Below, one piece after another: positions 1 to 64,000 of a stretch of 64,000 bases of DNA; within the stretch, counting starts at the first letter, position 1, and the number at the start of each line of letters is the position of its first letter. The DNA lies in contig MFYJ01000007.1 of the NCBI GenBank assembly GCA_001787755.1, positions 146,585 to 210,584 of the forward strand. The letters are read 5' to 3'. The translations under genes and the position numbers were made by a program. Origin of the DNA: Candidatus Peribacteria bacterium RIFOXYB1_FULL_54_35. Its GTDB lineage: Bacteria > Patescibacteriota > Gracilibacteria > Peribacterales > Peribacteraceae. The notes under the pieces are model-generated. The model saw only the letters and a program-made list of their open reading frames with translations, was not told the origin of the DNA and did not search any database.

Positions 1-17
1 AATATCGGACGCTACGC

Positions 18-2402
18 ATGAGCCTGATCGACAACATTCGAAAAAATAATCCTGTGCTTTCCTTCGATACTGTTCTGGAGAAGGCGCAGAAGGTCATTGA
101 CCGCATTGTGTTCGCTTCATTTTGCGAGGATGTCGGCCTCTTGCCGGAAAACAAGCTTGCTGAAGTCGTGGCATACACGGAGAAAGGAGGGTTGGACATG
201 CCGATTTGGGAGATTATGAAAAAATTCTTCGTCGCTATCGATAAAGGCAGTGAGAAGATGGAAATGCCGCATGGCTACAATGGCGAGCTCTTTAAACCGG
301 ATGCGGTGCTTGACGCTCTGACGATTGATGATGAAATTTGCCGCGAGTTTGTGCGCATCGGGCGTTTCGATTTCCGCGAAGACCTTTCTGCAAATATCCT
401 CGGGCATATTTTTGAGCAGTCGATCACTGATATTGAGGAGATCAGACAGCAAAATGCACCAACAGAATCGACGCAAAAGACTTCAAAACGGAAAAAAGAT
501 GGCATCTTCTATACTCCGGAATATGTCGTGGACTTCATTGTTGCGAGCACGCTCGGCGAGTACTTGCAGGAGCTGGAGCGGTCATCATTGAGAGAGCACG
601 GCGTCAAAGAAGGTCTGCGAGATCAGAGTTACGAGAAGCGGGCTTTGAACGCCTACCTCGCGTACCGGGAACGTCTCCTGAAGCTCAAAGTGCTTGATCT
701 TGCCTGCGGGAGCGGCGCTTTCCTCGTGAAAGTGTTTGATTATCTGCGAAAAGAGCATGAGCGCATCGGAGGCATCCTTTTGGAATTACGCGGTGGTACT
801 GTGCTTGAGGAGCACGAAGAATCCGTGAAAATCTTCTTACATGAAAACATTTACGGCGTGGACTTGAATGCCGAGAGCGTTGAGATCACGAAGCTTTCAC
901 TATGGCTTAAGACAACACAGAAAGGGAAGAGGCTTGAAGACCTCAAGAACAACATCAAGTGTGGAAACAGCCTCATTGACGACTCCGAAGTCGCAGGAAC
1001 AAAAGCGTTTCACTGGGAAAAGGAATTTGCGGAGATTTTGAATTCGGGAGGTTTCGATATTATCGTCGGCAATCCGCCGTGGGGCGCGAATATCGACAAG
1101 GAGGCTGTGTGGCTTGGCAAGCATTATCCGGATTCGACGAAACACGCGAAGGACACGTACAAGCTCTTCATCGACAAGGGGTTGCAGCTCCTGAAGGAAA
1201 ACGGACGCTTCGGCTACATCGTCCCCAGCACGTTCCTCTACCAGCCGCGCTACCAGGACGTGCGCGACATCGTTGAGCGGTACCGGCACGGGGCCGTGAA
1301 TCTCGGCGAACATATTTTCGAGGGCGTCGATCTGCCCTGCGCCATTCTAGTCGTTCACAAACACAAGAAGGATAAATCAGCCATCGTGGACCTGACGAAA
1401 AAACCGCGTGGGGACATTCCATTTCTCTTGAGCAGCATCAATCTGGAGAACGAGATTGAGCGGGGTTCATCAGGTGACAAACTTCTCAAAGATACGGGGC
1501 TGACGTTTGACGATGTATTTGTATTGAAGGATGCTGGTATCAATTATCAAGCAGTGAATGTTGGAAAAGGGAAAAAAGGTGAAAGCAAATTAAGCTCGAA
1601 GTTGCTCTACTCTGGAAAGATTGGAAATCCATCCTTAGATGTCGAGTTCTGGAAGGGCGAAAACTTTCACAAGTATTCAATCGATGAATCAACGGAAAAT
1701 TTTGTACGAACAAATTATGAAGATTTCAAGGAGGATAACGAAAGGGTGATCCTTAATGACAAGTTCTTTTCAATACACCCAAAAATCCTCTGGAGACAAA
1801 CCGCCGACAGGATAATCGCGACAATTGATGAAAGGGGCATCTGGTTTGGACGCAGTGTTTTCGGCGGAGTCGTCAAAGATGAGTACAAGAAATCGGTGGA
1901 CATTTATTTTGCACTTGCGGTCTTCAATTCGGCATACATCGATTGTTTATATCAACGAAAAGTTTTAGAGACAGGCAGGATTTTCCCGCAAGTGAAACTG
2001 GCCTACATCAAGCCGTTGCCATTCGTCATACCGGACAAAGAAGCGCAGGATCGGATCGCAACACGGGTACGATCACTCATTGGGCTCGGTTCGTCGCAAC
2101 ATGAGAAACTCAGGCAAGTGCAGCAGTTACTGAAAGCGGAGTATCGCATGGAATCGATACCGAAGAAGCTGCAGAAACTCTGGGAGCTTTCCTTCGATGA
2201 TTTTCTCAAAGCCCTCAAACTCAGGAACGTATCTTTGCCGAAGAAGCAGGAATTGATGGAGTACTTCGAGCAGCAGAAAACGGCGCTCTCGACGGTCGCG
2301 GATCAGATCGAAACTCTGCAGAGAGAAATTGACGAGATGGTATGCGATGCGTATGGGCTGACGAAGGAGGAAAGAGCAATTGTTTTACGAAGCGCCACAT
2401 GA
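18..2402 (+). CDS. N6-adenine DNA methyltransferase, MmeI/Eco57I-like (type IIG/IIL-like enzyme or its MTase-TRD part); possibly 5'-truncated by the window edge
   Basis: 794-aa ORF. SAM motif I VLDLACGSGAFL and catalytic motif IV IVGNPPWG in gamma-class order. The N-terminal helical region (FASFCEDVGLLP, YNGELF, ILGHIFEQS) resembles MmeI/PglX-type enzymes. TaqI_C-like C-terminal specificity region. The frame is open from nt 3 up to the ATG at 18. Confidence 0.8.
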   Translation: MSLIDNIRKNNPVLSFDTVLEKAQKVIDRIVFASFCEDVGLLPENKLAEVVAYTEKGGLDMPIWEIMKKFFVAIDKGSEKMEMPHGYNGELFKPDAVLDALTIDDEICREFVRIGRFDFREDLSANILGHIFEQSITDIEEIRQQNAPTESTQKTSKRKKDGIFYTPEYVVDFIVASTLGEYLQELERSSLREHGVKEGLRDQSYEKRALNAYLAYRERLLKLKVLDLACGSGAFLVKVFDYLRKEHERIGGILLELRGGTVLEEHEESVKIFLHENIYGVDLNAESVEITKLSLWLKTTQKGKRLEDLKNNIKCGNSLIDDSEVAGTKAFHWEKEFAEILNSGGFDIIVGNPPWGANIDKEAVWLGKHYPDSTKHAKDTYKLFIDKGLQLLKENGRFGYIVPSTFLYQPRYQDVRDIVERYRHGAVNLGEHIFEGVDLPCAILVVHKHKKDKSAIVDLTKKPRGDIPFLLSSINLENEIERGSSGDKLLKDTGLTFDDVFVLKDAGINYQAVNVGKGKKGESKLSSKLLYSGKIGNPSLDVEFWKGENFHKYSIDESTENFVRTNYEDFKEDNERVILNDKFFSIHPKILWRQTADRIIATIDERGIWFGRSVFGGVVKDEYKKSVDIYFALAVFNSAYIDCLYQRKVLETGRIFPQVKLAYIKPLPFVIPDKEAQDRIATRVRSLIGLGSSQHEKLRQVQQLLKAEYRMESIPKKLQKLWELSFDDFLKALKLRNVSLPKKQELMEYFEQQKTALSTVADQIETLQREIDEMVCDAYGLTKEERAIVLRSAT

Positions 2403-3775
2403 AACCAGATATTACAATAGACGAGGCAACCGATCCGCGTACGTTGGCTCAGCCTCCTTTCGTCGAGTGTCCGCGATGTCATAAACAGACGAATGGTGTA
2501 TGGCACATTGGAGTGCGTTGTTATTTGCGTCTCTGTTCCGAATGTCCAATGCCGGACCCCAATCGTGGAGAGAAACCGGAAATGATCTCTTTGCCGAAGA
2601 TAGAAAAGAAAGTGATTTACTTGGATCAGCATGTCATCAGCAGCATGGCTAAGGCACTCAGGCCGGAGCTGCAGCGAACGCAGAAGATGGAGACTCGTAT
2701 CCAAGAAGACTGGATCAAACTCTTCCGGAAGTTGGATCGGCTGCGCCGCTTGCAAATGATTGTCTGCCCGTTCTCGATGCACCATCGGAGAGAGTCCTTC
2801 ATGGATGATCGGATCTATAAGTATTTGAAGACGTTGTACAAACGGCTGGCGAACGGCGTGGAGTTCTTTGAACCATTGAAAGTCCTATCCATCCAAGTGA
2901 TGCAGTACGCACGACACCATTTGGATCACTCGCAGCCTGCGTTCATCGACAATCCGCAAACCGTTGTTCTCGGCACCATCAACTCGTGGGAACGATACTC
3001 ACTGAAGGCTGGTATGCAGGACTACGGATGGAAACCCGAAGGAGCGGAATTAATGAGAAAACAAAACGCCGAATCCCATCGGATATTTCAAGAAATATAC
3101 GAACGCTGGAAGCAGGAAGGCATGAGCATCGAGGACCGAATCGAGGAAGAATCCCAAGGCTTCTCCAAATTCCTACTACAAAAAGCGCGGGAGCAATTCG
3201 GTATGCCCATCGAGCCACAGCTTGCTCAGCAGATCGAGGTAGAAATGGTGGACGACCAACATGCCTACATCAAATTGGTCGATGATGTGTACCAGCTATT
3301 CTCCGGTGGTTCGGCGATCATCAATCCCTCCCTCCTCCGGCACATGATTGATTTCTTGGCGGGTGACGATTTGAGAAAACAGGTGCCGACAATTCGGATC
3401 GAGCCGCTTCTCTGGGCGACATTGGCGAGACAGGCTGCTGCCGCAAAGGGGCGCAAAGAAGAAATTGATCATGGGGACTTCAATGATATTGGTGCGATTG
3501 CCAATATTCTACCCTATTGCGATGTAATGACAGTTGACAGAGCGTGGCATGGAAGATTGCGAGAGAATCCAGCCGCACAGGAAATGAAGAATTACAGGGC
3601 AAAGATTGTGTCTAGGAGCAATCTGCAGGAGATCATGGAGTATCTTGATCAAATCGAACGAGAGACTCCGAATCGGGTTCTGGAAGCTGTTCAGGAAGTA
3701 TGTGGAAGTCTTGAGGAGGAAGACCCCTTTGGTGAAGAAGAGATGAAACTGTATTCCAAATCGGTAAAGGACTGA
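2399..3775 (+). CDS. hypothetical protein with N-terminal four-Cys zinc ribbon and a possible split PIN-like nuclease signature
   Basis: In-frame ATG at 2399 forms an ATGA overlap with the MTase stop (2400-2402). CPRC...CSEC near the N-terminus, then KKVIYLDQHVIS, and DIGAIANILPYCDVMTVDRAW near the C-terminus. No family recognised. Confidence 0.65.
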   Translation: MKPDITIDEATDPRTLAQPPFVECPRCHKQTNGVWHIGVRCYLRLCSECPMPDPNRGEKPEMISLPKIEKKVIYLDQHVISSMAKALRPELQRTQKMETRIQEDWIKLFRKLDRLRRLQMIVCPFSMHHRRESFMDDRIYKYLKTLYKRLANGVEFFEPLKVLSIQVMQYARHHLDHSQPAFIDNPQTVVLGTINSWERYSLKAGMQDYGWKPEGAELMRKQNAESHRIFQEIYERWKQEGMSIEDRIEEESQGFSKFLLQKAREQFGMPIEPQLAQQIEVEMVDDQHAYIKLVDDVYQLFSGGSAIINPSLLRHMIDFLAGDDLRKQVPTIRIEPLLWATLARQAAAAKGRKEEIDHGDFNDIGAIANILPYCDVMTVDRAWHGRLRENPAAQEMKNYRAKIVSRSNLQEIMEYLDQIERETPNRVLEAVQEVCGSLEEEDPFGEEEMKLYSKSVKD

Positions 3776-3798
3776 TCCAGAAAAGCCCGCCGCTGGCG

Positions 3799-3818
3799 AA
3801 AACAAAGTTCGTTCCGAT
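3799..3818. repeat. 20-bp segment exactly inverted at 5416-5435
   Basis: AAAACAAAGTTCGTTCCGAT versus ATCGGAACGAACTTTGTTTT. The match breaks on both sides. Confidence 0.9.
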
Positions 3819-3874
3819 CGTTTTCACGGGCTCTTTTGCGGTTTTGCTGCGATGTCCGGCAAGTTTGTACGGTA

Positions 3875-3917
3875 GCGCGGCGGCTGCCCCAGCCCGAAGG
3901 TTTTTCAGCCGCCGCGC
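3875..3917. other. GC-rich hairpin (12-bp perfect stem, 19-nt loop)
   Basis: GCGCGGCGGCTG (3875-3886) pairs with CAGCCGCCGCGC (3906-3917). Only a weak T-run follows, so terminator function is uncertain. Confidence 0.6.
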
Positions 3918-3958
3918 CAGTTTGTGCGAAAATCGGTTCGGATTTTTTCGAAAGCGCT

Positions 3959-4037
3959 CCACCAATCACGAAATCCGCGCGAATGCGCGAGCACGCGCCA
4001 GCCGATCGCGGCTTCCCACTGCACCGCGTTCCCTTTC
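3959..4037. repeat. left copy of a 79-bp perfect inverted repeat
   Basis: CCACCAATCACGAAATCCGCGCGAATGCGCGAGCACGCGCCAGCCGATCGCGGCTTCCCACTGCACCGCGTTCCCTTTC is the exact reverse complement of 5436-5514. Confidence 0.95.
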
Positions 4038-4074
4038 GTACGCCAGCGGCGGGCTTTTCTGATACCCTGCGACC

Positions 4075-5550
4075 ATGAAAGTCATCGTGTACTGCCGCAA
4101 ATCCACAGAACAGGATGATCGCCAGATTCTCTCGATTGATGCGCAGCTTCGTGAGCTGCGCGAATACGCCGCAAAAGAACAGTTGGAAATCGTCGCCTCG
4201 CTCCGCGAGGCCAAAACCGCAAAAGAGCCCGGGCGAACCGAGTTCGCCAGAATGTTGGAAATTGTAGAGAAAGGAGGAGCAGACGGAATTCTCGCATGGC
4301 ATCCCGACAGACTCGCCAGGAACTCTGTAGACGGGGGGAGGATTATTCATCTTCTGGACACCGGCAAGCTCAAAGCGCTGAAGTTTCCCACTTTCTGGTT
4401 TGAGCCGACTCCGCAAGGGAAATTTATGCTCAACATTGCTTTCGGCCAGTCCAAGTACTACGTGGACAACCTTGCCGAGAATGTGAAACGCGGCATGCGC
4501 GAGAAAGTGCGCCGAGGCGAGTGGACGTGGCCTGCACCGCTTGGATACGTCAACAACCGAGAGGAGCGGAACATTGAGCCGGACCCCGAGAAATCGCCAA
4601 TCGTGCGCAAGGCGTTCCAAATGTACGCCACGGGAGCTCATACGCTTCTCTCGCTCCGAAACGAACTCACACTCCTCGGGCTTCGCACGCGCAAAGGCAA
4701 GGTGCTGCCGGTGTCCAATGTCCAGAAGATGCTCAAGCATCATGCGTACTACGGAGTCATCAGCATGAACGGGGAGCTGTTCCCCGGCGCGTTCGAGCCA
4801 ATTGTGAGCAGGAGACTGTTCGACGCAGCGCAGGAAGTCATGCACTTTAAGAGCAAAACCAAGCGCAGGAGAAAGCATGAGCTTCCCTTCACGGGCTTCC
4901 TGCACTGCTCAGCCTGCACCTGCGCGATAACTGCTGAAATCCAGAAAGGTCACCACTATTACCGCTGCACGCACAAGCGCGGTCCCTGCGACCAGCGCAA
5001 ATACCTGCGCGAGGAGGGATTGCTCAAAGAGGTGCGCACCATCGTCGAACGCGTCTCACTGCCCGATGACTGGGTGGACAACATGCTTGCCGAACTCGAC
5101 AAGGAGGAAGCCGAGGGAAAGTCAGATCATCGGACCTCTGTTCAGCGCCTCGAAGATGAGCGGAAGGGCATCGATCAGAAGCTCGATACCCTTCTTGATC
5201 TGCGACTGGAGGGGGCGCTCGATACCGGAGAATACCTTGTGCGAAAGAACGCGCTGGTGTCCTGTAAAGTCGAGATTGGTCAACAGATCAAGGATGCTGA
5301 ACAGAGTTGCTCACATTGGCTCGAACCCATGCGAGAGATGATTGTACGCAGTCGTGAAGCCAAGAAACTGCTCACGACGGAAAACTACTCGGAATTTCCA
5401 ACATTCCTTAAACGCATCGGAACGAACTTTGTTTTGAAAGGGAACGCGGTGCAGTGGGAAGCCGCGATCGGCTGGCGCGTGCTCGCGCATTCGCGCGGAT
5501 TTCGTGATTGGTGGGTCAGGTGGGATTTGAACCCACGGCCAATTGCTTAA
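4075..5550 (+). CDS. large serine recombinase (resolvase/invertase N-domain, recombinase domain, zinc ribbon, coiled coil)
   Basis: N-terminus MKVIVYCRKSTEQDDRQ with catalytic Ser context and HPDRLARN. Cys cluster CSACTCAITAEIQKGHHYYRCTHKRGPC. The ORF runs through the right 79-bp repeat and 42 nt into tRNA-Lys, stopping at a TAA antisense to the anticodon loop. Confidence 0.9.
   Translation: MKVIVYCRKSTEQDDRQILSIDAQLRELREYAAKEQLEIVASLREAKTAKEPGRTEFARMLEIVEKGGADGILAWHPDRLARNSVDGGRIIHLLDTGKLKALKFPTFWFEPTPQGKFMLNIAFGQSKYYVDNLAENVKRGMREKVRRGEWTWPAPLGYVNNREERNIEPDPEKSPIVRKAFQMYATGAHTLLSLRNELTLLGLRTRKGKVLPVSNVQKMLKHHAYYGVISMNGELFPGAFEPIVSRRLFDAAQEVMHFKSKTKRRRKHELPFTGFLHCSACTCAITAEIQKGHHYYRCTHKRGPCDQRKYLREEGLLKEVRTIVERVSLPDDWVDNMLAELDKEEAEGKSDHRTSVQRLEDERKGIDQKLDTLLDLRLEGALDTGEYLVRKNALVSCKVEIGQQIKDAEQSCSHWLEPMREMIVRSREAKKLLTTENYSEFPTFLKRIGTNFVLKGNAVQWEAAIGWRVLAHSRGFRDWWVRWDLNPRPIA
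5436..5514. repeat. right copy of the 79-bp perfect inverted repeat
   Basis: Exact reverse complement of 3959-4037. Its last 6 nt (TGGTGG) encode the CC-A-CCA 3' end of tRNA-Lys. Confidence 0.95.
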
Positions 5551-5585
5551 GAGGCAACTGCTCTACCGGGCTGAGCTACTGACCC
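5509..5585 (-). tRNA. tRNA-Lys (anticodon CUU), CCA encoded
   Basis: Minus-strand read GGGTCAG TA GCTC AGCCCGGTA GAGC A GTTGC CTCTTAA GCAAT TGGCC GTGGG TTCAAAT CCCAC CTGACCC A CCA (77 nt). Confidence 0.92.
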
Positions 5586-5592
5586 AAGTTCC

Positions 5593-5627
5593 AATGAAGA
5601 AGAAAGAACGGAGAATGAAGAATGACA
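5593..5627. repeat. five tandem degenerate heptamers (AAYGRMR), single arm, just upstream of the tRNA-Lys 5' end
   Basis: AATGAAG AAGAAAG AACGGAG AATGAAG AATGACA. No complementary arm found in the window. Confidence 0.55.
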
Positions 5628-6157
5628 GAGCTACTCGTCCCGCACAGGACACTGAGCTTGCCGAAGGGGACTGATGCGGGGCTGACCCGCTTCACAGCTG
5701 AAAAACCTTACCAATATCAGCCGCTGCGGTAAAGAATGCTCCCGAGAAAAGATCACTCTCCATGGCAGAGTTTGTCCATGAGGGCATCGATATCCATGGG
5801 CGGAGTATCTCCGCTTTCTGAAACAAGAGCAGCCATTGCTGCTTTGTTACTGTTTGCCCAGCCGTAGACCGGATCGGATGAGTGCGTGCATATCTGTCCG
5901 AATGCTGATTCCAGTTTCGGCCTTCTGTGGGCAAATTCTCTGTTCCGGTTTGCCCATCCGAAGGCTGGTTCATCGCGGAGGGACAGGGGTGATGGAGTGT
6001 TTCCCGGCATGGTGGTGGCAGAGTCTAGCTGGCTTGCAGATACATGCAAGCCTCTGCGTTCACCCGACTCCGTCCGCCGAAGGCGGACTTCGCCGGGTTT
6101 CGCAGATGAGAACGCAAAACGCCTGGGAAGATGCTCCGGGCTTCAGGCTAGGGAGCT

Positions 6158-6412
6158 TCACTTTCCCACATACGCAAATCGTTGCCTTCTTACTCCATCC
6201 ACCTCGACTTCTTCCCGGAACATGGAGAGGGGGCGTACCCAGAACATAGAGGTTTCATTCTTATAGAGAGGAACATACACCACCAGTTCCTCCAGCGTTT
6301 CACTGTGCTTTGCAACGCCGAGCACGCGGTATCTTTCTCCCTTGTAATGCTCGTAAATGCCTTTCCGAAGTACCTCAGTGGCCATCATCAGCAGTATAGG
6401 TGTGATCTCCAT
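6158..6412 (-). CDS. DUF1653-like small protein
   Basis: 84-aa ORF. GIYEHYKGERYRVLGVAKHSETLEELVVYVPLY matches the DUF1653 pattern as I remember it. Confidence 0.7.
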   Translation of the reverse strand: MEITPILLMMATEVLRKGIYEHYKGERYRVLGVAKHSETLEELVVYVPLYKNETSMFWVRPLSMFREEVEVDGVRRQRFAYVGK

Positions 6413-6925
6413 GCAACACTATGAGTGAGAGGACGGTAGGAAAAAAGCTGCTATAGCCTCGCAATTTTCCCTCTGCAGTTTTACACTGCCTTCCTTCTTT
6501 CCCCTCTTTGCGATGGTTTCCGATTCTGAACAGCGAGAAGCTTCTTCCCTGGTATCGGGTGCCCCCGCAAATCTGCTGCAGGGCGTTGCCGCGGAGGTAG
6601 TAGGTCTGGGTTTTGCGCTCCAGAAGAATGAGCGTGCGACAGATGATTCCCAGATGCGGTTTACGCGGTCAGAGGGGGGCCGGACAATCGTCGTTGGGCT
6701 CGAAAGGGGCTCGAAGAGCAACACCGTCTGGGTGTCTGTATCCACATTCGGTGTGGGGAGGGTGGCGGCCAGCGATATGAATCCGACAGAGGTGCAGGCT
6801 GATCGTGTTCCCTCGGTACTCTCCGCGCACCTCACGACGCACGGACTGGCGAATGCAGTCCAGGTTCAGGCGGAGTCCACCCTCGGAGGTTCTGTAGCGT
6901 AGCCTGTTTCTGCTACCATCCGGTC

Positions 6926-7360
6926 ATGGAACACTTACCCGACGAACACTCAAAGCGCTTCATTGCCGTTCTCAATAAGAAGGTGGAAGCAGGGAAATTA
7001 CTCAATGCGCTCGGCCATATGACAGCGGGTCTTACTGGCGGGTCGGGGAGAGCGGAAGAAATGTGCTTTCTACAGTACGAAGATAAAGATGGCGGGAAAC
7101 ACCCGAACATCTCCCACTTTCCATTCATCGTGCTCAAGGCGGAAAACTCCAATAAGATCCGGAAGGTCCGGGAGGAGGCGATTGCCCGCGGCATTCCCTT
7201 CACCGACTTCACGAGTACTATGACCGTCGGCACATCCCGGGAGCAGCAGGATGCAACGAAAGCCACACCGGAGGAGGAACTGGAGTACTACGGCATCTGC
7301 CTTTTCGGCGAAACAAGCGTTCTGCGGGAGTTCACCGGAAAGTTCTCGTTGTTTCAGTAG
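6926..7360 (+). CDS. DUF2000-like protein
   Basis: 144-aa ORF. KRFIAVLNKKVEAGKLLNALGHMTAGL ... FPFIVLKA ... TREQ pattern typical of DUF2000. Confidence 0.7.
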   Translation: MEHLPDEHSKRFIAVLNKKVEAGKLLNALGHMTAGLTGGSGRAEEMCFLQYEDKDGGKHPNISHFPFIVLKAENSNKIRKVREEAIARGIPFTDFTSTMTVGTSREQQDATKATPEEELEYYGICLFGETSVLREFTGKFSLFQ

Positions 7361-7497
7361 CACCTGCCTCATACGGCTTTGCGATAAGAACATCATCAAT
7401 GGCTGCTGTAATACAACTCGCAATATCGGCGTAGCGCTACGCCGATATTTGTTCAGCAATGGTGCATCAGAAATGGTGTTTATAATGCGAAGCCGTA

Positions 7498-8094
7498 TCA
7501 GCTCTCCAGACAGTGCTTCTGGATCGTTTTCCAGTCGAAGGGGAAGACGTACGTTTCCAGTGCGCGGACGATGGCCGCGAAGCACTGCCACACGTCATCC
7601 TTCTTATAGAGGAAGGCGTTCCCGCTTTCCTGCACGGGGTTGTAGTCGGTCACTGCTTTGGTTTTTGGGCCGATGGGGATGGTGCCGCTATGCAGGCATT
7701 CCTGGAGCTCGGGGGCCTCTGCGTCCGAGAGGAAGAGCGCCATGTCCGATGCCTTGAACATCTTCTCTATGGCTGCCGGCTTGTTCGGGATGATGGCGAT
7801 GCGGTGGTTCTGTTCCTCCGCGAGTCCCGTGATGAACGATCCGTACGAGGAAGATCCCTTCCCGAGGATGAGGATCTCGACATCGAGGGAGAGGAGTCCC
7901 GGCAGGAGTTGCTCGAACAATTTCCCTCCGAGTTCTTTTGTCATGCCGGTGGGAATGCAGATGACCGGGCACTTTGGTTCCATGGGCCAGCCACACTCCT
8001 TCTGCAGGGCCGCTTTTACTTTGGGTTTCTCGTTCAGCGTTCTCACGTCCTCCTTCGGTGCGGCAGACTCTGTGGTTACAGCAACTTTCGGCAT
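7498..8094 (-). CDS. glycogen-synthase-like glycosyltransferase, C-terminal half only
   Basis: The 198-aa ORF aligns by eye to the GlgA C-terminal Rossmann domain (KAALQKECGWP..., ILGKGSS..., FLSDAEAPELQECLHSGTIPIG). No N-terminal GT-B half lies upstream. Confidence 0.65.
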   Translation of the reverse strand: MPKVAVTTESAAPKEDVRTLNEKPKVKAALQKECGWPMEPKCPVICIPTGMTKELGGKLFEQLLPGLLSLDVEILILGKGSSSYGSFITGLAEEQNHRIAIIPNKPAAIEKMFKASDMALFLSDAEAPELQECLHSGTIPIGPKTKAVTDYNPVQESGNAFLYKKDDVWQCFAAIVRALETYVFPFDWKTIQKHCLES

Positions 8095-8174
8095 GGATGT
8101 GTGTTTGAAGTTATCGTCTTATTATAGCGAAAAACCCCTCCTCCTGAAAGAGGGGGCACCTTGCGGAAGTTCAC

Positions 8175-8271
8175 ATGTAGTATGTCGTATATTGTATGTG
8201 GTATGTGGGTTTTTCTTCTTGTCTTGCTCGTGGGATGTGGCCTACATACGACATTCCACATACGACATACC
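8175..8271. repeat. intergenic hairpin element with tandem heptamer arms (TATGTNG)
   Basis: Left arm ATGTAGTATGTCGTATATTGTATGTGGTATGTGGG. Right arm CCTACATACGACATTCCACATACGACATACC. It lies between divergent genes. Confidence 0.8.
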
Positions 8272-8317
8272 TTTGCCGCTATTCGACAGGTACTTTCTTC
8301 TCGGGCATGCTGAACCC

Positions 8318-9277
8318 GTGAAGCATCTTGTTCTCATCGACGGCCATCACCTCATGTACCGCGCGTACTGGGCCATTCCCCGCACGCTGAAGACGAGCAG
8401 TGGCGAGCTTACCAACGCGGTATTTGGCGTTGCTTCCATGCTGCTTAACATTCTGAAGCGCGAGGAACCCGATGCGCTCCTCTTCTGTTTCGATGCGGGG
8501 GAGGAGACATTTCGTCACCAGGAGAACAAGACATATAAGGAGGGGAGAGCGGAGACGCCGGATGAATTCTACGAGCAGATCCCCCGCATTCTGGAGATGA
8601 TCGATGTTTTTGCCTTTTCTGCGGTTTCCAATCCGCAGTACGAGGCGGATGATTTTCTCGGTGCCTACACGAAGGCGGGGGAGGCCGCGGGTATGCGTGT
8701 CACTATTGTCACAGGGGACCGTGATTGCCTGCAGCTTGCGGGTGAGAAGACACGTATTGCCATCCCGCACAAAGGATACCAACAGGTGGAGTATCTGGAT
8801 CCTGTTGGGGTGGAAGCGAAGTTCGGCGTCCGCCCGGATCAGGTTGCTTCCTATAAGGGACTCTGCGGAGACGCATCCGATAATCTTCCCGGCGTGCATG
8901 GCATAGGTCCCAAGACTGCGGCGGCTCTTCTGCAGCAGTTCGATTCGCTCAAGGGAATCTACGATCATTTGGAGGATGTGAAGCCTTCCTGGCGTGAGAA
9001 GCTGGAGCAGGGGAAGGAGCAGGCTTTCTTCTGCGAGCGCATGGCAACGCTCGTGTGCGACATGCCGCTCCCTGTTTCCCTCAAAGAGACTGCACTCACT
9101 CAGCTCCCGTACAAACCGGTGCTCGAATTCTTTACGAAGATGGAATTCACGGCACTCACCAAGAGGTTCCAGTCTCTTGCAGAGAGTTCCTTTGGCTCCG
9201 GGAAGTTTGAGGAACGGGAAGTGAGTGCTCCGCTACAGCTGGAGAGTGAAACAGGAGAGCAGATGGCGTTTCTTTAA
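8318..9277 (+). CDS. 5'-3' exonuclease (Pol I N-terminal / FEN-like)
   Basis: KHLVLIDGHHLMYRAYWA, YEADDFLG, TGDRDCLQL and GVHGIGPKTAAALL motifs. The track ORF from 7658 is antisense to the previous gene, so the start was moved to the GTG at 8318 (start uncertain). Confidence 0.85.
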   Translation: MKHLVLIDGHHLMYRAYWAIPRTLKTSSGELTNAVFGVASMLLNILKREEPDALLFCFDAGEETFRHQENKTYKEGRAETPDEFYEQIPRILEMIDVFAFSAVSNPQYEADDFLGAYTKAGEAAGMRVTIVTGDRDCLQLAGEKTRIAIPHKGYQQVEYLDPVGVEAKFGVRPDQVASYKGLCGDASDNLPGVHGIGPKTAAALLQQFDSLKGIYDHLEDVKPSWREKLEQGKEQAFFCERMATLVCDMPLPVSLKETALTQLPYKPVLEFFTKMEFTALTKRFQSLAESSFGSGKFEEREVSAPLQLESETGEQMAFL

Positions 9278-9658
9278 TACTGTTCCTCGCTCGTTCGTTG
9301 GTTTGATGCAAGCGGCTTATGAGCAAACGAGTGAACAAAGTCTGGGAACAGGTGTTGATTTTTCTTTTGGAGGAGGAGAAAGGTGCTTCAAAGTTGTGCA
9401 CAATTGGTACTCAGCAGTTTTTCAGTGGATAATTTTGTGATTCAAAAAAATGAATAGCCCTTCAGTAAGCCAAAAAATGTGATCTCATTCTTTGTTCACA
9501 AACGTGATTTGTGAATACCAAAGGTAGTCATGAGCCTCTTGCGGAGCAGTTTTGCCCTTGCGTAGACTTCGCATGTAAAGAAGTGATCCGATCAGAGTCT
9601 TTCGCCGTCACTCTTTCTGGCGCACCCTTTATTCCACACCCTTCTCACCCAACCGACT

Positions 9659-10891
9659 ATGTCTAAAGAACGTGTACTCGCGAGTCTCGACATCGGGAGC
9701 GCAAAAATCCGAACTGTTGTTGCCGTCGTGGACGGAGAGAGGGGCCAGCAGGTTCCGAATGTCATTGGTGTCGGCATCTCGCCGTCGCTGGGGATGCGGA
9801 AGGGGAATGTGATAGACGTTGAGGAGCTGATCCACAACATTATCTCCTCCCTCGAAGATGCGGAGAGGATGGCGGGAGTCCCCATTAACCATGTGTACGT
9901 CGGGATGAGCGGATCCCATATAGAGGCATTCGACAGCCGCGGGGTCATTGCTATCTCCGGTTCCGAAATCACCATGGATGATGTCGGCCGCGTGCTGGAG
10001 GCCGCGCAGGCGGTGAGTATTCCCGCGAACCGGCGTATTCTCCATATCGAGCCCAAGTCCTACACAGTCGACGAACAACGTGGTATCAAGAATCCTGTGG
10101 GAATGACGGGTATCCGTCTGGAGGTGGAAGCTCACATCATCACGGGACATGTGCAGCATGTGAAGAATCTGGAGAAGTGCGTGGACCAGGCGGGTGTGGA
10201 TATCGACGACCTTGTTCCTGCGACCATCGGGGCTGCGGAGGCGGTGCTGAGCAAGCGCCAGAAGGAGTTGGGCGTGGTGGTCATCGACATTGGAGCAGGG
10301 TGCACGAGCGTGGTGATATTCGAGGAGGGGACCATCCTCCATTCCGTCTCTCTTCCCATCGGGGGTGAGAGTGTGACCAATGACATTGCCATCGGGCTCC
10401 GCACATCCATCGATACCGCGGAGAAGATCAAGATTGAGTTCGGTTCGGTGCTCCCCGAGGAAATCTCTGAGCGCGAGATGATTGATCTCTCCTCTGTGAG
10501 CAAAGTGGATACGCAAACCGTGAGCAAACGTTACATGGCGGAGATCATGCAGGCGCGGTACTACGAAGTGTTCTCCCTCGTGAAGCAGGAGCTTGAGCGC
10601 ATCGGGCGCAGCGGTATGCTCCCTGCGGGCGTGCTGCTCACCGGCGCCGCTTCCAAAGCTCCCGGGGTGCTGGATCTCTCCCGCGATGTGCTTGGTCTCC
10701 CCGTGCAGATGGGTTTTCCGGTGGATGTAGGAGGTGTGATTGAAAAAGTTGATGATCCTGCCTATGCCACTGCGCTTGGTGCGCTGGTCTGGGGCATGCG
10801 CGAGGGCGAGAGTGTCCAGCGCATGGGGTCTTTCCAAATGAAGCGTGCAGCACAACAGGTGGGCGCCTGGTTCAAGAGCCTCCTTCCTTAG
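9659..10891 (+). CDS. ftsA: cell division protein FtsA
   Basis: 410 aa, actin-like ATPase pattern (LDIGSAKIRTVV, VVIDIGAGCTS), directly upstream of ftsZ. Confidence 0.95.
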   Translation: MSKERVLASLDIGSAKIRTVVAVVDGERGQQVPNVIGVGISPSLGMRKGNVIDVEELIHNIISSLEDAERMAGVPINHVYVGMSGSHIEAFDSRGVIAISGSEITMDDVGRVLEAAQAVSIPANRRILHIEPKSYTVDEQRGIKNPVGMTGIRLEVEAHIITGHVQHVKNLEKCVDQAGVDIDDLVPATIGAAEAVLSKRQKELGVVVIDIGAGCTSVVIFEEGTILHSVSLPIGGESVTNDIAIGLRTSIDTAEKIKIEFGSVLPEEISEREMIDLSSVSKVDTQTVSKRYMAEIMQARYYEVFSLVKQELERIGRSGMLPAGVLLTGAASKAPGVLDLSRDVLGLPVQMGFPVDVGGVIEKVDDPAYATALGALVWGMREGESVQRMGSFQMKRAAQQVGAWFKSLLP

Positions 10892-10918
10892 TACTTGCTT
10901 TCCTACCCACTCCTCATC

Positions 10919-12199
10919 ATGTCCGACACACTTCGTTCTCTCTTCAGCGGCAGCAGCGGCGGTGGCAGTAATGGTTCTGCTGGTGACCGTTCCGCTGGTT
11001 CCGGCTCCTCGTCCTCGTCCTCGTCCTCCTCTTCTTCGCGCGAGGTGCGTCCGGATGTTTCACCTGGGGCAGATATCCGCGTCCTTGGCGCGGGCGGCGG
11101 CGGCGCCAATGCAGTGCGCCGCATGCTGGAGGCAAAGGTGCAGGGGGTTGAATTCATTGCAGTGAATACCGATGTGCAGGCGCTCTACCACAATCCTGCG
11201 CCCAAGAAGATCACCATCGGGCGGGGAACGACGCGCGGCCTCGGGGCAGGAGCGAATCCTGCCGTGGGCAAGAAGGCGGCAGAGGAAAGCAGCGAGGAGA
11301 TCAAGTCTGCCCTCGAAGGTGCAGATATGCTCTTCATTACCGCCGGTCTCGGCGGAGGGACGGGGAGTGGCAGCGTGCCGATCATTGCCGAAATTGCCCG
11401 GAGCATGGATATCCTCACGGTTGCAGTTGTCACCAAACCCTTCAGCTTTGAGGGGCTCAAGCGCAAGCACCAGTGCGATGAGGCACTGGAGAACCTGCGG
11501 GGGAAAGTAGACACCCTCATCACCATTCCGAATGACAAGATCCTCTCTCTCATCGACAAGACCACGCCGCTCACAGAAGCGTTCGCCGTGGTGGATGAAG
11601 TCCTTCAGCATGCCATAGAAGGCATTGCCAGCCTCATTACCGTGCACGGTCTCGTGAACGTGGACTTCGCAGACGTGAAATCCATCATGCGGGATGCCGG
11701 CACGTCCCTCATGGGCATCGGCTACGGCACCGGCGACAACCGGGCGGCGGAAGCTGCTCGCGCAGCGGTGGACAGCCCGCTCCTCGAGCTCTCCATTACC
11801 GGCGCCAAGGGTGTGCTCTTCAATATCACGGGCGGGAACGATCTCTCCATGTACGAGGTCGACGAGGCGGCACGCATCATCACCGAAGCCGCGGATCCGG
11901 AGGCGAACATTATCTTCGGTGCGGTGATAGACGAGAACTTTACCGGCGAAGTGAAGTGTACGGTGATTGCAACGGGCTTTGAGCCGGCACCGGACATCAC
12001 ATCGTTCAAGGCGGCTCCCGGAGTGCTCAAGAAATCTTTCGCTTCTCCCCATGGCCTCTCTGCGTTCTCCTCTTCCGAGGATCTGGATGCAGAAGAGTCG
12101 AGGAAGCGCCCATTCCTGGAGGCGAAGTCCACGGCCATGGAATTGAATGAAGAGGAGCTGGAGGTCCCGGCTTTCATGCGAAAGCCCATCAGTAAGTAA
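10919..12199 (+). CDS. ftsZ: cell division protein FtsZ with low-complexity Ser/Gly N-terminal extension
   Basis: GAGGGGANAV, NTDVQAL and the tubulin signature GLGGGTGSG. First ATG at 10919; the track start at 10895 is a non-ATG codon. Confidence 0.95.
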   Translation: MSDTLRSLFSGSSGGGSNGSAGDRSAGSGSSSSSSSSSSSREVRPDVSPGADIRVLGAGGGGANAVRRMLEAKVQGVEFIAVNTDVQALYHNPAPKKITIGRGTTRGLGAGANPAVGKKAAEESSEEIKSALEGADMLFITAGLGGGTGSGSVPIIAEIARSMDILTVAVVTKPFSFEGLKRKHQCDEALENLRGKVDTLITIPNDKILSLIDKTTPLTEAFAVVDEVLQHAIEGIASLITVHGLVNVDFADVKSIMRDAGTSLMGIGYGTGDNRAAEAARAAVDSPLLELSITGAKGVLFNITGGNDLSMYEVDEAARIITEAADPEANIIFGAVIDENFTGEVKCTVIATGFEPAPDITSFKAAPGVLKKSFASPHGLSAFSSSEDLDAEESRKRPFLEAKSTAMELNEEELEVPAFMRKPISK

Positions 12200-12301
12200 C
12201 AGATCGGACGGTCCGATCCGAGGGGGGAAGCGTGAGCTTCTCCTCTTGCTTCGGATGTGTATCTCACGTTGGCTCGTTGGCTCGTTCTTCGGCGATGGGT
12301 T

Positions 12302-12525
12302 GTCACTGGTCGCTTGTCTCTCGTCACTGGTCATTAGGTGCTGTTCACATAAACACTTCATAAAGACGTCAAAATTCCTTCCCCTCCCGACGGGAGGGGA
12401 TTGAGGGGAGGGGGTACGCTCCCCCTCTCCCTCACCCTCTCCCCAAGGGAGAGGGAATAATGTTCCACTGGAACGAACGTATAATGTGAACACCACTTGG
12501 TGATTAGCGACTAGTGACCAGTGAC
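12302..12525. repeat. composite intergenic palindrome between convergent ftsZ and dut
   Basis: Outer arms GTCACTGGTC...CATTAGGTGCTGTTCACAT and ATGTGAACACCAC...GTGACCAGTGAC. The centre holds three G/C hairpins (CCCCTCCCGACGGGAGGGG, GGGGAGGGGGTACGCTCCCCCTCTCCC, CCCTCTCCCCAAGGGAGAGGG). Confidence 0.8.
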
Positions 12526-12984
12526 TGCTGTGTACTCTTTCTTCTCTTCGCGGTGTGTTCCTGTGGACCCAAACCCTCCGCGCGTCTGCGCACCGTGGTT
12601 CTCCACTTCCTTCCACTCAGCCCTGTCCACACGGACGAAGAGCCCCTGGGCGATGCGCTCACCGCGCTCCACCGTCACTGGCTCCTGCGAAACATTCTGC
12701 ACCTGAACGAGGATTTCATCCTCCGCTCCGTGGTAGTCCTGGTCTATGACTCCGATGCTGTGCGGACATACCAATCCTTTCTTGCGGGGGAGGGAGGAAC
12801 GGGGCGAAATGAGGAGCAGGTACCCCTCCGGCACCTTCACGATCACGTTGCCCGGCACGAGGCCGATCTTTCCCGGTGCAATCACCGTCGTCTCCCGCGT
12901 GATGAGGTCGAACCCCACGGATCCCTCCGTTTCGTACTGCGGGAGGGGGAGGGAAGGGTCGATGCGCTGTATTGCCACCTGCAT
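12511..12984 (-). CDS. dut: dUTP diphosphatase
   Basis: GSVGFDL, GVIDQDYHGE-like and RIAQGLF motifs. Start moved to the ATG at 12984 because the track N-terminus is translated repeat sequence. Confidence 0.9.
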   Translation of the reverse strand: MQVAIQRIDPSLPLPQYETEGSVGFDLITRETTVIAPGKIGLVPGNVIVKVPEGYLLLISPRSSLPRKKGLVCPHSIGVIDQDYHGAEDEILVQVQNVSQEPVTVERGERIAQGLFVRVDRAEWKEVENHGAQTRGGFGSTGTHREEKKEYTAVTGH

Positions 12985-13033
12985 GTTTCCAGTATGCCTG
13001 TGGCAGGGGGTGCTGTACATCATTCTCTTCGAT

Positions 13034-13156
13034 AGCTGTAGCTTGTAGTTGGTAGTTTGTAGGTTGTAGGAATGACAAGGCATCAAGGTTTAAAACCTCG
13101 TCCTTTGGAACCTTGGCAGTTCTTATGGATTTCCTACAAGCTACAACCTACAAGCT
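13034..13156. repeat. GTAGNTT-heptamer hairpin element, family copy 1 of 4
   Basis: Arms AGCTGTAGCTTGTAGTTGGTAGTTTGTAGGTTGTAGG and CCTACAAGCTACAACCTACAAGCT. The core AATGACAAGGCATCAAGGTTT...TCCTTTGGAACCTTGG is homologous to copy 3 in the opposite orientation. Confidence 0.9.
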
Positions 13157-13167
13157 CAAAGTAAAGG

Positions 13168-16100
13168 TCATGCGGTGCTCCTGAAGCGGCTGGCGAAGTA
13201 TTCCCGCGTGTTATCCTCTGTGAGCCATCCTTCCGCTTTATCTGCATAGTTCTCTTCCCGGAAGTGGTCCGCGAACTTCTTGAGGCATTTCTTCACGACG
13301 TCGGGTCTCTGCATGATGGTTTCCTGGAGTTGTCCCATGATGTCCCTCGCCTCTTCGTAACGGCTTTCCTGTTGTGTGGGGATGTACCGGGTCCTGTCGG
13401 ATTCTTCCAGGTGTTCCATGTTTTCTCTCCGGATGAGGTTGCCTGCGTTGATATGCGTGTAGCGGCTGAAGTCAAAGCCGCTCTCCTGCACAACATTGAA
13501 GACGAAGTCGTTCTGCGGCGTGCGGTACTTCGCCACGGTGAGATTGCTCGTGGAGGGGCCGGTGCCGTTGTCGATGTGGTCCCACGTGAGTACCGGGCGG
13601 TCGCCCTTGCTCGCGTTGCGCGTGAAGATGTTGTCCATGTGGATGTACGCGACAATCGCTTTGGCTGCCTCGTGCATGTCTCTGTCCGTGAATTGCGCGA
13701 CATTATCCTCCTCCATCTGGACCAGCCGCGCGAGCGCCTTGAACTTGGTGCCGAACCCCGTGTAGGAGTTGCGCACGGCTTCCGGGCTCAGTTTCTCGCG
13801 CGTGCCGCTCACCATACCTGTCATGCGGTCGATGTTCGTCCAGTCCGCCTGGGAGACGAGTGTCGGCACGTCCTCGTGGTCCAGGTTCTCCGCACGGACG
13901 CCGGAGATGGCCTTGGAAATACGCTCGCGCGTGCTCTCCACGCGCATGACTTCCAGATGGAGCCAGAGCGTTGTTTTGGGGCCGTAGTCGAAGGGTTTTC
14001 CGGGTTCCTCCAGCCTCTCGTTGAGCGCCTGTACTTCCGGGAGGGTGTTATTTTTCTTGTAGAAGTAGTCCAGCCACGGGTACCGGCTGAGAATGCCGCT
14101 CGTCTCGCCCGCCATGGTACGGAGCCGGTCGATGGAGAGCAGTCCCACTGCCACGCCCCTCACGAGGTAGAAGAGTTTGCCCTCCATGGTCATCTTCCCA
14201 TTGCGCATGGAGTAGTCGAGGATTTCTTCGTAGAGGTGGGGGTTCAAGTCCGTGGAGGCCCCGCGTCCGGTCCGCTTGTCTTCCCACAGTACGAGCTGGT
14301 TGATGAGTTCCCTCTCGAGTCCCCCCTGTATGTTCGAGAGCTGATCGACCATGGCAGTGAACTTTTCTTTACCGCTCTTCACCGCTCCGTCGTTCGCCTG
14401 CCGCCAGGTGGTGTAGAGGTCCTGGCCTCCCCAGATGTCGGAGATCAGCTTACGGAGCCATTTGTCCCGCAGCACGTCGTCGTTCCGGCAGGCGTGAATG
14501 GGCATGCTGAAATTGGAGAGGGCATTGAGCGTGTCCCACATCTTCTCGTTGCTCCACTCCATGCGGCCGCGGTCCGTGAGGAGCATGAATATCGCCTTGG
14601 CCTGGTCTTTATTGCGCACCTGCCCGAGCATTCTCAGCAGATAGTAGGAGGAGAAATCATCGAATTTTTCCTTCCATTCGTTCACTTCCTTCGTTTCTGA
14701 ATCCCGGTCCCTGCGCAGGAACTCATCCTGCAGCCTGCCGACGTAGGGCGTGTCCTTGGGAATGAGCTTGGTAATCGCGTAGCCCAGGGATGCCTGCTTG
14801 GAATCCCCTCGGCGGGTCCAGTAGCGGTTGAGGTCTTCCCATCCCTGCTTGAACATCCTCACCACGTCCATGATGCTCACGAAGTTGAAATCGTGGAAGA
14901 TGGCGCGCCAGTCCTTCTTCCCCCCGGCTCCCGCCTTGGAGATGCTCACCTTTTCCCCGCGGATGTTCTCCAGTTCTTTCAGCAGCGGATCGAGCTTGTT
15001 TTTGATGTACTTGATTGCCTGACTGACTCCTCCCGGCGTCGCCCTTCCTGCCTGGAATTCCTGCTGCACCATGCGGTGCGTCTGGTCGAAATTGTCGTAG
15101 ATCGGTCTGATGGTGTTCCCGTACTCCGGGAACGAGTCTGCGAAGACTCTCACTTTCTCTATTCCTCTCCGGAGGTCGATGAGTCCCGTATTGATGTCGA
15201 GCATGCCGGCTTCGGCAGATTCATCTCCGCCTCCATGTGGAGCGCCTGTGGTTCCGCCATCTCCGATACTCTCTCTTGAGAGGTACATCACGTCTGATTC
15301 TCCAATCTGTGCCTCACGGAGTACTCCTGTATCGATCTGTCGCAGCTCTTCGGGTTCCATTATTTCTTCAATGTGTTGATAGAGGGCAATTTGCTCAGGA
15401 TCAGTACTGTCTGTTGGCCGGCCCCTCTCCACCCAGAATGCGTACTGGTTGAGGAGCTCATCCATGAGGCGTTCCTGGTATCGCTCTTGGGCAAGCGCCT
15501 GAGCCTGCTCCTCGTTTCCGCCCGTTTCCCGGCGTGCCCGTTCAAGTATCATTTGCCATTTCTGTTCCACATGCCACTTTCTTGCCTGTTTCCCCAGGAG
15601 CTCACGAAATGTGTGTTCCTGACCGGGGAGCTGGTTTGCAGGGGTAGTGCCATCCAGTAATTCGCTGGTACGAATAAGGATTCCCTCAAAGAGGCCGGTT
15701 CTGCGCGTGAGTATGTCCACAATTATGTGTCCCTTCTCATGTTCTATGACATGGTCAACATTCAGGTTCCTTGCGGTAATCTGTTGCATATTGAGCACGA
15801 GTTGCCCTGTGTCACGGTTGTAGATGGCAATTTCGTCTGGGCTGTCTGAACCAAGTTCTACAAATTGTCCGGGAGTATCTGCCCGGACAATGTTTTCGGA
15901 CACCCCTCGCAAGAGTTCCTCTGCTTCTGTGAGGTGCTGCACCGTATCCTGCGCGCTCTTCAGGGATTCCGTTCCCTCCGCAGTCCCTTCACCCTTCTTC
16001 GCGGCCTGGAGATTGATGCGAACAGTTGTGTACTGTTCCAAGAGGCCGTCTTCTATGTGCAGTACGCGGCACACGGTGTGCCGGAGGACGGGGAGATCGG

Positions 16101-17850
16101 CAAACCGTGCCTTCACCTCTCCGTACTCACGCTGCACGCGCTCCCGCTCATCCTCCGTATTTTCCATCTGCATGGACTCAAATTGCTCGTCCGCCTGCTC
16201 GGCCCGTTGCCGGAAGGATGTGTTGCTCAGTGTGTAGCAGAGCATGTTGATGCGCTGCTTTCCCTGCCTGCCTGCCACTTCCTGTTCCAGGAGATCGAAG
16301 TCGTCGCCGGTGGCTGTGCCGGTGGCCACTCGTTCCAGTCTTTTGAGGAGAGTCTCCAGTTGCTCTACCGCTTCTGCCGGCATCTGCTGCACGAAGCGGG
16401 ATTCCCTGCTCTTCAGTGCCTGGAGTGTCCTCTCGATTTTTCCGGATTTCCAGAGGTGGGTCGCCCAGGCGACAGTATCCCGATGATCCAGTCTCGCACT
16501 CTCGATTGCCTGGCCGAGCAGATCTTCTCCTGCAATCTCTTCGAGCAGACTGTAGCTATCTTCGGCGAACCGTTCAAAACCGGGGCTCTCCGGGGATGGG
16601 GGAGAGAAGATGATGCTCTCCAGCGGTTCCAGTGCTGCGACAACGGCCCTGCCGCCGAGCAGCGCCTGGCTCGCGCCGAAGCGTTGCAATGCAGAGCTGC
16701 TGTCCACCCCATCAAACTGCTCCTCACACTGATGGAGCATTCTTTCCCTCACCAGCTGTGCACGCTCCCTCAAATCTTCCCGGACGACTGTGCGCATTTC
16801 AATGAGTTGCTTTTGCAGAATGGAAATCTGCTCATCAAGCGTCCTTGCCGCGAGTTCGTCCTCGTTCGCAGCTGGTGTGCTGCTGAGGAAGAGGTGGAGG
16901 AGCTTGCGCCTGCGCAGCCATTGCTTTGCGGCATCGAAGCTCCGTACCCAGTGCGTACGAGAGAGTTTTCCCTCCTGGTTTAAAACGGCATTCGGGTCGT
17001 CATCCGTCCCTGTGTACTCCTCGCGGATGCGCTGATTCAGACGGGCACGGAGACGATCGCCTTCCGGAACACCGGATGTATCGAAGCTCGCCTCTTCCGG
17101 CAGGGCATTCTCCCTTCCGGTGAGGAACTGCATCACGCTCTGAATTTTTGCTTTGTCTGGCTGAAAATCCGTGTATCGGCCAGAGAGCCAGTCGGAGAGC
17201 GTGGGGTCAGCAATGGTGAGACCGCGTTCCCTGCATTGATCTCTCAGCCACTGCTCGGTACCCCGGAGGCGGCCGATATCGATGCTTCCAAGGCGGAGCC
17301 CGGGATGCGTGTCATTCAGTGCTTCTTCAATGTCCTGCAGTTTCTGCAACTGCTTGTCGAGGGTATTCGTGAAGTGCAGGAACGCTTCGGGGCTGCGCAG
17401 ACGCTCCACGGCTGCGGCGCGCAGTGCACCTGCTGCGTCTTCGTGGTCGCGCAGGTACCACACGATTTCGTGCAGCGGCAGATCCGGCTGGTTCAGCTGA
17501 TCTCTGTAGTACTCTTCGTTCTCTCTCCGCATTCTCTCTTCCACCTGCCGGCGCAGATCACCGTGGTCATGTTCCAGCAATGCGATGAGTCCGGAGGGTT
17601 GCCTGAGCATCGCATCTATTCTCTCCGGCGCGAGGATGCGGGTATTGATGCCTACATTCACGTTTGCCGCTATTGCAGAAACATCCGCTCCCCCAGCATG
17701 GGAACCTTCTGCGCCCCTCCTCTCTCCCTCCGGTCTTCCTTCCACATTCTGGCTTCCGCTCCCGCCCCCGGTGCTTACGCCGAGCAGACGTCCCTCCCTT
17801 TCGGGGTTGAGTTTGCGTGCGAAGTGATCATGTGTGCTGAAGGACAGCAT
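13168..17850 (-). CDS. very large hypothetical protein (about 1,560 aa) with an HExxH motif
   Basis: Single long ORF, E/R/L-rich. HEKGH is encoded at 15727-15741. The ATG at 17850 lies 1 nt after the stop of the upstream gene (TAAcATG). Confidence 0.85.
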   Translation of the reverse strand: MLSFSTHDHFARKLNPEREGRLLGVSTGGGSGSQNVEGRPEGERRGAEGSHAGGADVSAIAANVNVGINTRILAPERIDAMLRQPSGLIALLEHDHGDLRRQVEERMRRENEEYYRDQLNQPDLPLHEIVWYLRDHEDAAGALRAAAVERLRSPEAFLHFTNTLDKQLQKLQDIEEALNDTHPGLRLGSIDIGRLRGTEQWLRDQCRERGLTIADPTLSDWLSGRYTDFQPDKAKIQSVMQFLTGRENALPEEASFDTSGVPEGDRLRARLNQRIREEYTGTDDDPNAVLNQEGKLSRTHWVRSFDAAKQWLRRRKLLHLFLSSTPAANEDELAARTLDEQISILQKQLIEMRTVVREDLRERAQLVRERMLHQCEEQFDGVDSSSALQRFGASQALLGGRAVVAALEPLESIIFSPPSPESPGFERFAEDSYSLLEEIAGEDLLGQAIESARLDHRDTVAWATHLWKSGKIERTLQALKSRESRFVQQMPAEAVEQLETLLKRLERVATGTATGDDFDLLEQEVAGRQGKQRINMLCYTLSNTSFRQRAEQADEQFESMQMENTEDERERVQREYGEVKARFADLPVLRHTVCRVLHIEDGLLEQYTTVRINLQAAKKGEGTAEGTESLKSAQDTVQHLTEAEELLRGVSENIVRADTPGQFVELGSDSPDEIAIYNRDTGQLVLNMQQITARNLNVDHVIEHEKGHIIVDILTRRTGLFEGILIRTSELLDGTTPANQLPGQEHTFRELLGKQARKWHVEQKWQMILERARRETGGNEEQAQALAQERYQERLMDELLNQYAFWVERGRPTDSTDPEQIALYQHIEEIMEPEELRQIDTGVLREAQIGESDVMYLSRESIGDGGTTGAPHGGGDESAEAGMLDINTGLIDLRRGIEKVRVFADSFPEYGNTIRPIYDNFDQTHRMVQQEFQAGRATPGGVSQAIKYIKNKLDPLLKELENIRGEKVSISKAGAGGKKDWRAIFHDFNFVSIMDVVRMFKQGWEDLNRYWTRRGDSKQASLGYAITKLIPKDTPYVGRLQDEFLRRDRDSETKEVNEWKEKFDDFSSYYLLRMLGQVRNKDQAKAIFMLLTDRGRMEWSNEKMWDTLNALSNFSMPIHACRNDDVLRDKWLRKLISDIWGGQDLYTTWRQANDGAVKSGKEKFTAMVDQLSNIQGGLERELINQLVLWEDKRTGRGASTDLNPHLYEEILDYSMRNGKMTMEGKLFYLVRGVAVGLLSIDRLRTMAGETSGILSRYPWLDYFYKKNNTLPEVQALNERLEEPGKPFDYGPKTTLWLHLEVMRVESTRERISKAISGVRAENLDHEDVPTLVSQADWTNIDRMTGMVSGTREKLSPEAVRNSYTGFGTKFKALARLVQMEEDNVAQFTDRDMHEAAKAIVAYIHMDNIFTRNASKGDRPVLTWDHIDNGTGPSTSNLTVAKYRTPQNDFVFNVVQESGFDFSRYTHINAGNLIRRENMEHLEESDRTRYIPTQQESRYEEARDIMGQLQETIMQRPDVVKKCLKKFADHFREENYADKAEGWLTEDNTREYFASRFRSTA

Positions 17851-17851
17851 G

Positions 17852-18322
17852 TTAAATTTTGCATATTCTAGAAATTTTGTCAAGTACCCGTTCCGTCCGG
17901 TCACTGTGTTCCGGAAGCTGTCTGCTGAGTACCTGCCTGATGTTGGCCATACTCACCGCTCCTGTCTGGATGATGAGGTCGTACCGCCACGCTTCTCTGT
18001 GCTCTATGTGGAGCTGCGTGTAGTCCGGGTAACGCTGGAACCAGAATCCAAGGAGGGTCTTCCAGGGGAAGAATTCGGAGTCGAGCTGCACCCCTTCTTC
18101 CAGGAGGTAGATGGTCTTCACCGTGGGTTCACGACGCAGCGAAAGGAAGTAGTACACGCATGTGGACATGATCATGAGAATGACGAGGCCCCACGAATCG
18201 CTCTTGAGACCGTAGAGGATCATGAGCAGGACGAACGTGATGGCGAGGATGTACCAGAGCGCTGATCGCTCGTGTTTTGGCCGCGTGCGTGCTCGCCAGG
18301 TGAGGAGGGGTTCGTGTTCCAT
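17852..18322 (-). CDS. small membrane protein (two predicted TM helices)
   Basis: 156 aa. Hydrophobic stretches ALWYILAITFVLLMILYGL and WGLVILMIMSTCVYYFL. Tightly coupled to the giant ORF downstream. Confidence 0.7.
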   Translation of the reverse strand: MEHEPLLTWRARTRPKHERSALWYILAITFVLLMILYGLKSDSWGLVILMIMSTCVYYFLSLRREPTVKTIYLLEEGVQLDSEFFPWKTLLGFWFQRYPDYTQLHIEHREAWRYDLIIQTGAVSMANIRQVLSRQLPEHSDRTERVLDKISRICKI

Positions 18323-18419
18323 GGGTATGTGTGTGTAAAATCCTTATATTCTAGCGCAAAAAGGCGTTTTTAACCACGGGCAGAACTTGTCAAAAATTTT
18401 AATATATATTCTTGTATGA

Positions 18420-18543
18420 GAAGTCAGTAGACAGAAGGGAGAAGCCAGTAGGCAGAAGTCAGAAGTCAGTACTGCCCATTGTTTTCCCGTTCAGGGTCTG
18501 AGGACCTCTCAGGTCTCGAACGACTGATTTCTGTCTTCTCGTC
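18420..18543. repeat. GWAGNCA-heptamer hairpin element (family with 21725 and 61093)
   Basis: Eight tandem heptamers GAAGTCA GTAGACA GAAGGGA GAAGCCA GTAGGCA GAAGTCA GAAGTCA GTACTGC. A short complementary arm CGACTGATTTCTGTCTTCTCGTC follows. Confidence 0.8.
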
Positions 18544-18552
18544 ATGGATGCT

Positions 18553-19734
18553 TCAATCCACCAGAAGCAGCAGGCTCTTTAGGTACTCGCTCTCCGGATG
18601 GCAGATATTCACCGGATGATCGAAGGCCGAACGGTTGCGCTGGATGATGCGCACCCGCCGTTTTGCTTCCTTACTCGCGTGGAAGAGAATGGTCTGGAAG
18701 AGGTCTGCGTCCACGTGGTTGGAGCAGGAGCAGGTGAGGAGGAGGCCCCCGGGAGGAAGGTGTGCGAGTGCCAGGCGGTTCAAAGCCTGGTAGCCGCGGA
18801 CCGCGCGTTCCACGCTGCTGCTTCGCTTTGCGAAAGCGGGGGGATCGAGAATGATGAAGCCGTAGGGACGGGGGAGCGTGTGACGGCTCAAGAATTCGAA
18901 AGCGTCCTCTGCATAGCTTAAGTTGGCAGCTTCGTCGAAGCCGTTTAAGCGGAGATTCTTCTCCCCGAGCGCGAGTGCCTCTGCGGATACGTCCACCGCA
19001 TCTGCCGCGACTGCGCCGCCCGCGAGCGCCGCCACCGTGAACCCGCCGGTGTAGGCGAAGCAGTTGAGGAGCGTCCGCCCGTGAGCGATATCGCGGACGA
19101 GGCGGCGCATCTCCCGCTGGTCGAGGAAGAAGCCCGTCTTCTGCGAGTCGCGGAAGCTCACGAGAAACCGAAGGCCGTTCTCCCGGATTTCCACCGGTTC
19201 TCCCACCGTGCCGTGGAGGATTCCTTCGGATTCCGGCAGTCCCTCGCTCGCTCTGGCCGGACCGCCGGATTTCTCGTACACGGCAGCCGGCTTTATGTGC
19301 GTGAGGAGTGTCTCGAGGACGAGGGATTTTAAGCGCTCCATCCCGAGCGTGCTCACCTGCAGCACCAGTACGTCGCCGTAGCGGTCCACGATGAGCCCCG
19401 GCAGCATGTCTCCCTCGCTGTTCACCAGGCGGTATGCCGTCGTTTCCTCCGTATCGATGAGTCCCTTCCGCAGGTCGCAGGCGCGCACGATATTTTCGCG
19501 GATCGCTTCCCGCGGATCGCCGCGCCCAAAGGAGACCATGCGTGCGCAGAGCGAGCAGCCGCGGTGAAAGTACGCGTAGCCGAGATGCGTGCCTTCGTGG
19601 GTGCGGACTTCCGCGAGCGATCCGTCCGGTGCATCCGGGAATTCTTCTATCGCGCCGAGGAAGAGCCAGTGATGGAAGTTGCGGACGGCCTTCTCGCGGC
19701 CGGGTTTCAGGCGCAGGACGGGATACTTTTCCAC
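18553..19734 (-). CDS. rlmI: class I SAM-dependent 23S rRNA (cytosine-C5) methyltransferase RlmI-like (PUA + MTase)
   Basis: 393 aa. N-terminal PUA-like region, then LNCFAYTGGFTVAAL and IILDPPAFAK motifs. Confidence 0.85.
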   Translation of the reverse strand: MEKYPVLRLKPGREKAVRNFHHWLFLGAIEEFPDAPDGSLAEVRTHEGTHLGYAYFHRGCSLCARMVSFGRGDPREAIRENIVRACDLRKGLIDTEETTAYRLVNSEGDMLPGLIVDRYGDVLVLQVSTLGMERLKSLVLETLLTHIKPAAVYEKSGGPARASEGLPESEGILHGTVGEPVEIRENGLRFLVSFRDSQKTGFFLDQREMRRLVRDIAHGRTLLNCFAYTGGFTVAALAGGAVAADAVDVSAEALALGEKNLRLNGFDEAANLSYAEDAFEFLSRHTLPRPYGFIILDPPAFAKRSSSVERAVRGYQALNRLALAHLPPGGLLLTCSCSNHVDADLFQTILFHASKEAKRRVRIIQRNRSAFDHPVNICHPESEYLKSLLLLVD

Positions 19735-19795
19735 GGGAGTACCTTAGCGGGTGTCGGCTTCGATGGCTACGGGTTGCGAGGGAGAACAGGTACGA

Positions 19796-19829
19796 CAAAA
19801 ACCCGGCCTTTCCAGGGGTCGGGTTTTTT
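19796..19829 (-). terminator. intrinsic terminator (bidirectional shape) after the 450-aa ORF
   Basis: AAAAACCCGGCCTTTCCAGGGGTCGGGTTTTTT: a GC stem flanked by an A-run and a T-run. Confidence 0.75.
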
Positions 19830-19892
19830 GCTCCCTCAGGGTGAACGGCCGACGAAGAGGGGGAGCTCTCCGCCGCCGTTGATCGCGATTGA

Positions 19893-21245
19893 TCAGTTGA
19901 TTTCGGTCAGGGCCACCCGCTTGCCTCCGCTGTCGGCGCTCAGGCGGTGGGCGAGGATGGCGCGCAGGCTGCGCATCCCGTTCGTCCGGAAGTCTGCGAC
20001 GGGTTGTAGCATGTGCTGCGGGAGGAATCCTTCCTCGGCGATGGCGAGCTTGCGTTCTGTTGCCACTTGACCGAGGACGGCCCGCAGGCAGTTCTCACCC
20101 ATGTTCGGCCAGCATGTCGGCATGTGGCCCGGCGGCTCGAACTGCAGATCTTCCTCTGCCACCGGTCCAAACGCCTCTTGGCCGAACTCCACCTGCTCCC
20201 AGTGGGTCGGGTCGTTCAGGTGGGGCTTCTTGACCTTGACCCTGCTCACGAACACGGAGTCGCCGCCGCACCGGCCCATGTTCCAGTAGTAACCCACGGG
20301 CTGGTTGTCTTCCGCATACGACGGGACTTTCAGGTACACCCACAGTTCGTCCGGCCGCGCGGTTGGCTTGGTCTGGTCCACGCACATCGTCGACTCGACC
20401 AGCGGATCGGGGAACTCGACGCGGGCGAACCCTCCGCTGATGACGCGCGCGTATGCCCCTCCGAGGGCGCGTTGCACGTACGCGTCGAACACCGCCTGGA
20501 CTTCCAGTCCGAGGATGAACTCGAGCAGGTCTTCGACGTGCCACTCGAGGTCAAACAGCGTGCAGTTCTCGTCGTCCGCTCTGCCCAGAAATTGCCGCGA
20601 CACACGGTCGCTGCACATCCAGGGCTGGAAGAAACCGCCGCGCAGCAGCCGCTTGCGTTTCTGCAGCCTCGCCTTCATGGCTTTGTGCCGCAGGAACATC
20701 ACGGCGTTGCAGTACCGGTGGTTCTGCATGACCCAGAACCGCAGCGCCGGGTCGGCATCCAGCAGTGCCAGGATCGCGCGCCCGTCTGCCATGTTGTTGA
20801 CGGCGGGCTTATCCGTCATCCCGAACCTGCCGCCGTTTCCGAAGAAGTTCGCGGCCACTTCGGCATGGTACTTGGTCGCGACGGCCATGCAGCCCAGCAC
20901 CTGATCCGGACCATGCGCCTCGACGGCTTTCTTCACCAGTCGGCCGTACTTCGGGGAGATTTCGATCCCGTTGTGGTCGGCGAAGCTGGTCCACTTGTGG
21001 CGCGCGCACTCGCTGGCGATTGGAGACGGTGCCCAGAAACCGAGTTTCATCTCACGGATTCTCTGGATCGCGCGTTCCCAGAGCACCCGTCCGATGAACG
21101 AGCCGTCCCAGCCGCCTTCTTCGCCTTCCGGAGTGCCATCGACACCGCCGGCGAGGCACACAGTTGTTGCCAGAGGAGCCAAAAGCCTCCTCACATGTTT
21201 GGTTGGGACATGGTCCCAACAGCGAGTTAGTCTCATCGTTCTCAT
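19893..21245 (-). CDS. hypothetical protein (450 aa), strongly G/C-ending codons
   Basis: Long ORF with no recognisable motifs. Several shadow ORFs of 60 aa or more cover the same span, consistent with locally higher GC. Confidence 0.65.
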   Translation of the reverse strand: MRTMRLTRCWDHVPTKHVRRLLAPLATTVCLAGGVDGTPEGEEGGWDGSFIGRVLWERAIQRIREMKLGFWAPSPIASECARHKWTSFADHNGIEISPKYGRLVKKAVEAHGPDQVLGCMAVATKYHAEVAANFFGNGGRFGMTDKPAVNNMADGRAILALLDADPALRFWVMQNHRYCNAVMFLRHKAMKARLQKRKRLLRGGFFQPWMCSDRVSRQFLGRADDENCTLFDLEWHVEDLLEFILGLEVQAVFDAYVQRALGGAYARVISGGFARVEFPDPLVESTMCVDQTKPTARPDELWVYLKVPSYAEDNQPVGYYWNMGRCGGDSVFVSRVKVKKPHLNDPTHWEQVEFGQEAFGPVAEEDLQFEPPGHMPTCWPNMGENCLRAVLGQVATERKLAIAEEGFLPQHMLQPVADFRTNGMRSLRAILAHRLSADSGGKRVALTEIN

Positions 21246-21724
21246 CCTTAAAAGTCGTGTCCTTCGAACACCATGAGTTCCTGCATACTCAGCAGAAACT
21301 CAACAACATACCACGAAGCATGAGCCACAGCGCTGAACTGGTTCAAGCTTCTTCTATCGTTGGTTCTGGTTGATGTGCCGATTCATTCTCTCTTCCTCCA
21401 CTTGTTCCTTGACTACTGTGGGGGTGAGAGAACAAAAGCAGGCGATCACTCAGGTGCTACAGGGCAGAAAACACTTCTGCCGAACGGACGATGTGTCCAT
21501 TCTTCCAATCTGTAACCCATCGACATTGGCGCACTAGGCACTTCCTTCCCATTGTGGAATGGGCAATGCACAGAGTGCCAATGTGATGGAGATTGGTATC
21601 AATCGCGGTGATGTGAGAGAGCATTCCTGCTTCGGCCAACCCTCCGAAATTTTCAGAGAGCTTGTGGCCAAGGCAGGAGGCGGATTTTCTGCGTGTATGG
21701 TTTGGTTGTCAACCATGTTGTTTT

Positions 21725-21786
21725 GGAAGGCAGAAGACAGAAGCCAGTGGGCAGTAATTCTCAACTGCCTTCTGTCTTCTGCCTCC
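21725..21786. repeat. GAAGNCA-heptamer hairpin
   Basis: GGAAGGCAGAAGACAGAAGCCAGTGGGCAG pairs with CTGCCTTCTGTCTTCTGCCTCC. The left arm carries a one-heptamer bulge. Confidence 0.85.
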
Positions 21787-21820
21787 TCGTCAATACACTT
21801 CAGCAAGGTAACAAGCTTCA

Positions 21821-21850
21821 CCCTTCGACTCGTTCCGCTCGCTCAGGGCG
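21821..21850. repeat. REP-like core CCCTTCGACTCG..CGCTCGCTCAGGGC
   Basis: 28 of 30 nt identical to 53592-53621. Related cores occur at 26401-26440, 42049-42085, 23715-23737 and, inverted, at 34102-34122. Confidence 0.8.
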
Positions 21851-21874
21851 AGTCCTGTTTTAGACATGAACACC

Positions 21875-23665
21875 TCAGTAGACTTCACCGAGGTAGCAGG
21901 TCTCGCAGTACACCGTCTCCGGTCTCTCCGGGCTGTACGTTGTCTGGATCTCTCTGCCGCATTTGGCGCACTTGCGCTTCCAGAATTTCCGGGGGTTGCG
22001 CAGATGAAAGCGGTCTAAGTGGCGCTGGAACCAGTGGCGGCGGGGGATGGGGAGCTTCTGCTCCCTGTAGAACGCGAGTTCCTGCGGCTGGATTTTGAAC
22101 GGCCGTCCTGTCACCTCGCAGCGGATGGCCCAGTGCAGGACATCATCCGGAATGTCTCTGGTGCTGTCGGGGAGCTTCCCGGCATCGATGATTTTCTCCA
22201 CTGCAGGCAGCTGTGGTTCTTCGTCGTCCCAGGTCCAGTGCTCCGCGAGGACATCTTTCTTTTTGAGCGGGTAGTACATCTGTGCCGTTGTCTTGTTGTA
22301 CCCGAAGAGGGACATTTCCACGGGCAGGAATTCCCCCCATTCATACCCCGCGAAGCTCCCCGAAGGGGAGCGGAGTGGGGTCTGCCCCTCCGTAGCTCCG
22401 AAGGAGCGAAGGGGGGTCTTTTGCATGTGCACAATCAGCCTTGGGACGAGCTGTTCGTACACTTCTTTGGTGTACTGCCTGTTTAGGATGCAGTATGAGG
22501 CATGGGTCATGTTGGCGCAGCCAAAACAGTTCTTCGCATTCTCCATGTACCAGCAGTACAGGAGGTCGCTGCAGCTCACGTTTCCGCCGAGCGTGAAGAG
22601 GAGGTGGTAGCTGTTCTCGCCGGAGATCGTGCACTCGAGTGACTCATGTAAATTCAGGCCGTACTGGTAGATGTCGTACACGTTCTTCGCGCCTGTGACG
22701 ACCTGGTAGCAGAACTTGCCGTGCTCCACGTTCTCACAGTCGAAGCTCGCGTGGGTATCCTTGCAGTGCACGAGGTAGTCGCCCGCGCAGTTCTCCGTAT
22801 TGTGCCCGTGGAACTCCTTGAACGTGTGCTTCTTTTCTATTTCTCTGCGCCGCGCTCTGCACTCCTGGTACGTTTTGAACGACTGCAGATCGATTCCCTG
22901 CGTGCGCTCCCGGTACTCCTCCTTCGTCAGTTGCTCATTCTCAAAGCAGTACTCTTTGTTGCGAAGTCCGGTGCAGAGGAAGCAGCTCTTGCATCCTATG
23001 CAGTCGCGCAGGAACGCACCCGAGTGGCAGTTGATGCAGTCCTGGCAGTGCGTGAGGCCGTAGGAGCCGTGACAGTCCACGCAGTCGTACAGAAGTTCGC
23101 ACTGGAGGTTGTAGAAGCCGTCCACGCACGATCGGTTGTGCTTGAAGCCGTAGCCGTACATGCAGTCCTCGCAGAAGTCCGCGTGCATGATGAGGTAGCT
23201 GTTCTTGCTGCTCCCGGCGTAGTGAATGTAATCGCAGTTCTGCAGTTCGCCCTGCACGTCGAGCGCGAGGGAGGGGACAGAGCGCTTGAGTGCCGTGAGT
23301 TGTTCAAAGAACGGTCTGGTGAAATCTATCTCGCGCCCGTACGAGAGTGCGTTCCATTTGTCGCTGTGCCAGCACTCGTGGCAGTAATAGGGGACAGAGC
23401 TCGATTGGGGAAATTGCGAGAGAGTTCTCTTTCTGCAGAGGCCGCACGTGCCGGGATACAGATTAAATTCATTGCAGAACGCAAGGCGCCTCTGCTGCCG
23501 GCAGTCCGGGCAGAGCGAAGGTGCGGGGATGGCGTACTTCGTTCCGCGGATCACCGGGGAAACCTGGTCGTAGAAGGCAAGGTCTTCGGGAGTGACTTCG
23601 AAGGGTGCGGAACAGTGGGCGCAGGCCTGCCTGCCGGAGCCTTGGCGGAGGTTGGGTTTCTGCAT
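21875..23665 (-). CDS. cysteine-rich protein with many CxxC pairs (zinc-ribbon-rich family common in CPR genomes)
   Basis: 596 aa. N- and C-terminal ribbons (CAHC...CPDC; CAKC...CETC) and a central block of repeated C-x2-C / C-x-D-C motifs. Confidence 0.8.
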   Translation of the reverse strand: MQKPNLRQGSGRQACAHCSAPFEVTPEDLAFYDQVSPVIRGTKYAIPAPSLCPDCRQQRRLAFCNEFNLYPGTCGLCRKRTLSQFPQSSSVPYYCHECWHSDKWNALSYGREIDFTRPFFEQLTALKRSVPSLALDVQGELQNCDYIHYAGSSKNSYLIMHADFCEDCMYGYGFKHNRSCVDGFYNLQCELLYDCVDCHGSYGLTHCQDCINCHSGAFLRDCIGCKSCFLCTGLRNKEYCFENEQLTKEEYRERTQGIDLQSFKTYQECRARRREIEKKHTFKEFHGHNTENCAGDYLVHCKDTHASFDCENVEHGKFCYQVVTGAKNVYDIYQYGLNLHESLECTISGENSYHLLFTLGGNVSCSDLLYCWYMENAKNCFGCANMTHASYCILNRQYTKEVYEQLVPRLIVHMQKTPLRSFGATEGQTPLRSPSGSFAGYEWGEFLPVEMSLFGYNKTTAQMYYPLKKKDVLAEHWTWDDEEPQLPAVEKIIDAGKLPDSTRDIPDDVLHWAIRCEVTGRPFKIQPQELAFYREQKLPIPRRHWFQRHLDRFHLRNPRKFWKRKCAKCGREIQTTYSPERPETVYCETCYLGEVY

Positions 23666-23817
23666 GAGGATTTCGAGTATACAGCGGGAAACAGGAAGCG
23701 ATAAGCGGTACGCATCCTTCGTCAGGCTCAGGATGACATGCTTTCTGCTTCCTGCTCTCCGCTCGAATGTGCAGGATTTTATGGCAGGAACTTGCAGTTA
23801 TCTTATAGTGGGGCGCT

Positions 23818-24609
23818 ATGCATAGTTTGCATTACAGTGCCTGGGACGAACTTTCTTTCTACGAAGAACACCAGGGGGACATACTTCCTCACATAGAGAG
23901 CCATCTCAGAACACGCCCGCTGGGTTGCGAGATACGTACCGAAGGACTTGAACACACACCACTCAGCGAAGAGCAGATCCGGGCGGCACTTGGTGCATTT
24001 CCGGAAAGTTGCGATCAGCGCACGCGGCTTGTGAGAGTACTGGGGAGATCCTCCGCTCAGGCAGGACTCAAGCAGGACGGCAGTCCATACCCCACATTTT
24101 CTACGTATGAAATCTCTGATCCGGGGAAGGGGGTTGAATTCCATGTGGTTCTGAACGCTCTCGATGAAATACCGTCTTCAGACGAGGCGAAGATGATTGC
24201 GCACTACTGTGGCGTCTTCCACGGCGCGTGCCGGGGGCTGCTGACAACACGCGTCTATGCTTTCCGCAATTGGCCCGGTGATCCTCCTCCACACGTTCTC
24301 AGGTTTCCTGACGGAGGAACCTATCCCCTCGTGGAAGCATTGCGCGCGTACCGCACCGTTGCCGTTCAATATCCTCCTCTCACGAGAGGCCTGACGGGAT
24401 ACACAGATCACTTTTACCATCCTTTCCCGGGGAATGATGATGCCTGGTCGCAGCACTGTTGCTACCATCTTGCGGAGGCCGTTGCCGCTCACTACGTTGG
24501 TGCGGCTCTCGATCACAATAACCAAGGGAAATTGAATCCGCTGGACGAAAGACCCGATCAGAGGGAATTCGTGGAGAGGTTCCTTCGGGCAACAGTGGTG
24601 GAAGCATGA
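23818..24609 (+). CDS. hypothetical protein (263 aa)
   Basis: Clean ORF divergent from the Cys-rich gene. No motif recognised. Confidence 0.55.
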   Translation: MHSLHYSAWDELSFYEEHQGDILPHIESHLRTRPLGCEIRTEGLEHTPLSEEQIRAALGAFPESCDQRTRLVRVLGRSSAQAGLKQDGSPYPTFSTYEISDPGKGVEFHVVLNALDEIPSSDEAKMIAHYCGVFHGACRGLLTTRVYAFRNWPGDPPPHVLRFPDGGTYPLVEALRAYRTVAVQYPPLTRGLTGYTDHFYHPFPGNDDAWSQHCCYHLAEAVAAHYVGAALDHNNQGKLNPLDERPDQREFVERFLRATVVEA

Positions 24610-24649
24610 TGTGGGCGGCAGCGCAAAATATTGCCCGACAGATGCGATT

Positions 24650-25564
24650 CTATTGAGCGGGAAGGATGCCTGTTTCATGTAATGTTGTTTGCCATCGTGC
24701 GCGATTGGGAGGACTCATCTGTGTCATGGGCAAACGGAAGACTTCACCGCATTTACCACGCATTGCTTGCGCTGTTTTCACAGGGATTGGGTTTGTTTCC
24801 ATGAAACATCCTTTCATCAGCGGGAGTAGTTCGTTGTACAGTCGCCGTGCTTCTTCGTAATCGCCCCGTTGAAGCGCCGCCACCATTGCATGCGTTTGTT
24901 CAGGGGCGATATTCGAGAGTACGGAGATGACGCCATCTCCGCCATGAGACATGAGAGCATAGGTCATGTTGTCGTCTCCGGAGAGTACAAGGAAGCCCTC
25001 TCGTGTCCGCCGGATAACGTCCACCATTTGACTGAGGTCACCACTTGCTTCTTTGACGCCTATCACATTGGGGTGGTCATCACTAATGCGCAGCAGCGTA
25101 TCAGTTTCTAAATTGACGACAGTGCGGCCTCTGATGTTATACAGAATCATCGGCATCTCTGGTTCAGATTCTGCAATTGCACCAAAATGCTGGCGCATAC
25201 CTTCCTGTGTCGGCTTGTTGTAGTACGGGTTCACGAGGAGTACGCCGTTGACACCGTTGCGGGCAGCTTGTCGCGTGAGGTCAATAGATTCCTGTGTCGC
25301 ATTCGTACCGGTTCCTTCCAGAACGGGCACCTGTTCCTGAACCTGACGCAGGACAAAACGAGAGATCTCTCCATGTTCCCTCTGTGAGAGGGCAGGGCTT
25401 TCTCCCGTTGTCCCTGCAAGTAAGATCGCATTGCCAGCTTGCATTTGCTCTTCGACAAGCATGCTGAGCGCATCGAAGTCTATGGGAGGATGCCCCTTTG
25501 CTTCCTTAAAAGGAGTGATGAGAGCAGTCGTCGTTCCAAGTGTCTCGCGATTGAGTTCCGGCAT
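24650..25564 (-). CDS. dapA: 4-hydroxy-tetrahydrodipicolinate synthase
   Basis: TALITPF, LLAGTTGESPALS and the YNIRGRT pattern. Start set to the ATG at 25564 (MPELNRE...). Confidence 0.9.
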   Translation of the reverse strand: MPELNRETLGTTTALITPFKEAKGHPPIDFDALSMLVEEQMQAGNAILLAGTTGESPALSQREHGEISRFVLRQVQEQVPVLEGTGTNATQESIDLTRQAARNGVNGVLLVNPYYNKPTQEGMRQHFGAIAESEPEMPMILYNIRGRTVVNLETDTLLRISDDHPNVIGVKEASGDLSQMVDVIRRTREGFLVLSGDDNMTYALMSHGGDGVISVLSNIAPEQTHAMVAALQRGDYEEARRLYNELLPLMKGCFMETNPIPVKTAQAMRGKCGEVFRLPMTQMSPPNRARWQTTLHETGILPAQ

Positions 25565-25668
25565 GTTGGCAGAGGGGCAGAATGGCTGCAGTCTTCCGCA
25601 GGTGCTGCCTTCTTCGAAACAAATCGAGAAATAATGATAAATATATACTTTTTTGTTATGTTTATAAC

Positions 25669-26313
25669 ATGCTGAAACTTGCAGACGCACTCGGTGAGAT
25701 CGTAGCTGGCAATCCGCTGCTTCAATTCGGGTTGCAACATCGTCTTCTCAATCTCTCGAAAACTGCGTCGTACCTCTGTCCATTGATTGCCGTCAAAACA
25801 AAGAAGGATGTCCAAGAGAGCACGGTACACATGGCACTATCTCGTTTGCAGCGTAGTTCGCGAAAGAAGGGATTACATCGTGAAGAATATGAGTTCAAAC
25901 AAATCACCATGCAGACTGGTCTTTCCACATACACGTTTACGCGTACCGAGGCAGCACATGCCGGGGTACACAAGTTGTACGACGAGGTGCAATGCCGCAA
26001 TGGATACATGACGATCAGCCAGGGAGCGCATCAAATAACCATCATCATTGAATCTGGGTATGCAGCGAGCGTGAAGAAACATGTCACGCAACGTCCGCGT
26101 TTCATCCATGAGAATGTCTCGTCGGTTGGCATCACGTTCGATGAGAAGTATCTGCAAATTCCAGGGCTCATCTACATCGTCATGCAACAATTGATGCTCC
26201 TCAATATCAACATCATTGAAGTGAGTTCCACATGCACAGAGCTTGTTGTATACATTGATGATGCGGATATTCAGTCGGCATTTGAAGCGTTGCACTATTT
26301 GTTTGTGAAATGA
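25669..26313 (+). CDS. ACT-domain protein (aspartokinase regulatory-domain-like)
   Basis: 214 aa from the ATG at 25669. The C-terminal NIIEVSSTCTELVVYIDDADIQSAFEAL resembles ACT domains. Function uncertain. Confidence 0.6.
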   Translation: MLKLADALGEIVAGNPLLQFGLQHRLLNLSKTASYLCPLIAVKTKKDVQESTVHMALSRLQRSSRKKGLHREEYEFKQITMQTGLSTYTFTRTEAAHAGVHKLYDEVQCRNGYMTISQGAHQITIIIESGYAASVKKHVTQRPRFIHENVSSVGITFDEKYLQIPGLIYIVMQQLMLLNINIIEVSSTCTELVVYIDDADIQSAFEALHYLFVK

Positions 26314-26329
26314 GGTGTGAGTCGAGGCG

Positions 26330-26374
26330 CTTCACACCAAAAGCGCGAGTCACGTCGCTCGCGAGCGACGTGAC
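26330..26374 (-). terminator. intrinsic terminator downstream of the tRNA-Val locus
   Basis: Perfect 26-nt palindrome GTCACGTCGCTCGCGAGCGACGTGAC (26349-26374), followed on the minus strand by TCGCGCTTTTGG. Confidence 0.7.
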
Positions 26375-26382
26375 GAGTCGGA

Positions 26383-26402
26383 TGGTGGGTAGCACTGGAT
26401 TC
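26383..26402 (-). repeat. duplicate of the last 20 nt of tRNA-Val (T-loop to CCA)
   Basis: TGGTGGGTAGCACTGGATTC is identical to 26486-26505. It is separated from the intact tRNA by 83 nt. Confidence 0.95.
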
Positions 26403-26485
26403 CCTTCGTCTCATTCGACTGAGGCGAATTCGCTCAGGACAGGCTTCTCATCCAGTTGCAGATACAACTCTTCATATTGTTTGTG

Positions 26486-26562
26486 GTGAGTATTCTGGTG
26501 GGTAGCACTGGATTCGAACCAGTGACCTCCGCGATGTCAACGCGACGCTCTAACCAACTGAG
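26486..26562 (-). tRNA. tRNA-Val (anticodon GAC), CCA encoded
   Basis: GGGTAGC TA GCTC AGTTGGTTA GAGC G TCGCG TTGACAT CGCGG AGGTC ACTGG TTCGAAT CCAGT GCTACCC A CCA. Confidence 0.92.
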
Positions 26563-26704
26563 CTAGCTACCCTTTAGAAGGCTGCTGAAGGGTACCAATT
26601 CTCACGGGGGGCAACAAGGGACGCCTTAATTTCTTTTGTGAAGTTTTCAGCCGCAAATGTCTTGAAAGGCTTCTTCCACAGAGCTTCATCAAGGCGTCCC
26701 GCGC

Positions 26705-27361
26705 GTGTATACTGCTTTCTCTATGTTTCAAACCCTCCTGGATTTCGTGTTTCCACGCAGATCCCTCACCGGGGAGGAGGGGGAGTTTGTGACGGAGGAG
26801 GAATTTCAGAAACTGCATTCGTTCCCGGTGGTCGAGGAGAAGCACGTACTCCTCGGCAGGGGGATAGAGTGGCTGGATGCCATCCGTGCCGGGAGCAGCT
26901 ACCACTACTGCCCGCTCCTCAAAAAAGCCATCCATACTTTTAAGTACCAGCGCATTCCGGGTCTTGCCGAGCACCTCGCATCCCTCATTACAGCAGCTCC
27001 GCTCCCGCAGGTTCCGGAAGGGGCGGTGCTCTGCCCGGTGCCGCTCCACTGGAGCCGGCTCAATGAGCGGGGGTTCAACCAGTCAGAGCTCCTCGCGCGG
27101 GAACTCTCTGGCCATATGGGAATTCCCATGCGCTGTCTTCTCTCACGCACCCGCGCAACGGGATTCCAGTCCCACAGGAGCCGCGCGGAACGCCTCGTTG
27201 CCATGCAGGATGCTTTCGTCTGCAGGCAGCGGAGCGCGCCTCCGTTCGTCGTGCTCATCGACGATCTCGCAACCACCGGTGCCACGCTGGATGCCTGTGC
27301 CCGGGCGCTCAAGGAGAGGGGAGTGACGCACGTGGAGGCGTGGGTGGTGGCGCATGGCTAG
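26705..27361 (+). CDS. comF: ComF family protein (phosphoribosyltransferase domain)
   Basis: 218 aa. PRTase motif VVLIDDLATTGATL; the N-terminal region is typical of ComF. Confidence 0.85.
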   Translation: MYTAFSMFQTLLDFVFPRRSLTGEEGEFVTEEEFQKLHSFPVVEEKHVLLGRGIEWLDAIRAGSSYHYCPLLKKAIHTFKYQRIPGLAEHLASLITAAPLPQVPEGAVLCPVPLHWSRLNERGFNQSELLARELSGHMGIPMRCLLSRTRATGFQSHRSRAERLVAMQDAFVCRQRSAPPFVVLIDDLATTGATLDACARALKERGVTHVEAWVVAHG

Positions 27362-27494
27362 GGTTTGGGTTTGGGTTAGGGTTAGGAAAGAAGCTTGGGA
27401 TTTGGCCTTTTGTAACCTGGAAACGTCGGATCTGCTCAAAGCCCGAGATCAAAACTCCCAGTCCTCAATTTCTCATCCAAACCCTAACCCTAAC
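27359..27494. repeat. hairpin element with telomere-like hexamer arms (GGGTTT/GGGTTA)
   Basis: Left arm TAGGGTTTGGGTTTGGGTTAGGGTTAGG overlaps the comF stop. Right arm CCAAACCCTAACCCTAAC lies at 27477-27494. Confidence 0.85.
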
Positions 27495-27751
27495 TCTTTC
27501 GGAAAATCATTCCTGAAAGCTCCTTATGTTCATGCATCTTTACATTCCATCTTCGCTGCGATCATGAGATGCATGCACCTCCAATCAGCCGGTACATGAG
27601 GTGTGTGTTTCTGCTTCCGAGTTCGTCGAACTAAGTTGTTCATTTGTTGCAGACGAAGTGGGATACACATGCAACACAGATTGATGTGGAAAACTTTTCA
27701 GGTTTCCACAGAGGCGCTAGCATCACCTTCCCTCGACCATAGCATGGTCCG

Positions 27752-28870
27752 GTGATTATGACATTCCTCCTCTCAGCACTGGCGTTCGTTCTCCTGCTGA
27801 GTGTGCTTATTCTCATCCACGAGTGGGGGCATTTCGCTGCGGCTCGCAGGGCCGGAGTAGTGGTGGAGGAATTCGGTTTCGGCCTGCCTCCCAAGGTGAA
27901 AGTGCTCTTTCGGAAGAGAGGAACGGAGTTCACGTTCAACTGGATTCCCTTCGGTGGGTTTGTGCGTCTGAGGGGAGAGAATGCGCTCACGGAGAAGGAA
28001 CGGGTTTCGAAAGGGAGCTTTGGCGCGGCGACGATCTGGCAGCGGGTGATGATCCTCTCTGCCGGTGTGTTCATGAATTTTATCCTCGCTCTTGTGCTGC
28101 TCATGTTCGGTTTCTCCGTGGGGAAGTGGGTGCCGACATACTCCAGTCTGGAGGAGATGCAGGCTGCAGCAGAGAAAGGCGTCATTCACGTGGAACTCGG
28201 AGTCATCATTGAAGATGTAGTCAGCGGGGGCACTGCAGCGAAGACCGGTGTGCCGGAGAAGAGCGTGCTCCTCCGTGTCGATGGCATCCCCATCATCGAT
28301 CCCGCGGATGTCATGCACATCCAGGCGGGGAAGAAGCGCGTGACGTACGACCTGCTCATAGGAGAGGATTTCTCCGAGGAAGTGAGCATGACTGTTCCTC
28401 TGGAAGACGGGAAATCAGGGATTCTTGTGGCGCTCTTCCCGCGCACGCTCTCTTCGCCCGATCGCACGCTCTGGACTGCGTTCACTCTCGCGCTGCGTGA
28501 GGTGTGGGTGATGACGAAGCAGACGGTGCTTGGCATCTCTCACCTCTTCCACTCGCTCGCTGTGAGCGGCCGCGTGCCCGAGGGCATCACGGGCCTGGTC
28601 GGCATTGCCCAGCTCACGTACGCGTCCGTGCAGCAGGGATTCATGGTGTACCTCCGCCTGGTTGCTCTGCTGAGCCTGAGCCTCGCTGTGCTGAATATTC
28701 TTCCGTTCCCGGCACTGGACGGAGGGCGGCTGCTCTTCGTTTTTGCAGAACTCATCCGGCGCCGCCCAGTGAACCGCCGCTTTGAACTCACGGTGAATGC
28801 CATTGGGTTCTTCTTTCTTCTTTCTGTGATTTTCATCATCACCTTCTATGACATTGTCCGTCTCTTCTAG
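27752..28870 (+). CDS. rseP: RIP site-2 metalloprotease RseP (M50)
   Basis: HEWGH zinc motif, PDZ-like middle region, NILPFPALDGG C-terminal motif. Confidence 0.9.
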   Translation: MIMTFLLSALAFVLLLSVLILIHEWGHFAAARRAGVVVEEFGFGLPPKVKVLFRKRGTEFTFNWIPFGGFVRLRGENALTEKERVSKGSFGAATIWQRVMILSAGVFMNFILALVLLMFGFSVGKWVPTYSSLEEMQAAAEKGVIHVELGVIIEDVVSGGTAAKTGVPEKSVLLRVDGIPIIDPADVMHIQAGKKRVTYDLLIGEDFSEEVSMTVPLEDGKSGILVALFPRTLSSPDRTLWTAFTLALREVWVMTKQTVLGISHLFHSLAVSGRVPEGITGLVGIAQLTYASVQQGFMVYLRLVALLSLSLAVLNILPFPALDGGRLLFVFAELIRRRPVNRRFELTVNAIGFFFLLSVIFIITFYDIVRLF

Positions 28871-30311
28871 CGCCGTTGCGGTGCCACCGGCCCCCGTGAA
28901 GACCGACCAGGATCTCTGGATTCAGGTGCTGAGTGCACTGGAGAAGCAGATCCAGCGCAGCCAGTTCATCACCTGGTTCCGCGGCACGGCGGTTCTCGGC
29001 CGCGAAGAGGGGACGCTCATCGTCGGCCTGCCTCTCCCCATGTCGCTCAACTGGCACATGGAGCACTACCGGCTGCAGACACTCAAGGAGGTGCAGAATA
29101 TCGATTCTTCCATTGAGCAGGTTGTCTACAAGGTCGATGTGGGTCTCAAAGATAATCCGGAGCGTGCGGTGAATCTCCTCACGCTTTTCCCGGAGCAGAA
29201 GAAGCGCAAGCTCCCCGGCAGGCAGGAGGTGAAGATGGCGGAGGGACTCACGAGCAAGATTTTAAGCCCCCGCTACATGATCGAAAACTTTGTCGTCGGT
29301 GCGAGCAACCGCCTCGCCCATGCTGCGTGCCAGGCGGTGGCGGCACAGCCGGGCGGCAAATACAACCCGCTCTTCCTCTACGGAGGGGTGGGGCTGGGGA
29401 AAACACACCTGCTGCAGGCGACGGGGAATGAGATCCTCCGGAAGATGCCGAGGGCCACTGTGGTCTACGCCACGAGTGAGGACTTCACCAACGAAGTGGT
29501 GGATGCCATCCGCCTCCAGAAGATGGAGCGCCTGCGCAACCGCTACAGAAAGGTGGATGTCCTCATTGTCGACGACGTGCAGTTCCTCGCGAACAAGGAG
29601 CGCACGCAGGAGGAGTTTTTTCACACCTTCAATGCGCTCTACGAGGACCAGAAGCAGGTCATCATCTCCGCCGACCGTCCTCCGCAGGAGCTGCAGCTTG
29701 CAGAGAGGCTCATCTCCCGCTTCGCGCGGGGCATGATCGCCGACATCTCCATGCCCGACTACGAGACACGGTTGGCCATTCTGGTGGAGAAAGCACAGAA
29801 CTACGAGATCTTCATGGATGCGAAGGTACTGGAGTTCATCGCCGGGAACATGGAGACGAACATCCGCGAACTCGAAGGCATCCTCATGCAGGCGGTGGCG
29901 CAGTACGAGCTGGAGCAGCGCATGCCCACGGTCAAGAGCATCAGCGAGATCATGAGCAAGCTCAGCTACGATCCGCACGTTGAAGAGGAGGAGGTGGGGT
30001 TCGAGCTGCCGCAGAAGCGTGCAGCGACATTCCAGGACGTCATGGAAGCGACGAGCCGCTACTTCTCCGTTTCAGTGCTAGACATGGTCGGGACTTCCCG
30101 TGTGCGGGAGATTCTCATCCCGCGGCAGATTGCCATGTTCCTCGGCAAGAAGTACCTGCGTATGAGCTTTGTGCGCCTCGGTGAACTCTTCTCGAACCGG
30201 GATCACACCACTGTGATGAATGCGGTGGAGAAGATCGATGACCACATGCAGAACGATCCGCAGCTCCTGCGTGAGGTGCGGGCGATAGAGCGGGAGCTGG
30301 GGTTTGTCTGA
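28848..30311 (+). CDS. dnaA: chromosomal replication initiator DnaA
   Basis: Walker A GGVGLGKTHL, VDDVQFL, and the C-terminal DNA-binding region RDHTTVMNAVEKI. Overlaps rseP by 23 nt. Confidence 0.95.
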   Translation: MTLSVSSSAVAVPPAPVKTDQDLWIQVLSALEKQIQRSQFITWFRGTAVLGREEGTLIVGLPLPMSLNWHMEHYRLQTLKEVQNIDSSIEQVVYKVDVGLKDNPERAVNLLTLFPEQKKRKLPGRQEVKMAEGLTSKILSPRYMIENFVVGASNRLAHAACQAVAAQPGGKYNPLFLYGGVGLGKTHLLQATGNEILRKMPRATVVYATSEDFTNEVVDAIRLQKMERLRNRYRKVDVLIVDDVQFLANKERTQEEFFHTFNALYEDQKQVIISADRPPQELQLAERLISRFARGMIADISMPDYETRLAILVEKAQNYEIFMDAKVLEFIAGNMETNIRELEGILMQAVAQYELEQRMPTVKSISEIMSKLSYDPHVEEEEVGFELPQKRAATFQDVMEATSRYFSVSVLDMVGTSRVREILIPRQIAMFLGKKYLRMSFVRLGELFSNRDHTTVMNAVEKIDDHMQNDPQLLREVRAIERELGFV

Positions 30312-30454
30312 AAGATACTTGACACACTGTCAAATACGCGTACGTTCGCATTATGCGAGCAGGCGTGCGTAAGGACGTGGCTTGGATGCGGTCTTCCTCG
30401 AAGGACTCGAGGTCGGCTTCCCGCTCAAGGATGAGGCGAGCGCTTGCAGCTACA

Positions 30455-30515
30455 GGGGTGGAACGGAGTCCACTGATATGAGCACCTCGGATGCTCTGCT
30501 CCACCCCACTTTTTT
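30455..30515 (+). terminator. intrinsic terminator, probably for dnaA
   Basis: GGGGTGGA(a)CGGAGT pairs with GCTCTG(c)TCCACCCC (about 14 bp with one mismatch), followed by ACTTTTTT. Confidence 0.7.
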
Positions 30516-30576
30516 CATTCGGCTTTTTTCCGTTGCGCAATATCGCGGTATCCTGCATGATGAACACTGCTTTCTC

Positions 30577-30633
30577 ATGCATCTCCTCCGCACAACCACC
30601 ACAACGACCACTACCCCCATGCGGAGGAGCTGA
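30577..30633 (+). CDS. thrS leader peptide MHLLRTTTTTTTTPMRRS
   Basis: ATG 30577, TGA 30631-30633. Eight consecutive Thr codons ACA ACC ACC ACA ACG ACC ACT ACC at 30592-30615. Confidence 0.7.
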   Translation: MHLLRTTTTTTTTPMRRS

Positions 30634-30691
30634 CGCCGTACTATTCTCACGATACCCAGCCCTCCGCACACAAGGAGGGTTTTTTGTTTTT
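30583..30691 (+). promoter_or_regulatory. attenuator: segments 1:2 / 2:3 / 3:4 with terminator
   Basis: Segment 1 is CTCCTCCGCA (30583-30592), segment 2 TGCGGAGGAG (30620-30629), segment 3 CCCTCCGCA (30660-30668), segment 4 GGAGGG (30674-30679), followed by TTTTTTGTTTTT. Confidence 0.7.
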
Positions 30692-30716
30692 CTCTCTCTG
30701 CTACACTCTCTCCACC

Positions 30717-32528
30717 ATGGCACCACGCACAAAATCACAGCCCGATGATCTCCACTGCATGCGCCACAGTCTCGCGCATGTTCTCGCGCAGGCGGTACTC
30801 AAACTCTGGCCCGGTACCAAGATCAGCATCGGTCCGCCTATCGACTCCGGCTGCTACTACGATTTTCTCTTTCAAGAGCCCATTTCCGATGAGGATCTGA
30901 AAATGATCGAGAAGGAGATGCGTTCCATCATCAACAGGGGGCAGACGTTTGCCGTGGAAACGTTCTCGGTGAACGACTCCATCAAGTACTGGAAGAAGCG
31001 GGAGGAGCCGTTCAAGGTGGAGCTTGTGGAGGATCTGAAAGCGCAGGGGGAGAAAGAGGTGACGCACTACCGCAGCCTGGACTGCAAAGGCAATGAGGTG
31101 TTCGAAGATCTCTGCGCAGGGGGACATGTGCAGGATCTCAAAGAGGTTCCGGCGGACTCATTCAAGGTCATGAGTGTTGCCGGCGCGTACTGGCGGGGTG
31201 ACGAGCACCGCGAGCAGCTCACGCGCATCTACGTGGCTGCGTTCCGGACCAGGCAGGAACTCGACGAATATCTGAAAATGCTGGAGGAGGGGAGGAAGCG
31301 CGACCACCGCAAGCTGGGGAAGGAGATGGATCTCTTCGTCTTCAGCGATATGGTCGGGCCCGGTCTCCCGCTCTGGACACCCAAGGGCACGGTGATCGCC
31401 GATGAGGTGGAGCGTCTTGCGCGCGAGACGGAGGAGGCAGGCGGGTACCTGCGGGTGCGCACGCCGCACATTGCCAAGGGAAAACTCTATGAGCAGACGG
31501 GGCACCTTGCGCACTATAGGGAGTCGATGTTCCCTCCCATGCAGTTGGATGGCGAGGACGAGTACTACCTCAAGCCCATGAACTGCCCGCACCACCATCA
31601 GATCTTCGCGAGCCAGCCCCGGAGTTACCGCGATCTTCCCATGCGCCTGGCGGAGTACGGGCACTGCTACCGGTACGAGGACAGCGGGGCGCTCTTCGGG
31701 CTCATGCGCGTGCGGTCACTCAGCATGAACGATGCGCACATCTACTGCACCGAGGAGCAGTTTGAGGAGGAGTTCATCGCCGTTGCCAACATGTATCTCA
31801 AGTACTTCAAAATCTTCGGCATCGAGAAGTACGTCATGCGGCTCTCGCTCCATAATCCTGCGGGATTCGGCAAGAAGTACGTTGATGCGCCGGAGCTGTG
31901 GGTGAAGACGGAGGAGATGGTCCGCAATGCCATGAAGAAGACGGGGTGTGCCTGTACGGAAGTGGATGATGAAGCGGCTTTCTACGGGCCGAAGATCGAT
32001 GTGGAAGTGTGGAGTGCCATTGGCCGCGAATTCACGCTCGCCACCAATCAGGTGGACTTCGACATTCCGGGCAAGGTGGGACTTAAGTACACGGATGCCG
32101 ATGGCAGCGAGAAGGTTCCGCTCTGCATCCACCGGGCGCCGCTTGGCACGCACGAGCGTTTCATCGGTTTTCTCATAGAGCACTTCGCGGGACATTTCCC
32201 ACTGTGGCTTGCGCCGGTGCAGGCGGCTCTGCTCCCGGTTGCCGCTGCCCATGAGGAATGTGCACGTGGCGTGGAGGCGAAGCTCAGGGAGAAGGGGATG
32301 CGTGTGACATTCCTGGATGCGGCCGAATCGTTAGGGAAGCGTATTCGTTTCGGCGAGCAGCAGCGCATTCCGTACCTGCTGGTTCTTGGCGACAAGGAAA
32401 AGGAGTGTGCAGGTGTTGCTGTCCGTAATGTGAAGACGAAGCAGCAGGTGGAAGTGTCTCTTTCAGAATTCATCAGCAAGACCGCTCAGGATATTGCACA
32501 GCGCTCTCTCACTCATTCCATTGGCTGA
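30717..32528 (+). CDS. thrS: threonine--tRNA ligase lacking the N-terminal TGS domain
   Basis: Begins near the editing-domain motif RHSLAHVLAQAV. Class II catalytic motifs and an anticodon-binding domain are present. An alternative TTG start at 30684 is possible. Confidence 0.93.
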   Translation: MAPRTKSQPDDLHCMRHSLAHVLAQAVLKLWPGTKISIGPPIDSGCYYDFLFQEPISDEDLKMIEKEMRSIINRGQTFAVETFSVNDSIKYWKKREEPFKVELVEDLKAQGEKEVTHYRSLDCKGNEVFEDLCAGGHVQDLKEVPADSFKVMSVAGAYWRGDEHREQLTRIYVAAFRTRQELDEYLKMLEEGRKRDHRKLGKEMDLFVFSDMVGPGLPLWTPKGTVIADEVERLARETEEAGGYLRVRTPHIAKGKLYEQTGHLAHYRESMFPPMQLDGEDEYYLKPMNCPHHHQIFASQPRSYRDLPMRLAEYGHCYRYEDSGALFGLMRVRSLSMNDAHIYCTEEQFEEEFIAVANMYLKYFKIFGIEKYVMRLSLHNPAGFGKKYVDAPELWVKTEEMVRNAMKKTGCACTEVDDEAAFYGPKIDVEVWSAIGREFTLATNQVDFDIPGKVGLKYTDADGSEKVPLCIHRAPLGTHERFIGFLIEHFAGHFPLWLAPVQAALLPVAAAHEECARGVEAKLREKGMRVTFLDAAESLGKRIRFGEQQRIPYLLVLGDKEKECAGVAVRNVKTKQQVEVSLSEFISKTAQDIAQRSLTHSIG

Positions 32529-32531
32529 CCT

Positions 32532-33188
32532 ATGAAAACTTCGCATCGCGTCATCATTGCTCTCTCCTTCGCAGCATCCGTTGCCGCGTTCGTCTATTTC
32601 TCGGGTGGTTCTGCATCGCCTCTGTCCGCTTTGGAGGACGTGGAAGCCCCCCTCGGCCCGCTCCGGAGTGTGCTCAGTGCCGTGGATATGCAGAATCTTG
32701 CCGTGTCCTGGGTGGACACAATCGTGGAAATTCCGCGGGGGTCGGGCATTAAGTACAAGTACGATGAAAAAACCGGCGGCGTGCAGTATGAGAGAGCACT
32801 TCCGCCGAACGTGCAGTTCCCCGGGGAGTACGGCGTCGTTCCCTATTCCCTCTCGGGAGATGGCGAACCGCTGGAGGTGATTATTGTCGGTCAGTTACCT
32901 ACCTTCCCCGGCGTGCTGATGCAGGCCCGCCCCATCGGCCTCATCCGGATGAAGATAGCGCCGGAGCAGCACGACGACAAAGTGATCGCACTTCCCGCGC
33001 TGGATCCGAGCTTCAACGACATCAAGGATCTGAGTGATCTCCCACTCGATATGCGCGAGGAGGTGGCGGGGTTCTTCCGCACGTTCACAAACTTAGATGG
33101 ATCACAGGCCGCGGTGCTGGGGTGGGGGAGTGCGCAGGAGGCGCAGATGGCGGTGCTCCAGGCACGGGCGGCGTATGCGAGAAAGTAG
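32532..33188 (+). CDS. ppa: family I inorganic pyrophosphatase with N-terminal hydrophobic signal/anchor
   Basis: VEIPRGSGIKYKYD, GEYGVVP and GDGEPLEVIIVG motifs, preceded by IIALSFAASVAAFVYF. Confidence 0.85.
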   Translation: MKTSHRVIIALSFAASVAAFVYFSGGSASPLSALEDVEAPLGPLRSVLSAVDMQNLAVSWVDTIVEIPRGSGIKYKYDEKTGGVQYERALPPNVQFPGEYGVVPYSLSGDGEPLEVIIVGQLPTFPGVLMQARPIGLIRMKIAPEQHDDKVIALPALDPSFNDIKDLSDLPLDMREEVAGFFRTFTNLDGSQAAVLGWGSAQEAQMAVLQARAAYARK

Positions 33189-33368
33189 CAGCGCACGGTA
33201 AAAGACGTGGGGAAGGCAACAAAGCTGGAGGGCTTGTTCCACGTCTCATCTTGCGGTGAAGGACCGTTACGAAGGGCTACCGATCCGTTCACGACTTTCT
33301 CAGGATGGGGAGTCGCTGCAGGATCCGGTAGGAATGTGGTTCCCACCGCGGTTGATACAAGGGAGCAG

Positions 33369-33896
33369 CTACTGCTGTCCAGCGAGGATCCATTTGCCGA
33401 AGCAGACTGTGTGATCCTCGTTGTGCTGGACGAAGTAGACTTGGCCCCCTTCTCGAATCACTTCTCCGACTACCGGCCCCTCTTTCTGCAGGGCAACTGA
33501 GCCGAAGACCAACTTCCATCGGTTACCATTCACGTCCGTGAACTCAACAGACATCGGGGCCCGGGGGGCCAGGATGTCTTCCCGGTAGACCGGCAGCTCC
33601 AGAAGCCTGGGCGTGCCGTCTCGCTCGGTGACCGCCTTGTACCTGGAAGGATCCAGGGATACTGCGGGCACATCGCGCTCGTCGGGGAACCAGCACTGGC
33701 TGTTGTAACGCCAGGGCTGGGGTTGCGGTTCCACGAACGTCGGTTTGGGAGGCCTCAGGATGTTCTGCCCTTGCTGTTGTGCAGGGGTTGAAACCTGCGA
33801 GATGAGTTTCAGGGCGTCGTCGTAATGAGTCTCGAGGACCATGACGCCGAGAACAGCGAGGACGAAAATCAAGAGGTGACCACTTTTCACGTTCAT
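33369..33896 (-). CDS. hypothetical secreted or membrane-anchored protein
   Basis: Start at MNVKSGHLLIFVLAVLGVMVL (ATG 33896; alternative 33908). No motif recognised. Confidence 0.55.
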   Translation of the reverse strand: MNVKSGHLLIFVLAVLGVMVLETHYDDALKLISQVSTPAQQQGQNILRPPKPTFVEPQPQPWRYNSQCWFPDERDVPAVSLDPSRYKAVTERDGTPRLLELPVYREDILAPRAPMSVEFTDVNGNRWKLVFGSVALQKEGPVVGEVIREGGQVYFVQHNEDHTVCFGKWILAGQQ

Positions 33897-34226
33897 GCAA
33901 ACCTCCATGTTTGCTTGCCTTTCCCCACGGATCCTTGTTCCGCGCCTTCCAGACGGAAGGACCAGTGGGGGAACCTCAGATGCGAAGGCCGTCACTCGCG
34001 CCAAGCTCCAAACTTCTGCGCGCGGCCTCCCTGTGTCCCCCGAAGGGAACAAGGGTGGATGGGGAAAAAGCGTGCGGTGCTGTGAAGGAGCTTCCTCGTT
34101 CACCCTGAGTGCTGTCGAAGGGCAAAGGAGCAATCTCTACTATTTAATACTATTTCTACAAAAAGTCAATCACTCACTGTACACATACTATCGTCTCCCG
34201 GAGAGGCATACAAGGCTCTGGATCAC

Positions 34227-35351
34227 CTATTTTGCAATCTTCTGCAATGCGGCAATCGTCGTGTCTATTTCTCCTCTTGTTGTGTCCTTTCCGAGCGAGA
34301 GCCGGATGTTCTGCAGTGCTTCATCCGCTGATCTTCCCATTGCCTCGAGTACGTGGCTCGGCCTGCTCGCTCCCGTGAGGCAGGCGGCTCCGCTGGAGAT
34401 GCAAACGCCTTCCATATCCATCCTGATCACGATGTTTTCTGCGCTCCTCCCGGCGAACCGGATGTTTGCGAAGTTGGGGAGGCGGTGCACGGGGTGACCG
34501 TTCAATGACGTGTCTTTGATCGTACGGAGGATGCTGTCGACCAGGTGATCACGGAGTGGTCGTATTCTGTTGGCTGTTCCCTCTCTGTCATGAAGCGCAA
34601 GTTCCAGTGCTTTCGCCATCCCTACGATTCCCGGCGTGTTCTCCGTGCCGGCCCGCATGCCAAATTCCTGCCCTCCACCCATCACCTGAGGGGTGATGTG
34701 CACTGTTTCCCGAACGATCAAAGCTCCGATCCCTTTGGGGCCGTAGAACTTGTGCGCTGCGATGGTCATCATGTCCGGAACGGGAGAGAGCACCGGGAGG
34801 AGCCCGATGCCCTGCACGGCATCGCAGTGGAATAGTACAGCCGCTTCTTTGCATACAGCTGCCATCTCTTCGATAGGCTGGATCGTTCCCACTTCATTGT
34901 TCGCCCATTGGATGCTCACGAGAGCGGTGTTTTGTGTAAGTGCCGCTTTGAGGTCATCGGGATTCAGTCTGCCGTAGCTGTCTACCGGCAGCCGGGTGAC
35001 GTGCCATCCTTTCAATTCGAGTTTGTCTGCTGCCTTGAGGGAGCAGCTGTGTTCCACGCTTGCGGTGATCAGGTGGCCGGGTGTTCCGTGTGTTTCCACC
35101 CACTGTTCACAGGTTCCGAAGAGCGCGAGCGAGTTTCCCTCGCTCCCATTGCTTACGAAGACTACTTCCTGCGGGAGGACAGAAAGGAGCTCTGCAATTG
35201 TCCGCCGTGCGCCGTCGATGGCGCTGCGCGCTTCCCGCCCCTTCGCGTGGGGGGAGGAAGGATTACCCCACGTGTCTCTGAGGTGCGGAAGCATGGCTTC
35301 CAGTACCTGGGGGTCGAGCGGCGTTGTGGCGGCGTGGTCGAGGTACATCAT
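34227..35351 (-). CDS. cysteine desulfurase (NifS/IscS family)
   Basis: PLP-lysine context AAHKFYGPKGIGAL and active-site SSGAAC. Confidence 0.9.
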   Translation of the reverse strand: MMYLDHAATTPLDPQVLEAMLPHLRDTWGNPSSPHAKGREARSAIDGARRTIAELLSVLPQEVVFVSNGSEGNSLALFGTCEQWVETHGTPGHLITASVEHSCSLKAADKLELKGWHVTRLPVDSYGRLNPDDLKAALTQNTALVSIQWANNEVGTIQPIEEMAAVCKEAAVLFHCDAVQGIGLLPVLSPVPDMMTIAAHKFYGPKGIGALIVRETVHITPQVMGGGQEFGMRAGTENTPGIVGMAKALELALHDREGTANRIRPLRDHLVDSILRTIKDTSLNGHPVHRLPNFANIRFAGRSAENIVIRMDMEGVCISSGAACLTGASRPSHVLEAMGRSADEALQNIRLSLGKDTTRGEIDTTIAALQKIAK

Positions 35352-35438
35352 GACACCGGTACGTAGTATAGAGTGTGATGATTCTACAATCCTAATTTCT
35401 AACTCTCACCCCAGTAATCTGATATTCTGTTTCCTGCT

Positions 35439-36362
35439 ATGTACGAGGCAATGACCATCGGCCCGTTCTTCATCTGGACGCGACTCATTTTTCTTCTCAT
35501 AGGCATCTGGCTTTCCACAGAGTTCTTCCTGCGTCTCGCGCAGAGTGCGAATCTTTCCTTCTCGCACATGCAGGAACGCGCATGGTACTACATCTGTGCA
35601 TTCCTCCTTTCCGGGAGGCTCATTGCAGTGCTCGCGACTTACCGGGTCTATCTCAAAGATCCTCTGCGTCTGTTCATTGTATGGGATGGAGGATTCAGTT
35701 ACCTCGGTGGTGTCATTGGCATCGGTGTTGTTCTGTACTGGGCTACACGCACGCAGCGTGCGACATTCCTGCAGTGGCTGGATGTGCTCCTGCCGGCAGC
35801 GGCATTCGGACTCTCGTTTGACTGGCTTGGGAAGTTCTTCGCAGGGCAGGCGTATGGCAAGCCGACGGATGTGTTCTGGGGGGTTACCTACGATGCAATC
35901 GGGGTCCGGTACGTTGTTCCGGTCCATCCTGTGCAGCTGTACTATGCGGTGACATTCCTCTTTCTTACTTTCCTCCTTCTCATCATCCGCAAGAAGTCCA
36001 CGCGGGCAGGTGCCGAAACGCTCTTCGGCATTTTCTTTGCTGCCATTGTCACCTTTTTCTTTGAGTACTTCCGGGGGGATTTCAGCATTCCGGTGTTTGC
36101 AACCCAGCTCGATTTTGTGGTGCTTGTCTGCATGTTCGTGAGTCTCGGAGTGTTTGTTGCCATTGAACTTTCACTCTCCAAAGTTTCTCTGTATGTGTAT
36201 CAGACGTTTCTGCTCATTGTGTTCGGGGGGTACCTCGTTGGCCGGTCCTGGGTTCGGCTCCCCACGTTCGAGTTGCGCTTCAGCCAGTTCCTCTCTGTGC
36301 TGGCGCTCCTTGCCACGGTCGTGTACGTTGTAGTGCACCGACGCAAATACCCGCATCTCTAA
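35439..36362 (+). CDS. lgt: prolipoprotein diacylglyceryl transferase
   Basis: Polytopic membrane protein. VHPVQLYY and GGVIGIG motifs. Confidence 0.85.
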   Translation: MYEAMTIGPFFIWTRLIFLLIGIWLSTEFFLRLAQSANLSFSHMQERAWYYICAFLLSGRLIAVLATYRVYLKDPLRLFIVWDGGFSYLGGVIGIGVVLYWATRTQRATFLQWLDVLLPAAAFGLSFDWLGKFFAGQAYGKPTDVFWGVTYDAIGVRYVVPVHPVQLYYAVTFLFLTFLLLIIRKKSTRAGAETLFGIFFAAIVTFFFEYFRGDFSIPVFATQLDFVVLVCMFVSLGVFVAIELSLSKVSLYVYQTFLLIVFGGYLVGRSWVRLPTFELRFSQFLSVLALLATVVYVVVHRRKYPHL

Positions 36363-36363
36363 T

Positions 36364-36708
36364 ATGACTTTCTCTCTGCAGACACTCCTCGAGCCCTGGT
36401 TCCTCTTTCTCGCGGATGATCCGACGCTCCGTCTCTTGCAGTTGGGCATGCTCCTTCTTGGAACCATCGTCATATTCCTCGTGTTCTTCGTCACGCGCGA
36501 TATCCTCCTGCGTACCGATTCATTCCTGTACATGTTCCTGTGCATCCTCCTGGCCGCCTTCCTCCCGGTGGTGGGATTTTTCCTCTACCTTCTCATCCGG
36601 CCGGCACGCACCATCAAGGAACGCGAGGTGGAAAAGATGCTCCGCAGTCTTCTCCAGAAAAACAAGATTGGGTGGGAGAAGGAGAAGAAAGATCGGAAGA
36701 ACAGTTGA
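36364..36708 (+). CDS. small membrane protein, PLDc_N-like
   Basis: 114 aa. LLAAFLPVVGFFLYLLIRP is typical of the phospholipase-D N-terminal-like domain. Confidence 0.65.
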   Translation: MTFSLQTLLEPWFLFLADDPTLRLLQLGMLLLGTIVIFLVFFVTRDILLRTDSFLYMFLCILLAAFLPVVGFFLYLLIRPARTIKEREVEKMLRSLLQKNKIGWEKEKKDRKNS

Positions 36709-36797
36709 AAATGGAAAATAAAAAATGGAAAATGAAAGGTGAGAGTTGATTGTTGCGTGGATCGATTTTCAATTTTCCGTTTTTCATTTATTATTTC
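36707..36797. repeat. hairpin element with GAAAATR heptamer arms
   Basis: GAAAATGGAAAATAAAAAATGGAAAATGAAAGG versus GATTTTCAATTTTCCGTTTTTCATTTATTATTTC. Confidence 0.75.
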
Positions 36798-36802
36798 TCC
36801 CG

Positions 36803-37207
36803 ATGTCCTTCTTCTCATACGTCTTCTGGCCACGACCGCCCATTGTGGGATATGACAATATGAAGTTGCAGATCCTGCTCCTGCTCTGCTTTCTGTGCAT
36901 TGTCGTTTCCTTCGGCATTCGTCACTGGCGGAAAAGGCAGCAGAATCCCGTGACGCGTAAGCTCAGCCGTTCGTGGGCAGGTGCAGCGCTCTGGTTTGGC
37001 ATTGTTGGCCTCGTGCTCGCCGTGTCCCGTGCGGAAGACATCAGCTATGTTTCCATGCGCTTCTGGTGGGTTCTCTGGGCATGTGCATTCGCATTCTACT
37101 TGTATGTGCAGGTGCGCTTGTTCCGTGCGCGCCATTACGAGAAGCTCCCCGCGGAGAGTATCGACGATCCACGTCAGAAGTACCTGCCGAGGAAAAAGAA
37201 GAGGTAA
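36803..37207 (+). CDS. hypothetical membrane protein
   Basis: ATG at 36803 downstream of the repeat. Three hydrophobic segments and a basic C-terminus. Start uncertain; an alternative ATG encoding MKLQILLL lies 19 codons downstream. Confidence 0.55.
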   Translation: MSFFSYVFWPRPPIVGYDNMKLQILLLLCFLCIVVSFGIRHWRKRQQNPVTRKLSRSWAGAALWFGIVGLVLAVSRAEDISYVSMRFWWVLWACAFAFYLYVQVRLFRARHYEKLPAESIDDPRQKYLPRKKKR

Positions 37208-37395
37208 TAGAAAGAGAGGAGTACGGGATTGTGGGTTTCTCCCTCTTCTTCCTTGTTGTTTCCTCTCCCCGGGTACCAGTGTTGTCTTTTGCGCTCCCGT
37301 ACAGCGAAAATCCCACGAACCGCTTGCACGGTTTCCAGAGTGAGGCTTCAATGTGTTTGCCGTGGAATTGGTAGAACATCCATCCCCGCTTTGCG

Positions 37396-38307
37396 ATGCG
37401 CTCTCTCACCTACAAGGACATTACATGGTATGACGACAGCAATCCTTCTGAGAAGGACCTTCTTGAATTGCAGAAGAAGTACGGGTTTCATGAGCTTGAT
37501 ATTGAGGACTGTCTGAGTCTTCATGAGCGGCCGAAAGTCGAGGAGTACGACGACTACATTTTCCTTGTGTTCCACATCCCGTACCTGCAGCAGCGCACAG
37601 GGCGTATTTTCAAAGAGGAGGTGAATATCTTTTTGGGGCAGCACTTCATTGCCACCCTCCACAAGGGGAATCTCCCCATCATCGATCGTCTCTGGGAGGA
37701 GGTGAATAAGTCGGAGGAGATGAAAGGGGAGTATCTCCAGTATGGTACGGGTTTCCTGCTCTACGAACTCATGAGCAAGTTTTTTGATGATGTGTTCCCG
37801 CTGGTGGACACCATTACCAGGCAGCTCCGTGAAATTGAAGACCGTCTCTTCGAGAGTGAGGAGCATGTGAATCTCCTCCGCGAGATCATGGCTCTCAAGA
37901 GAAACATCATTACCATGCGCAGTATTCTCCTCCCGCAGCGAACGCTTGTTGCGACGCTGGAGCACAAGAACAAGAAGTTTGTTTCGGAGGAACTGGCGCT
38001 CTACTTCGACGACATCCTCGATGCCATTGAGCGGCAGTGGTCGCTCCTGGATACGGACAAAGAACTCTGCGAGGCGCTCCAGGACACGCACGGATCATGG
38101 CTCAGTCACAAAACGAATGCAGTGGTGAAACTGCTGACGATCTTCTCGGTGACCATGCTCCCCCTCACGGTGATCACCGGTTTCTATGGCATGAACGTGG
38201 GTCTTCCTTTCCAGGCTGCGGAGCAAACGGCTCTCGGCATCATCATAGTGATGTTGGGCATTATTATCGTGATGATGGCGTATTTTGCAAAGAAGCACTG
38301 GCTCTGA
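37396..38307 (+). CDS. corA: magnesium/cobalt transporter CorA
   Basis: 303 aa. C-terminal two TM helices with the YGMNV signature. Confidence 0.9.
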   Translation: MRSLTYKDITWYDDSNPSEKDLLELQKKYGFHELDIEDCLSLHERPKVEEYDDYIFLVFHIPYLQQRTGRIFKEEVNIFLGQHFIATLHKGNLPIIDRLWEEVNKSEEMKGEYLQYGTGFLLYELMSKFFDDVFPLVDTITRQLREIEDRLFESEEHVNLLREIMALKRNIITMRSILLPQRTLVATLEHKNKKFVSEELALYFDDILDAIERQWSLLDTDKELCEALQDTHGSWLSHKTNAVVKLLTIFSVTMLPLTVITGFYGMNVGLPFQAAEQTALGIIIVMLGIIIVMMAYFAKKHWL

Positions 38308-38404
38308 GAGCTTGTAGCTTGTAGTTGGTAGCTTGTAGTGCTTTGATCGTCGATCCTTTGGATCTTGGATTTCCTACGTGCTACAACCTACAAACTACAA
38401 GCTC
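38308..38404. repeat. GTAGNTT-heptamer hairpin element, family copy 2
   Basis: GAGCTTGTAGCTTGTAGTTGGTAGCTTGTAGTG ... TTCCTACGTGCTACAACCTACAAACTACAAGCTC. Shortened core TCCTTTGGATCTTGGATTT. Confidence 0.9.
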
Positions 38405-38430
38405 GTCTATGGTCTACTACTATTTTGTTC

Positions 38431-39393
38431 ATGCTTCTTGACACATGGCCTGCTTTTCTAGAGGATATCCCTCCTATGCCGCTGAAGCACACGACTGAGA
38501 CACTGCTTGTCTTCCTCCTTGGCACTGCCACGGTGGTCACAGGCATCATCATTCCAAGCCTGACAGCACCGGACATGGGCATCGCCCCATGGGCCATTGT
38601 GTTCGTACTGGCCATTGCCTATCCGCTTGCTCTTTCCGGGCTCTTCCGGAGGAACAGGGCGGATTATGCGTTCCGTTTGCTCCACTGGATGCCTGCAATA
38701 CTTCTGCTGCTTCTCTTCCTCATGCAGGCAGGGATACGTACGCTTCCTTTCATAGCGTCGGTGCTGGACTGGTACACGTGGGGCTGGACTCTCCCGGGGG
38801 TGGCAACAGGATTTTTCCTGCTGGTGTACTTCTGCCTCCGCGTGATCCGCCGGTGGACGAAGAGGCTTGTGCTCCTTGTGGTTCTCTTCGTGCCGTTCAT
38901 GGTCGGTGCCGTTGCTTCTGAACACTACACAACCTGGAACCAGGAGATCGCTTCCGTGCTCTGGGAAGGGGAGTGGTGGAAGCTGGAAAAGGATGGTGCG
39001 GGCCTCGTAGCACAGGTGGATTCCCCCTCGGAGGAAGCATCGAGTGAGAAGAACCTCGAAGCGTCTGCCGATCCGGTGGAAGAGTCGTACCGTGAGAGGT
39101 TGCGAGCCATCGAGAACCGCCGCGAGCGCATTGCTGCCCGTCTGGAGGAGAGGCATGCGGGAGAAGAGGAATCGACGGGAGAGGAGGAGGGAGAAGAGTC
39201 TGAAGAAGCAGCGCCGGTTGTCGAGGAGGTGTCTTCTGCCGAAAGCGTTTCTATGCGCGAGGTCAGCAGCATGCCGAGCAGGCTCCCGAGTTCGGGATTG
39301 AGTTGGGCGGCCATCATTCTGACCATGCTTGGGCTCTACACTGCGACAGTGCATGCACGCACCCGAAAAAGGTCAGAAATGGTTGAGATTTGA
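38431..39393 (+). CDS. hypothetical polytopic membrane protein with acidic C-terminal region
   Basis: ATG at 38431 after the repeat. Multiple TM segments, then an E-rich region and a final TM. Confidence 0.6.
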   Translation: MLLDTWPAFLEDIPPMPLKHTTETLLVFLLGTATVVTGIIIPSLTAPDMGIAPWAIVFVLAIAYPLALSGLFRRNRADYAFRLLHWMPAILLLLLFLMQAGIRTLPFIASVLDWYTWGWTLPGVATGFFLLVYFCLRVIRRWTKRLVLLVVLFVPFMVGAVASEHYTTWNQEIASVLWEGEWWKLEKDGAGLVAQVDSPSEEASSEKNLEASADPVEESYRERLRAIENRRERIAARLEERHAGEEESTGEEEGEESEEAAPVVEEVSSAESVSMREVSSMPSRLPSSGLSWAAIILTMLGLYTATVHARTRKRSEMVEI

Positions 39394-39555
39394 GTATTTA
39401 GTATTGAGTATGGGCTTTGGAAATGAATCCTTGGCACTTGAGTACTTGAGTACTAGAATACTTGGATGCCTCAAGTGATCAAGTATTCAAATACTCAAGT
39501 ATTCTAGTATTCCAGTACTCAGGGGAAAAAATCAAAATACTCAATACTCCATACC
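39392..39555. repeat. nested hairpin element with (C)TTGAGTA/CTAGAATA octamer arms
   Basis: CACTTGAGTACTTGAGTACTAGAATACTTGG versus CAAGTATTCAAATACTCAAGTATTCTAGTATTCCAGTACTCAGG. The outer AGTATTGAGTAT arms also pair. Confidence 0.8.
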
Positions 39556-39610
39556 ACATACTCTTCTCCTGCGCTTGCTGCTATGATGATTCCACCTTCC
39601 CTCGTTCACT

Positions 39611-40888
39611 ATGGCAGCTATCAAATCCCTCCACGCGAGGCAAATCCTCGATTCCCGTGGCAATCCCACTGTGGAAGTCGACTGTGAGCTCGATGACGGC
39701 ACATTCGGGCGGGCTGCGGTTCCCTCCGGGGCTTCCACCGGCACGCATGAAGCGCTTGAGCTGCGGGATGGAGATAAGAACATGTACCACGGCAACTCGG
39801 TGCTCAAGGCGGTGGCCAATGTGAATGATGTCATTGCGCCCGCCCTCAAGGGGAAGAACATTTCCGATCAGCGCACTCTCGACCAGCAGATGCTGGATCT
39901 CGACGGTACCAAGAACAAATCCAAACTCGGTGCGAATGCCATCCTGGGCGTTTCCATGGCTGTCTGCCGTGCGCGTGCGGGAGTGGAGCAGCGGCCGCTC
40001 TGGCAGTCGCTCGCAGACCAGTTTGAAGTCAGCGAACCCACCAGACTCCCGGTGCCGATGATGAATGTGATCAACGGGGGCAAGCATGCAGACAGCGGTC
40101 TCTCCTTCCAGGAGTGCATGATCATTCCTGCGGGAGTGAAGAGTTTCACCGATGCCATCCGGGCAGGCTCAGAAATATTCCACAGCTTAAAGAAACTCCT
40201 GAAGGATGCCGGACACGTCATAGCGGTGGGGGATGAAGGCGGATTTGCCCCTCATGTGAAGGACAGTGGCGGGGCGTTTGGTTTCCTCCTGAAGGCGATA
40301 GAGGCAGCGGGGTACACGGGCAAGGTGGTGCTCGGCATCGATGCCGCGGCAACGGAATTCTGCGACAAGGGGAAGTACACGCTGGACGGCAAAACGCTCT
40401 CCTCAGGAAAGCTCGTGGACTACTACGAAGATCTCTGCGCTAAGTATCCTCTTGTGGTCATAGAAGACAGCCACAGCGAGGATGACTGGGAGGGATTCAC
40501 AGCCATGGCGAAGCGGATGGGGGATCGCATCCAGCTCATAGGGGATGATCTCCTCGTGACGAATACAGAGCGTATTCAGATGGCGATCGAGAAGAAGGCG
40601 GTGAACGCCGTACTCATCAAATTAAACCAGATCGGCTCGGTGAGCGAGACGGTGGATGCCATTCAGATGACGCAGAAGGAGGGGTGGAACGCCGTGGTGA
40701 GCCACAGGAGCGGCGAGACGGAAGACACTTTCATCGCGCATCTTGCCGTGGGCCTGCAGACCGGGCAGATCAAAACGGGGTCGCTCAGCCGCACGGACAG
40801 GGTCTGCAAGTACAATCAGCTGTTGCGTATAGAGGAACAGCTCGGGAGCAGGGCGCAGTACGTGTCGCCGTTCAAGGGCTCGTTCTAA
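39611..40888 (+). CDS. eno: enolase
   Basis: 425 aa. ILDSRGNPTVEV, SHRSGETED and IKTGSLSRTDR motifs. Confidence 0.97.
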   Translation: MAAIKSLHARQILDSRGNPTVEVDCELDDGTFGRAAVPSGASTGTHEALELRDGDKNMYHGNSVLKAVANVNDVIAPALKGKNISDQRTLDQQMLDLDGTKNKSKLGANAILGVSMAVCRARAGVEQRPLWQSLADQFEVSEPTRLPVPMMNVINGGKHADSGLSFQECMIIPAGVKSFTDAIRAGSEIFHSLKKLLKDAGHVIAVGDEGGFAPHVKDSGGAFGFLLKAIEAAGYTGKVVLGIDAAATEFCDKGKYTLDGKTLSSGKLVDYYEDLCAKYPLVVIEDSHSEDDWEGFTAMAKRMGDRIQLIGDDLLVTNTERIQMAIEKKAVNAVLIKLNQIGSVSETVDAIQMTQKEGWNAVVSHRSGETEDTFIAHLAVGLQTGQIKTGSLSRTDRVCKYNQLLRIEEQLGSRAQYVSPFKGSF

Positions 40889-41081
40889 CGAAGCGGCAGA
40901 GATTTTTTGCGGCATGCGAAATGCTCTTGCACGGCGGTGAGTGTGTCTTCTACTATTCTTTTTAAGTTTGGCTTGCATGTGTGCGAGCCTCACGTGACCG
41001 CCCCCTGTTGTGTATGGGGGCACCTCTGTTCCTTGGTCCACACTGGTGGACCAAACATCCTCTGTTTCAAGGAGACGTGCC

Positions 41082-41246
41082 ATGAGTGGGCGCACCCTGT
41101 TCGGTCGAGCGAAGTTCCAGAGAGCTGCCAAGACGGCGACGACGACGGCCAAGAAGAAGACGAAGCCGGCCACGACGATCGCGATGCAGGCCATGCTGGG
41201 CACGACGACCGAAGACGACTGCGCGGTGACTGCCGTTCACTACTAG
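41082..41246 (+). CDS. possible 54-aa small protein (low confidence)
   Basis: AAGGAG at 41069-41074 lies 7 nt before the ATG at 41082, and SD-like sequences are rare in this window. The peptide MSGRTLFGRAKFQRAAKTATTTAKKKTKPATTIAMQ... is low complexity. A long imperfect hairpin follows the stop. Confidence 0.3.
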   Translation: MSGRTLFGRAKFQRAAKTATTTAKKKTKPATTIAMQAMLGTTTEDDCAVTAVHY

Positions 41247-41586
41247 CCTCGCTTTGGCTGGCAGTGGACGACTCCTTGCGGCCCGGTGAGTACGACGAGT
41301 ACTTGCCGGGCCAGCTTTAAAATCACCGGCGATGCCGGGCCTTTTTCCTCCGGAGAAAAAATTCTCTTGCATTGCCGGAATTTTTTTCTATCATTGCGGC
41401 CAGTTTTGAGTTGCCGATGAGGTGATTCATAACGGGGCCGGTTGATGAGAGTCAACCGGTTGCTTAAAAGTGCAATCATTTTTACCCGTTCGACAAAGCG
41501 CGGCTGCTCTGCGGCCGCGTCATCAGAAAGTCATTCCTTCAGGGGCGGGCTCAGGGTGAAGCGCGGGGGCTCTGCCTCCGCGTGCT

Positions 41587-41844
41587 TCACCGATATCTCT
41601 TCTGTATCCATCGCTTCTTCAGCCACGGGAGCGAGAGCGTGGAGAGCAGGTAGCCTCCGGCGGGGACAAGTGCCTGGAGGAGGGAGGGGTGGGAGTCGAT
41701 ACTCCACAGGAAGAGAACGGAGATCGCGTAGATCATCCCGAGGATGGTGAGCCTCCGAAACCAGCTGAGCTCCCACGCTTTCTCGGTTTCCACGCGCCTG
41801 TTGCGTTCAAGGATGGCCTGAATCTGCTGCTCAGGGGTGTTCAT
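41587..41844 (-). CDS. small membrane protein (85 aa)
   Basis: ATG at 41844 (MNTPEQQ...). Two hydrophobic segments. The upstream part of the track ORF is translated tRNA and repeat sequence. Confidence 0.6.
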   Translation of the reverse strand: MNTPEQQIQAILERNRRVETEKAWELSWFRRLTILGMIYAISVLFLWSIDSHPSLLQALVPAGGYLLSTLSLPWLKKRWIQKRYR

Positions 41845-41945
41845 GGAGTGCAGTCTACTCTCCCTGATATGTGAACTCGAGAATCTCTTCCAGTCTGATG
41901 GAATTATTTCTCTCCCTGAGGTTGAGTTGGTTTTTGATGGCTTGC

Positions 41946-42029
41946 CATGAGCGAGCGGCAGCCCAAGGTTCTTCGATTCGCCGCTTCGCGGTTCACTCAG
42001 AGTCACTCGCCTCGCTGCCGCGAGTCGAA
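41946..42029 (-). repeat. about 84-nt tRNA-flank element, copy a
   Basis: About 85% identical to 57668-57750. It abuts the displaced tRNA-Pro 3' fragment and contains the GCCGC-TTC-GCGGC hairpin. Confidence 0.9.
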
Positions 42030-42048
42030 TGGTCGGGGCGACTGGACT
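42030..42048 (-). repeat. duplicate of the last 19 nt of tRNA-Pro
   Basis: TGGTCGGGGCGACTGGACT is identical to 42149-42167 (21 nt if the preceding AA is counted). Confidence 0.95.
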
Positions 42049-42148
42049 TCCCTCGTCTTGTCCACCTGCGGCGGACTCGCTCGGGATAAACTTCTCGTCC
42101 ATTCGCGTGCAATTACTTCTTTTCCTGAAGTGTTTTCTATGTTTCCAA

Positions 42149-42225
42149 TGGTCGGGGCGACTGGACTCGAACCAGCGACCACTTGCACCCCATGCAAGCA
42201 TTCTAGCCAACTGAACTACGCCCCG
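42149..42225 (-). tRNA. tRNA-Pro (anticodon GGG), CCA encoded
   Basis: CGGGGCG TA GTTC AGTTGGCTA GAAT G CTTGC ATGGGGT GCAAG TGGTC GCTGG TTCGAGT CCAGT CGCCCCG A CCA. Confidence 0.9.
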
Positions 42226-42326
42226 AATGACAGAGGGGAGTATAGCCTAGCCAATGCAGATCAGCATGCGGCGAACGAAGTGAGCCGGATGATGACTGCA
42301 TCCCGCACCGACGAGCAAAGCGAGTC

Positions 42327-42352
42327 TGGTGCGGGGCTGAACTACGCCCCGA
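42327..42352 (-). pseudogene. tRNA-Pro-derived acceptor minihelix relic
   Basis: Minus-strand read TCGGGGCGTAGTTCAGCCCCGCACCA. 16 nt are identical to the tRNA-Pro 5' end, fused to a complementary 3' strand and an ACCA-like tail. Confidence 0.7.
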
Positions 42353-42610
42353 GTTTCTGCAGTATAACTGATAGTGGGGATGCAGGTGGAACAAAATCTG
42401 GAGCTTGTGGGGGAGTGTGGCAGTTCAAGCTGCCAGTGTTTCTGCCGGTTGCGGGGGTATACCGACAGCTGAAAGCTGTAAAATCTCTTGCAGAGGGAAG
42501 GGTATCGCGGTAACGTTTCAAGCTTATTTTTCCTTCGTATGTACGTCTTTTACCGCATCTCCTCCAAAGTATTGCATTTTATTAAATTTATGTTATAATA
42601 TTACGATTAC

Positions 42611-43963
42611 ATGAGCCTCTCCGGCACCGACATCTCGGCTGCAACCAAAGCGATTCAGGAGAATCAGCGCATCCTCGTCATCCCGCATGAGAATGTGGAT
42701 CCGGACGGACTCAGCAGTGCACTCGCGTGCTACCAGCTCTTCCGGGCGCTCGGGAAGGATGTCACGGTGATCTGTCCCGATACGCTCCCGGAGTCTCTGG
42801 AGTTCCTCCCGGGGTTTGGGGAGCTTTCACGGGATGTTGCAGAGGGGCAGCAGTTCGTCATCACGGTGAGCCTGCAGGGCGGTGTAGAGGTCGACAAGCT
42901 CCGGTATGCCGTAGAGGATCAGAAGGTCAACATCATTGTGGTGCCAAAGAAAGGGCGCATCCGTTCCCAGGATATTGTGCTTGGAGACGGGGAGAGGCAG
43001 TACGATCTCATCGTGGCGGTAGATACCGCGGATCTGCCGCTCTTTGGGCGTGTGTATACCGAACACGTGGACCTCTTTGCGGATGTTCCTGTGCTGAATG
43101 TCGACCACCACATCAGCAATACACACTACGGGCAGATACACCTCTTGGATCCTACGGCTGCCTCCGCGACGGAGGTGCTCTACAACTGGTTCACGCAGGT
43201 GCCGCAGTGGAAGGAGAGACTCACCCCGGACATTGCGACACTCCTTCTCACGGGACTCATCACCGATACGAGGAGTTTCCAGAACCCCAATACTACGCCG
43301 CGCTCTCTCGAAATTGCCGCAGAGCTTCTGGATTTCGGTGCCCGGCAACAGGAGATCATCAAGCACATCTACAAGACCAAACCGCTGAGTACGCTCAGGG
43401 TGTGGGGGCGTGCGCTCAACCGCATTCAGATAGATCCTGCTTCCGGTATTGTCTGGTCCTCCGTGAACAAGGAAGATCTGGCGGAGTTGGGTGCTACGAG
43501 CAAGGAGACGCACGGCATTCTCGATGAGCTCATTTCCACCATTCCCGATGCGGATGTGCATGTGCTCTTCACTGAACTGGAAGAAGGGGGGTTGAAGGCG
43601 AGCATGCGTTCCTCCGACACTATTGATGCCAGTGCTCTTGCGGCGCGTACCTACGGCGGCGGCGGACATCCGCGTGCTGCCGGGTTCCGTGTTCCGCGGT
43701 TCGAGAACTTTGAACTGCAGGTGCTGGAATGCGTTCAGACGCTCAAGCAGGGGATGCAGCGGCAGCGCGCGGAGAAGGAGCAGAGCAATCACCAACAGCA
43801 GATTCCTGTACAGCCAGCGGTGCAGAACACAGTTTCGCAGGAGGTGCCGCTCCAGGCAGTATCTTCTTCAACACCGGGGGTGGATGTTGTAGAGCGTGTC
43901 GGAGACGAGGGGAACATGGCTGCTTCCGGCGGCACGGATGTGGTCAGTGGGCTGATGGGATAG
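42611..43963 (+). CDS. DHH/DHHA1 phosphoesterase (NrnA-like) with C-terminal extension
   Basis: The NVDHHISN (DHH) and GGGGHPRAAG (DHHA1) motifs. Confidence 0.85.
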   Translation: MSLSGTDISAATKAIQENQRILVIPHENVDPDGLSSALACYQLFRALGKDVTVICPDTLPESLEFLPGFGELSRDVAEGQQFVITVSLQGGVEVDKLRYAVEDQKVNIIVVPKKGRIRSQDIVLGDGERQYDLIVAVDTADLPLFGRVYTEHVDLFADVPVLNVDHHISNTHYGQIHLLDPTAASATEVLYNWFTQVPQWKERLTPDIATLLLTGLITDTRSFQNPNTTPRSLEIAAELLDFGARQQEIIKHIYKTKPLSTLRVWGRALNRIQIDPASGIVWSSVNKEDLAELGATSKETHGILDELISTIPDADVHVLFTELEEGGLKASMRSSDTIDASALAARTYGGGGHPRAAGFRVPRFENFELQVLECVQTLKQGMQRQRAEKEQSNHQQQIPVQPAVQNTVSQEVPLQAVSSSTPGVDVVERVGDEGNMAASGGTDVVSGLMG

Positions 43964-44106
43964 AGAAATACAAGCTCATCTTCTCTCAAGGTGCTGTTCA
44001 GTTTCTGGTGCTCGATAATGGCATATCTGGCCTGTTTTGCTTGTACTCTGCGTTTCTCTTAGCCTACACTAGCGGTGTTCATTTCTGTTTGTTTCGCGAA
44101 GATCCT

Positions 44107-46371
44107 ATGCGCCTTGTGAAGGTGGCAAAAGCATTGGGTATGACCGGCCAGCAGCTCCGCAAAGAGCTTTCTGAGGTGGATTTCGGCGTCAAACCTACTG
44201 ACCGCGAGGTGCCGGATGGTCTTGCACAGGGTATTCTTCGGTACGTAGCACGGAAGAATGGCATAGAGGTCGATATGGATGCTATTGGTCTCTCTCTGGG
44301 AGAGGAGGAGGAGGAGAAGGAGGAAAGTCCTGGAGAGAAGAAGGAGGCAGTGCATCCTCCACAGGGGACTCCATTGGAGCAGGGGCAGGGAGAGGTTCCG
44401 AAGAAGACGGAATCTCTCAATGTTCTGCGTAAGCTCTCTCTCGACGATGTTCCAAAGGAGGCGATTGCAAAGCAGGCGGCGGAATTGAGGAAGCAGCAGC
44501 CAAGCAAGGAGGAACGCGAGGAGATGGAACGTGAAGAGAAAGCGATGGCACCCCACAAGAAAACTGCGACAGAGGGGAATCAGGAGCAGATTAAAGAGAA
44601 GGTGGGTGTCGTCGTTCTTCCATCGGAGGTGACGGTGAAGGAGTTTGCGGAGAAAACGGGTGTGCAGGTGCCGAGAGTTATCCAGACACTGATGAAGAAT
44701 GGTGTGATGGCAACGGTGAACCAGACAATCGACTACGAGACGGCTGCGGTCATCGCAGATGAATTGGGGGTGAAAGTGCAGAAGGAAGAAGCAGGTGCGA
44801 CTGTGGAGACGCTCCTTGCGAAAAATTTGGAGGGGCTGCTCAATGATGAGCCAGAGAACCTCCAGCCCCGCCCGCCGGTTGTGGTGGTCATGGGCCATGT
44901 TGACCATGGCAAGACTGCGATTCTCGATGCCATTCGTGAGACGGATGTCGTTTCCGGGGAGGCGGGTGGCATTACACAGCACATCGGTGCGTATCAGGTG
45001 GAGTTCCTCCCCTCCGGAACCAAGGAGATGAAATCCATTACCTTCCTCGACACCCCCGGGCACGAGGCATTCACGGCGATGCGCGCTCGTGGAGCACAGG
45101 TGACAGATATAGCGGTGATTGTTATTTCGGCGGAGGAGGGCGTGATGCCGACGACCGTGGAAGCCATCAACCATGCCAAGGAGGCAAAGGTGCCCGTTCT
45201 CGTTGCCATCAACAAGATCGATAAAGAGAATGCCAACGTTGAAAAGGTGATGGGAGAGCTCTCGGGGTGTGATCTGCAGCCGGAGGAGTGGGGGGGCAAG
45301 ACGCCAGTTGTGCGATGCAGCGCACTCACCAAGCAGGGCATTCAGGATCTTCTGGAGCATATTCTTCTCATTGCGGAACTTGCCGAGCTCAAAGCCAATC
45401 CCAATCGCCGCGCTGTTGCGACGGTTGTTGAGGGTCACCTCGATCCTGCACACGGTCCTCTTGCGACGGTGATCGTGAACGCGGGGACGCTGGTGATGGG
45501 CGATATCTACGTCTGTGGTACGACTATTGGACGTGTCCGTGTGATGATGGATGCCCATGGAAAGCGCCAGCAGAGTGTGCGGCCTTCCGGGGCAGTGCGT
45601 ATTTCCGGCTTCTCCCGCGTGCCACATGTGGGGGATATTCTGCAGGTTGTCTCTTCCGAGAAGGAGGCCCGGGATCTCCTGGGCCAGATGAAAGAGCACT
45701 ACGAGCGCAGGAAGAAGCGCAGCTTCGCAGATCTCGTTTCACGGCTTTCCGAAGGAAAGCTCACGCAGCTCAAGGTTGTGCTGAAGGCAGATACGCAGGG
45801 GTCACTGGAAGCGATAGAGTCCTCTCTCTCCAAATTGGCAACGGAGCAGGTGGTGGTGAAAGTCATCCACTCCGGTGTCGGTTCCGTGTCGGAGTCCGAT
45901 GTCATGATGGCTGCGGCGAGCGATGGAGTGGTGATTGCTTTCCATACGGCGGTGGGTCCTGATGTCGCGCGCACCGCAGACCGTGAGGGTGTGCAGGTGC
46001 GTGAATACGATGTGATCTATGCTCTTCTGGAAGATGTGGAGGGTCTTATTCAGGGGCTTGTGGAGCCGGAGGAGCAGGAGAAGATACTCGGCCACCTGGA
46101 AGTGAAGCAGGTGTTCCTCACCAAGAAGAGCGAACAGATTGTAGGTGGCAAGGTGACAGACGGGGTGGTGAAGCGTCTGCCGTTCCGACTCCTGCGTGGT
46201 GAGAAAGAGGTGGGGACCGGGCGCATCACTTCACTCAAGCATGTGGAGAAGGACATCAAAGAGGCGAAAGAGGGGAGTGAGTGCGGCATGCGGGTGGAAA
46301 CCTCTGTGCTGATTGAACCGGGTGACCGTTTGGAGGTTTTCCTCAAGGAGCTCAAGAAGAAGAAGTTCTAG
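44107..46371 (+). CDS. infB: translation initiation factor IF-2
   Basis: GTPase motifs [13 protein letters not shown] and NKID. Start set to ATG 44107 ([11 protein letters not shown]) because the track N-terminus overlaps the previous gene. Confidence 0.95.
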
Positions 46372-46379
46372 TACATTCT

Positions 46380-46504
46380 GAGGTTGTAGCTTGTAGGTTG
46401 TAGTTTGTAGGAAACCCAAAGAACTTCAGTTTCCAAGGTTCTAAAGGAGAAGTTCTGAAACCTCGGTGCTTTGTCATTCCTACAACCTACAAACTACAAT
46501 CTAG
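46380..46504. repeat. GTAGNTT-heptamer hairpin element, family copy 3 (inverted relative to copy 1)
   Basis: GAGGTTGTAGCTTGTAGGTTGTAGTTTGTAGGAA ... TTCCTACAACCTACAAACTACAATCTAG. The core is about 80% identical to copy 1 by eye. Confidence 0.9.
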
Positions 46505-46515
46505 AAACAAGAGTG

Positions 46516-47886
46516 TTACGCGTTTTGTTCCTGTTTCCCGAATCCTCCCAGCCGCTCCCGGACTCCGGTGGCGCCAGTGTATGCTTCCGGCTCCACAGGC
46601 GGGAGCTTGGTGGGGAGCTTCCCGAGTGCGTCTATATCCATGCCTTCCTTCGCAAACCCGGCAAGCAGATCCTGCCCGTCTGTGGACTGCACTCTCATGA
46701 GGTTGTGGAGGAGGAAGTTCCACTGGCTGCGGTTGCGCTGCTCCAGATCCAGCAGAAACGCGATGTGTTGCTCCGGAATGCCGAGTCCCGCAAGTTCCTG
46801 GTAGTACTCTTCGCTCGAGATCTTTCCCTTCTTCTCCTTGTCTTTTTCCGACTGCCTCACTTTTGCATAGAGCATGCGCGTTTCGCCGTTCTGCGTCATG
46901 CGGCGGAAGAAATCCTCTCCCCGGTCGCCGGTGAGGGCGGCACGGTTGGCTTCATCCTTCAGGAGGGTGTCCCACTCCGCTGACTGCACGAAATCCAGCT
47001 GGCCGCGGAGTGAGCGCAGGGGGCCGGAGAAGAGCTTGGGGTTGAGCGTGAGTACCGCGAGGCCGGCGTAGATGGCTGCCATGGTCGGGAATTCTTTCTT
47101 CCTCTCAATGGCGAAGCACAGGGCTGCCATGGCGACGAAGAGGAGCCCGAAGAACATGCGCAGCGAATCTGCCGCTCTCTGGACCGCTGGGTCCCGCTCG
47201 CGGTGCCGGCGGTTTGCGCCGAACCGGGTGGCATTCGCCGGGTCTGCGTCCACGAGTTCCTGCAGGATCTGACGGCTTTGCGCCATGACTTCCCCCGCTT
47301 TTCCGGGGAGGGGAGGGGGGCCGCTGAGCGTTTCGAGGTCGCGGCTGACGATGTCTGTGCGGATGAGCATGACCCCGTCATCTACGTAGAAGTACGGGTG
47401 GTCCGTACGGATGTTCTCGACGTCCTGCGCGGTGCGGGGCAGCGCGAAGCCTGCCATGGCCCGTTCCATGGATCGTTCCCGTTCGGGGGGGATGATGTCC
47501 GCCCGCACGTTCTCAAATTCCTGCCGGAGAGGATCGATGCGCTCGGGCCTCAGTGTATGCTCCAGCTTGTCGAGGACCATGTGCCCGTATGCCTCACCTG
47601 CTCCTTCGTCTCCGAGCGATTCCCCCAGACGCCGCAGGTGCTCGTTGACCTGTGTTCTCTTCATTTGTGGGGAGACCTGTTCATTGCGTGCGATACTGCC
47701 GAGGAGTTGGCTCAGTGTTTCACGCTTCACCTGGGCCTCCTGGCGCTTCCTCGGCTGCTGCGCAGATTCCTGCCCTATGAGGCGGTCAAAGAAAGCGGGT
47801 TTCAGCATATCGCCGGCCTGCTGCTCAACGCGTTCAGCAGACCGTCTCGCTTCTGCCTCTGGCTGTGTGGGTCGTGAGGGAGCCAT
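46516..47886 (-). CDS. hypothetical membrane-associated protein (456 aa)
   Basis: Central hydrophobic pair MFFGLLFVAMAALCFAI / AAIYAGLAVLTL. Starts 17 nt downstream of the 603-aa membrane protein gene. Confidence 0.65.
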   Translation of the reverse strand: MAPSRPTQPEAEARRSAERVEQQAGDMLKPAFFDRLIGQESAQQPRKRQEAQVKRETLSQLLGSIARNEQVSPQMKRTQVNEHLRRLGESLGDEGAGEAYGHMVLDKLEHTLRPERIDPLRQEFENVRADIIPPERERSMERAMAGFALPRTAQDVENIRTDHPYFYVDDGVMLIRTDIVSRDLETLSGPPPLPGKAGEVMAQSRQILQELVDADPANATRFGANRRHRERDPAVQRAADSLRMFFGLLFVAMAALCFAIERKKEFPTMAAIYAGLAVLTLNPKLFSGPLRSLRGQLDFVQSAEWDTLLKDEANRAALTGDRGEDFFRRMTQNGETRMLYAKVRQSEKDKEKKGKISSEEYYQELAGLGIPEQHIAFLLDLEQRNRSQWNFLLHNLMRVQSTDGQDLLAGFAKEGMDIDALGKLPTKLPPVEPEAYTGATGVRERLGGFGKQEQNA

Positions 47887-47903
47887 GGAGTACAGAAGGA
47901 AAA

Positions 47904-49715
47904 TTACGGTGATGCAGCAGGTGGTCTTCCTGCTCCGCCAGCCGGGGGAGTGTTGCCGGAGCCAGCCCTTCCTCTCCCACTTCCATCCCCTCCAGGATGC
48001 AGCGCATTGGTCAGTTCCTGAATCTGGGCGGGGTTCAACGAGATTCCTGTGTTCTTGAGTGCTCTCTGCAGAGCTTCGGCCTGCTTTTCGGGACTTAGTC
48101 CTGAGAGACTGCCACTCAGCTTGCGCATCTCTTCAGCGACTTTCTGCATATCACCCCTTCCTCCTGCTGCCGCCTTGATCCTATCGTAGACTTCTCCGGA
48201 GTTACGAATGTTTTGCTCGGCTGCTTCTACTCCGCCGCTGCGGCCACCAGTGAGCATGTTCTTCACTGCATCTCCTTCTAGGAGGCGCCCCTGTCTTGAG
48301 AGGTTCGAGAGGCCACCTGCAGCGGTCATTGCCTGCCCTGCACTCATGTATGTCTGTTTTCCTCCCTCTTTGGCACCGGGGATGAAGGGGATGTTGAGCG
48401 GCAGGTGTGTGACGAAGGAGCCGAGGTTTGCTCCCATGCTCCGTATGCCCTTCGTAGCTTCCTCGTACATGGAATCTATGGAGAGTGCCATGAAGAATCC
48501 TTTCCAGATGATGAGAATGGTCGTGATCTGCCACAGGACAATCCAGAGGTTATCTATGCCGGGAAGGAACCTTCCCTGCGAGTCTGCAAGGATGATTGCC
48601 GAGCCGACAGGTGCGGAGAACGCGATGGCATTGAGGACAATGAACCCTACGGTGAACGGAATGGCGACTATCGCCGGCAGGAAGGCTGCAGCGACGAATT
48701 TCTTGAAGATTTTCATGGTGTTGAAGTTTCCCATGAGGTCGCCGACCACATATCCCAGGAACATGAACGGCATGAATGCTATGGTGAGCCACAGGACGGG
48801 GATGCGGATGATGAATGCAACCATCATGGCAATGAGAGCGAGAGTAAGCGCCACGGAGAGCGATATCAGGAACACCGTGTTCAGTAGGAACATGAGGAAG
48901 AACGATATCTGATCCAGCGGGTCCGTGGCGGGCATTCCTCCGCCGTTGAAGTTCGGCACTTTCGCAAGATCCGGCAGTTTTCCGTGGTTGAATATGAGGC
49001 CGCTTAAAATGCCAGGTGCCGTGTTTGTGTTATTGGCAAGTGCCTGTACGCGGTAGCAGACTGTCTCAAGGGGGCATTCGTATCCTAAGGAAGCAGGACC
49101 GCCGGCTGCCTTTGCTATGGCTGCCGCTTTATCGAAGAATCTGAAGTCGTAGGGGTATTTGCACGGCGTTTGAATAATTCCGTTGATATCGTAGTACCGG
49201 CAGGTAGTGGAGACGAGATCAGGGAGCTTGTAGATGGTGGCGGCGAGCACGTGGCCGACGTCCAGAATGACGCGCGGAAAAAACCAGGAGAAATTGACGA
49301 GAATGACTCCGAGAACGAACTTAATTGCAAAGCGGCTGATAATGTCTTTCTTGGCAGTCACGACAGTAAGGCACGCTCCGACGACGAGCATGAACGCAAA
49401 GATGATGTTCATGATTTCCCTGGAGACCTGCCAGATCTGATGGATGACAACTTCGTTCGCTCCATGGAGCTCCAGGAAGAACCGGGGATTGAGGAGAACT
49501 TCCAGAATGGGGAATGTAATGAAACCAAGGAGATTTACCGCTGTAACGACAACAGCGAGGGTAACTGTCATGCTCGTGAAGACTTGATTGAGGTCTGTTG
49601 TAGCCTGTGCCTTCGGTATTCCCATTTCCAATGCTTCCACTCCGTATGTTCCTCCAATCCACAGGAGAACAGCAGTGGCGAGTGTGCCAGCGACAATCTT
49701 TTTTTGTGTGGGCAT
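47904..49715 (-). CDS. polytopic membrane protein with Gly-rich C-terminal tail (TrbL/VirB6-like topology; uncertain)
   Basis: 603 aa with at least 8 hydrophobic segments and a hydrophilic C-terminal third ending GGDGSGRGRAGSGNTPPAGGAGRPP. Confidence 0.7.
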   Translation of the reverse strand: MPTQKKIVAGTLATAVLLWIGGTYGVEALEMGIPKAQATTDLNQVFTSMTVTLAVVVTAVNLLGFITFPILEVLLNPRFFLELHGANEVVIHQIWQVSREIMNIIFAFMLVVGACLTVVTAKKDIISRFAIKFVLGVILVNFSWFFPRVILDVGHVLAATIYKLPDLVSTTCRYYDINGIIQTPCKYPYDFRFFDKAAAIAKAAGGPASLGYECPLETVCYRVQALANNTNTAPGILSGLIFNHGKLPDLAKVPNFNGGGMPATDPLDQISFFLMFLLNTVFLISLSVALTLALIAMMVAFIIRIPVLWLTIAFMPFMFLGYVVGDLMGNFNTMKIFKKFVAAAFLPAIVAIPFTVGFIVLNAIAFSAPVGSAIILADSQGRFLPGIDNLWIVLWQITTILIIWKGFFMALSIDSMYEEATKGIRSMGANLGSFVTHLPLNIPFIPGAKEGGKQTYMSAGQAMTAAGGLSNLSRQGRLLEGDAVKNMLTGGRSGGVEAAEQNIRNSGEVYDRIKAAAGGRGDMQKVAEEMRKLSGSLSGLSPEKQAEALQRALKNTGISLNPAQIQELTNALHPGGDGSGRGRAGSGNTPPAGGAGRPPAASP

Positions 49716-50015
49716 TCATGTAATTATAGCAAAATTCTCCTTTGGAGGCAATGTACGGAGCTCTGTGTTTTCCCATGGAGTGCCTGTTCGGGGGGTGCCA
49801 AGAATTGTTTCCAGAACACATAATGCATTCGAAGATGAGTATTTTTTTTATTCATAGCAGGGGGCGATTTGAGTGATATATATGATGTTTTTGCTTTGTA
49901 TAAGCGCAGAACCTTGAATAAATATTTTATTCATTATATTGATCACTTTTCTTGCACTATACATGTGTTCATGAGTACAGTTTGTGTACATTTCCATTCC
50001 CCCCATAGGGCAGGT

Positions 50016-50606
50016 ATGGCTTCCACTATCCTGAAAGCATTGTTTAGTTCGCAGACGAGAGTGAAACTCCTCTCGACGTTCCTCCTTCATCCAGAGGAGG
50101 AATACTACATCCGTGAACTCACGCGGCTGCTCCATGAACAGATCAACTCCATCCGCCGGGAGCTCGAGAACCTGCGCCGCATCGGACTTGTGCGTGCCAG
50201 ACACCGCAACAGGAAGAAGTACTACCGCATCGATTTGGAGTTTCCGCTCTTCCCGGAGCTCAAGAGCATGTTTGCCAAAGAGGTACAGGCAGACAGCCCC
50301 ATTGTGGCCAGTCTCAAGAAACTCCCGGGTGTCGATCTCATCGTCCTTGCTGGTGTGTTCGTCGGAACAGATACGAAAGTGGATCTCTTAGTTGTGGGAG
50401 ATGTGAAAAAGGAGATGCTCGAGGCGCTCCTTCTCCAGGATTCGAGTCTGAAGAACGTGAAGTACTCCATCTTCTCTCAGGCGGACTTCCTGTACCGCCT
50501 CAGCCTGAAGGATCGCTTCATCTCCGACATTCTCAGCGATCCCCGCAATTTGAATGTGCACAACGTCATTCAAAAGCAGATAGATGAGGCGAAAGGAAAG
50601 CAGTGA
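50016..50606 (+). CDS. winged-helix (ArsR-like) transcriptional regulator family protein
   Basis: RVKLLSTFLLHPEEEYYIRELTRLLHEQINSIRRELENLRRIGLV. Start set to ATG 50016. Confidence 0.7.
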   Translation: MASTILKALFSSQTRVKLLSTFLLHPEEEYYIRELTRLLHEQINSIRRELENLRRIGLVRARHRNRKKYYRIDLEFPLFPELKSMFAKEVQADSPIVASLKKLPGVDLIVLAGVFVGTDTKVDLLVVGDVKKEMLEALLLQDSSLKNVKYSIFSQADFLYRLSLKDRFISDILSDPRNLNVHNVIQKQIDEAKGKQ

Positions 50607-50610
50607 GAGA

Positions 50611-50705
50611 GATTGTAGTTTGTAGATGGTAGCTTGTAGAGTGTAGGAGATTGGACTCGAGGATCTCATTTTTGCTTCTACAAGCTACAAACTACAAGCT
50701 ACAGA
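50611..50705. repeat. GTAGNTT-heptamer hairpin element, family copy 4
   Basis: GATTGTAGTTTGTAGATGGTAGCTTGTAGAGTGTAGGA ... TCTACAAGCTACAAACTACAAGCTACAG. The core differs from the other copies. Confidence 0.85.
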
Positions 50706-50770
50706 TTCCCCGGGGACATCCCTACTTTTTGCTTTACAGGGCCCGTGCTGCTCGGTAGTCTCCTTCGGCT

Positions 50771-51244
50771 TTGGCAAGCGTCTTACACCAGCAGGCGGCT
50801 TCGTACGTGAAACAGCGACCCGACATACGGCCCGGGTACACTGTGCGCGTACATGAGCGCATTTTGGAAGGGCAGGAGGAGGGCAAGGAGAGGATCCAGG
50901 TGTTTGAAGGGCTGGTCGTTTCTGTGCACAAGGGAGCTACTCCCACGGACAGCACGTTCACGGTGCGCCGCATTGCTTCTGGCGTGGGGGTGGAGAGGGT
51001 ATTTCTCCTGCATTCACCTTTGATTGAGAAGATTGATGTGAAGAAGGTGGCGGCTGTGCGCCGTGCCAAGCTCTTCTTCCTTCGTGGCCGCCACGGGAAA
51101 GCGGCGCGGCTGGGCGAGCGCTTTACCACTGCGGAAGAGTTCGCAATTGCTACTGCCGCAGAAGAGAAGAAAGAGACAGAAGTTGTGGAGGTAGTAGAGG
51201 CGAAAGAGGAGGGGAAAGCAGAGGAGAAGAAAGAGGCACAGTAG
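50771..51244 (+). CDS. rplS: 50S ribosomal protein L19 with E/K/A-rich C-terminal tail
   Basis: [27 protein letters not shown]...[16 protein letters not shown]...RRAKLFFLR. Only non-ATG starts are available (TTG 50771 or GTG 50807). Confidence 0.88.
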
Positions 51245-51411
51245 ATACCCATGGGTTTACGAACAGAGCGTTCTGAAAATTGAACGATAGCTGATCTCGC
51301 CGGCCGCAGCCCCGCGCCCCTCGATAGGGCATGTTTTGATGAGCTGCGCGGAAGGTTTGGAATGGCATGCGGAGCGTAGGCTGGTGAGCGGAAGAACGGT
51401 ATAGTGCGGGA

Positions 51412-52368
51412 GTGACATACCTTCTCGTCGGTAATTACGGCGTTGGCAATCTTGGGGATGAGGCGCTCCGGGAGTATTTTTTGTTGCGTTTCCCACAGGT
51501 ACAGTGGCGCGTTGTCTCCGCACATCCAGGGCGGGAGGAGCTGCCGCGCCTGCCCGGGGGAGTACGATCATTGCTCTCTCTGCGCTGGCTGCGAACGCTC
51601 GGGGCGCTCCGGAAGAGTGATGGTATGGTGCTGGGTGGGGGATCACTCTTCACCGACACGGAGTCGGTGCGGGCATGTTTTCTCTGGTGGGTGCATGTGC
51701 TCTCTGCGCGTGTCCTGCGCAAGCGCATCATCCTTGCCTACCAGGGAATCGGGCCTTTCCGCACGAGGATGGGGGAGTGGTTTGCGCGGGCCGCCGTTCG
51801 CTCGGCGCATTTCATTTCCGTGAGGGATCCCCTGTCTGCTGTACGGGTGCGAACGTGGGGGTGTCGCGCGGATGTGCTAGAGACATTCGATCCTGTTCTT
51901 TTGCTGGTAGAAGAGCAAAAAATCGATCTCAGTGCGCAGAAGATTCTCGTGGTCATCCCAAGGAATAATTCCGATGCATTCCTCAGGGAACATCTCAGCC
52001 GGCTCCTCCAGTCTGGCCGCTTTGAGCACGTCAGCATCCTCTCGCTGAAGCCGGATGATTCTGCCGAGAGTGCATATTGCCAGTCTCTCCGGGCATCTCT
52101 CCGGACTCCGGGCACCATTGTCCCTGTGCGGACATTGCACGATTTGGTTTCCTCCGTTGCCCGGGGATCTCTTGTCCTCACGCAGCGCTACCACGGTGCC
52201 ATTGTTGCCTTGGCTCTGGGATTGGAGCTCGATGTCATTCCGCAGACAGAGGGGGATAAGTTGGATGCCCTGCGTGCGCTCATCTCGGAGACACCTGCAC
52301 ACGGCAGGAGGCAGCGCCTCCGGCAGAAGGTGGAAGCAGGTGAGCGGGCACTCAAAGAAGTCTTGTAA
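51412..52368 (+). CDS. csaB: polysaccharide pyruvyl transferase CsaB-like
   Basis: N-terminal LLVGNYGVGNLGDEALRE and later RYHGAIVALALG motifs. GTG start. Confidence 0.8.
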   Translation: MTYLLVGNYGVGNLGDEALREYFLLRFPQVQWRVVSAHPGREELPRLPGGVRSLLSLRWLRTLGALRKSDGMVLGGGSLFTDTESVRACFLWWVHVLSARVLRKRIILAYQGIGPFRTRMGEWFARAAVRSAHFISVRDPLSAVRVRTWGCRADVLETFDPVLLLVEEQKIDLSAQKILVVIPRNNSDAFLREHLSRLLQSGRFEHVSILSLKPDDSAESAYCQSLRASLRTPGTIVPVRTLHDLVSSVARGSLVLTQRYHGAIVALALGLELDVIPQTEGDKLDALRALISETPAHGRRQRLRQKVEAGERALKEVL

Positions 52369-52398
52369 GGGGCAGGTAAATTGCTATGCTCGCTTCGC

Positions 52399-52812
52399 AT
52401 GGCAACGCTCTACCTTCGTCCTTCTGAGCGGGAGCTCCTCGAAAAGTTGCCTTCTGCTCTGGCAGGAGCATGTGCTGTGGAGGATGAGGAACTCACATCG
52501 TTTGAAAGCACGTCGGAACTTGTCGTACGGATGCGGCTTGTTGCTTCCGACGCACATCCGGAGGTGCGCGATTTTGTGCTCGGTGTGTTGCATGATTTGC
52601 AGAGAGGGAAGGAGATCAATCCGAAGGCGCTGGCCAGGCTCCCGCATGAGTCGCTTCCCGTCGTGTACTTCGGTATGGGTGCTCTGGGCCTCTGTGCACT
52701 TATCGAAGTACTCTTCCCCTCCGTGCGGTCCCGGGAAGATCTGGAAGGTCTTGCGGGTCTCACAAAAGTGCGCCATCTCCTCCTTGAGGCGAATGCTTCC
52801 GCTCTCGTCTGA
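52399..52812 (+). CDS. hypothetical protein
   Basis: 137-aa ORF from ATG 52399. No motif recognised. Confidence 0.5.
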   Translation: MATLYLRPSERELLEKLPSALAGACAVEDEELTSFESTSELVVRMRLVASDAHPEVRDFVLGVLHDLQRGKEINPKALARLPHESLPVVYFGMGALGLCALIEVLFPSVRSREDLEGLAGLTKVRHLLLEANASALV

Positions 52813-52814
52813 GT

Positions 52815-53525
52815 ATGCCTGAGAATGCTCCAACACCGAAGACTCCCTGGGAACAGCTTCCTGAGCAGAGTGCTGCCGCGCTGCGGCAGGCGCTCATCCG
52901 CAGTCTGGAACTTGAAAATCCCCGCTTTGATACCCCAGAAGCGCTCAGAGCGGGCGTGAAAGAGGCTATAGCGCAGGATAAGCTCCAGGAGGTTCAGCAG
53001 CTGATTCAGGAGCAGACTTCCGATGAGAACAGGTCCGAACTCGAGTCGCTCCAGGAACTGCTGAAGCAGGAGGCTGTGCTGTACGATTTCCAGGGGCGCA
53101 TGGAGAAGCAGATGACGCCGGAAGAGGAGAGTAAAGTTATGACATTCCTGAAGAAGCACCGTCTGGCCATTGCTATCATCGGTACGGGGTTGCTAGTCGG
53201 GTGGCAGGGGGCGGCGATCGTTGCACTCTTCAACGTTCCCGGGATCGTCAAGGAGGTGGAAGGGTACTTCCGTTCGGCATCGGAAACGGTGCAGGGGTGG
53301 TGGAACGGTATGAAGGAGTGGTGGTCCGGAAGCGGTGGGGAGGAGGCACAGGCTGCTTCCCAAACGGAGGCGGGGACTCAAGCCGAGCAGATTGTGCGGG
53401 AAGGAGCGGGGGAGTACGTGTCGCCGTCGCCTTCCGACGGCTACCCGGAAGGTACGCCATTTCCCGAGTCGGAGGGAGTAGGGGAAGATGCATCCTCGTT
53501 GGGGGTGCCCGGTGGAACTCCGTGA
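52815..53525 (+). CDS. hypothetical single-pass membrane protein
   Basis: 236 aa. Coiled-coil-like N-terminal half, then the TM segment LAIAIIGTGLLVGWQGAAIVALF. Confidence 0.55.
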   Translation: MPENAPTPKTPWEQLPEQSAAALRQALIRSLELENPRFDTPEALRAGVKEAIAQDKLQEVQQLIQEQTSDENRSELESLQELLKQEAVLYDFQGRMEKQMTPEEESKVMTFLKKHRLAIAIIGTGLLVGWQGAAIVALFNVPGIVKEVEGYFRSASETVQGWWNGMKEWWSGSGGEEAQAASQTEAGTQAEQIVREGAGEYVSPSPSDGYPEGTPFPESEGVGEDASSLGVPGGTP

Positions 53526-53591
53526 GCGATCTTATCGCATTTTTTCCGGAGAGACGGTAGGCTGTTTTCCGCATGGAAATCAGGAACTTCT

Positions 53592-53621
53592 GCCCTTCGA
53601 CTCGCTTCGCTCGCTCAGGGC
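53592..53621. repeat. REP-like core GCCCTTCGACTCGCTTCGCTCGCTCAGGGC
   Basis: See 21821-21850. 5-bp terminal stem GCCCT/AGGGC. Confidence 0.8.
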
Positions 53622-53642
53622 AGGCATCATGGTACTGTCGTT

Positions 53643-55454
53643 ATGGAAATTAGAAATTTTTGCATCATAGCGCATATCGATCATGGCAAGTCGACGCTGG
53701 CTGACCGCATGATTGAGAGCACAGGGACGCTCCAGAAGCGGGAGATGAAAGAGCAGCTCCTCGATACCATGGATCTGGAGCGCGAGCGTGGCATCACCAT
53801 CAAGTTGCAGCCTGTGCGCATGCAGTACAAGGGTGTGCAGCTCAACCTCATCGACACGCCCGGTCACACGGATTTCCGCTACGAGGTGAGCAGATCGCTC
53901 GCTGCCTGCGAGGGGGCTATTCTCCTTGTGGATGCTTCGCAGGGTATTCAGGCGCAGACGCTCGCTGTGCTCTCCATGGCACTCGAACACGATCTCGCCA
54001 TCGTGCCGGTTCTCAATAAAATCGATCTCCCTGTCGCGGATCCCGAACGTGTCACCGAGGAAGTACTGCATCTCCTCGGGTGCAGGAGGGAGGAAATTCT
54101 GCGGATTTCTGCCAAGGATGGGAGGGGAGTAGAGGATGTGCTCAAGGCAGTCATCGATCGGGTTCCGAAACCTTCTGTCTCCTCTTCTGCCGACGCGCGT
54201 GCTCTCATTTTCGATGCGGTCATGGACCCGTACCGCGGAGCGGTGGCCTATGTGCGCATGGTGGAAGGAAGTCTGAAGAAGGGGCAGAAGGTATTTCTTC
54301 TCGGTACGCAGTACGAGTCGGAGGTGCTTGATATCGGCCACTTCGCTCCGAAGTACGCTTCAGATGCGGGGCTCTTCGCAGGGGAAATTGGCTACGTTGT
54401 TACAGGTGCGAAGGATGTCTTCAATGTGCATACGGGAGATACGATTGCAGGTAAGAAGGATCTCCAGCCTCTCCCGGGATATAAGAAGGTGCAGCCGATG
54501 GTCTTTGCAGGACTGTATCCATCCGAAGCGGACGGATATCCGCAACTCAGAGACGCACTGGAGAAGCTCTCGCTGAACGATGCAGCGCTGTTCATGGAGC
54601 CCGAGCGCAATGCTGCACTCGGCAATGGTTTCCGTTGCGGTTTTCTGGGTCTTCTGCACATGGATATCGTCCAGGAGCGTCTGGAACGGGAACATGATTG
54701 TGATTTGGTGATTACCGCTCCCAGCGTGCAGTACGAGGTACAGCTCCAGTCCAGGAATCCCGGAGAGGTGGTGCGTACGAGTCTGCTCAGGGCAGACGAA
54801 CCCGCGATAGCCCTCATCAGCAATCCTGCGGATTTTCCTGACCCAACGTGTATTGGAGAGGTGCGCGAACCGTGGGTGGGGCTGGAAGTGCTCTGTCGCA
54901 AGGAAGACGTTGGTCCCGTGATGCAGCTTGTGCAGGACCGCCGGGGAATGTACCAGTCTCTGGAGTATCTGGATGCCGATCTTGCACTGCTGCGCTTCGA
55001 GGTTCCGCTCCAGGGTATCATCCTCGATTTCTTCGACAGGCTGAAGTCGGCAACTGCAGGGTACGGTTCCATGAGCTATGAGCCGATCGGGTACCGTGCA
55101 GGGGATCTCGTGAAACTGCAGATTCTCCTTCTCGGAGAGCCTGCGGAGGCTCTGAGCACTATCGTGCACAAATCAGAAGCCCATAGTGTGGGAGCAATTA
55201 TCTGTAAGAAGCTGAAGGAGGTTCTTCCCAAGGCCCAGTATCAGATCCCCATTCAGGCAGCGGTGGGGGCGAAAGTCGTAGCGCGGGAGACCTTGTCTGC
55301 TTACAGGAAAGATGTGACGGGGTATCTGTACGGCGGAGATGTCACCCGGAAGCGCAAGCTCTTGGAGAAGCAGAAGAAGGGGAAGAAGCGCCTCAAGCAG
55401 ATGGGGAAAATCACTCTCACACAGGAGGCGTTCCTGAGTGTCCTGAAGAGATAA
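53643..55454 (+). CDS. lepA: elongation factor 4 (LepA)
   Basis: 603 aa. IRNFCIIAHIDHGKSTLADR, DTPGH, NKID and the LepA C-terminal domain. Confidence 0.96.
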   Translation: MEIRNFCIIAHIDHGKSTLADRMIESTGTLQKREMKEQLLDTMDLERERGITIKLQPVRMQYKGVQLNLIDTPGHTDFRYEVSRSLAACEGAILLVDASQGIQAQTLAVLSMALEHDLAIVPVLNKIDLPVADPERVTEEVLHLLGCRREEILRISAKDGRGVEDVLKAVIDRVPKPSVSSSADARALIFDAVMDPYRGAVAYVRMVEGSLKKGQKVFLLGTQYESEVLDIGHFAPKYASDAGLFAGEIGYVVTGAKDVFNVHTGDTIAGKKDLQPLPGYKKVQPMVFAGLYPSEADGYPQLRDALEKLSLNDAALFMEPERNAALGNGFRCGFLGLLHMDIVQERLEREHDCDLVITAPSVQYEVQLQSRNPGEVVRTSLLRADEPAIALISNPADFPDPTCIGEVREPWVGLEVLCRKEDVGPVMQLVQDRRGMYQSLEYLDADLALLRFEVPLQGIILDFFDRLKSATAGYGSMSYEPIGYRAGDLVKLQILLLGEPAEALSTIVHKSEAHSVGAIICKKLKEVLPKAQYQIPIQAAVGAKVVARETLSAYRKDVTGYLYGGDVTRKRKLLEKQKKGKKRLKQMGKITLTQEAFLSVLKR

Positions 55455-55833
55455 TGCGCCCGGCGGCGGCAGGGGCTGTCTGCACAACCGCTCTCAGCTG
55501 CTGCGCTGTGTCCGACTGGAGGGCGTCTATGTCCTGTGGGAAGGTATCCGCTAACCGGAAACGCGTGGGTTCCTGGAGAATGCTGCTTTGCTCAATGACC
55601 GCGGCGAACTGATCGCAGGTTCCTTCCACTTGGAAGAAAATGCCTGCGCGCAGGAGCAAGCCGAGGATGAGCATGCGAATGCCTCCTTCCCGTATGCGGC
55701 AGATCGTATCCTGCTGGTTACTGTCACGCAGTGCATCGAAGAACCGTTGCACAGTGGGGCCTTCGTAGCGTCTGATGGGTGCTCTCTTCTCCATGGGGGA
55801 GAACATTGTAGCGGTTCGTGCCACGGAGTACAT
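55417..55833 (-). CDS. hypothetical protein (low confidence)
   Basis: The ORF fills the lepA-ligT gap and its codons look coding-like by eye. Start ambiguous (55833, 55806 or 55794). Its 3' end overlaps lepA by 38 nt. Confidence 0.35.
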   Translation of the reverse strand: MYSVARTATMFSPMEKRAPIRRYEGPTVQRFFDALRDSNQQDTICRIREGGIRMLILGLLLRAGIFFQVEGTCDQFAAVIEQSSILQEPTRFRLADTFPQDIDALQSDTAQQLRAVVQTAPAAAGRIISSGHSGTPPV

Positions 55834-55845
55834 TTGGTTTGCCTG

Positions 55846-56484
55846 ATGTCTGGTCTCTCTTTCCCCCTGAAACGGGTGTTCGTTGCTCTCCCTCTTGAGC
55901 GGGAAGCAAAGTGGCAGTTCCAGGCATTGCAGGAAGCCCTGAAGCCATTTGCGGATATCCTGCGGTTCCAGAATGCGGCGTCACCGCACCTCACGCTCCA
56001 GTTCTGGCAGGAAGTGATGGAGATTGAGTACCATCAGATTGTGAAGCAGACGGAGAACATTGCTTTGAAGAGCAAGCCGTTCACCATGAAGTGTACCGGT
56101 GTTTCCACGTTTGGATCACGCCTGCGTACCGGAACGCACTCCGGCGTGCAGGCACGCCTGCGTACCGGAACGCACTCCGGCGTGCAGGCACGGGGAGAGG
56201 ACAGGGTGCTCTTCCTCGACATTGCGTTCTCCGAGGAGCTTGCGAGGCTGAGGAAGCTGTGCCCCTGGCCGAGCGGGAAGCCGTTCTCGCCGCACATCAC
56301 GCTCGCGCGCATCGAGCATCCTCAGCGGTTTGCAGTGCAGAAGAAAAAAGTTCTCAAGGCACTGGAGGGCTCGGCATTCGCTATTCCCGTGGATCGCTTG
56401 CGCCTCTTCGCGGAGATCGATGGCAGGAAGCAGACGCCTATCGCGGAGTATCCGTTTCCTACTTTTCCTCCTCCGCAGGCGTAG
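55846..56484 (+). CDS. RNA 2',3'-cyclic phosphodiesterase / 2'-5' RNA ligase family (2H)
   Basis: Two H-x-T-x motifs (PHLTLQF and PHITLAR). Carries an in-frame 2 x 36-bp tandem insert. Confidence 0.8.
   Translation: MSGLSFPLKRVFVALPLEREAKWQFQALQEALKPFADILRFQNAASPHLTLQFWQEVMEIEYHQIVKQTENIALKSKPFTMKCTGVSTFGSRLRTGTHSGVQARLRTGTHSGVQARGEDRVLFLDIAFSEELARLRKLCPWPSGKPFSPHITLARIEHPQRFAVQKKKVLKALEGSAFAIPVDRLRLFAEIDGRKQTPIAEYPFPTFPPPQA
56119..56190. repeat. perfect 2 x 36-bp tandem repeat inside the 2H phosphoesterase gene
   Basis: CGCCTGCGTACCGGAACGCACTCCGGCGTGCAGGCA occurs twice, encoding RLRTGTHSGVQA twice. Each unit is an imperfect hairpin. Confidence 0.95.
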
Positions 56485-57163
56485 CCCCGGGTGATTTCTG
56501 TTGGATGTATGCCTGTTTTACTGTGGCAATGAACGGCTCGAAGACTGCCTGGAGGATGCTTGCGGTGAGTGGCTGGATTGTCTCGAACTTCTGTTTCTTC
56601 CCGTGGGTTTCAAAGAAGTCTTTCACGACGAATGTGGAGAGCTGCAGCACGGTTCCATCGATATTCTTCTCATCGATCATGAGCTGCAGGAGGATTTTCT
56701 CTGGTGCGAACGAGAGCACGAGCTGCATGCGAGTAATCCATGCAACGAGATCTCTGTTCATTTGCGGATCGAGTTCTCCGGATGTGGTGATGGCAGTACT
56801 TTCATCTACTGTTTCCTCGGCAGATTTATGCCCCATGCTGTGGAGGTACTCTTTCACTTCTCTCAGGCATCCTTCATGGATGAGCGAGAGAACGGCAAGA
56901 ATGAAGATGCTTGGGCAATCACGTGCGACGAGGCGGGAAATGAGGACAAACAGATGCGCGTACTTGTCCTGTCCGAGGAACTGGATGATGGTGCGGGCAA
57001 CCTGATCGTCGCGTTTCTTGGATTGCTTCTCCTCACGGCGGATTTGCTGCATCGCTGCAGCTGCGGCGGCAAACCGCTGCTTGGCTTCTTCGCTGAGTGC
57101 TTCAGGGGCACCTGCGACCCCTTCGTCGGGTGAGCCGATATCCAGTCCTCCCAGTTCAGTCAT
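56459..57163 (-). CDS. hypothetical protein (234 aa)
   Basis: Clean ORF with no motif recognised. Overlaps the 2H phosphoesterase gene's 3' end convergently by 26 nt. Confidence 0.6.
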   Translation of the reverse strand: MTELGGLDIGSPDEGVAGAPEALSEEAKQRFAAAAAAMQQIRREEKQSKKRDDQVARTIIQFLGQDKYAHLFVLISRLVARDCPSIFILAVLSLIHEGCLREVKEYLHSMGHKSAEETVDESTAITTSGELDPQMNRDLVAWITRMQLVLSFAPEKILLQLMIDEKNIDGTVLQLSTFVVKDFFETHGKKQKFETIQPLTASILQAVFEPFIATVKQAYIQQKSPGATPAEEEK

Positions 57164-57302
57164 AGTGCAGGCATGGTAGCGGGAAGAGGAACCAAAGGAA
57201 ACAAAGCACTACGCGAAAAGGGGGTTGTACTTCCGTATTCTCTGATGCATTTCCAAAAGAGACGATGTGTTTCAACAAGAGCCGGAGACAGTTCCCAGTC
57301 GG

Positions 57303-57587
57303 TCAGCTTGCTGCCGGTTCCACGCGCACGAATGTGCAGTGCTCTCGTTTCCCGTTGAATTTTTTCATCTGTTTCTTGCTGAATACCACCATGCCATCCA
57401 TGGAGGCATGAATGGTCCAGTCCTTTCCCACATGCGTGTTCGCCCCCGGCCGGTACCAGTAACCCTTCTGGCGGATGAGTACTTCTCCTGCGCTCACAGA
57501 TTGGCCTCCGAAACGCTTTACGCCGCGGTACTTTGGATTGCTATCTCTGCCGTTGCTGGTAGATCCGCCTGCTTTCTTATGAGCCAT
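57303..57587 (-). CDS. rpmA: 50S ribosomal protein L27
   Basis: [29 protein letters not shown]...IRQKG. An alternative start lies 2 codons upstream (57593). Confidence 0.95.
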
Positions 57588-57667
57588 AGCCAAAGCATTT
57601 TACGGAACTTTTCCGTTCGTGCAAGAAGTTTCTCCCCCAATACGCGATTCGGGGAATGATGGTTTGT

Positions 57668-57750
57668 CATGAGCGAGCGGCAGCAGAGGGTCTTCGATTC
57701 GCCGCTTCGCGGCTCATTCAGGCTCATTCGGCTCGCTGCCGCGAGTCGAA
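57668..57750 (-). repeat. about 83-nt tRNA-flank element, copy b
   Basis: Lies immediately 3' of tRNA-fMet and 5' of rpmA. About 85% identical to 41946-42029. Contains internal tandem 10-mers (GGCTCATTCA GGCTCATTCG). Confidence 0.9.
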
Positions 57751-57827
<77 letters not shown>

Positions 57828-57900
57828 TCGGGAATGGAGTATGCATGAGCCTCAGGACACCCGCAAGCACTTGGAGGGGAAAGCTTCAGGAGAACTCCGC

Positions 57901-58350
57901 TCAGAGCGCCCTCTTCAGTTCTTCGATTTTCTTGCGGTGGAAGAGAAAGAGCTTCCAGTGTTCGATGACCGGCATCTGCCGGAGGAGTTCCAAGTACGTG
58001 GCTTCCTGCTGTTCAGCATTGAGGATGCCGGAATCAGTGAGAGGGAAGCTCACTACGTTCATTTCCTCCGTGATGACGAGCGCTTTCTCGCCGGGGTTCA
58101 TGAGCCCCAAGTTCTCTTTCGCGTACTTATCTTTATACTGTGCAGAGCGGTAGTACTCGAGGTCTCTGTATCCGAGTGTGATCTTCCCCCGCAGGAGATC
58201 GTTCTGGTTCTGGATGTTTAGCAGCGTCTGTTCAAAGAGCGTATTTCTGTAGAAGGAGAGCGCCAGGCCGAACGCCATGAATCCCACCACTGCCAGACCA
58301 ATGACAATGGTCAGTTGCTTGCTGATGGGTTCGGTTCCCTGGTAGCGCAT
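57901..58350 (-). CDS. septum formation initiator (FtsB/DivIC-like) family protein
   Basis: 149 aa. N-terminal TM segment followed by a coiled-coil region. Family assignment is tentative. Confidence 0.6.
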   Translation of the reverse strand: MRYQGTEPISKQLTIVIGLAVVGFMAFGLALSFYRNTLFEQTLLNIQNQNDLLRGKITLGYRDLEYYRSAQYKDKYAKENLGLMNPGEKALVITEEMNVVSFPLTDSGILNAEQQEATYLELLRQMPVIEHWKLFLFHRKKIEELKRAL

Positions 58351-58455
58351 GGGACTAGAGTACTAGAATACTAGAGTACTAGGATGGAGAATAATGCGGG
58401 AGCTTTTTCTCCCGGGGAGTTTCTTGTCCTAGTATTCTAGTACTCTAGTACTCCC
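58351..58455. repeat. hairpin element with CTAGARTA octamer arms filling a divergent intergenic region
   Basis: GGGACTAGAGTACTAGAATACTAGAGTACTAGGA versus TCCTAGTATTCTAGTACTCTAGTACTCCC. Inner hairpin GGGAGCTTTTTCTCCC. Confidence 0.9.
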
Positions 58456-58462
58456 ACCACTC

Positions 58463-59740
58463 ATGAAAATCTACTGCAGCGGCATCGGAGGCATCGGCCT
58501 CAGCGCGTACGCGGCGCTGCAGAACGCGTCCGGGCATACCGTGATGGGAAGTGACAGGGCGGGGAGTGCGCTCATAGAAGATCTGCGCAGTCAGGGGATG
58601 ACAGTGTTCCTGGAGCAAGACGGTTCGCATCTTCCCAAGGATCTGGATCTCTTCGTCTACTCCGAGGCGATTCCGAAAGATGCTCCCGAGCGGAAGCGGG
58701 CTTCCGATCTGGGTGTGCGGCAGCTCTCGTACTTCGGTGCTCTCGGGGAACTCTCCAAAGATTTCCGCGTGATTGCCGTGTGCGGCACGCATGGGAAATC
58801 TTCCACCGTTGCCATGGCTGCACGGGTGCTCATGCATGCGGGACTCGATCCTTCCGTCGTCGTTGGCACCAAGCTGCTTGAGCTCCAGGGACGTAACTGG
58901 CATAGAGGGGAGAGTGATCTCTTCCTTCTTGAGGCCTGTGAGTACCGCCGCTCCTTCCACTTCCTCTCGCCAGACATCGTCCTCATGACGAATGTGGATG
59001 GTGACCACTTCGATGCGTTTAGCTCGGTCCAAGAGTACCAGCAGGCATTCCGGGAGTTTCTGGAGCTGCTGCCTGCCGGAGGCACGGTCATTACTCATCT
59101 GGGTGATGCAGACTGCGCTCACACGGCGGAAGGGCTGCAGCGTCCGGTATTCGATGTGGATGATCTCCCGCTCCCCACGCTGCAGACGCCGGGCCGCCAC
59201 ATGCAGGAGAATGCGCAGCTGGTCCTGGGTCTGGCGGATATTCTCCATATTGGCAGGGGAGAGGCGCTTGCTGCGCTTGCGGGATACCGGGGGTGCTGGC
59301 GGCGGATGGAAGTGAAAGGGGAGTGGGGGGAAGGTGTCACCGTCATCGACGACTACGGTCACCACCCGCGGGAAATCCGTGCGGTGCTCTCTGCGCTGAA
59401 GGGCGCGTACCCGGGCCGCCGGCTTGTCTGTGCGTTCCAGCCGCACACGCACAACCGCACGATCAAACTCTACGCAGATTTTGTTGTTGCATTTTCGGAT
59501 GCAGATCAGGTCGTCATTGCGGATGTCTACGAGGCACGATCGGACATCGAAACAGAGAAAGTAGACATGGGGAAGTTCGTCTCTGACATCGCGGAGAAGA
59601 GCGGGGTCCCGTGCAGAGCAGGTGGGTCTCTCGATTCCACCAGGGCACTGCTTGAAGGTGAGATTCTGCGGCCGGGAGATGTGCTGCTCACTCTTGGGGC
59701 GGGAACGATCACACAGCTCTCCGATGAGTTCGTTGCCTAG
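58463..59740 (+). CDS. murC: UDP-N-acetylmuramate--L-alanine ligase
   Basis: GIGGIGLSAYA and GTHGKSST motifs. Mur ligase middle and C-terminal domains. Confidence 0.93.
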   Translation: MKIYCSGIGGIGLSAYAALQNASGHTVMGSDRAGSALIEDLRSQGMTVFLEQDGSHLPKDLDLFVYSEAIPKDAPERKRASDLGVRQLSYFGALGELSKDFRVIAVCGTHGKSSTVAMAARVLMHAGLDPSVVVGTKLLELQGRNWHRGESDLFLLEACEYRRSFHFLSPDIVLMTNVDGDHFDAFSSVQEYQQAFREFLELLPAGGTVITHLGDADCAHTAEGLQRPVFDVDDLPLPTLQTPGRHMQENAQLVLGLADILHIGRGEALAALAGYRGCWRRMEVKGEWGEGVTVIDDYGHHPREIRAVLSALKGAYPGRRLVCAFQPHTHNRTIKLYADFVVAFSDADQVVIADVYEARSDIETEKVDMGKFVSDIAEKSGVPCRAGGSLDSTRALLEGEILRPGDVLLTLGAGTITQLSDEFVA

Positions 59741-61065
59741 GATGCATCTGTTTCGATATACAGGTCGGCGGACGTGCTGATGATTTTGGACATCTCCGCA
59801 CGGTTCACCGGACGGTCCGGTCCGAATTCTCCGGTGGGCTTGCCTTCCGCATCCGTAAAGCCGCTCACAATGCCGTCCTGAGCTGCCGTTTCGATGCAGG
59901 AAGCATAGGGAGTGGTTTTCCGGACATCTCTGAACAGGTCACCGTGTGCCCAGAAGCGGCGCACGTCGAGCGCCTGGAGGAGGGTAGCCACCACTTCCCC
60001 CCGTGTTGCGGAGCGTTCGGGATCTATGCGGTGGTCACGGAAGACCTGCCAGTCCAGGTTCTCCGCCGAAGCGAAGTACTGTGAGAACCACGTGTTTTCT
60101 GCACGGGGGTTCTTGGAAGGGGTGTATGTCTCCGTTTCATCGATGCCCGCAAGTTTGTGGGCAATTTTCGCAAGCTGGGCAATGGTCACATTATCCCTGG
60201 GGCCGTACTTGCCCGTGGGGTTCCCGGCTTCGTCCTGGTAGCCGGACATGATTCCGGATTTCAATGACGTATGCACGAACGGTGCAAACCACTGGTCTAT
60301 GGGGACATCGTCGAACGTGATCTGTACACCATTGATTGTCGAGGTGACGTACTGGAGCGACCGTTCGTATTCCTCCTGCGGATTGAAGTATTTCAGTCCT
60401 TCACAGGAGAATGTGATGGAGAAGTTAATGCGGCTGCCGGCAATCAGCCTGTCCGACTTGGGTTTTGGGAGAGGGCAGCCCTCAATTTTGTCGAATGTCA
60501 CGGTGTACTGTCCTTCCGGCATTGCAGAGTAGGAAGCGGGGGTTTTCCCTGTGATCTCAAAATCGTTCGGTCCTATGAGGGTAAAACCCATTCCCGGTGG
60601 CTGGCTGTTCACGCCAACCGTTCCCACGCGCGTGAAGGTGTACTCCACGCGCAGCCGGATGTGTGTGTTCTGCTCCAGCGTGAACGATGCCTGAGGCTGG
60701 CTGAAGCTCTTGAGCATATCCTGATCTATGAACACACGCACGGTGGTGATGGCACCCGACGGCGGTTCCACGAGGAGCGTGTAGTTTCCGAGAGGGGCTT
60801 CCTCCAGCGTGTAGGATTCCTGGCGGAGCGTGAGGCGCTTGTTCCCGGGCTTGATGAGAATCCATTCGCCAAATATCCCGTTGGGGCTTTGCTGTTCGAC
60901 GGAAATAGTCCCTGTTTGTTCGGCGGCAAAGAGATGCTGCGGGGAGATTCCTGCAGCGATTGCGATGATGGCAAAGGAGAGGAGGAACCGTTGTGAGGTT
61001 GTCATGACAGTGTATGGGACGGGAAAATGCCGAAACAGTTTCAAGTATTTGTCGGCGGAGAGCAA
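59737..61065 (-). CDS. secreted protein with PEGA-like domains and C-terminal SLH domains
   Basis: Signal-like N-terminus. PPGMGFTLIGP...MPEGQYTVTF (PEGA-like). FDDVPIDQWFAPFV and FRDV...YASCIETA (SLH-like). Its stop shares a CTAG with the murC stop. Confidence 0.75.
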   Translation of the reverse strand: MLSADKYLKLFRHFPVPYTVMTTSQRFLLSFAIIAIAAGISPQHLFAAEQTGTISVEQQSPNGIFGEWILIKPGNKRLTLRQESYTLEEAPLGNYTLLVEPPSGAITTVRVFIDQDMLKSFSQPQASFTLEQNTHIRLRVEYTFTRVGTVGVNSQPPGMGFTLIGPNDFEITGKTPASYSAMPEGQYTVTFDKIEGCPLPKPKSDRLIAGSRINFSITFSCEGLKYFNPQEEYERSLQYVTSTINGVQITFDDVPIDQWFAPFVHTSLKSGIMSGYQDEAGNPTGKYGPRDNVTIAQLAKIAHKLAGIDETETYTPSKNPRAENTWFSQYFASAENLDWQVFRDHRIDPERSATRGEVVATLLQALDVRRFWAHGDLFRDVRKTTPYASCIETAAQDGIVSGFTDAEGKPTGEFGPDRPVNRAEMSKIISTSADLYIETDAS

Positions 61066-61092
61066 TTGATTAGATGGGATGATTGTTCTTTA

Positions 61093-61152
61093 GGCAGAAG
61101 AAGGCAGTAGAAACCCTCCGGCGGCGCGTTTCTGCTGCCTTCTTTTCTCTGC
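61093..61152. repeat. CAGAAG-type hairpin
   Basis: GGCAGAAGAAGGCAGTAGAAAC versus GTTTCTGCTGCCTTCTTTTCTCTGC. Confidence 0.8.
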
Positions 61153-61154
61153 TA

Positions 61155-61193
61155 CCGCCAAAGCAGCGTGCATACGCACACTGCTTTGGGCGG
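61155..61193 (-). terminator. hairpin after the LPXTG-protein gene
   Basis: CCGCCAAAGCAGCGTGC ATA CGCACACTGCTTTGGGCGG. No strong T-run follows, so terminator function is tentative. Confidence 0.5.
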
Positions 61194-61208
61194 AACCCTT
61201 CCCCGTAC

Positions 61209-62474
61209 TTATTGTCTCAATGCAGTTGGTACTACAATTTGCTTACGGCGATTTCTCGGGTTCAAGATCGCAAGAGCACCTCCCACAAGGCTCAGGAGGA
61301 TGAATATCCGTTCCACTGCTCCTCCCGTTGCAGGAAGAGGAACAATGCCTGCGCTCACTTTCTTCGTGAGGAGTTCTCCCTGCGGCGCATGCACATCGTC
61401 GCCTGAAACGCGGGCAGTGAGGGTCGCCTCTGTTCCCTCTTTCACGTCTTCACTCATTCGTACGGGAAACATGACAGAGAAGCTCTGTCCTGCAAGAATC
61501 TGCGGGATTTCCCATATGGCAGTGTTGCCACGGACGATACCGCCGCCCTGCAACGCTTCCGGCAGGGAGAGAATAGCTGTATCAAACTGCTCAGAGAGCG
61601 TGATGTTTCGAATGGTGGATTTACTGACGTTCCGGACCCCGAGGGTGACGTACACCGTACTTCCTGCCACTGTTTCCTCCTGGTTGATGCTGTGGAAGAG
61701 CTGCACGTTCGCGTGGCTCTGTTCCTCCAGCATGCGTGCTGTTGCAGGTGTCATGGCACTGGATGTCGGTACACCGTTCTCTGGGGGGAGGGTGTTCATC
61801 ACCGTCTTTACTTCATCGATGCAGGTGAAATCTGCGTGGAAGCGCAGCGTGGTGTTCGGGCGCAGTGTTCTGCTTTGCGGCTTGGGTTGCAGGCAGTTGG
61901 GGAGGGGGGAGTAGCTCACAGTGAAGTAGAAGGGGGGGATGTTCGTGAACGTTGCGGGAGTGGTTCCTGTCTGACGGATTCCCTGTGGCCCCTTGAGCTC
62001 AAAGCTTGCTCCGGACGGGGTGCTCTCCACGAGAATGACTCCCTTGTACACATAACTGATTTCTGCACGAAGAGTGCCATTGCCACCGAAGAGGAAGGAA
62101 ACCTGTGTTCCTTCGGTGGTGTTGAGGAGAACATCTCCGTCGTAGAAGCGGATGGTGCTCTGCGCACCTTCCGGCGGTTCAATGTTCAGCAGGTACTGCC
62201 CCTGTTCGCCGGAGACGCTCATGATGCGTTCTTTCTTCTGATTCACGATCGTTCCCTTTGGTGTGGTGAGCCGCCATCCGCCGTACTGCTCAATCTGGCT
62301 CTTCTGCTCTATGGTGATCGTGCCGGCTGCTTCTGCCCGTGCGGGGACAGCGGCAATGGTTGCTGCTGTCATGAGAGACAGGAGTGCGAGGTTTACGGTG
62401 ACTGCTCTTGCCATAGGAAAGGGAGGAAGGGGCAAAAAGGAGAGTATTAAATCAAATAATTGTTTTTTTGTCAA
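61209..62474 (-). CDS. cell-surface protein with PEGA-like/DUF11-like repeats and an LPXTG-type sorting signal
   Basis: C-terminal LPATGG followed by the hydrophobic segment IFILLSLVGGALAIL and a basic tail NPRNRRKQ. Confidence 0.8.
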   Translation of the reverse strand: MTKKQLFDLILSFLPLPPFPMARAVTVNLALLSLMTAATIAAVPARAEAAGTITIEQKSQIEQYGGWRLTTPKGTIVNQKKERIMSVSGEQGQYLLNIEPPEGAQSTIRFYDGDVLLNTTEGTQVSFLFGGNGTLRAEISYVYKGVILVESTPSGASFELKGPQGIRQTGTTPATFTNIPPFYFTVSYSPLPNCLQPKPQSRTLRPNTTLRFHADFTCIDEVKTVMNTLPPENGVPTSSAMTPATARMLEEQSHANVQLFHSINQEETVAGSTVYVTLGVRNVSKSTIRNITLSEQFDTAILSLPEALQGGGIVRGNTAIWEIPQILAGQSFSVMFPVRMSEDVKEGTEATLTARVSGDDVHAPQGELLTKKVSAGIVPLPATGGAVERIFILLSLVGGALAILNPRNRRKQIVVPTALRQ

Positions 62475-62478
62475 CTAC

Positions 62479-64000
62479 TTACCACGCCGTTTGGAGTCCT
62501 TCTTCCCAGATGGTCAGAAGTTCTTGAATTGGCTCAGAGAGCAATAATTTGCCATTCATTTGGATGTTGAGTATTGGCTTCCTGCTCGTCTTTCCGATAG
62601 TCAGGGGGTCGATGCCGTGTTTCCGGGCAAGGAGCATGAAAGCATCCTTGTTCTTCTGGTCGATTTCAAGCACGAACCCGCCTGTCTCACTGAAGAGCAC
62701 CTGGTCGGGACGCAGGGAACTTGGTGGAGGGTCCATCGCAATTTCCATGCCAATGCTCCCTCCCAGTTTTCTCTGCGGGAGGGTCATTTCGAAGAGAGTC
62801 ATGAGCAAGCCACCATCACTGATGTCGTGTGAGGAGAGGACGAGGCCTTTGGAGATTGCATCGGTGACAAAGGCAATCTCGGTACTGACCTGCCGGAAGT
62901 CGGATTCAGGAACTGCACTGCCGAGCAGACTGTCCCTCTGTGCGTTTGTGAGTTCCTCGAGAAGTTGGTAATACAGCGAGCCGCCGCATTCGTTCTTGCG
63001 CGGACCGATGAGTATGAGAAGTGATTCTGGTTTCTTGAGTTGCATGGAAACAGCCTTCCTTGTGTCCTGCAGTACGCCGACACAGCTCACGACTGCCGTG
63101 GGGTCTATGGCACTCTTGTCTGGTTTCCCGTTGTAGAGGCTCACGTTGCCGGAGATCACGGGTACCGGTTCACCCTCTACAGAGACCCCCTTCGCTGTGT
63201 CCGCGATTCCCCGCACCCCCTCTGCAAGGGCCCAGAGTTGCTCGGGAATCTCGGGGTTGCCGTAGTTGAGGCAGTCTGTGAGTGCGCGGGGGGAAGCGCC
63301 GACTGCTGCGACATTGCGCATGGCTTCCACGGCGGCATTCACGCCTTGCCAGTACGGGGAGATGCGCCCGTACCGGCCGTTGCCGTCTGCCGCGACTGCC
63401 ACGCCTCTGAAGGATTCTTCCTCGGAGAGTTCCCATCCCGGGTGGGTGCCTTCATGCACATGGCTCCCGAGATCCTGCAGCGGAGCGATGACGCCCGCAT
63501 CTGCTTCGCCCGGCTCGAGTACCGTGTTGCCGATGATGTTCTTGTCGTAGTGGCGGAAGACCGGCACTTTGCTTGCACCGTTGGGGTGCCCCAGCATGGC
63601 TCTGCATATTTCTCTCAGGGTGAAGTGTTGCCCATTCACAGTGACACTGTCTCCCTCACACGAGAGGCGAGGTTCCGTTCCTCTATAGGCTACGGGGGTG
63701 GTCTTGCGCTCGTACTGCAGCCCGCAGGTGATATCCATTGCCCTGGCTCTGCAGATGGTTTTCCCTTCGTACGTCACTTCATACACTCCTCCTTCGGTCA
63801 CTTTCCCTATCACACTCGCTCGTGCGTTCTCTGCCACGCTGGGGAGATCCCATGTCTTGTTGTAGTGGGTGAGGATGTGCTTCGTGAGATCAGGATGGCA
63901 GGTCCAGCACAGGCGTTCCTGCGTTTCGGCACAGGCGATGACTTCCGGAGGGAGCCCTTCGATGGCCGTGTGCACATTGTCCAAATGTATGACTGCACCG
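62479..64000 (-). CDS. purL: phosphoribosylformylglycinamidine synthase subunit PurL (3' part; continues beyond the window)
   Basis: AIR-synthase-related domains (DCLNYGNPE, SGNVSLYN, HDISDGGL). The N-terminal domain is missing at the window edge. Confidence 0.85.
   Translation of the reverse strand, partial: GAVIHLDNVHTAIEGLPPEVIACAETQERLCWTCHPDLTKHILTHYNKTWDLPSVAENARASVIGKVTEGGVYEVTYEGKTICRARAMDITCGLQYERKTTPVAYRGTEPRLSCEGDSVTVNGQHFTLREICRAMLGHPNGASKVPVFRHYDKNIIGNTVLEPGEADAGVIAPLQDLGSHVHEGTHPGWELSEEESFRGVAVAADGNGRYGRISPYWQGVNAAVEAMRNVAAVGASPRALTDCLNYGNPEIPEQLWALAEGVRGIADTAKGVSVEGEPVPVISGNVSLYNGKPDKSAIDPTAVVSCVGVLQDTRKAVSMQLKKPESLLILIGPRKNECGGSLYYQLLEELTNAQRDSLLGSAVPESDFRQVSTEIAFVTDAISKGLVLSSHDISDGGLLMTLFEMTLPQRKLGGSIGMEIAMDPPPSSLRPDQVLFSETGGFVLEIDQKNKDAFMLLARKHGIDPLTIGKTSRKPILNIQMNGKLLLSEPIQELLTIWEEGLQTAW

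Follow-up and report, generated by a model that had tools for sequence, protein, structure and literature searches.

The window analyzed here is a 64,000-nt stretch of DNA from a Candidatus Peribacteria genome, with 56% G+C, four tRNA genes, and a + strand that is rich in G and T throughout. Its gene map was taken from genes called on public contigs that carry identical proteins. The proteins and DNA of the window recur on metagenome contigs of up to 385 kb from aquifer groundwater (GCA_001789085.1 and others). Its CorA (about 70% identity) and RlmI (about 55%) match proteins assigned to Peribacteraceae or Peregrinibacteria, which places the source among the uncultured CPR bacteria of that group; FtsA is also present. 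On this map, 42 intergenic gaps are at least 40 nt long. Thirteen of them hold a two-armed element, in which a run of short words, a loop, and an inverted run of words follow one another, and one more holds a one-armed array. A first-pass annotation of this DNA had placed such hairpins in almost every intergenic gap, which is too strong for what amounts to about one third of the gaps; the architecture that it described was confirmed, with a word array, a spacer, and an inverted array whose word changes from locus to locus. All of the elements described below are intergenic.

Heptamers of the form GTAGNTT make up the hairpins at 13037-13161, 38308-38404, 46381-46508, and 50610-50703. The first lies 6 nt behind the stop codon of a 1560-aa gene on the − strand and ends 13 nt before the start of dcd, the second begins at the base after the corA stop codon, and the third fills the convergent gap between infB and a 456-aa gene, 9 and 7 nt from their respective stop codons. 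A 60-nt family core is present in the first and the third; the fourth, 3 nt behind the stop codon of a 196-aa gene and upstream of rplS, has a different loop. GWAGNCA heptamers form a hairpin with four units against three at 21726-21786, 90 nt behind the stop codon of a 596-aa gene (− strand), with arms that are 95% complementary and a fold of −38.5 kcal/mol. A short GWAGNCA-like inverted repeat lies at 61092-61144, between genes for 401-aa and 422-aa proteins (− strand). The element at 18419-18543 (hereafter the 18420 element) is found 9 nt behind the stop codon of rlmI, a gene on the − strand. Here the eight GWAGNCA units noted earlier were borne out on one side, as a left array of 7-8 heptamers (18419-18475), but the right arm has only 2-3 units (18525-18543), and an unrelated 38-nt stem-loop insert occupies the interior (18487-18524). 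The fold is marginal, barely better than that of shuffled sequences (z about −2 on the strand of the rlmI gene), making this the weakest hairpin among the elements.

Other words are used elsewhere in the window. A TATGTNG heptamer hairpin (8175-8271) lies in the divergent gap between a 198-aa gene (−) and a 5'-3' exonuclease gene (+). A CTAGARTA octamer hairpin (58354-58453; −57.6 kcal/mol, z −9.5) fills a 112-nt divergent gap between a 149-aa gene starting at 58350 (−) and a Mur ligase gene starting at 58463 (+); the GIGGIG motif, found from residue 7 onward, makes the latter start secure. In the GGGTTW hexamer hairpin (27359-27494), the first unit includes the TAG stop codon of a phosphoribosyltransferase gene, and the left arm contains four G3 tracts. 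A GAAAATR heptamer hairpin (36707-36797; −30.7 kcal/mol, z −6.2) fills the 94-nt gap after a 114-aa gene and overlaps its TGA stop codon. The element at 39388-39563, which overlaps the stop codon of a 305-aa gene upstream of enolase, is nested: an outer pair of TTGAGTA-type heptamers (39388-39411 and 39536-39563) encloses an inner pair of CTTGAGTA/CTAGAATA octamers (39436-39464 and 39471-39521), and the whole folds at −66.6 kcal/mol. Between the convergent ftsZ and dcd genes, a composite palindrome (12302-12525; −127 kcal/mol, z −11.5) carries the word GTCACTGGTC in its outer arms at a spacing of 21 nt and three small G/C-rich hairpins in its inner part (12380-12458). This inner part is common to contigs of many other organisms, where it gives depth spikes and loose ends, and one public scaffold has a run of N at this element. 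The one-armed array, an AATGAAG-like heptamer run at 5593-5627 (+), is located shortly before the 5' end of tRNA-Lys. In all, the 64 kb contain at least six different words.

Tandem Repeats Finder (TRF) reported arrays at every place listed in the first-pass annotation, and an inverted-repeat search found partner arms 5-170 nt away for almost all of them. Inverted repeats were confirmed at 21726-21784 and, over the full extents given above, for the elements beginning at 8175, 12302, 13037, 27359, 38308, 39388 (nested), 46381, 50610, 58354, and 61092. Some of the entries held only in part. At 36707, TRF detected the left array, but the right arm, although complementary, is irregular; at 12302, the inverted repeat is present, but the 21-nt spacing of the word means that there is no true tandem array; at 61092, each arm has only two units. 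The array at 5593 was also detected, but it is weak (4.7 copies, 73% matches).

The pattern is real and far above chance. We counted 28 tandem arrays of period 6-8 in the window against a mean of 0.86 (maximum 4) in 50 dinucleotide-preserving shuffles, the kind of control that had been proposed at the outset, and 10 inverted array pairs against 0 in the same shuffles; inspection raised the 10 pairs found by TRF to 13 two-armed elements. GTAGNTT doublets were observed 27 times in the window (1.2 expected) and GWAGNCA doublets 13 times (1.0 expected). Together, the whole-window shuffles and the doublet counts rule out chance or low complexity as the source. The dominant period is 7, which accounts for 18 of the roughly 33 non-overlapping arrays in the window. 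An assembly artefact is also ruled out, because several samples processed with different assemblers yielded the identical sequence. In a search of Rfam 15 at the gathering score, only the four tRNAs were found and no element matched, which excludes a known RNA family. Folds with z below −3 occurred in 15 of the 42 gaps of at least 40 nt, and the element folds were strong (−30 to −127 kcal/mol, z about −3 to −11), the 18420 element excepted.

Within the words, position 5 behaves differently from the rest. Positions 1-4 never vary across 23 in-phase GTAGNTT units, positions 6-7 hardly do, and position 5 carries 0.16 bits; GWAGNCA has a like pattern with 0.07 bits at position 5, and the other positions of both words carry 1.1-2 bits. 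Neighboring units almost never share a letter at position 5, and the arms are not complementary there. The stems are therefore broken about every seventh base and have several pairing registers. The inverted-repeat search likewise reported several registers per locus, as expected from the register-tolerant pairing that had been proposed. Neutral slippage alone fails to explain variation that is confined to word position 5.

The degenerate position keeps alive the earlier suggestion of a recognition code, in which the arrays would be multivalent platforms for a lineage-specific factor that reads the 7-nt word and co-evolves with it. This reading is consistent with the low information at position 5 in both words against 1.1-2 bits elsewhere, with the lack of complementarity between the arms at that position, with words that are shared among the loci of one genome and differ between genomes, and with an arrangement in which both strands always show the word in the 5' arm. 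However, at least six words in 64 kb would need several factors or a very loose reader, and no candidate binding protein was identified. Words differ even between close relatives, two relatives have no such elements in the region, and the array-free relatives keep the same gene set there. Furthermore, shared descent of the arms and higher-order units of 14 and 21 nt also yield fixed variable positions. We consider such a code unlikely. A specific form of it, in which a single-strand-binding factor with a 7-nt footprint reads six positions and ignores the fifth, is improbable to a similar degree; if true, the factor would coat the arms on RNA or extruded DNA and co-evolve with the word, which would explain lineage-specific word families at gene ends.

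The order of word array, loop, and inverted word array on the + strand was the same in all elements, and therefore each strand carries the word in its 5' arm and the complement in its 3' arm. Nine of the 13 elements occupy co-directional gaps, two convergent gaps, and two divergent gaps. In the co-directional gaps, seven of nine elements start at most 9 nt from the upstream stop codon (P = 4.5e-5 against random placement within co-directional gaps), and only one lies at most 9 nt from the next start codon. The stop codon itself is inside three elements. The anchoring to stop codons is strong. All-frame stop codons, considered as a general property of the words, are a feature of the GTAGNTT and CTAGARTA arms only, and a per-gene scan for the best hairpin behind each stop codon was not discriminating and was left unused.

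An intrinsic terminator consists of a G+C-rich stem and then a U tract. We found no T run after any element, and a terminator scan of the window gave hits at about the shuffled rate, with no array element among the good hits. Because no U tract follows, canonical intrinsic terminators are ruled out, in agreement with the earlier remark that ordinary terminators do not account for the pattern. Two canonical terminators are present in the window, at 8155-8135 (−) and 30658-30681 (+).

We also compared the two strands, folding both in the expectation of G-U pairs on the strand of the transcript. The + strand gave the more stable fold in nine of 13 elements regardless of the direction of the upstream gene, and it was also favored in the three elements that lie behind − strand genes and have a clear strand difference. 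Selection at the RNA level on the strand of the gene was rejected, as the advantage of the + strand tracks the G+T skew and not gene direction; we therefore read it as no evidence of transcript-specific selection. The asymmetry of the folds looks like mutational skew.

Several words contain TAnnnT (TAGAAT, TAGNTT, TAGGGT), and the arrays could be reiterated promoter −10-like boxes, with an inverted pair serving as a two-way promoter. In support, a scan matched TTGGCA-17-TAGAAT inside the 39436 array, upstream of enolase, and the divergent genes flanking the 58354 element have no space for promoters outside it. Promoter hits overall, however, came at the shuffled rate (7 versus 6.8 and 9 versus 7.9), most elements sit against stop codons, a long way from the next start, the words GWAGNCA and TATGTNG lack the motif, and −35 partners were not found in the 58354 element. 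Thus, a promoter function is very unlikely.

We followed the elements across strains and relatives. In populations that are 99-100% identical, represented by many samples, the elements are unchanged. A strain that is 97.6% identical (L120/L121) lacks 18431-18451 of the 18420 array, which is 21 nt or three units, and also lacks the 38-nt insert at 18487-18524; its 13037 element is identical to that of the window. A third allele of the 18420 element is present in sequencing run X20. Other unit-sized indels comprise 8 nt beside an 8-nt array at 12267, 6 nt in the 6-nt array of ftsZ at 11006, and 36 nt in the 36-nt repeat of ligT at 56117. The comparison of strains for unit-number variation, which had been proposed along with slippage as a generative process, thus yielded a three-unit difference at 18420 (3 x 7 nt), and this indel together with the other unit-sized indels backs slippage.

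Such changes in unit number raise the idea of contingency (phase-variation) switches that tune the expression of a downstream gene, and the three 18420 alleles do lie upstream of an operon for 156-aa and 1560-aa proteins. Against this idea, the genes next to the elements have ordinary housekeeping roles (corA, eno, infB, rplS, dcd, and a Mur ligase gene), the interruptions at every unit of the arrays suppress slippage, and no length variation was seen in many samples of the 99-100% identical populations. A study of Xanthomonas arrays was likewise negative (PMC4692102). We regard phase variation as hardly plausible.

A more distant relative in run X20 (90-95% identical) differed more extensively. 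Alignments to it break at a stop codon or at the edge of an element at six loci (8175, 13037, 36707, 38308, 46381, and 50610). It skips the entire 38308 element, and at 50610 it has 191 unlike letters in place of 147. Four further relatives, graded by CorA identity (L150, 86%; L151, 83%; L153, 82%; L152, 80%), keep the gene order thrS-ppa-aminotransferase-lgt-corA-eno. In L150, hairpins of GAATTAT heptamers stand before eno and in the divergent gap between the aminotransferase gene and lgt; in L152, a 198-nt hairpin built of TAGCTTNNN nonamers follows corA (−70 kcal/mol, z −7.3), with two further, smaller elements in the thrS-eno region. No such elements were found in the syntenic thrS-eno region of L151 and L153, and the 36707 element is absent from L150, L151, and L152. 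A search for compensatory changes found the elements of close strains unchanged and those of distant relatives not alignable.

Elements thus recur at some positions with different words between relatives, and their gain, loss, and replacement are rapid. Since relatives carry other words or none, the elements are lineage-specific and individually dispensable, and since two relatives have no elements in the region, any function is not essential.

Members of the GTAGNTT family share more than the word. The 13037 element (on the reverse strand) and the 46381 element have a common core of about 60 nt with about 75% identity, and the 38308 element has a shorter version of it. The arm segment CTTGTAGTTGGTAG, including a rare TTG variant, is common to the 13037 and 38308 elements. 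A pattern scan found the GTAGNTT core in other metagenome contigs as well, and contigs aligning across two elements of the window contain further family members with other loops. Sharing of both core and arm segments shows that whole elements of this family have also spread. One of the core-bearing contigs also carries an AGGGTT/CCCTAA pair that resembles the 27359 element. Covariation analysis of the core gave no consensus structure from four distinct sequences.

We asked how far this dispersal resembles that of mobile palindromes. REP elements are dispersed intergenic palindromes, often at the 3' ends of genes, that stabilize the upstream mRNA; REP/BIME systems comprise hundreds of copies of a short palindrome and a RAYT (Y1 transposase) gene. 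The elements described here are likewise dispersed intergenic palindromes in genome-specific families, with presence/absence differences between strains as in REP/BIME and MITEs. In contrast to both, their arms are tandem word arrays and not one fixed palindrome, and no target-site duplication was found. Of the features of a MITE, they show the arms and shared core and are missing or replaced in relatives, but no duplication flanks them. By contrast, a 129-nt MITE at 7372-7500 has all three features, with terminal inverted repeats, a TCA duplication, and presence/absence polymorphism. For dispersal, no transposase was found in the 64-kb window apart from a serine recombinase, which lies on an island, and no Y1 transposase (RAYT) was found among the called genes of the 64 kb and flanks of about 4 kb. 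REP-like motifs occur at 21821 and 53593.

Purely selfish or neutral palindromes of the REP or MITE kind, surviving where insertion is harmless, would account for many of these observations: the patchy distribution among close relatives, with L151 and L153 having none; the replacement or absence of elements in the 90-95% relative; their occurrence in divergent, convergent, and co-directional gaps; the core and arm segments shared within the GTAGNTT family; the true MITE in the same window; and a fold asymmetry that tracks mutational skew and not transcription. Yet this explanation would have to attribute the strong stop-codon anchoring (P = 4.5e-5) to tolerance alone, it lacks the target-site duplications and the transposase or RAYT gene in 64 kb, and a streamlined genome of about 1 Mb would be expected to purge passengers of 100-200 nt from a third of its gaps. 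We judge it somewhat unlikely as a full account.

Arrays of the same kind are not confined to this organism. In a scan of a genome collection, GTAGNTT arrays of at least four units occurred in more than 119 places in very diverse genomes, including many CPR groups, Pseudomonas, Alcanivorax, Saprospiraceae, and cyanobacteria. A universal GTAGNTT hairpin was rejected, as only about nine of 126 arrays had an inverted partner of the same word and most were one-armed. In 866 kb of other array-bearing genomes, we counted about 380-430 arrays of period 6-8, depending on how overlaps are counted, with 204 different words, 37 inverted pairs, and period 7 dominant. Some genomes thus carry heptamer arrays as a general feature; what is unusual in this window, and in Xanthomonas too, is how strongly the hairpin arrangement dominates.

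The first-pass annotation knew of no earlier description of this class, but heptamer long simple sequence repeats (LSSRs), cyanobacterial heptamers, and inverted GGGAATC pairs of Xanthomonas have been published (PMC4692102, PMC4679880). The closest parallel is found in Rehm et al. (2015), which covers the GGGAATC heptamers of Xanthomonas and the GGGGAYT heptamers of Nostoc (PMC4692102). The Xanthomonas arrays are about 90% intergenic, form 70-75 convergent inverted pairs per genome, lie a mean of 28 nt behind the upstream ORF, and are rare between divergent genes; their length and sequence vary widely among close relatives, and no function was found (PMC4692102). As with these heptamers, the window has degenerate tandem words in inverted pairs that are capable of forming stem-loops and lie close behind ORFs, with arrays of the same word on opposite strands near each other. 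Unlike Xanthomonas, which has one G-rich word per genome, the window has at least six words in 64 kb, and of these only GGGTTW at 27359, with its four G3 tracts, approaches a G-rich, quadruplex-capable word. Further differences are that the elements here reach up to or into the stop codon, that some are nested or have a common core, and that the host belongs to the CPR. Apart from the word, the host, and the use of a single G-rich motif, all defining features are shared, and we therefore filed the elements with the Xanthomonas kind. What is new here is a further case of the known kind of heptamer inverted array, represented by Xanthomonas GGGAATC and cyanobacterial short tandemly repeated repetitive (STRR) heptamers.

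Other repeat classes match in part. LSSRs are repeats of 5-11-nt units longer than expected by chance, for which polymerase slippage has been proposed as the origin, and, as summarized in PMC4679880 and PMC4692102, Mrazek, Guo and Shah (2007) found heptamers to be the most abundant class, with a sporadic phylogeny. The arrays of the window resemble LSSRs so described, with short units repeated beyond chance, an excess of heptamers, a mainly intergenic location, and whole-unit length changes between strains (21, 8, 6, and 36 nt). The LSSR definition, as given in those summaries, covers direct arrays, and the two-arm inversion and stop-codon placement are outside it. TAACTGA repeats of Beggiatoaceae, cyanobacteria, and Bacteroidetes offer a parallel to the GTAGNTT arrays in that one heptamer word occurs in distant phyla; these are direct repeats placed immediately before start codons, and they hardly ever occur as inverted pairs (PMC4679880). 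Cyanobacterial heptamer repeats are also mentioned in the published literature (PMC4692102).

Several heptamer words per genome, an intergenic location, and variation between strains are features that the window has in common with cyanobacterial STRR; the words of the window match none of CCCCAGT, TTGGTCA, and CAACAGT, and the host phylum differs. Those three are the STRR heptamers reportedly described by Mazel et al. in 1990. Heptamer arrays have been known in bacteria since then, and their over-representation was shown in 2007; to our knowledge nobody has established a function for them. Such elements do not figure in the published description of Peribacteria genomes.

Overall, we lean modestly toward the view that the elements are simple-sequence-repeat palindromes, generated by slippage and dispersal and tolerated behind stop codons, where they would act as two-way 3' stem-loops. 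Each element consists of two arms made of short, imperfect runs of one 6-8-nt word, with 7 nt by far the commonest, and the arms change length through replication slippage by one or a few units per step. Whole elements of the GTAGNTT family spread to new intergenic sites within a genome, and each lineage therefore has its own few word families. Elements persist where they would do the least damage, directly behind stop codons, and their quick gain, loss, and replacement leaves each of them dispensable. When transcribed, the long stem may serve as a 3' stem-loop, either terminating the upstream transcript or protecting it. Since the architecture is identical from either strand, one element could serve both flanking genes, and the elements may insulate neighbors in a compact genome with few U-tract terminators.

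A tentative part of this account has the stems forming in RNA, where they would work as two-way 3' stem-loops; it is suggested by their position, stability, and symmetry. We also lean here on published transcript ends: in four phyla, the 3' ends of steady-state transcripts are marked by stem-loops that lack a U tract (PMC13613805). As in those cases, a stable stem-loop lies a few to tens of nucleotides behind the stop codon. The elements depart from terminators and from these 3' stem-loops in that their stems are far longer (25-65 pairs) and interrupted every 7 nt, and in that the elements also occur in divergent gaps. Against a 3' stem-loop role stand the two elements in divergent gaps, the lack of strand-specific pairing, and the absence of elements from two relatives; the gap that the 58354 element fills has a start codon at each end, where a 3'-end role makes no sense. 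RNA runs from the same aquifer were searched for transcript ends and contained nothing from this organism.

A Peregrinibacteria-type genome of about 1 Mb with hairpins in a third of its sizeable gaps is a lean setting for the question of function, and genomes with and without elements coexist naturally in the same aquifer. If the elements are two-way transcript-end structures, they would reveal how transcripts are brought to an end in CPR bacteria when no U-tract terminator is present. The elements also account for the breaks at gene ends in assemblies and alignments of these genomes. Apart from the word arrays, we observed a perfect 21-nt inverted repeat at 3778/4041 in a gap of the window.

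In the elements built from GTAGNTT and CTAGARTA words, the 5' arms carry stop codons in all three frames on either strand, so that an inverted pair of either word closes six frames. Arms with all-frame stops lie at 13037-13072, 38308-38341, 46381-46413, 50610-50649, and 58354-58386, together with their partner arms; the window's other word families lack this feature. Beyond the window, a scan of a genome collection recovered GTAGCTT arrays in Pseudomonas, Alloalcanivorax, and others (loci L025, L027, L054, L077, and L079), where they are partnered with arrays of other words, e.g., CTTGCAG or AGCCACA. One transition per unit separates the paired arms at these loci, and therefore one strand would form G-U pairs where the other has A-C mismatches. 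This asymmetry between the strands hints at strand-specific RNA folding in those genomes.

Two good canonical terminators, each a G+C stem with a T run, are present at 8135-8155 (- strand) and 30658-30681 (+ strand), indicating that the organism can use terminators of this kind. The former sits between the TATGTNG array hairpin (8175-8271) and the start of a 198-aa gene, an odd site for a terminator. The cumulative GC skew rises across all 64 kb without a turn despite the presence of dnaA (28848-30311), and thus a replication origin is not obvious in the window.

We also observed motifs that recur in other organisms. A 29-nt motif, CCCTTCGACTCGYTYCGCTCGCTCAGGGC, has two copies (21821-21849 and 53593-53621), and the same 33 nt occur with unrelated flanks in RNA contigs that derive from other organisms of this aquifer, in one case next to the 3' end of a tRNA-like sequence. 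L151, a relative that lacks array elements in its thrS-eno region, has a similar motif. The motif appears to be a REP-like hairpin that is shared widely. Within the composite palindrome between ftsZ and dcd (12302-12525), three small G/C-rich hairpins (CCCCTCCCGACGGGAGGGG, GAGGGGAGGGGG..CCCCCTCTCCCTC, and CCCTCTCCCCAAGGGAGAGGG) occupy 12380-12458. Contig depth spikes 5-7 fold at these hairpins, and they are also found in many contigs with unrelated flanks; together, these observations show that the hairpins are common to many organisms. A run of N stands at this palindrome in the public scaffold L137.

Two unusually long gaps (~690-700 nt each) are strongly folded, at 21183-21874 (z -6.9) and at 40889-41586 (z -3.8), the second enclosing an array with a 21-nt period (41127-41178). 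Neither gap is explained by a gene or an Rfam match.

An island of ~6.4 kb (window 1-5585) adjoins tRNA-Lys (5509-5585), has a lower G+C content (48-50%), and is absent from strain L135. Besides a large serine recombinase (4075-5550), whose ORF overlaps tRNA-Lys by 42 nt, it carries a restriction-modification gene similar to MmeI/Eco57I and a gene of 408 aa. Just upstream of the recombinase gene lies a perfect 21-nt inverted repeat, CAGAAAAGCCCGCCGCTGGCG (3778-3798 and 4041-4061, arms 242 nt apart), a possible site of recombination or inversion. Strain L135 also lacks, leaving a clean empty site, a 129-nt MITE (7372-7500) with terminal inverted repeats (TACGGCTTYGC...) and a flanking TCA duplication, which lies between the convergent DUF2000 and 198-aa genes.

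Unit-sized differences between assemblies or strains lie in or beside three tandem repeats. A perfect in-frame 36-nt repeat of 2.1 copies in a ligT-like gene (56117-56192) is one unit short in assembly L132 (200 aa vs 212 aa). Compared with strain L120 (97.6% identical), there is a 6-nt difference in the TCCTCG hexamer array in the 5' part of ftsZ (11006-11028), and an 8-nt indel adjoins the 8-nt array CGTTGGCT behind this gene (12267-12286).

Follow-up and report, generated by a model that had tools for sequence, protein, structure and literature searches.

Genes and features at the tRNA-Val locus

The window, meaning the whole 64,000-nucleotide stretch of DNA analysed here, belongs to a 1.56-Mb Peribacteria (CPR) genome, a 98%-complete metagenome-assembled genome (MAG) of 16 contigs. 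Positions are those of the window unless a contig (C1, C4, or C7) is named; G000 denotes the genome under study and G003 an independently assembled congener. On the minus strand lies an intact tRNA-Val(GAC) gene, followed by a non-coding insert, a displaced copy of the gene's own 3′ end, and the trailer that formerly adjoined the gene (Table 1).

The last 20 nt of tRNA-Val(GAC), TGGTGGGTAGCACTGGATTC, form the proximal copy of a repeat. A pattern search finds this sequence exactly twice in the whole window, at 26383-26402 and 26496-26515. The core is identical at both junctions (20/20), as in an attL/attR pair, and the identity of the displaced copy with the gene ends at the CCA. Dinucleotide shuffles give a chance expectation of 0.02 matches with up to three mismatches. 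An earlier note on this DNA had described the 20-nt duplication, which is real, although its proximal copy had been placed 10 nt away, at 26486-26505; the insert, given there as 83 nt, measures 93 nt (26403-26495).

Table 1. Positions of the tRNA-Val(GAC) features and of related events in the window.
Feature	Position	Strand	Basis
tRNA-Val(GAC), intact	26496..26572	-	ARAGORN; Rfam RF00005, 70 bits
Displaced copy of tRNA-Val positions 57/58-76, T-loop to CCA	26383..26402	-	exact 20/20 match
Val insert, 93 nt, non-coding, between tRNA CCA end and displaced copy	26403..26495	-	sequence
Hairpin-repeat core of Val insert, element E	26403..26439	+	regex, sequence
Spacer X of Val insert, directly after CCA of intact tRNA, GAATACTCACCACAAACA...GAGAAGCCTGTCC	26440..26495	-	
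Old trailer: TCCGACTC + perfect 26-nt palindrome (26349-26374) + CTTTTGG	26347..26382	-	inverted-repeat search
tRNA-Pro(GGG) 3′ event: 100-nt insert (42049-42148) + 19-nt displaced 3′ copy (42030-42048)	42030..42148	-	
tRNA-Pro(GGG) 5′ event, mirror image: 15-nt copy of tRNA 1-15 (42337-42351) + 111-nt insert (42226-42336)	42226..42351	-	
Hairpin element of the same family, 93 nt, TTCGACTCG...CTCGCTCATGACAAACCATC, right after CCA of tRNA-Met(CAT), without duplication	57658..57750	-	

The REP-like core that had been proposed within the insert is present at 26403-26439. Its layout is CCTTCGTCTC–hairpin (ATTCG...CGAAT)–TCGCTCAGGA, and the CCTTCG end of this element, E, adjoins the displaced tRNA-Val fragment. 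Both ends of spacer X are common to the insert at tRNA-Asp, and its start partly resembles the native tRNA-Val trailer of a relative (G016). The insert has one recognisable element end only. Since the end next to the tRNA (GAATAC...) lacks conservation within the family and in part resembles the G016 trailer, X may not be element-borne.

The perfect palindrome beyond the displaced copy had been taken for what looks like the original terminator, and the palindrome is confirmed: its arms are 13+13 nt, CTTTTGG follows on the tRNA strand, and a terminator scan matches it. This terminator-like old trailer is itself a copy of a hairpin element that is placed after the CCA at other tRNAs; an identical hairpin follows tRNA-Arg(TCT) (C7:367417-367459). 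The insertion is genuine, with the tRNA 3′ end directly duplicated around it, and the old trailer hairpin has remained with the displaced copy.

A coding role for the Val insert was rejected, as its single 13-aa ORF carries 2 non-synonymous changes in G003 and is not conserved in the sister inserts either. Rfam searches of the whole window (gathering score) and of 26250-26650 (E ≤ 5) return tRNA only, with no match to the insert. A tRNA-like fold of insert plus copy was also rejected, the T-stem partner being missing; the fold z-score of -2.55 is modest and dominated by the trailer palindrome.

Sister events lie on both sides of tRNA-Pro(GGG). Over the first ~53 nt, the Val and Pro(GGG) inserts agree at 38/53 positions, with a score of 23 against 4.9 ± 1.9 and a maximum of 15 in 500 shuffles. 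The similarity reported earlier is thus real, if not quite at the ~39/53 positions then counted, and the two inserts are homologous and belong to one family of miniature elements without coding content. The element at tRNA-Met(CAT) is present in G000 and missing from G003 at an otherwise identical locus.

Copies of tRNA ends across the genome

Exact copies of a tRNA's own 5′ end upstream or 3′ end downstream, at less than 500 nt, accompany 22 of the 45 tRNAs in the genome, and 26/45 when more distant copies are included; the tmRNA gene was examined for an end duplication and none was found. G003 has such copies at 16/32 tRNAs, and the pattern recurs in dozens of genomes.

The copies are specific to their side. 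Upstream, 15 tRNAs have a 12-19-nt copy that starts exactly at +1 and lies 78-151 nt away; downstream, 12 tRNAs have a 13-48-nt copy that ends exactly at CCA, 76-425 nt away. The corresponding counts in wrong-side controls are 1 and 0. Each copy has its outer limit exactly at the mature tRNA end, and the length of the duplication is variable: all measure 12-24 nt except two, of 42 and 48 nt.

Inserts of 64-137 nt are present at many tRNAs. Homologous inserts are shared among tRNAs, and every one of these tRNAs has a copy of its own end; Val/Asp/Pro/Thr/Glu form one such group and Ser(GCT)/Ser(CGA), with ~120 nt in common, another. Arrays of units stand next to tRNA-Glu, Asp, and Tyr. In most cases, the broken inner end of the copy meets one particular end of the hairpin repeat CCTTCG–hairpin–CTCAGG, and in the remainder it meets two other hairpin families. 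The motif CTTCG/CGAAG falls within ~12 nt of the broken end in 12-13/15 of the 3′ copies and 7-8/15 of the 5′ copies, and its orientation relative to the tRNA fragment is fixed.

The 3′ design consists of the tRNA, a variable cargo X, a hairpin element ending in ...CGAAGG, a copy of tRNA ~58-76, and the native trailer. The 5′ design is its mirror, with the native leader, a copy of tRNA 1 to ~12-19, a CCTTCG-hairpin element, a new leader, and the tRNA. On either side, the strand that reads 5′ to 3′ into the gene is interrupted in the first hairpin loop and joined to the CCTTCG end of the element; the loops concerned are the D-loop, the T-loop, and twice the anticodon loop. The hairpin-repeat core has >60 dispersed copies in the genome, and hairpin elements are nested in each other's loops. 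In other phyla, the core adjoins tRNA at 1/80 loci. A simple crossover at TTCGA, common to T-loop and element, was rejected, as the observed junction ...CGAAGGG/AATCC differs from the predicted one.

Filled and empty sites in relatives

G003 is 96% identical to the window over 1,477 nt and has the same 93-nt Val insert, with 6 substitutions, and the same 20-nt copy. At the syntenic comFC-tRNA-Val locus, this insert is absent in G001, G021, G006, G014, G015, and G007. The comFC-tRNA-Val(GAC) locus has a 3′ copy in G000/G003 and G017, 5′ copies in G001, G018, G024, and G004, and an end copy in none of five other genera. The copies at this locus in relatives record independent events.

Gain and loss between relatives are rapid at other tRNAs as well. 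A 108-nt homologue of the Pro(GGG) insert is present at tRNA-Pro(TGG) in G003 and absent there in G000; the two tRNAs are identical over their 3′ 34 nt. The site at tRNA-Ser(GCT) is filled in G000 and empty in G003, those at tRNA-Asn and tRNA-Lys(TTT) are filled in G003 only, and tRNA-Val(TAC) is filled in G000 and empty in G001. In the filled/empty pairs, the native flank is retained on the fragment. These clean sites, together with the independent events at tRNA-Val, indicate recent and recurrent insertions that regenerate the tRNA. Because congeners differ by the clean presence or absence of complete inserts of ~64-137 nt, the minis arrive as minis; the parallel decay of islands that the earlier note had offered as an alternative is unsupported in view of these same differences, for example that in the 108-nt insert at tRNA-Pro(TGG).

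Two simpler origins were considered. Copying of a broken tRNA along its own native trailer was rejected, as X at G003 tRNA-Pro(TGG) is unlike the trailer of that gene. A rescue-tRNA cassette inserted in mid-gene does not suit one-sided events; at Val, for example, both the native leader and the synteny with comFC are preserved.

Candidate enzymes

The Val insert itself encodes no enzyme, and no site-specific recombinase lies within or beside it. The serine recombinase at ~4075 belongs to a tRNA-Lys island, the one tyrosine recombinase in the genome is at C7:256823, far from the tRNA-Val locus, and other integrase families have no match in the genome. The 98%-complete genome has no match to reverse transcriptase (PF00078) or to Y1 (HUH) transposase of the IS200/IS605 type (PF01797). 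Reverse-transcription models, considered because of the exact mature-end limits and the 18-20-nt copy lengths, were rejected for a genome without the enzyme, as was RAYT/IS200-type mobilisation, the Y1 transposase being missing.

Small GIY-YIG ORFs number 12 in the genome (78-105 aa; Pfam E 1e-11 to 1e-19). Their linkage to tRNA 3′ flanks is evident: eight of the 12 have a same-strand tRNA ≤450 nt upstream, and in other genera 11/29 GIY-YIG loci follow a tRNA, compared with ~0.3 expected by chance. Longer inserts of the same design carry 80-100-aa single-domain GIY-YIG genes of the UPF0213/Slx1-like type. Copies of the tRNA 3′ end, 17-23 nt long, flank such cassettes at tRNA-His, Pro(CGG), Lys(TTT), and Tyr; hairpin ends are also clear around the nuclease genes behind tRNA-His, C1:41717, and tRNA-Pro(CGG), C4:7726. 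The proteins match PDB 1zg2/1ywl, UPF0213, and none of the 12 has an NCBIfam match. Two GIY-YIG genes in other phyla (loci L247 and L221) are bracketed by inverted CCTTCGACAAGCTCAGG cores; a strict search for the CCTTCG core around GIY-YIG genes of this family found it beside few. Literature searches on GIY-YIG with tRNA duplications, on COG2827/YhbQ, and on Peribacteria tRNA found no description of the phenomenon.

Proposed mechanism

The tRNA scars point to a barely described family of miniature mobile elements linked to very small GIY-YIG nuclease genes. At the Val locus, the favoured reading, given a probability of roughly 0.6, is that the insert represents a hairpin mini-element, non-coding and non-autonomous, which entered the gene at its T-loop/3′ end and was probably mobilised through GIY-YIG nicking and host repair. 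Insertion duplicated the 20 nt from T-loop to CCA of tRNA-Val(GAC), so that the gene stays intact on the promoter side, and the old 3′ end, joined to its trailer hairpin/terminator, was left stranded downstream. By analogy, Ssn/Slx1-like GIY-YIG nucleases acting in trans may nick the hairpin end of the element and also the loops of the hairpins that tRNA-gene DNA forms when single-stranded. The duplication would then arise during host repair or replication, by staggered-nick fill-in or template switching.

GIY-YIG nucleases hydrolyse DNA and do not ligate it, so the proposed mechanism leaves the joining step unexplained. The exact mature-end limit of the copies, which no DNA-level mechanism that we can name predicts, also counts against the mini-element reading, as does the variable length of the duplications (12-24 nt), unlike the target duplications of classical transposases. 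Further points against it are the lack of an enzyme gene and of a second recognisable element end in the Val insert, the small number of GIY-YIG genes with the CCTTCG core beside them, the rarity of the core next to tRNAs in other phyla, and the absence of enrichment for the published SRM pattern.

It is possible, if on balance doubtful, that the Val insert represents a class of mobile DNA not described before in prokaryotes, whose sole enzyme is an ~80-100-aa Ssn/Slx1-like GIY-YIG single-strand nickase. This putative nickase would recognise hairpins of two kinds, the CCTTCG hairpin end of the element and those formed by the D-, anticodon-, and T-arms of tRNA genes in single-stranded DNA. Nicking and repair would duplicate everything between the nicked loop and the precise end of the tRNA, so that the essential gene would always be rebuilt. 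The core 21-mer, conserved across many phyla, would be the putative recognition site of the nuclease, and tRNA genes would be safe-harbour targets in streamlined CPR genomes.

Alternative explanations

The scars could instead record hairpin-provoked break repair and not a transposable unit, an explanation that is unlikely but carries some weight. A break in a tRNA loop would be mended with another copy of that tRNA locus, sister or foreign, as the donor, with synthesis through the tRNA end and the flank X to a break at a nearby hairpin repeat, followed by end-joining; X would be the leader or trailer of the donor. Because the tRNA is conserved between donor and recipient and the flanks are not, the copy would appear to end at the tRNA boundary, and no special ruler is needed to account for limits at exactly +1 and CCA. 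The resemblance of the start of Val X to the G016 trailer fits such copying, as do the new leaders, which end in a TTCACA-type motif like native leaders, and the duplication of part of the leader at tRNA-Thr(GGT) and G003 tRNA-Asn. The G003 Pro(TGG) insert could have been copied from tRNA-Pro(GGG) by way of the 34 identical nt. The right junction of the tRNA-Met element, remodelled over 8 nt, and the loss of the distal tRNA-Asp cassette in G003 by recombination between copies are also in keeping with repair. However, homologous inserts that include X at unrelated tRNAs (both ends in Val/Asp, ~120 nt in the Ser pair) are easier to explain with a mobile unit, and the G003 Pro(TGG) insert is unlike the native trailer of its gene. 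Break repair would still need a hairpin-specific nuclease and so overlaps with the mini-element explanation, which was counted against it.

Williams is said to have described, in 2002, the direct duplication of a tRNA 3′ end from the T-loop as the classical integrase signature, and the Val duplication has this form. It is nonetheless very doubtful that the inserts are attL/attR remnants of integrase islands or phages deleted to ~100 bp, or minis mobilised by the serine recombinase at ~4075, as the earlier note had suggested. A serine-integrase island is present at tRNA-Lys in the window, and some copies lie 1.1-2.5 kb off with genes between (tRNA-Gln, Tyr, and Asn), but the events involve 22-26 tRNAs, 5′ and 3′ ends, unrelated cores, and duplications of 12-24 nt, which speaks against any site-specific integrase. 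Nor does one recombinase with few attB sites suit homologous inserts at Val, Asp, Pro, Thr, and Glu that each have a different core. The genome offers one tyrosine recombinase and no match to other integrase families, complete minis come and go between congeners with clean borders, and the fixed-orientation hairpin repeat at most junctions is not what island decay would produce. Equally hard to credit, and rated highly improbable, is a selected function of the duplicated ends and hairpins within the pre-tRNA transcript, as alternative pairing partners, processing/decay signals, or nuclease decoys. The copies lie within the probable transcription unit, the displaced Val copy is conserved at 20/20 positions between G000 and G003, and hairpin elements follow the CCA at many tRNAs. 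Yet presence varies among congeners and genera at the same tRNA, the Val insert has diverged faster than its surroundings (6.4% vs 3.9% between G000 and G003), older copies have decayed (Asp, Glu, and Tyr), an Rfam match is absent, and the fold z-score is modest. An assembly artefact can practically be dismissed. The 16-contig MAG has N gaps beside some repeats, for example downstream of tRNA-Gly(TCC), and contigs C4 and C7 end inside such elements, but the repeat is only 20 nt, the Val insert is unique sequence, and the pattern is found in dozens of genomes. The independent G003 assembly, with the same Val structure and point differences, disposes of the misassembly that the earlier note had named as a possible refutation.

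If the mini-element reading is correct, almost half of the tRNA genes in a ~1.5-Mb genome undergo repeated remodelling by hairpin elements of 60-140 bp, without the essential target ever being inactivated. The Ssn-type single-strand GIY-YIG nucleases, discovered only recently, would gain a concrete in vivo role in DNA mobility, within a minimal transposition-like mechanism that uses neither transposase nor integrase, and many partial tRNA copies in CPR genomes would be explained. The scars break assemblies, create spurious ORFs, and can pass for prophage att sites. A nickase for ssDNA that hairpins guide to a defined target could also serve as a molecular tool.

Comparison with known systems

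Ssn proteins are ~90-aa single-domain GIY-YIG proteins of clade cd10448, whose genes are often bracketed by short hairpin repeats (NTS/SRM), which are numerous as solo copies too (Chenal et al. 2025, Nat Commun 16:2388, PMC11893778). The single-stranded hairpin repeat is bound by Ssn in one orientation, with cleavage a few nt upstream, and the NTS-ssnA-NTS layout was noted by the authors as IS-like (PMC11893778). Such one-orientation binding and cutting matches the fixed orientation and the sharp CCTTCG-side junction seen here. That paper mentions tRNA 0 times and describes no target duplications or gene-rebuilding mini-inserts (PMC11893778). The published SRM consensus, HGTCWYN(0-2)YYVSBRHN(0-5)WNVSBRGN(0-2)RNCYNB (PMC11893778), is not enriched in this genome, with 13 matches vs 10 in shuffled genomes, and has none in 26300-26620, the Val insert included.

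REP/BIME repeats with RAYT, and MITEs, resemble the inserts as short, non-coding, multi-copy hairpin repeats nested in loops, and, as with REPs, their movement would depend on a small trans-acting enzyme with single-stranded hairpins as its substrate. REPs, however, do not duplicate their target, and the genome here is without a Y1 transposase. As expected of a MITE-like family, larger units with the same end and flanking copies carry genes, here GIY-YIG genes. MITEs have two inverted ends and a duplication of fixed length, whereas the Val insert has its hairpin core at one end only and the duplications are variable, always reaching the tRNA terminus.

Integrase-mediated integration at tRNAs, as by phages, islands, and tycheposons, shares with the Val event the direct 3′-end repeat from the T-loop and the intact gene restored on the promoter side, and tandem accretion resembles the addition of new units next to the tRNA in the arrays at Glu, Asp, and Tyr. 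It differs in that the inserts here have no integrase in or near them, 5′ events are as common as 3′ events, dozens of different tRNAs have homologous inserts, and units are as short as 64-137 nt.

Phage T4 SegB is a free-standing GIY-YIG homing endonuclease whose gene lies in a tRNA gene cluster (PMC2330249). The likeness lies in a GIY-YIG gene situated between or after tRNA genes, with cleavage of tRNA-gene DNA as its presumed means of spread. Seg proteins differ in being larger, having DNA-binding domains, and cutting dsDNA; they spread by co-conversion, without flanking duplications or hairpin ends, and the Val insert is without a gene. In Allomyces atp6, work by Paquin, Laforest and Lang reportedly found mobile ORFs of fungal mitochondria that bring a replacement gene end with them, as well as double-hairpin elements. 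There too, insertion of a GIY-YIG ORF supplies or duplicates a 3′ end, the host gene remains functional, the old end is stranded downstream, and small hairpin elements are associated. The targets in Allomyces are protein-coding organelle genes and the replacement end is foreign and divergent, whereas the copy described here is identical to the resident tRNA.

The tRNA-Val(GAC) Insertion

The insert at tRNA-Val(GAC) is an ordinary member of a population of hairpin mini-insertions that occupies half of the genome's tRNA genes. The last 20 nt of the tRNA (TGGTGGGTAGCACTGGATTC on the plus strand) occur exactly twice in the window, once within the gene and once displaced, against a shuffle expectation of 0.02 matches. 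The earlier note recognized this duplication and its second copy; its start for the proximal copy, 26486, and its insert length, 83 nt, are both off by 10 (Table). The first ~53 nt of the insert match the tRNA-Pro(GGG) insert at 38 of 53 aligned positions, far beyond shuffles, which bears out the similarity already proposed. The same locus is present in the independently assembled congener G003, where the insert carries 6 substitutions and the 20-nt copy is identical; the duplication is therefore not an assembly artefact.

Behind the displaced copy, the perfect palindrome and the subsequent CTTTTGG score as terminator-like on the tRNA strand in a terminator scan, as had been suggested. The hairpin, taken for the original terminator, is a member of the TTCGACTCG-hairpin-CTCGCTCATGGTAAACC sub-family, and an identical one follows tRNA-Arg(TCT). 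A search for a sigma-70-like promoter upstream of tRNA-Val found none.

Table. Features of the window discussed in the text.
Feature	Position	Strand	Remark
tRNA-Val(GAC)	26496-26572	minus	ARAGORN, Rfam
20-nt 3' end, in gene	26496-26515
20-nt 3' end, displaced	26383-26402
tRNA-Val insert	26403-26495		93 nt
Palindrome behind displaced copy	26349-26374		26 nt, perfect
tRNA-Pro(GGG) insert	42049-42148
tRNA-Pro(GGG), 5'-side copy with its insert	42226-42351		copy of 15 nt, 126 nt upstream
tRNA-Met(CAT)	57751-57827
Hairpin element behind tRNA-Met(CAT)	57658-57750		93 nt, TTCGACTCG...CTCGCTCATGACAAACCATC
Solo CCTTCG...CTCAGG cores	21822, 23716, 53594	plus

Displaced tRNA Ends across the Genome

Further duplications, which the earlier note proposed to seek, recur in the genome and its relatives. 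All 45 tRNAs of the genome (1.56 Mb, 98% complete, 16 contigs; the window lies at C7:146585-210584) were scanned. Copies of the 5' end accompany 15 tRNAs (12-19 nt, always starting at +1, 78-151 nt upstream) and copies of the 3' end accompany 12 (13-48 nt, always ending in CCA, 76-425 nt downstream). One or both are found at 22 of the 45, and at 26 once the count extends to copies at a distance of 1-2.5 kb or beyond a contig end. Wrong-side controls gave one 5' end downstream and no 3' end upstream. The same pattern holds at 16 of the 32 tRNAs recovered from G003.

With few exceptions, copy identity ends at the termini of the mature tRNA. The inner breakpoints lie within a loop or at its edge: the D-loop for 5' copies and the T-loop, usually from A58, for 3' copies, with two cases (Trp and Met) in the anticodon region. 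Insertion takes place at tRNA loops or termini, with duplication from loop to terminus. The tRNA-Pro(GGG) gene has, besides its 3' copy, a 5' copy joined to a different hairpin family (CCCCGCACCAGACTCGC...), and therefore bears scars on both sides.

At C7:115441-115694, 30 kb ahead of the window, tRNA-Met(CAT) is followed by a second copy of tRNA-Met that is broken: between its positions 1-19 and 29-76, a 59-nt hairpin insert takes the place of the D-stem and anticodon-stem segment. The 3'-end copy of tRNA-Ser(TGA), a gene at the end of contig C4 (53620-53786), sits at the end of C7 (399628-399672) next to a core of the hairpin repeat E (defined below); the two contigs are probably adjacent, with the assembly break inside such an element. 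A unit repeated in tandem also flanks the 18-N gap downstream of tRNA-Gly(TCC) (C7, ~42.7 kb). Many tRNAs here and in relatives (e.g. C7:138760, C12:211220; loci L015, L019) have a conserved motif, (C)ATTCACA or CTTTCACAC, 4-8 nt before +1, both in native leaders and in leaders brought by 5'-side inserts, and may be a promoter or processing signal.

The Hairpin Repeat and Its Junctions

Immediately before most 3' copies stands ...GNCGAAGG(G), and immediately after many 5' copies its reverse complement, (C)CCTTCGNC..., so the fragment's broken end adjoins the same hairpin repeat in one fixed orientation. This repeat, E, consists of CCTTCG followed by a variable hairpin and (T)CGCTCAGGR(Y)AAAC. 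Read 5' to 3' into the gene on either side, the order is the terminal 12-24 nt of the tRNA, a break in its first hairpin loop, and the CCTTCG end of E. The fragment keeps the native flank. Two other families occur on the 5' side: CCCAG-hairpin-GTGATAAAAAG..., and CCCCNNACCA...GGGTGAAAG, which is common to Ser(GCT) and Ser(CGA). The TTCGACTCG-hairpin-CTCGCTCATGGTAAACC sub-family directly follows CCA at at least 8 tRNAs, free of any duplication.

The genome has more than 60 further E cores, often forming the loop of a larger hairpin, with no duplications at their flanks. None of the solo cores of the window adjoins a tRNA or is flanked by a duplication; at least one of them (21822) overlaps the start of an opposite-strand ORF (MSKTGLALSERNESKG...), which may be spurious or an element-extended N-terminus. 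In G003 the tRNA-Pro(GGG) insert hairpin (contig C4, fetched as L057, ~5100-5160) has an additional E core nested within its loop, showing that the repeats insert into each other's hairpin loops.

The core 21-mer CCTTCGACAAGCTCAGGRYRA is found exactly in at least 120 contigs (L170-L289), against a chance expectation that we estimate at ~2; among the matches listed are Proteobacteria, Chloroflexota, Bacteroidota, Acidobacteriota, Cyanobacteria, CPR, and other groups. Usually two cores stand in inverted orientation and together make up a palindromic unit of 80-100 nt. Of 80 loci analysed, 2 bracket a GIY-YIG gene, with inverted cores around the ORF (L247, Altererythrobacter; L221, Eremiobacterota), and only 1 adjoins a tRNA. 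At L204, L224, and L282 the core adjoins antisense tRNA fragments.

Gain and Loss among Related Genomes

Almost all of G003 (116 contigs, ~90-98% identical) was fetched and all tRNA loci were compared with those of the studied genome, G000. At tRNA-Pro(TGG), G003 is filled (108-nt insert and 19-nt copy, with the native trailer after the distal copy) and G000 is empty; this insert is homologous to that of tRNA-Pro(GGG) in the window. At tRNA-Ser(GCT), G000 is filled (14-nt 5' copy and 137 nt, the fragment keeping its native leader) and G003 is empty. The tRNA-Asn and tRNA-Lys(TTT) genes have 5'-side inserts in G003 only. The tRNA-Met(CAT) element, placed exactly after CCA and lacking a duplication, is absent from G003, and its right-hand flank is remodelled over 8 nt (ATTCCCCG vs ATTACTTC). 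At tRNA-Asp, G000 carries a second, older cassette with a degenerate copy; recombination between copies has removed both from G003. At tRNA-Val(TAC), G000 is filled and the congener G001 empty.

The syntenic comFC-tRNA-Val(GAC) interval itself varies by lineage. The 93-nt insert and 20-nt 3' copy are found in G000 and G003, a 12-nt 3' copy at +138 in G017, and 5' copies with different element families in G001, G018, G024, and G004; G021, G006, G014, G015, and G007 have no copy; the earlier note had proposed a search for uninterrupted loci of this tRNA. Arrays at Glu(CTC), Asp, and Tyr consist of successive units with more degenerate copies distally. Together, the filled and empty pairs, the lineage-specific states, and the arrays indicate that scars are gained and lost on short time scales. 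Turnover is rapid, and homologous inserts have been transferred among different tRNAs. Each new tRNA gives these inserts its own cognate fragment, so the duplication arises at the target. The idea of a non-autonomous miniature element, raised in the earlier note, is supported.

Small GIY-YIG Genes

GIY-YIG genes are strongly linked to tRNA 3' flanks. Each of the longer inserts behind tRNA-His and tRNA-Lys(TTT), 446 and 321 nt in length respectively, codes for one small GIY-YIG protein. Of 12 such ORFs in the genome (78-105 aa; Pfam PF01541, E 1e-11 to 1e-19), 8 have a same-strand tRNA no more than 450 nt upstream. A 17-23-nt repeat of the tRNA 3' end comes after the cassettes at His, Pro(CGG), Lys(TTT), and Tyr; at Pro(CGG) and His, inverted E-type hairpins mark the cassette boundaries. 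Every one of the 41 genomes sampled from the family has such genes, in 1-15 copies. In other genera, 11 of 29 loci have a same-strand tRNA just upstream vs ~0.3 expected by chance, and two genera have a 290-nt GIY-YIG cassette that lies between 20-nt copies behind tRNA-Phe.

The same tRNA-Val(GAC) is followed by a GIY-YIG gene in G001. Past this gene and a second ORF, ~+785 downstream (G001 contig C36, L014), is a diverged tRNA-Val 3' fragment (CACTACTGCCCACCA) whose acceptor strand is closer to the allele of another genus (G018) than to the resident gene; the usual TTCGACTCG hairpin element follows.

The proteins resemble the UPF0213 structures 1zg2 and 1ywl, a "standalone Slx1-like" group treated as repair proteins by Dunin-Horkawicz et al. 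(PMC1564403). Since the 98%-complete genome has no reverse transcriptase or Y1 transposase and a single tyrosine recombinase, GIY-YIG nucleases are the only abundant candidate enzyme left.

Possible Mechanism

Insertion would start when an Ssn-like activity nicks single-stranded DNA, both at the hairpin of the element and at the loops of hairpins in tRNA-gene DNA, and would be completed by host repair or replication, through fill-in of staggered nicks or template switching. GIY-YIG nucleases are tentatively assigned as the enzyme. The two origins raised in the earlier note, mobilisation by an integrase in trans and island decay, find no support.

A serious alternative is donor-templated break repair, by which the tRNA-side spacer of the insert is merely foreign or sister flank, and the "exact" boundaries arise because tRNAs are conserved and flanks diverged. 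The similarity of a spacer to the trailer in the related genome G016, the partly duplicated leaders at Thr(GGT) and G003 tRNA-Asn, and the remodelled right junction at tRNA-Met hint at such repair. Nick-and-repair and donor-templated repair share the hairpin-nuclease step. It remains that the copies stop exactly at the mature tRNA ends, including CCA, which no DNA-only ruler explains.

Comparison with Ssn Nucleases

Ssn proteins (cd10448), single-domain GIY-YIG proteins of ~94 aa, are site-specific single-strand DNA endonucleases that bind a hairpin repeat (NTS/SRM) in one orientation and cut a few nucleotides upstream; the repeats often flank ssn genes in an IS-like layout (Chenal et al. 2025, PMC11893778). 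In contrast to the loci described here, tRNA genes and target duplications are nowhere mentioned in that paper, and the present genome shows no enrichment of the SRM pattern given there. None of the other literature searched describes hairpin or GIY-YIG elements that duplicate tRNA ends; with the exception of the Ssn/SRM work, the tRNA hairpin mini-insertion population appears to be undescribed in the literature searched. The enzymology of Ssn fits the fixed orientation and the sharp CCTTCG-side junction of the elements.

Follow-up and report, generated by a model that had tools for sequence, protein, structure and literature searches.

The thrS gene, which encodes threonyl-tRNA synthetase, is controlled in E. 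coli by translational autorepression through operator hairpins and in Firmicutes by T-boxes. The CPR bacteria (Patescibacteria) are uncultivated, have tiny genomes with few recognisable regulators, and do not make most amino acids. To our knowledge almost nothing has been reported about how they regulate their genes, and we know of no CPR bacterium in which transcription-translation coupling has been shown.

Classical attenuators have been described on other aminoacyl-tRNA synthetase (aaRS) genes, namely pheST, trpS, leuS and hisS paralogues (PMC1262725, PMC2965389), and exchanges of a T-box for a leader peptide are documented, hisS included (PMC2965389). Leaderless leader peptides are documented in Actinobacteria, and those of Streptomyces lividans TK24 include leuL2, trpL2, alaL and thrL (PMC8079986). 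The thrL proposed for S. lividans thrS has two Thr codons only and no clear terminator or U-tract, and it comes from one genome (PMC8079986). An earlier note on the DNA studied here knew of no described Thr leader on thrS. This overlooked the one prior proposal, that from S. lividans (PMC8079986), which is a weak candidate; otherwise the arrangement is indeed essentially undescribed.

The DNA under study, referred to below as the window, is a 64-kb stretch of a Candidatus Peribacteria (CPR/Patescibacteria) genome in which the genes run in the order dnaA-thrS-ppa. It seems very likely that the region before thrS holds a ribosome-mediated leader-peptide transcription attenuator, which responds to the level of charged tRNA-Thr by setting read-through into thrS, and probably also into ppa, whose start lies 3 nt past the end of thrS. 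The features of the locus are collected in Table 1. The encoded ThrS has Pfam domains for editing, the class II core and anticodon binding, with no N-terminal TGS domain among them, and is 70-88% identical to Peribacteria ThrRS. No aaRS gene besides thrS was found within the 64-kb window. Because the stop codon of thrS is itself TGA and no other TGA stands in its frame, the genetic code is code 11 and the TGA of the leader is a genuine stop. The genome makes essentially no use of Shine-Dalgarno (SD) sequences, and none was found before thrS. The upstream transcription unit has a separate strong terminator at 30456-30516. Just upstream of the leader, 30350-30516 is a conserved putative RNA of about 160 nt with a T-box-like GGGGUGGAAC core; as a T-box it was rejected on Rfam and on a non-conserved A2 helix.

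Table 1. Coordinates of the features of the thrS leader region, in positions of the window.
Feature	Position	Strand	Description
P1, -10-like box of the leader transcript (putative)	30561-30568	+	TG + AACACT; about 8-9 nt before the leader ATG
Leader ORF thrL	30577-30633	+	18 codons, MHLLRTTTTTTTTPMRRS and stop; no SD; homologous mini-ORFs in relatives
Segment 1	30583-30592	+	CTCCTCCGCA; 5' arm of the 1:2 anti-antiterminator, a probable pause hairpin; from the MFE fold
Eight consecutive Thr codons (regulatory)	30592-30615	+	ACA ACC ACC ACA ACG ACC ACT ACC
Segment 2	30620-30632	+	TGCGGAGGAGCTG; its partner is either segment 1 or segment 3; the leader stop codon lies partly within it
Segment 3	30657-30668	+	CAGCCCTCCGCA; 3' arm of the antiterminator; overlaps the 5' arm of the terminator
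Intrinsic terminator hairpin	30658-30665 / 30674-30681	+	AGCCCTCC/GGAGGGTT; 8 bp, 8-nt loop; segment 4 is 30674-30681
T-run	30680-30691	+	TTTTTTGTTTTT (U6GU5); expected 3' end of attenuated transcripts
P2, extended -10-like box (putative)	30699-30707	+	TGCTACACT; 9 nt before the thrS ATG, downstream of the attenuator
thrS, threonyl-tRNA synthetase	30717-32528	+	603 aa; Pfam PF07973, PF00587, PF03129

The earlier note had pointed to an 18-codon ORF with eight straight Thr codons, and all of its coordinates match the sequence. The run is preceded by ATG (30577) and CAT CTC CTC CGC, and is followed by CCC ATG CGG AGG AGC and the TGA (30631-30633); the distance from the ORF to thrS is 84 nt. No other short ORF of the 64-kb window has a run of more than five identical amino acids. 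MLQRGSSSSSR (42834-42869) was considered as another leader and rejected, since it lies inside a 450-aa DHH-family ORF. In alignment A2, which sets this region of the window against the relatives L162 and L164, the AC of every Thr codon is invariant and the third base is variable.

The 1:2, 2:3 and terminator pairings claimed for the leader RNA are present in the sequence, exact to the base. Segment 1 (CTCCTCCGCA) is a perfect complement of TGCGGAGGAG (30620-30629) and forms with it a 10-bp helix, a duplex of -21.7 kcal/mol (p<0.002 against shuffles). TGCGGAGG (30620-30627) is a perfect complement of CCTCCGCA (30661-30668), and this 2:3 helix is extended past a 1-nt bulge by GCTG (30629-30632) on CAGC (30657-30660). 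The 1:2 and 2:3 complementarities each give p<0.002 whichever partner is shuffled. The antiterminator hairpin that results (30620-30668, 12 bp) comes to -21.7 kcal/mol with a z of -5.7, and 0 of 200 shuffles equalled it. The GC-rich terminator fold comes to -14.7 kcal/mol (z -3.0), and in a terminator scan 30658-30681 was the sole terminator-like site in 29800-31200. The antiterminator and the terminator are mutually exclusive, and the antiterminator is the more stable of the two. A check by folding, for 1:2/3:4 versus 2:3 structures, bore out the expectation: the minimum free energy (MFE) fold of 30560-30700 consists of exactly the 1:2 helix and the terminator (-35.3 kcal/mol, z -3.5), and masking segment 1 gives the antiterminator.

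The effect of a ribosome on the leader was modelled in silico by constrained folding, with a mask that reaches to 12 nt past the A-site. When the A-site stood on any of codons 2-11, none of the terminator pairs survived (0%) and the antiterminator formed. With the A-site on any codon from Thr12 through the stop, 100% were retained, and the same held with no ribosome at all, when the 1:2 helix formed alongside. The earlier note had argued that a ribosome at the stop codon would mask segment 2 and allow termination, and the folds agree with this in keeping the terminator. It had also argued that a stall on the Thr codons would free segment 2, which is the case for Thr codons 1-6 of the run; at Thr codons 7-8 the ribosome already masks the segment. 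The switch was also reproduced in L004, L007, L016, L026, L036, L154 and L136, and was not clean in L013, L155 and L060.

These elements suggest a course of events in which the promoters, the translation of the leader, the termination in the U-run and the response to threonine are read from the sequence. The P1 transcript would start at or a few nt from the leader AUG, and a start there would mean that the 18-codon leader is translated in an SD-less, leaderless fashion. If no ribosome were present, or once it were released after the UGA, segment 1 would pair with 30620-29 of segment 2, segment 3 would be left to fold with segment 4 into the terminator, and RNA polymerase would stop in the U-run at about 30686-30691. 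A ribosome on the stop codon would mask segment 2, and this should lead to termination too. When Thr-tRNA-Thr is scarce, the ribosome would stall at one of Thr codons 1-6 of the run, so that segment 1 would be covered and segment 2 exposed. Segment 2 would then pair with segment 3 through the 12-bp, -21.7 kcal/mol helix ahead of the synthesis of segment 4, the terminator, being weaker (-14.7 kcal/mol), would be blocked, and RNA polymerase would read into thrS. Low levels of charged tRNA-Thr would lead to more threonyl-tRNA synthetase being made.

A look at relatives had been suggested as a check for the Thr-codon run, and mini-ORFs with such a run, homologous or analogous, were found in front of thrS at 11 further distinct loci of Peribacteria (L162, L164, L165, L004, L007, L013, L016, L026, L036, L060 and L154) and in two loci from other CPR, L136 (Paceibacteria-like) and L155 (Gracilibacteria-like, code 25 with UGA=Gly). 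The close relatives were gathered through ThrS homologues, because blastn with the full dnaA-thrS spacer against the first 160 loci matched the Thr-codon run only. The leaders have 6-9 Thr codons, and the comparative support comes from 14 loci. In a screen of 154 thrS upstream regions for mini-ORFs in which 6 or more of 8 residues are identical, all 13 of those on the forward strand were Thr runs, and the reverse-strand control gave one mini-ORF, with Leu.

The pairings were examined across the same sequences. In 11 of 13 sequences segment 2 is more complementary to the terminator's 5' arm than shuffles are (p<=0.034). The 1:2 complementarity is variable between relatives, beating shuffles in 7 of 13 (p<0.05), and in L162 the 1:2 helix is poorly conserved (p 0.14). 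The three helices are retained, with sequences that differ by clade: TGCGGAGG/CCTCCGCA, GGAAGG/CCTTCC, GAGGGTGGCC/GGCCGCCCTC and GGGGTGTTTT/AAACGCCCC. In L164, segments 1, 2, 3 and 4 have changed together at equivalent positions (C>T, G>A, C>T and G>A), and the terminator is conserved in both L162 and L164. In the three sequences of alignment A2, which are in register, 83-87% of the cells are paired, against 33-57% with slid partners; shuffle controls on this alignment are not significant by themselves. When MAFFT with RNAalifold was applied to the region of segments 2-3 in 11 divergent leaders, the alignment put the stems out of register and no pairs were therefore predicted; per-sequence duplex and shuffle tests together with the three-sequence alignment took its place. 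Formal covariation statistics are weak, since few independent sequences align in register. The U-tract is weak in L013 and L036 (GGGGGGCUUCUG), in L004 and in L154, and the terminator is weaker in some relatives. The leader is present in only about 20% of the species representatives of Peribacteria, and the close relatives L166-L169, L001 and L081 do without it, which indicates that it is dispensable. Taken together, the relatives, the Thr specificity, the alternative pairings and the ribosome-masked folding back the central proposal of the earlier note, a Thr-leader attenuator in front of thrS.

The candidate promoter P1 aligns with TGTATAAT in L162 and with TATACT in L164 (alignment A2), and 10 of the 12 Peribacteria leaders have a TANNNT exactly 9 nt upstream of their ATG. 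The AACACT of the window itself is a poor match, and a sigma-70 scan found no -35/-10 consensus promoter for P1. We infer that P1 is the promoter of the leader transcript, and thrL is probably translated without an SD from a leaderless or nearly leaderless transcript. A different promoter can also be read here, as TTGCGC (30533-38) and CATGAT (30556-61) separated by 17 nt.

P2, near-invariant in L162 and L164 (alignment A2), is the probable promoter of thrS itself. Nearly all relatives, whether they have the leader or not, show a P2-like box (TGnTAnnnT) 6-12 nt upstream of thrS. Within the window, a box of this type stands 3-12 nt before about 9 of 52 likely gene starts, where about 0.6 would be expected; the enrichment of -10 boxes over all ORFs of at least 80 aa is noisy (26 vs 17 +/- 3.6). 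As P2 lies downstream of the terminator, thrS need not depend on read-through, and with P2 present the attenuator most likely adds inducible read-through to basal expression. On the read-through transcripts, initiation at thrS would have to be internal and without an SD. The earlier suggestion of a TTG start at 30684, with a GGAGG as its SD, did not hold up: ThrS relatives align from the ATG at 30717, the stretch 30684-30716 is conserved as CT-rich, promoter-like and non-coding sequence, and the genome is essentially without SD use.

P2 also lends itself to another explanation of the locus, in which the leader and hairpins are real and conserved, yet thrS is transcribed from P2 and is not controlled by intrinsic termination. 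P1, thrL and the terminator would then make up a gene for a separate Thr-rich peptide or small RNA, or an insulator against transcription from dnaA or the neighbouring RNA element; alternatively, the unit might act through Rho, RNA stability or the occlusion of P2 by read-through. The boxes before thrS whether or not a leader is present, their strong enrichment just before the gene starts of this genome, the poor U-tracts in the terminators of several relatives and the dispensability of the leader in many lineages all fit such a scheme. We nevertheless judge it distinctly unlikely. In a peptide or small-RNA gene, segment 2 would not need to match both segment 1 and a terminator arm and to keep doing so through coordinated changes, and nothing would tie the codon run to the very amino acid that the downstream gene is concerned with. 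Nor would such a gene, with sequences that are unrelated between lineages, arise in front of thrS three separate times in CPR, and a plain insulator would not need an antiterminator stronger than its terminator. Could the arrangement be a coincidence, with thrL a chance ORF or part of an 83-codon ORF (30382-30633) and the hairpin and T-run a terminator of the upstream unit? The upstream unit already has its strong terminator at 30456-30516, and the odds of meeting eight ACN codons in frame by chance are about 2e-10 per position. The mini-ORF does lack an SD and is in frame with an upstream ORF initiated at TTG/ATG, and intergenic terminators are common; in the relatives, however, the run is conserved with varying wobble bases where no upstream in-frame sequence is conserved, and every one of the 13 run-bearing mini-ORFs before thrS encodes Thr. 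The comparative data effectively refute coincidence, to which we give next to no probability.

A leader that senses tRNA or protein directly was weighed as well, either as a degenerate T-box or as an E. coli-type ThrRS operator with a mimic of the anticodon arm, and appears very improbable. A T-box precedes thrS in L040 (Gracilibacteria-like; RF00230, 27.8 bits, E 2e-4) and likewise in L131 and L141 (Paceibacteria-like). Its presence at the same place in these sister lineages indicates that thrS is under tRNA-charge-responsive attenuation in this group, and together with the T-box-like core at 30456-30465, about 120 nt upstream, it would speak for a T-box here. This core (GGGUGG) is, however, fully paired in a conserved plain hairpin, the A2 helix is not conserved in L162, and Rfam gave no T-box match even at E<=10 on short stretches. 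For 29800-31200 as a whole, Rfam at E<=10 returned no Thr_leader (RF00506), T-box (RF00230) or other credible family, and a scan of 16 relatives at the gathering threshold returned tRNAs only. The autoregulation of E. coli thrS through operator hairpins makes an operator worth considering; against it, the anticodon-loop-like motif YUNGURN is absent from 30520-30720, and an operator would have no SD to cover.

L136 has CGCCCCGACAAG in common with the T-box terminators of its relatives. A wider reading, which we regard as rather unlikely, is that in CPR a leaderless Thr leader peptide replaced the thrS T-box at least three times (in Peribacteria, in the UGA=Gly Gracilibacteria-like lineage and in the Paceibacteria-like lineage) on a partly retained terminator platform, with 30350-30516, in the clade of the window, as a second sensor in tandem, still functional or vestigial. 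Such repeated replacement, if true, would count as direct evidence, from sequence, that CPR couple transcription to translation and translate leaderless transcripts.

With a leader attenuator on thrS, CPR bacteria would monitor tRNA charging through the translating ribosome, which would imply that transcription and translation are coupled, and they would translate SD-less and probably leaderless mini-ORFs. Given the thrS T-boxes of sister lineages, the locus would illustrate cleanly how one sensor is exchanged for another in nature. Beside autorepression and T-boxes it would give thrS a third regulatory solution, of which the weak S. lividans candidate is the earlier hint. Judging from these sequences it is very probably the first clear thrS leader attenuator in CPR; a thrS leader may already be described by Lopatovskaya et al. 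2010 (PubMed 20198868), the publication in which further aaRS attenuators are most likely to be listed. The mechanism is a textbook one, so the advance lies in its distribution and evolution and not in its principle.

Among known systems, E. coli pheST with its leader pheM is alike in having a short ORF rich in cognate codons and, after it, antiterminator and terminator hairpins that exclude each other, in the rise of aaRS expression when charged tRNA is scarce, which for thrS here is a prediction, and in being fed by other promoters too, as seems probable here. The locus described here differs in that it concerns Thr and thrS rather than Phe and pheST, has no sequence homology to pheST, lacks an SD, is apparently leaderless or nearly so, belongs to a CPR host with a reduced genome, and has a probable second promoter after the terminator. 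The thrL of E. coli and Salmonella shares the Thr-codon run in a leader of about 20 codons, the 1:2/2:3/3:4 logic and the intrinsic terminator. The enterobacterial leader controls thrABC biosynthesis and senses Thr and Ile, whereas here the gene is the synthetase and Thr is the only repeated codon; there is no match to Rfam Thr_leader RF00506, so the leader falls outside that sequence family. Leaderless leader peptides before aaRS genes are known from Streptomyces trpS and leuS (PMC1262725) and from S. lividans, including the proposed thrL-thrS (PMC8079986). In contrast to S. lividans thrL, the leaders described here have 6-9 Thr codons and a canonical terminator and come from 14 loci, in a different phylum and with no homology. 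The anticodon-arm mimic that lies by the SD and start in the E. coli-type thrS operator was not found at this locus. The T-box leaders of thrS, in Firmicutes and in L040, L131 and L141, share with it the gene, the signal of tRNA-Thr charging, here a proposed one, and the choice between antiterminator and terminator; a T-box senses uncharged tRNA directly through RNA, whereas the proposed sensor here is the translating ribosome.

A Thr-codon leader ORF (thrL) precedes the threonyl-tRNA synthetase gene thrS, and comparative genomics gives good support to the reading that it is part of an attenuator. An earlier note had proposed such an attenuator, and its layout of ORF, Thr run, segments, terminator and T-run agrees exactly with the sequence. 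Segments 1 and 2 would pair as the anti-antiterminator helix, 2 and 3 as the antiterminator, and 3 and 4 as the terminator; the 2:3 pairing extends past a one-base bulge (GCTG, 30629-32, with CAGC, 30657-60). The minimum free energy structure of 30560-30700 predicted by RNAfold consists of the 1:2 helix and the terminator (-35.3 kcal/mol, z -3.5). The antiterminator by itself reaches -21.7 kcal/mol (z -5.7, with none of 200 shuffles equally good), and the terminator, at -14.7 kcal/mol, is the sole terminator-like site across 29800-31200. The predicted helices therefore rank 1:2 ≈ 2:3 > 3:4 in stability, which is the order an attenuator would require. No further short ORF with a run of more than five residues was found in the window, the best other candidate lying inside a gene.

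Features of the thrS leader region and its neighbours in the window, and leader peptides at relatives' thrS loci (L-numbers)
Feature	Position	Strand	Description
dnaA	28848-30311		upstream of thrS
Leader ORF (thrL)	ATG 30577, TGA 30631-30633	+	18 codons, peptide MHLLRTTTTTTTTPMRRS
Segment 1	30583-92	+	CTCCTCCGCA, perfect complement to TGCGGAGGAG (30620-29)
Eight Thr codons	30592-30615	+	within leader ORF
Part of segment 2	30620-27	+	TGCGGAGG, perfect complement to CCTCCGCA (30661-68)
Terminator hairpin	30658-65 / 30674-81	+	AGCCCTCC / GGAGGGTT, then T-run TTTTTTGTTTTT (30680-91)
P2 box	30699-30707	+	TGCTACACT, 9 nt ahead of thrS ATG, downstream of terminator
thrS	ATG 30717 to TGA 32528	+	603-aa threonyl-tRNA synthetase; editing, class II core and anticodon-binding domains
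Inorganic pyrophosphatase gene			starts 3 nt past thrS end
L162/L163 leader			MHLVRTTTTTTTTPSRRS
L164 leader			MQYVCTTTTTTTTLLQRS
L165 leader			MQLLVTTTTTTQTTFYRKGSCKWI
L004 leader			MQQRPTTTGTTTTTS
L016 leader			MQHLFVTTTTTTTTSF
L154 leader			MQSPIVNTTTTTTTF
L007 leader			MSQRTTTTTTTTTSR
L060 leader			MSQRTTTTTTTLTSR
L013 leader			MTQHTTTTALTTTTSH
L036 leader			MTQCTITTLSTTLTSR
L026 leader			MHGSTLTTTTTTTL
L136 leader			MREVTTTTTTTITTR; other CPR lineage, ThrRS nearest Paceibacteria/Nomurabacteria-type genomes
L155 leader	1811-1977 (thrS from 1977)		MLRQPTFTTTNTTTQ; other CPR lineage, TAG stop

The nearest ThrRS proteins (70-88% identity) all come from Candidatus Peribacteria/Peregrinibacteria metagenome-assembled genomes, which places the window in a CPR (Patescibacteria) bacterium, and the dnaA-thrS synteny is kept across nearly all Peribacteria loci. 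Since thrS has no in-frame TGA and itself ends in TGA, the standard code applies and the leader TGA is a real stop. The window's ThrRS lacks the usual TGS domain. It also lacks the YbaK/aminoacyl-tRNA-editing domain (PF04073) that is fused N-terminally in many Peribacteria ThrRS of 765-780 aa (loci L002, L012, L014, L015, L017, L020, L021 and L158; proteins P0013, P0054, P0057, P0069, P0081 and P0088). One locus, L161 (JGI metagenome contig 3300009031, Ga0103682_10006293), represents the same population, being 99.97% identical over 3.5 kb (3465 nt, window 28759-32223, whole leader included); it departs from the window within thrS at ~32223, which could reflect strain recombination or a chimeric assembly.

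Every leader was folded under a stall model in which the 5' end through 12 nt beyond the A-site codon was forced single-stranded. With the A-site at codons 2-11 of the window's leader, which include Thr 1-6, the antiterminator formed and no terminator pairs were kept; with the A-site from Thr 7 up to the stop the terminator was complete, and folding with no ribosome gave 1:2 plus the terminator. The identical switch was seen in silico in L004, L007, L016, L026, L036, L154 and L136. It was not clean in L013 (a very strong terminator with a G-run extension), L155 (a fold confounded by A/U-tract pairing) or L060, where an insertion of ~87 nt (2796-2885), carrying a hairpin of its own (CCCTCCTTCGCCAAGGCTTCGGAGGG), lies between the leader stop and segment 2 and breaks the usual geometry. 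Either a small mobile insertion or decay of the attenuator could account for it.

The pairings recur in relatives; in the Peribacteria loci of the table the Thr-run mini-ORFs lie between dnaA and thrS. Complementarity of the stretch after the Thr run to the terminator 5' arm (2:3) exceeded shuffles in 11 of 13 leaders (p<=0.034), and that between the stretches before and after the run (1:2) did so in 7/13 (p<0.05). Helix sequence differs by clade: TGCGGAGG/CCTCCGCA in the window's clade, GGAAGG/CCTTCC in most others, GAGGGTGGCC/GGCCGCCCTC in L026 and GGGGTGTTTT/AAACGCCCC in L136. In an alignment of the window with L162 and L164, the Thr codons keep an invariant AC with variable third bases, and in L164 segments 1-4 have all changed in concert at their corresponding position (C>T, G>A, C>T, G>A), as alternate pairing of 1:2/3:4 versus 2:3 would predict. 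Paired cells make up 83-87% of this alignment, falling to 33-57% once the 3' partners are shifted 1-3 columns out of place. Formal covariation is only suggestive, because shuffle controls on these three sequences were not significant and RNAalifold on 11 MAFFT-aligned divergent leaders failed with its stems out of register.

No SD precedes the leader ATG, and gene starts in the window show that the genome hardly uses SDs. TGnTAnnnT or TANNNT boxes stand 3-12 nt upstream of many start codons, at an estimated ~9 of 52 likely gene starts against ~0.6 expected from motif density, which suggests that leaderless or very short-leader mRNAs are widespread in Peribacteria. Examples of the extended -10-like TGnTAnnnT are at 4060-4068, 6911-6919, 26706-26713, 30699-30707, 35420-35428 and 42591-42599; CT-rich sequence is also often seen upstream of gene starts. 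Of 12 Peribacteria leaders, 10 have TANNNT exactly 9 nt upstream of the leader ATG, that of L162 being a perfect TGTATAAT, and the window has TG-AACACT 8 nt ahead of its leader ATG, aligned to the relatives' boxes (P1, a putative promoter). We infer translation of the leader peptide from a leaderless or near-leaderless transcript, an arrangement already reported for leader peptides of Actinobacteria (PMC8079986).

The second box, P2, is conserved with hardly any change in L162 and L164 and is also found in leader-free relatives, so a basal promoter belonging to thrS itself is probable. Here lies the chief qualification of the earlier note's attenuator picture: the attenuator would add Thr-responsive read-through from P1 over basal expression. 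The note's further suggestion, a TTG start at 30684 with GGAGG as its SD, is not supported, since relatives' ThrRS align from ATG 30717 and the intervening sequence is promoter-like and non-coding.

The comparative data rule out a chance origin of the Thr leader and hairpins. As a control, 154 regions upstream of thrS were scanned for ORFs that start with ATG, span <=31 codons and have >=6/8 identical residues; the thrS strand gave 13, every one of them Thr, and the opposite strand a single one, which was Leu. A T-box or ThrRS operator in place of a ribosome sensor is not supported, and no Rfam family matches the leader region. The only serious alternative is that P2 supplies thrS and the P1-thrL-terminator unit does not feed its expression. 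P2 gives this some footing, but it would leave unexplained the retention of a Thr-specific, ribosome-switchable antiterminator before thrS in three lineages, and we consider it improbable.

One of these lineages is that of L155, whose thrS reads UGA as glycine: seven of nine in-frame TGA codons align with Gly, which identifies it, from sequence, as a code-25 Gracilibacteria/Absconditabacteria-type lineage. Among ~34 assessable Peribacteria species representatives only 7 have the leader, scattered among several subclades of a ThrRS neighbour-joining tree without support values, and close relatives lack it (L166-L169, L001, L081). L010 (~2900-3000) and L158 (~1440-1500) keep a terminator-type hairpin (…CAATAGCGAAGG…) and P2 (proximal boxes TACCCT/TACGCT) with no Thr mini-ORF, apparent remnants of a lost leader. 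Three more distant relatives have a T-box in the corresponding position before thrS: L040 (RF00230, 27.8 bits, E 2e-4), and L131 and L141 (canonical GGGTGGAACCGCG), which are 76%-identical relatives of L136. The 12-mer CGCCCCGACAAG is common to the L136 Thr leader (1848-1950) and the terminator 5' arm of the L131 and L141 T-boxes, which hints that in L136 a leader peptide replaced the T-box sensor and the terminator was partly retained. This would make the leader a regulatory add-on that evolves fast and is dispensable, with T-box and leader peptide exchanged at one gene, as also described at hisS (PMC2965389).

Two other elements of the window were noted. Between dnaA and the leader promoter lies a conserved, structured, non-coding-looking element (30318-30516), common only to L162 and L164 (73% mean identity), with a strong promoter-like CTTGACA-17-TACGTT and a hairpin CCTCGA-AGGAC-TCGAGG. 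Its 18-nt block GGGGGTGGAACGGAGTCC, 100% conserved in three different reading frames, is similar to a T-box core and folds with CTCCACCCC into a hairpin that T6 follows; Rfam found no T-box in the element, which could be a small RNA, a dnaA terminator or a vestigial T-box. Separately, a large serine recombinase gene (4075-5550, +; Resolvase, Recombinase and Zn-ribbon domains) overlaps tRNA-Lys (5509-5585, -), and G+C is 0.49 in the first 4 kb (1-4000) versus ~0.56; this may reflect a mobile element integrated at the tRNA.

Attenuation of the trp/thr/his/pheST type is a textbook mechanism, with a leader-peptide attenuator on pheST in gamma-proteobacteria, and the Peribacteria thrS leader would work by the same mechanism. 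Leader-peptide attenuators also precede trpS and leuS in Streptomyces (PMC1262725) and hisS paralogues in Bacillus (PMC2965389). In the literature searched, whose coverage is incomplete, no paper linked CPR/Patescibacteria to leader peptides or attenuation, and the sole thrS leader peptide proposed was thrL of S. lividans, which has two Thr codons and lacks a clear terminator (PMC8079986). Set beside these systems, the thrS leader is noteworthy mainly for its lineage and its apparently leaderless arrangement.
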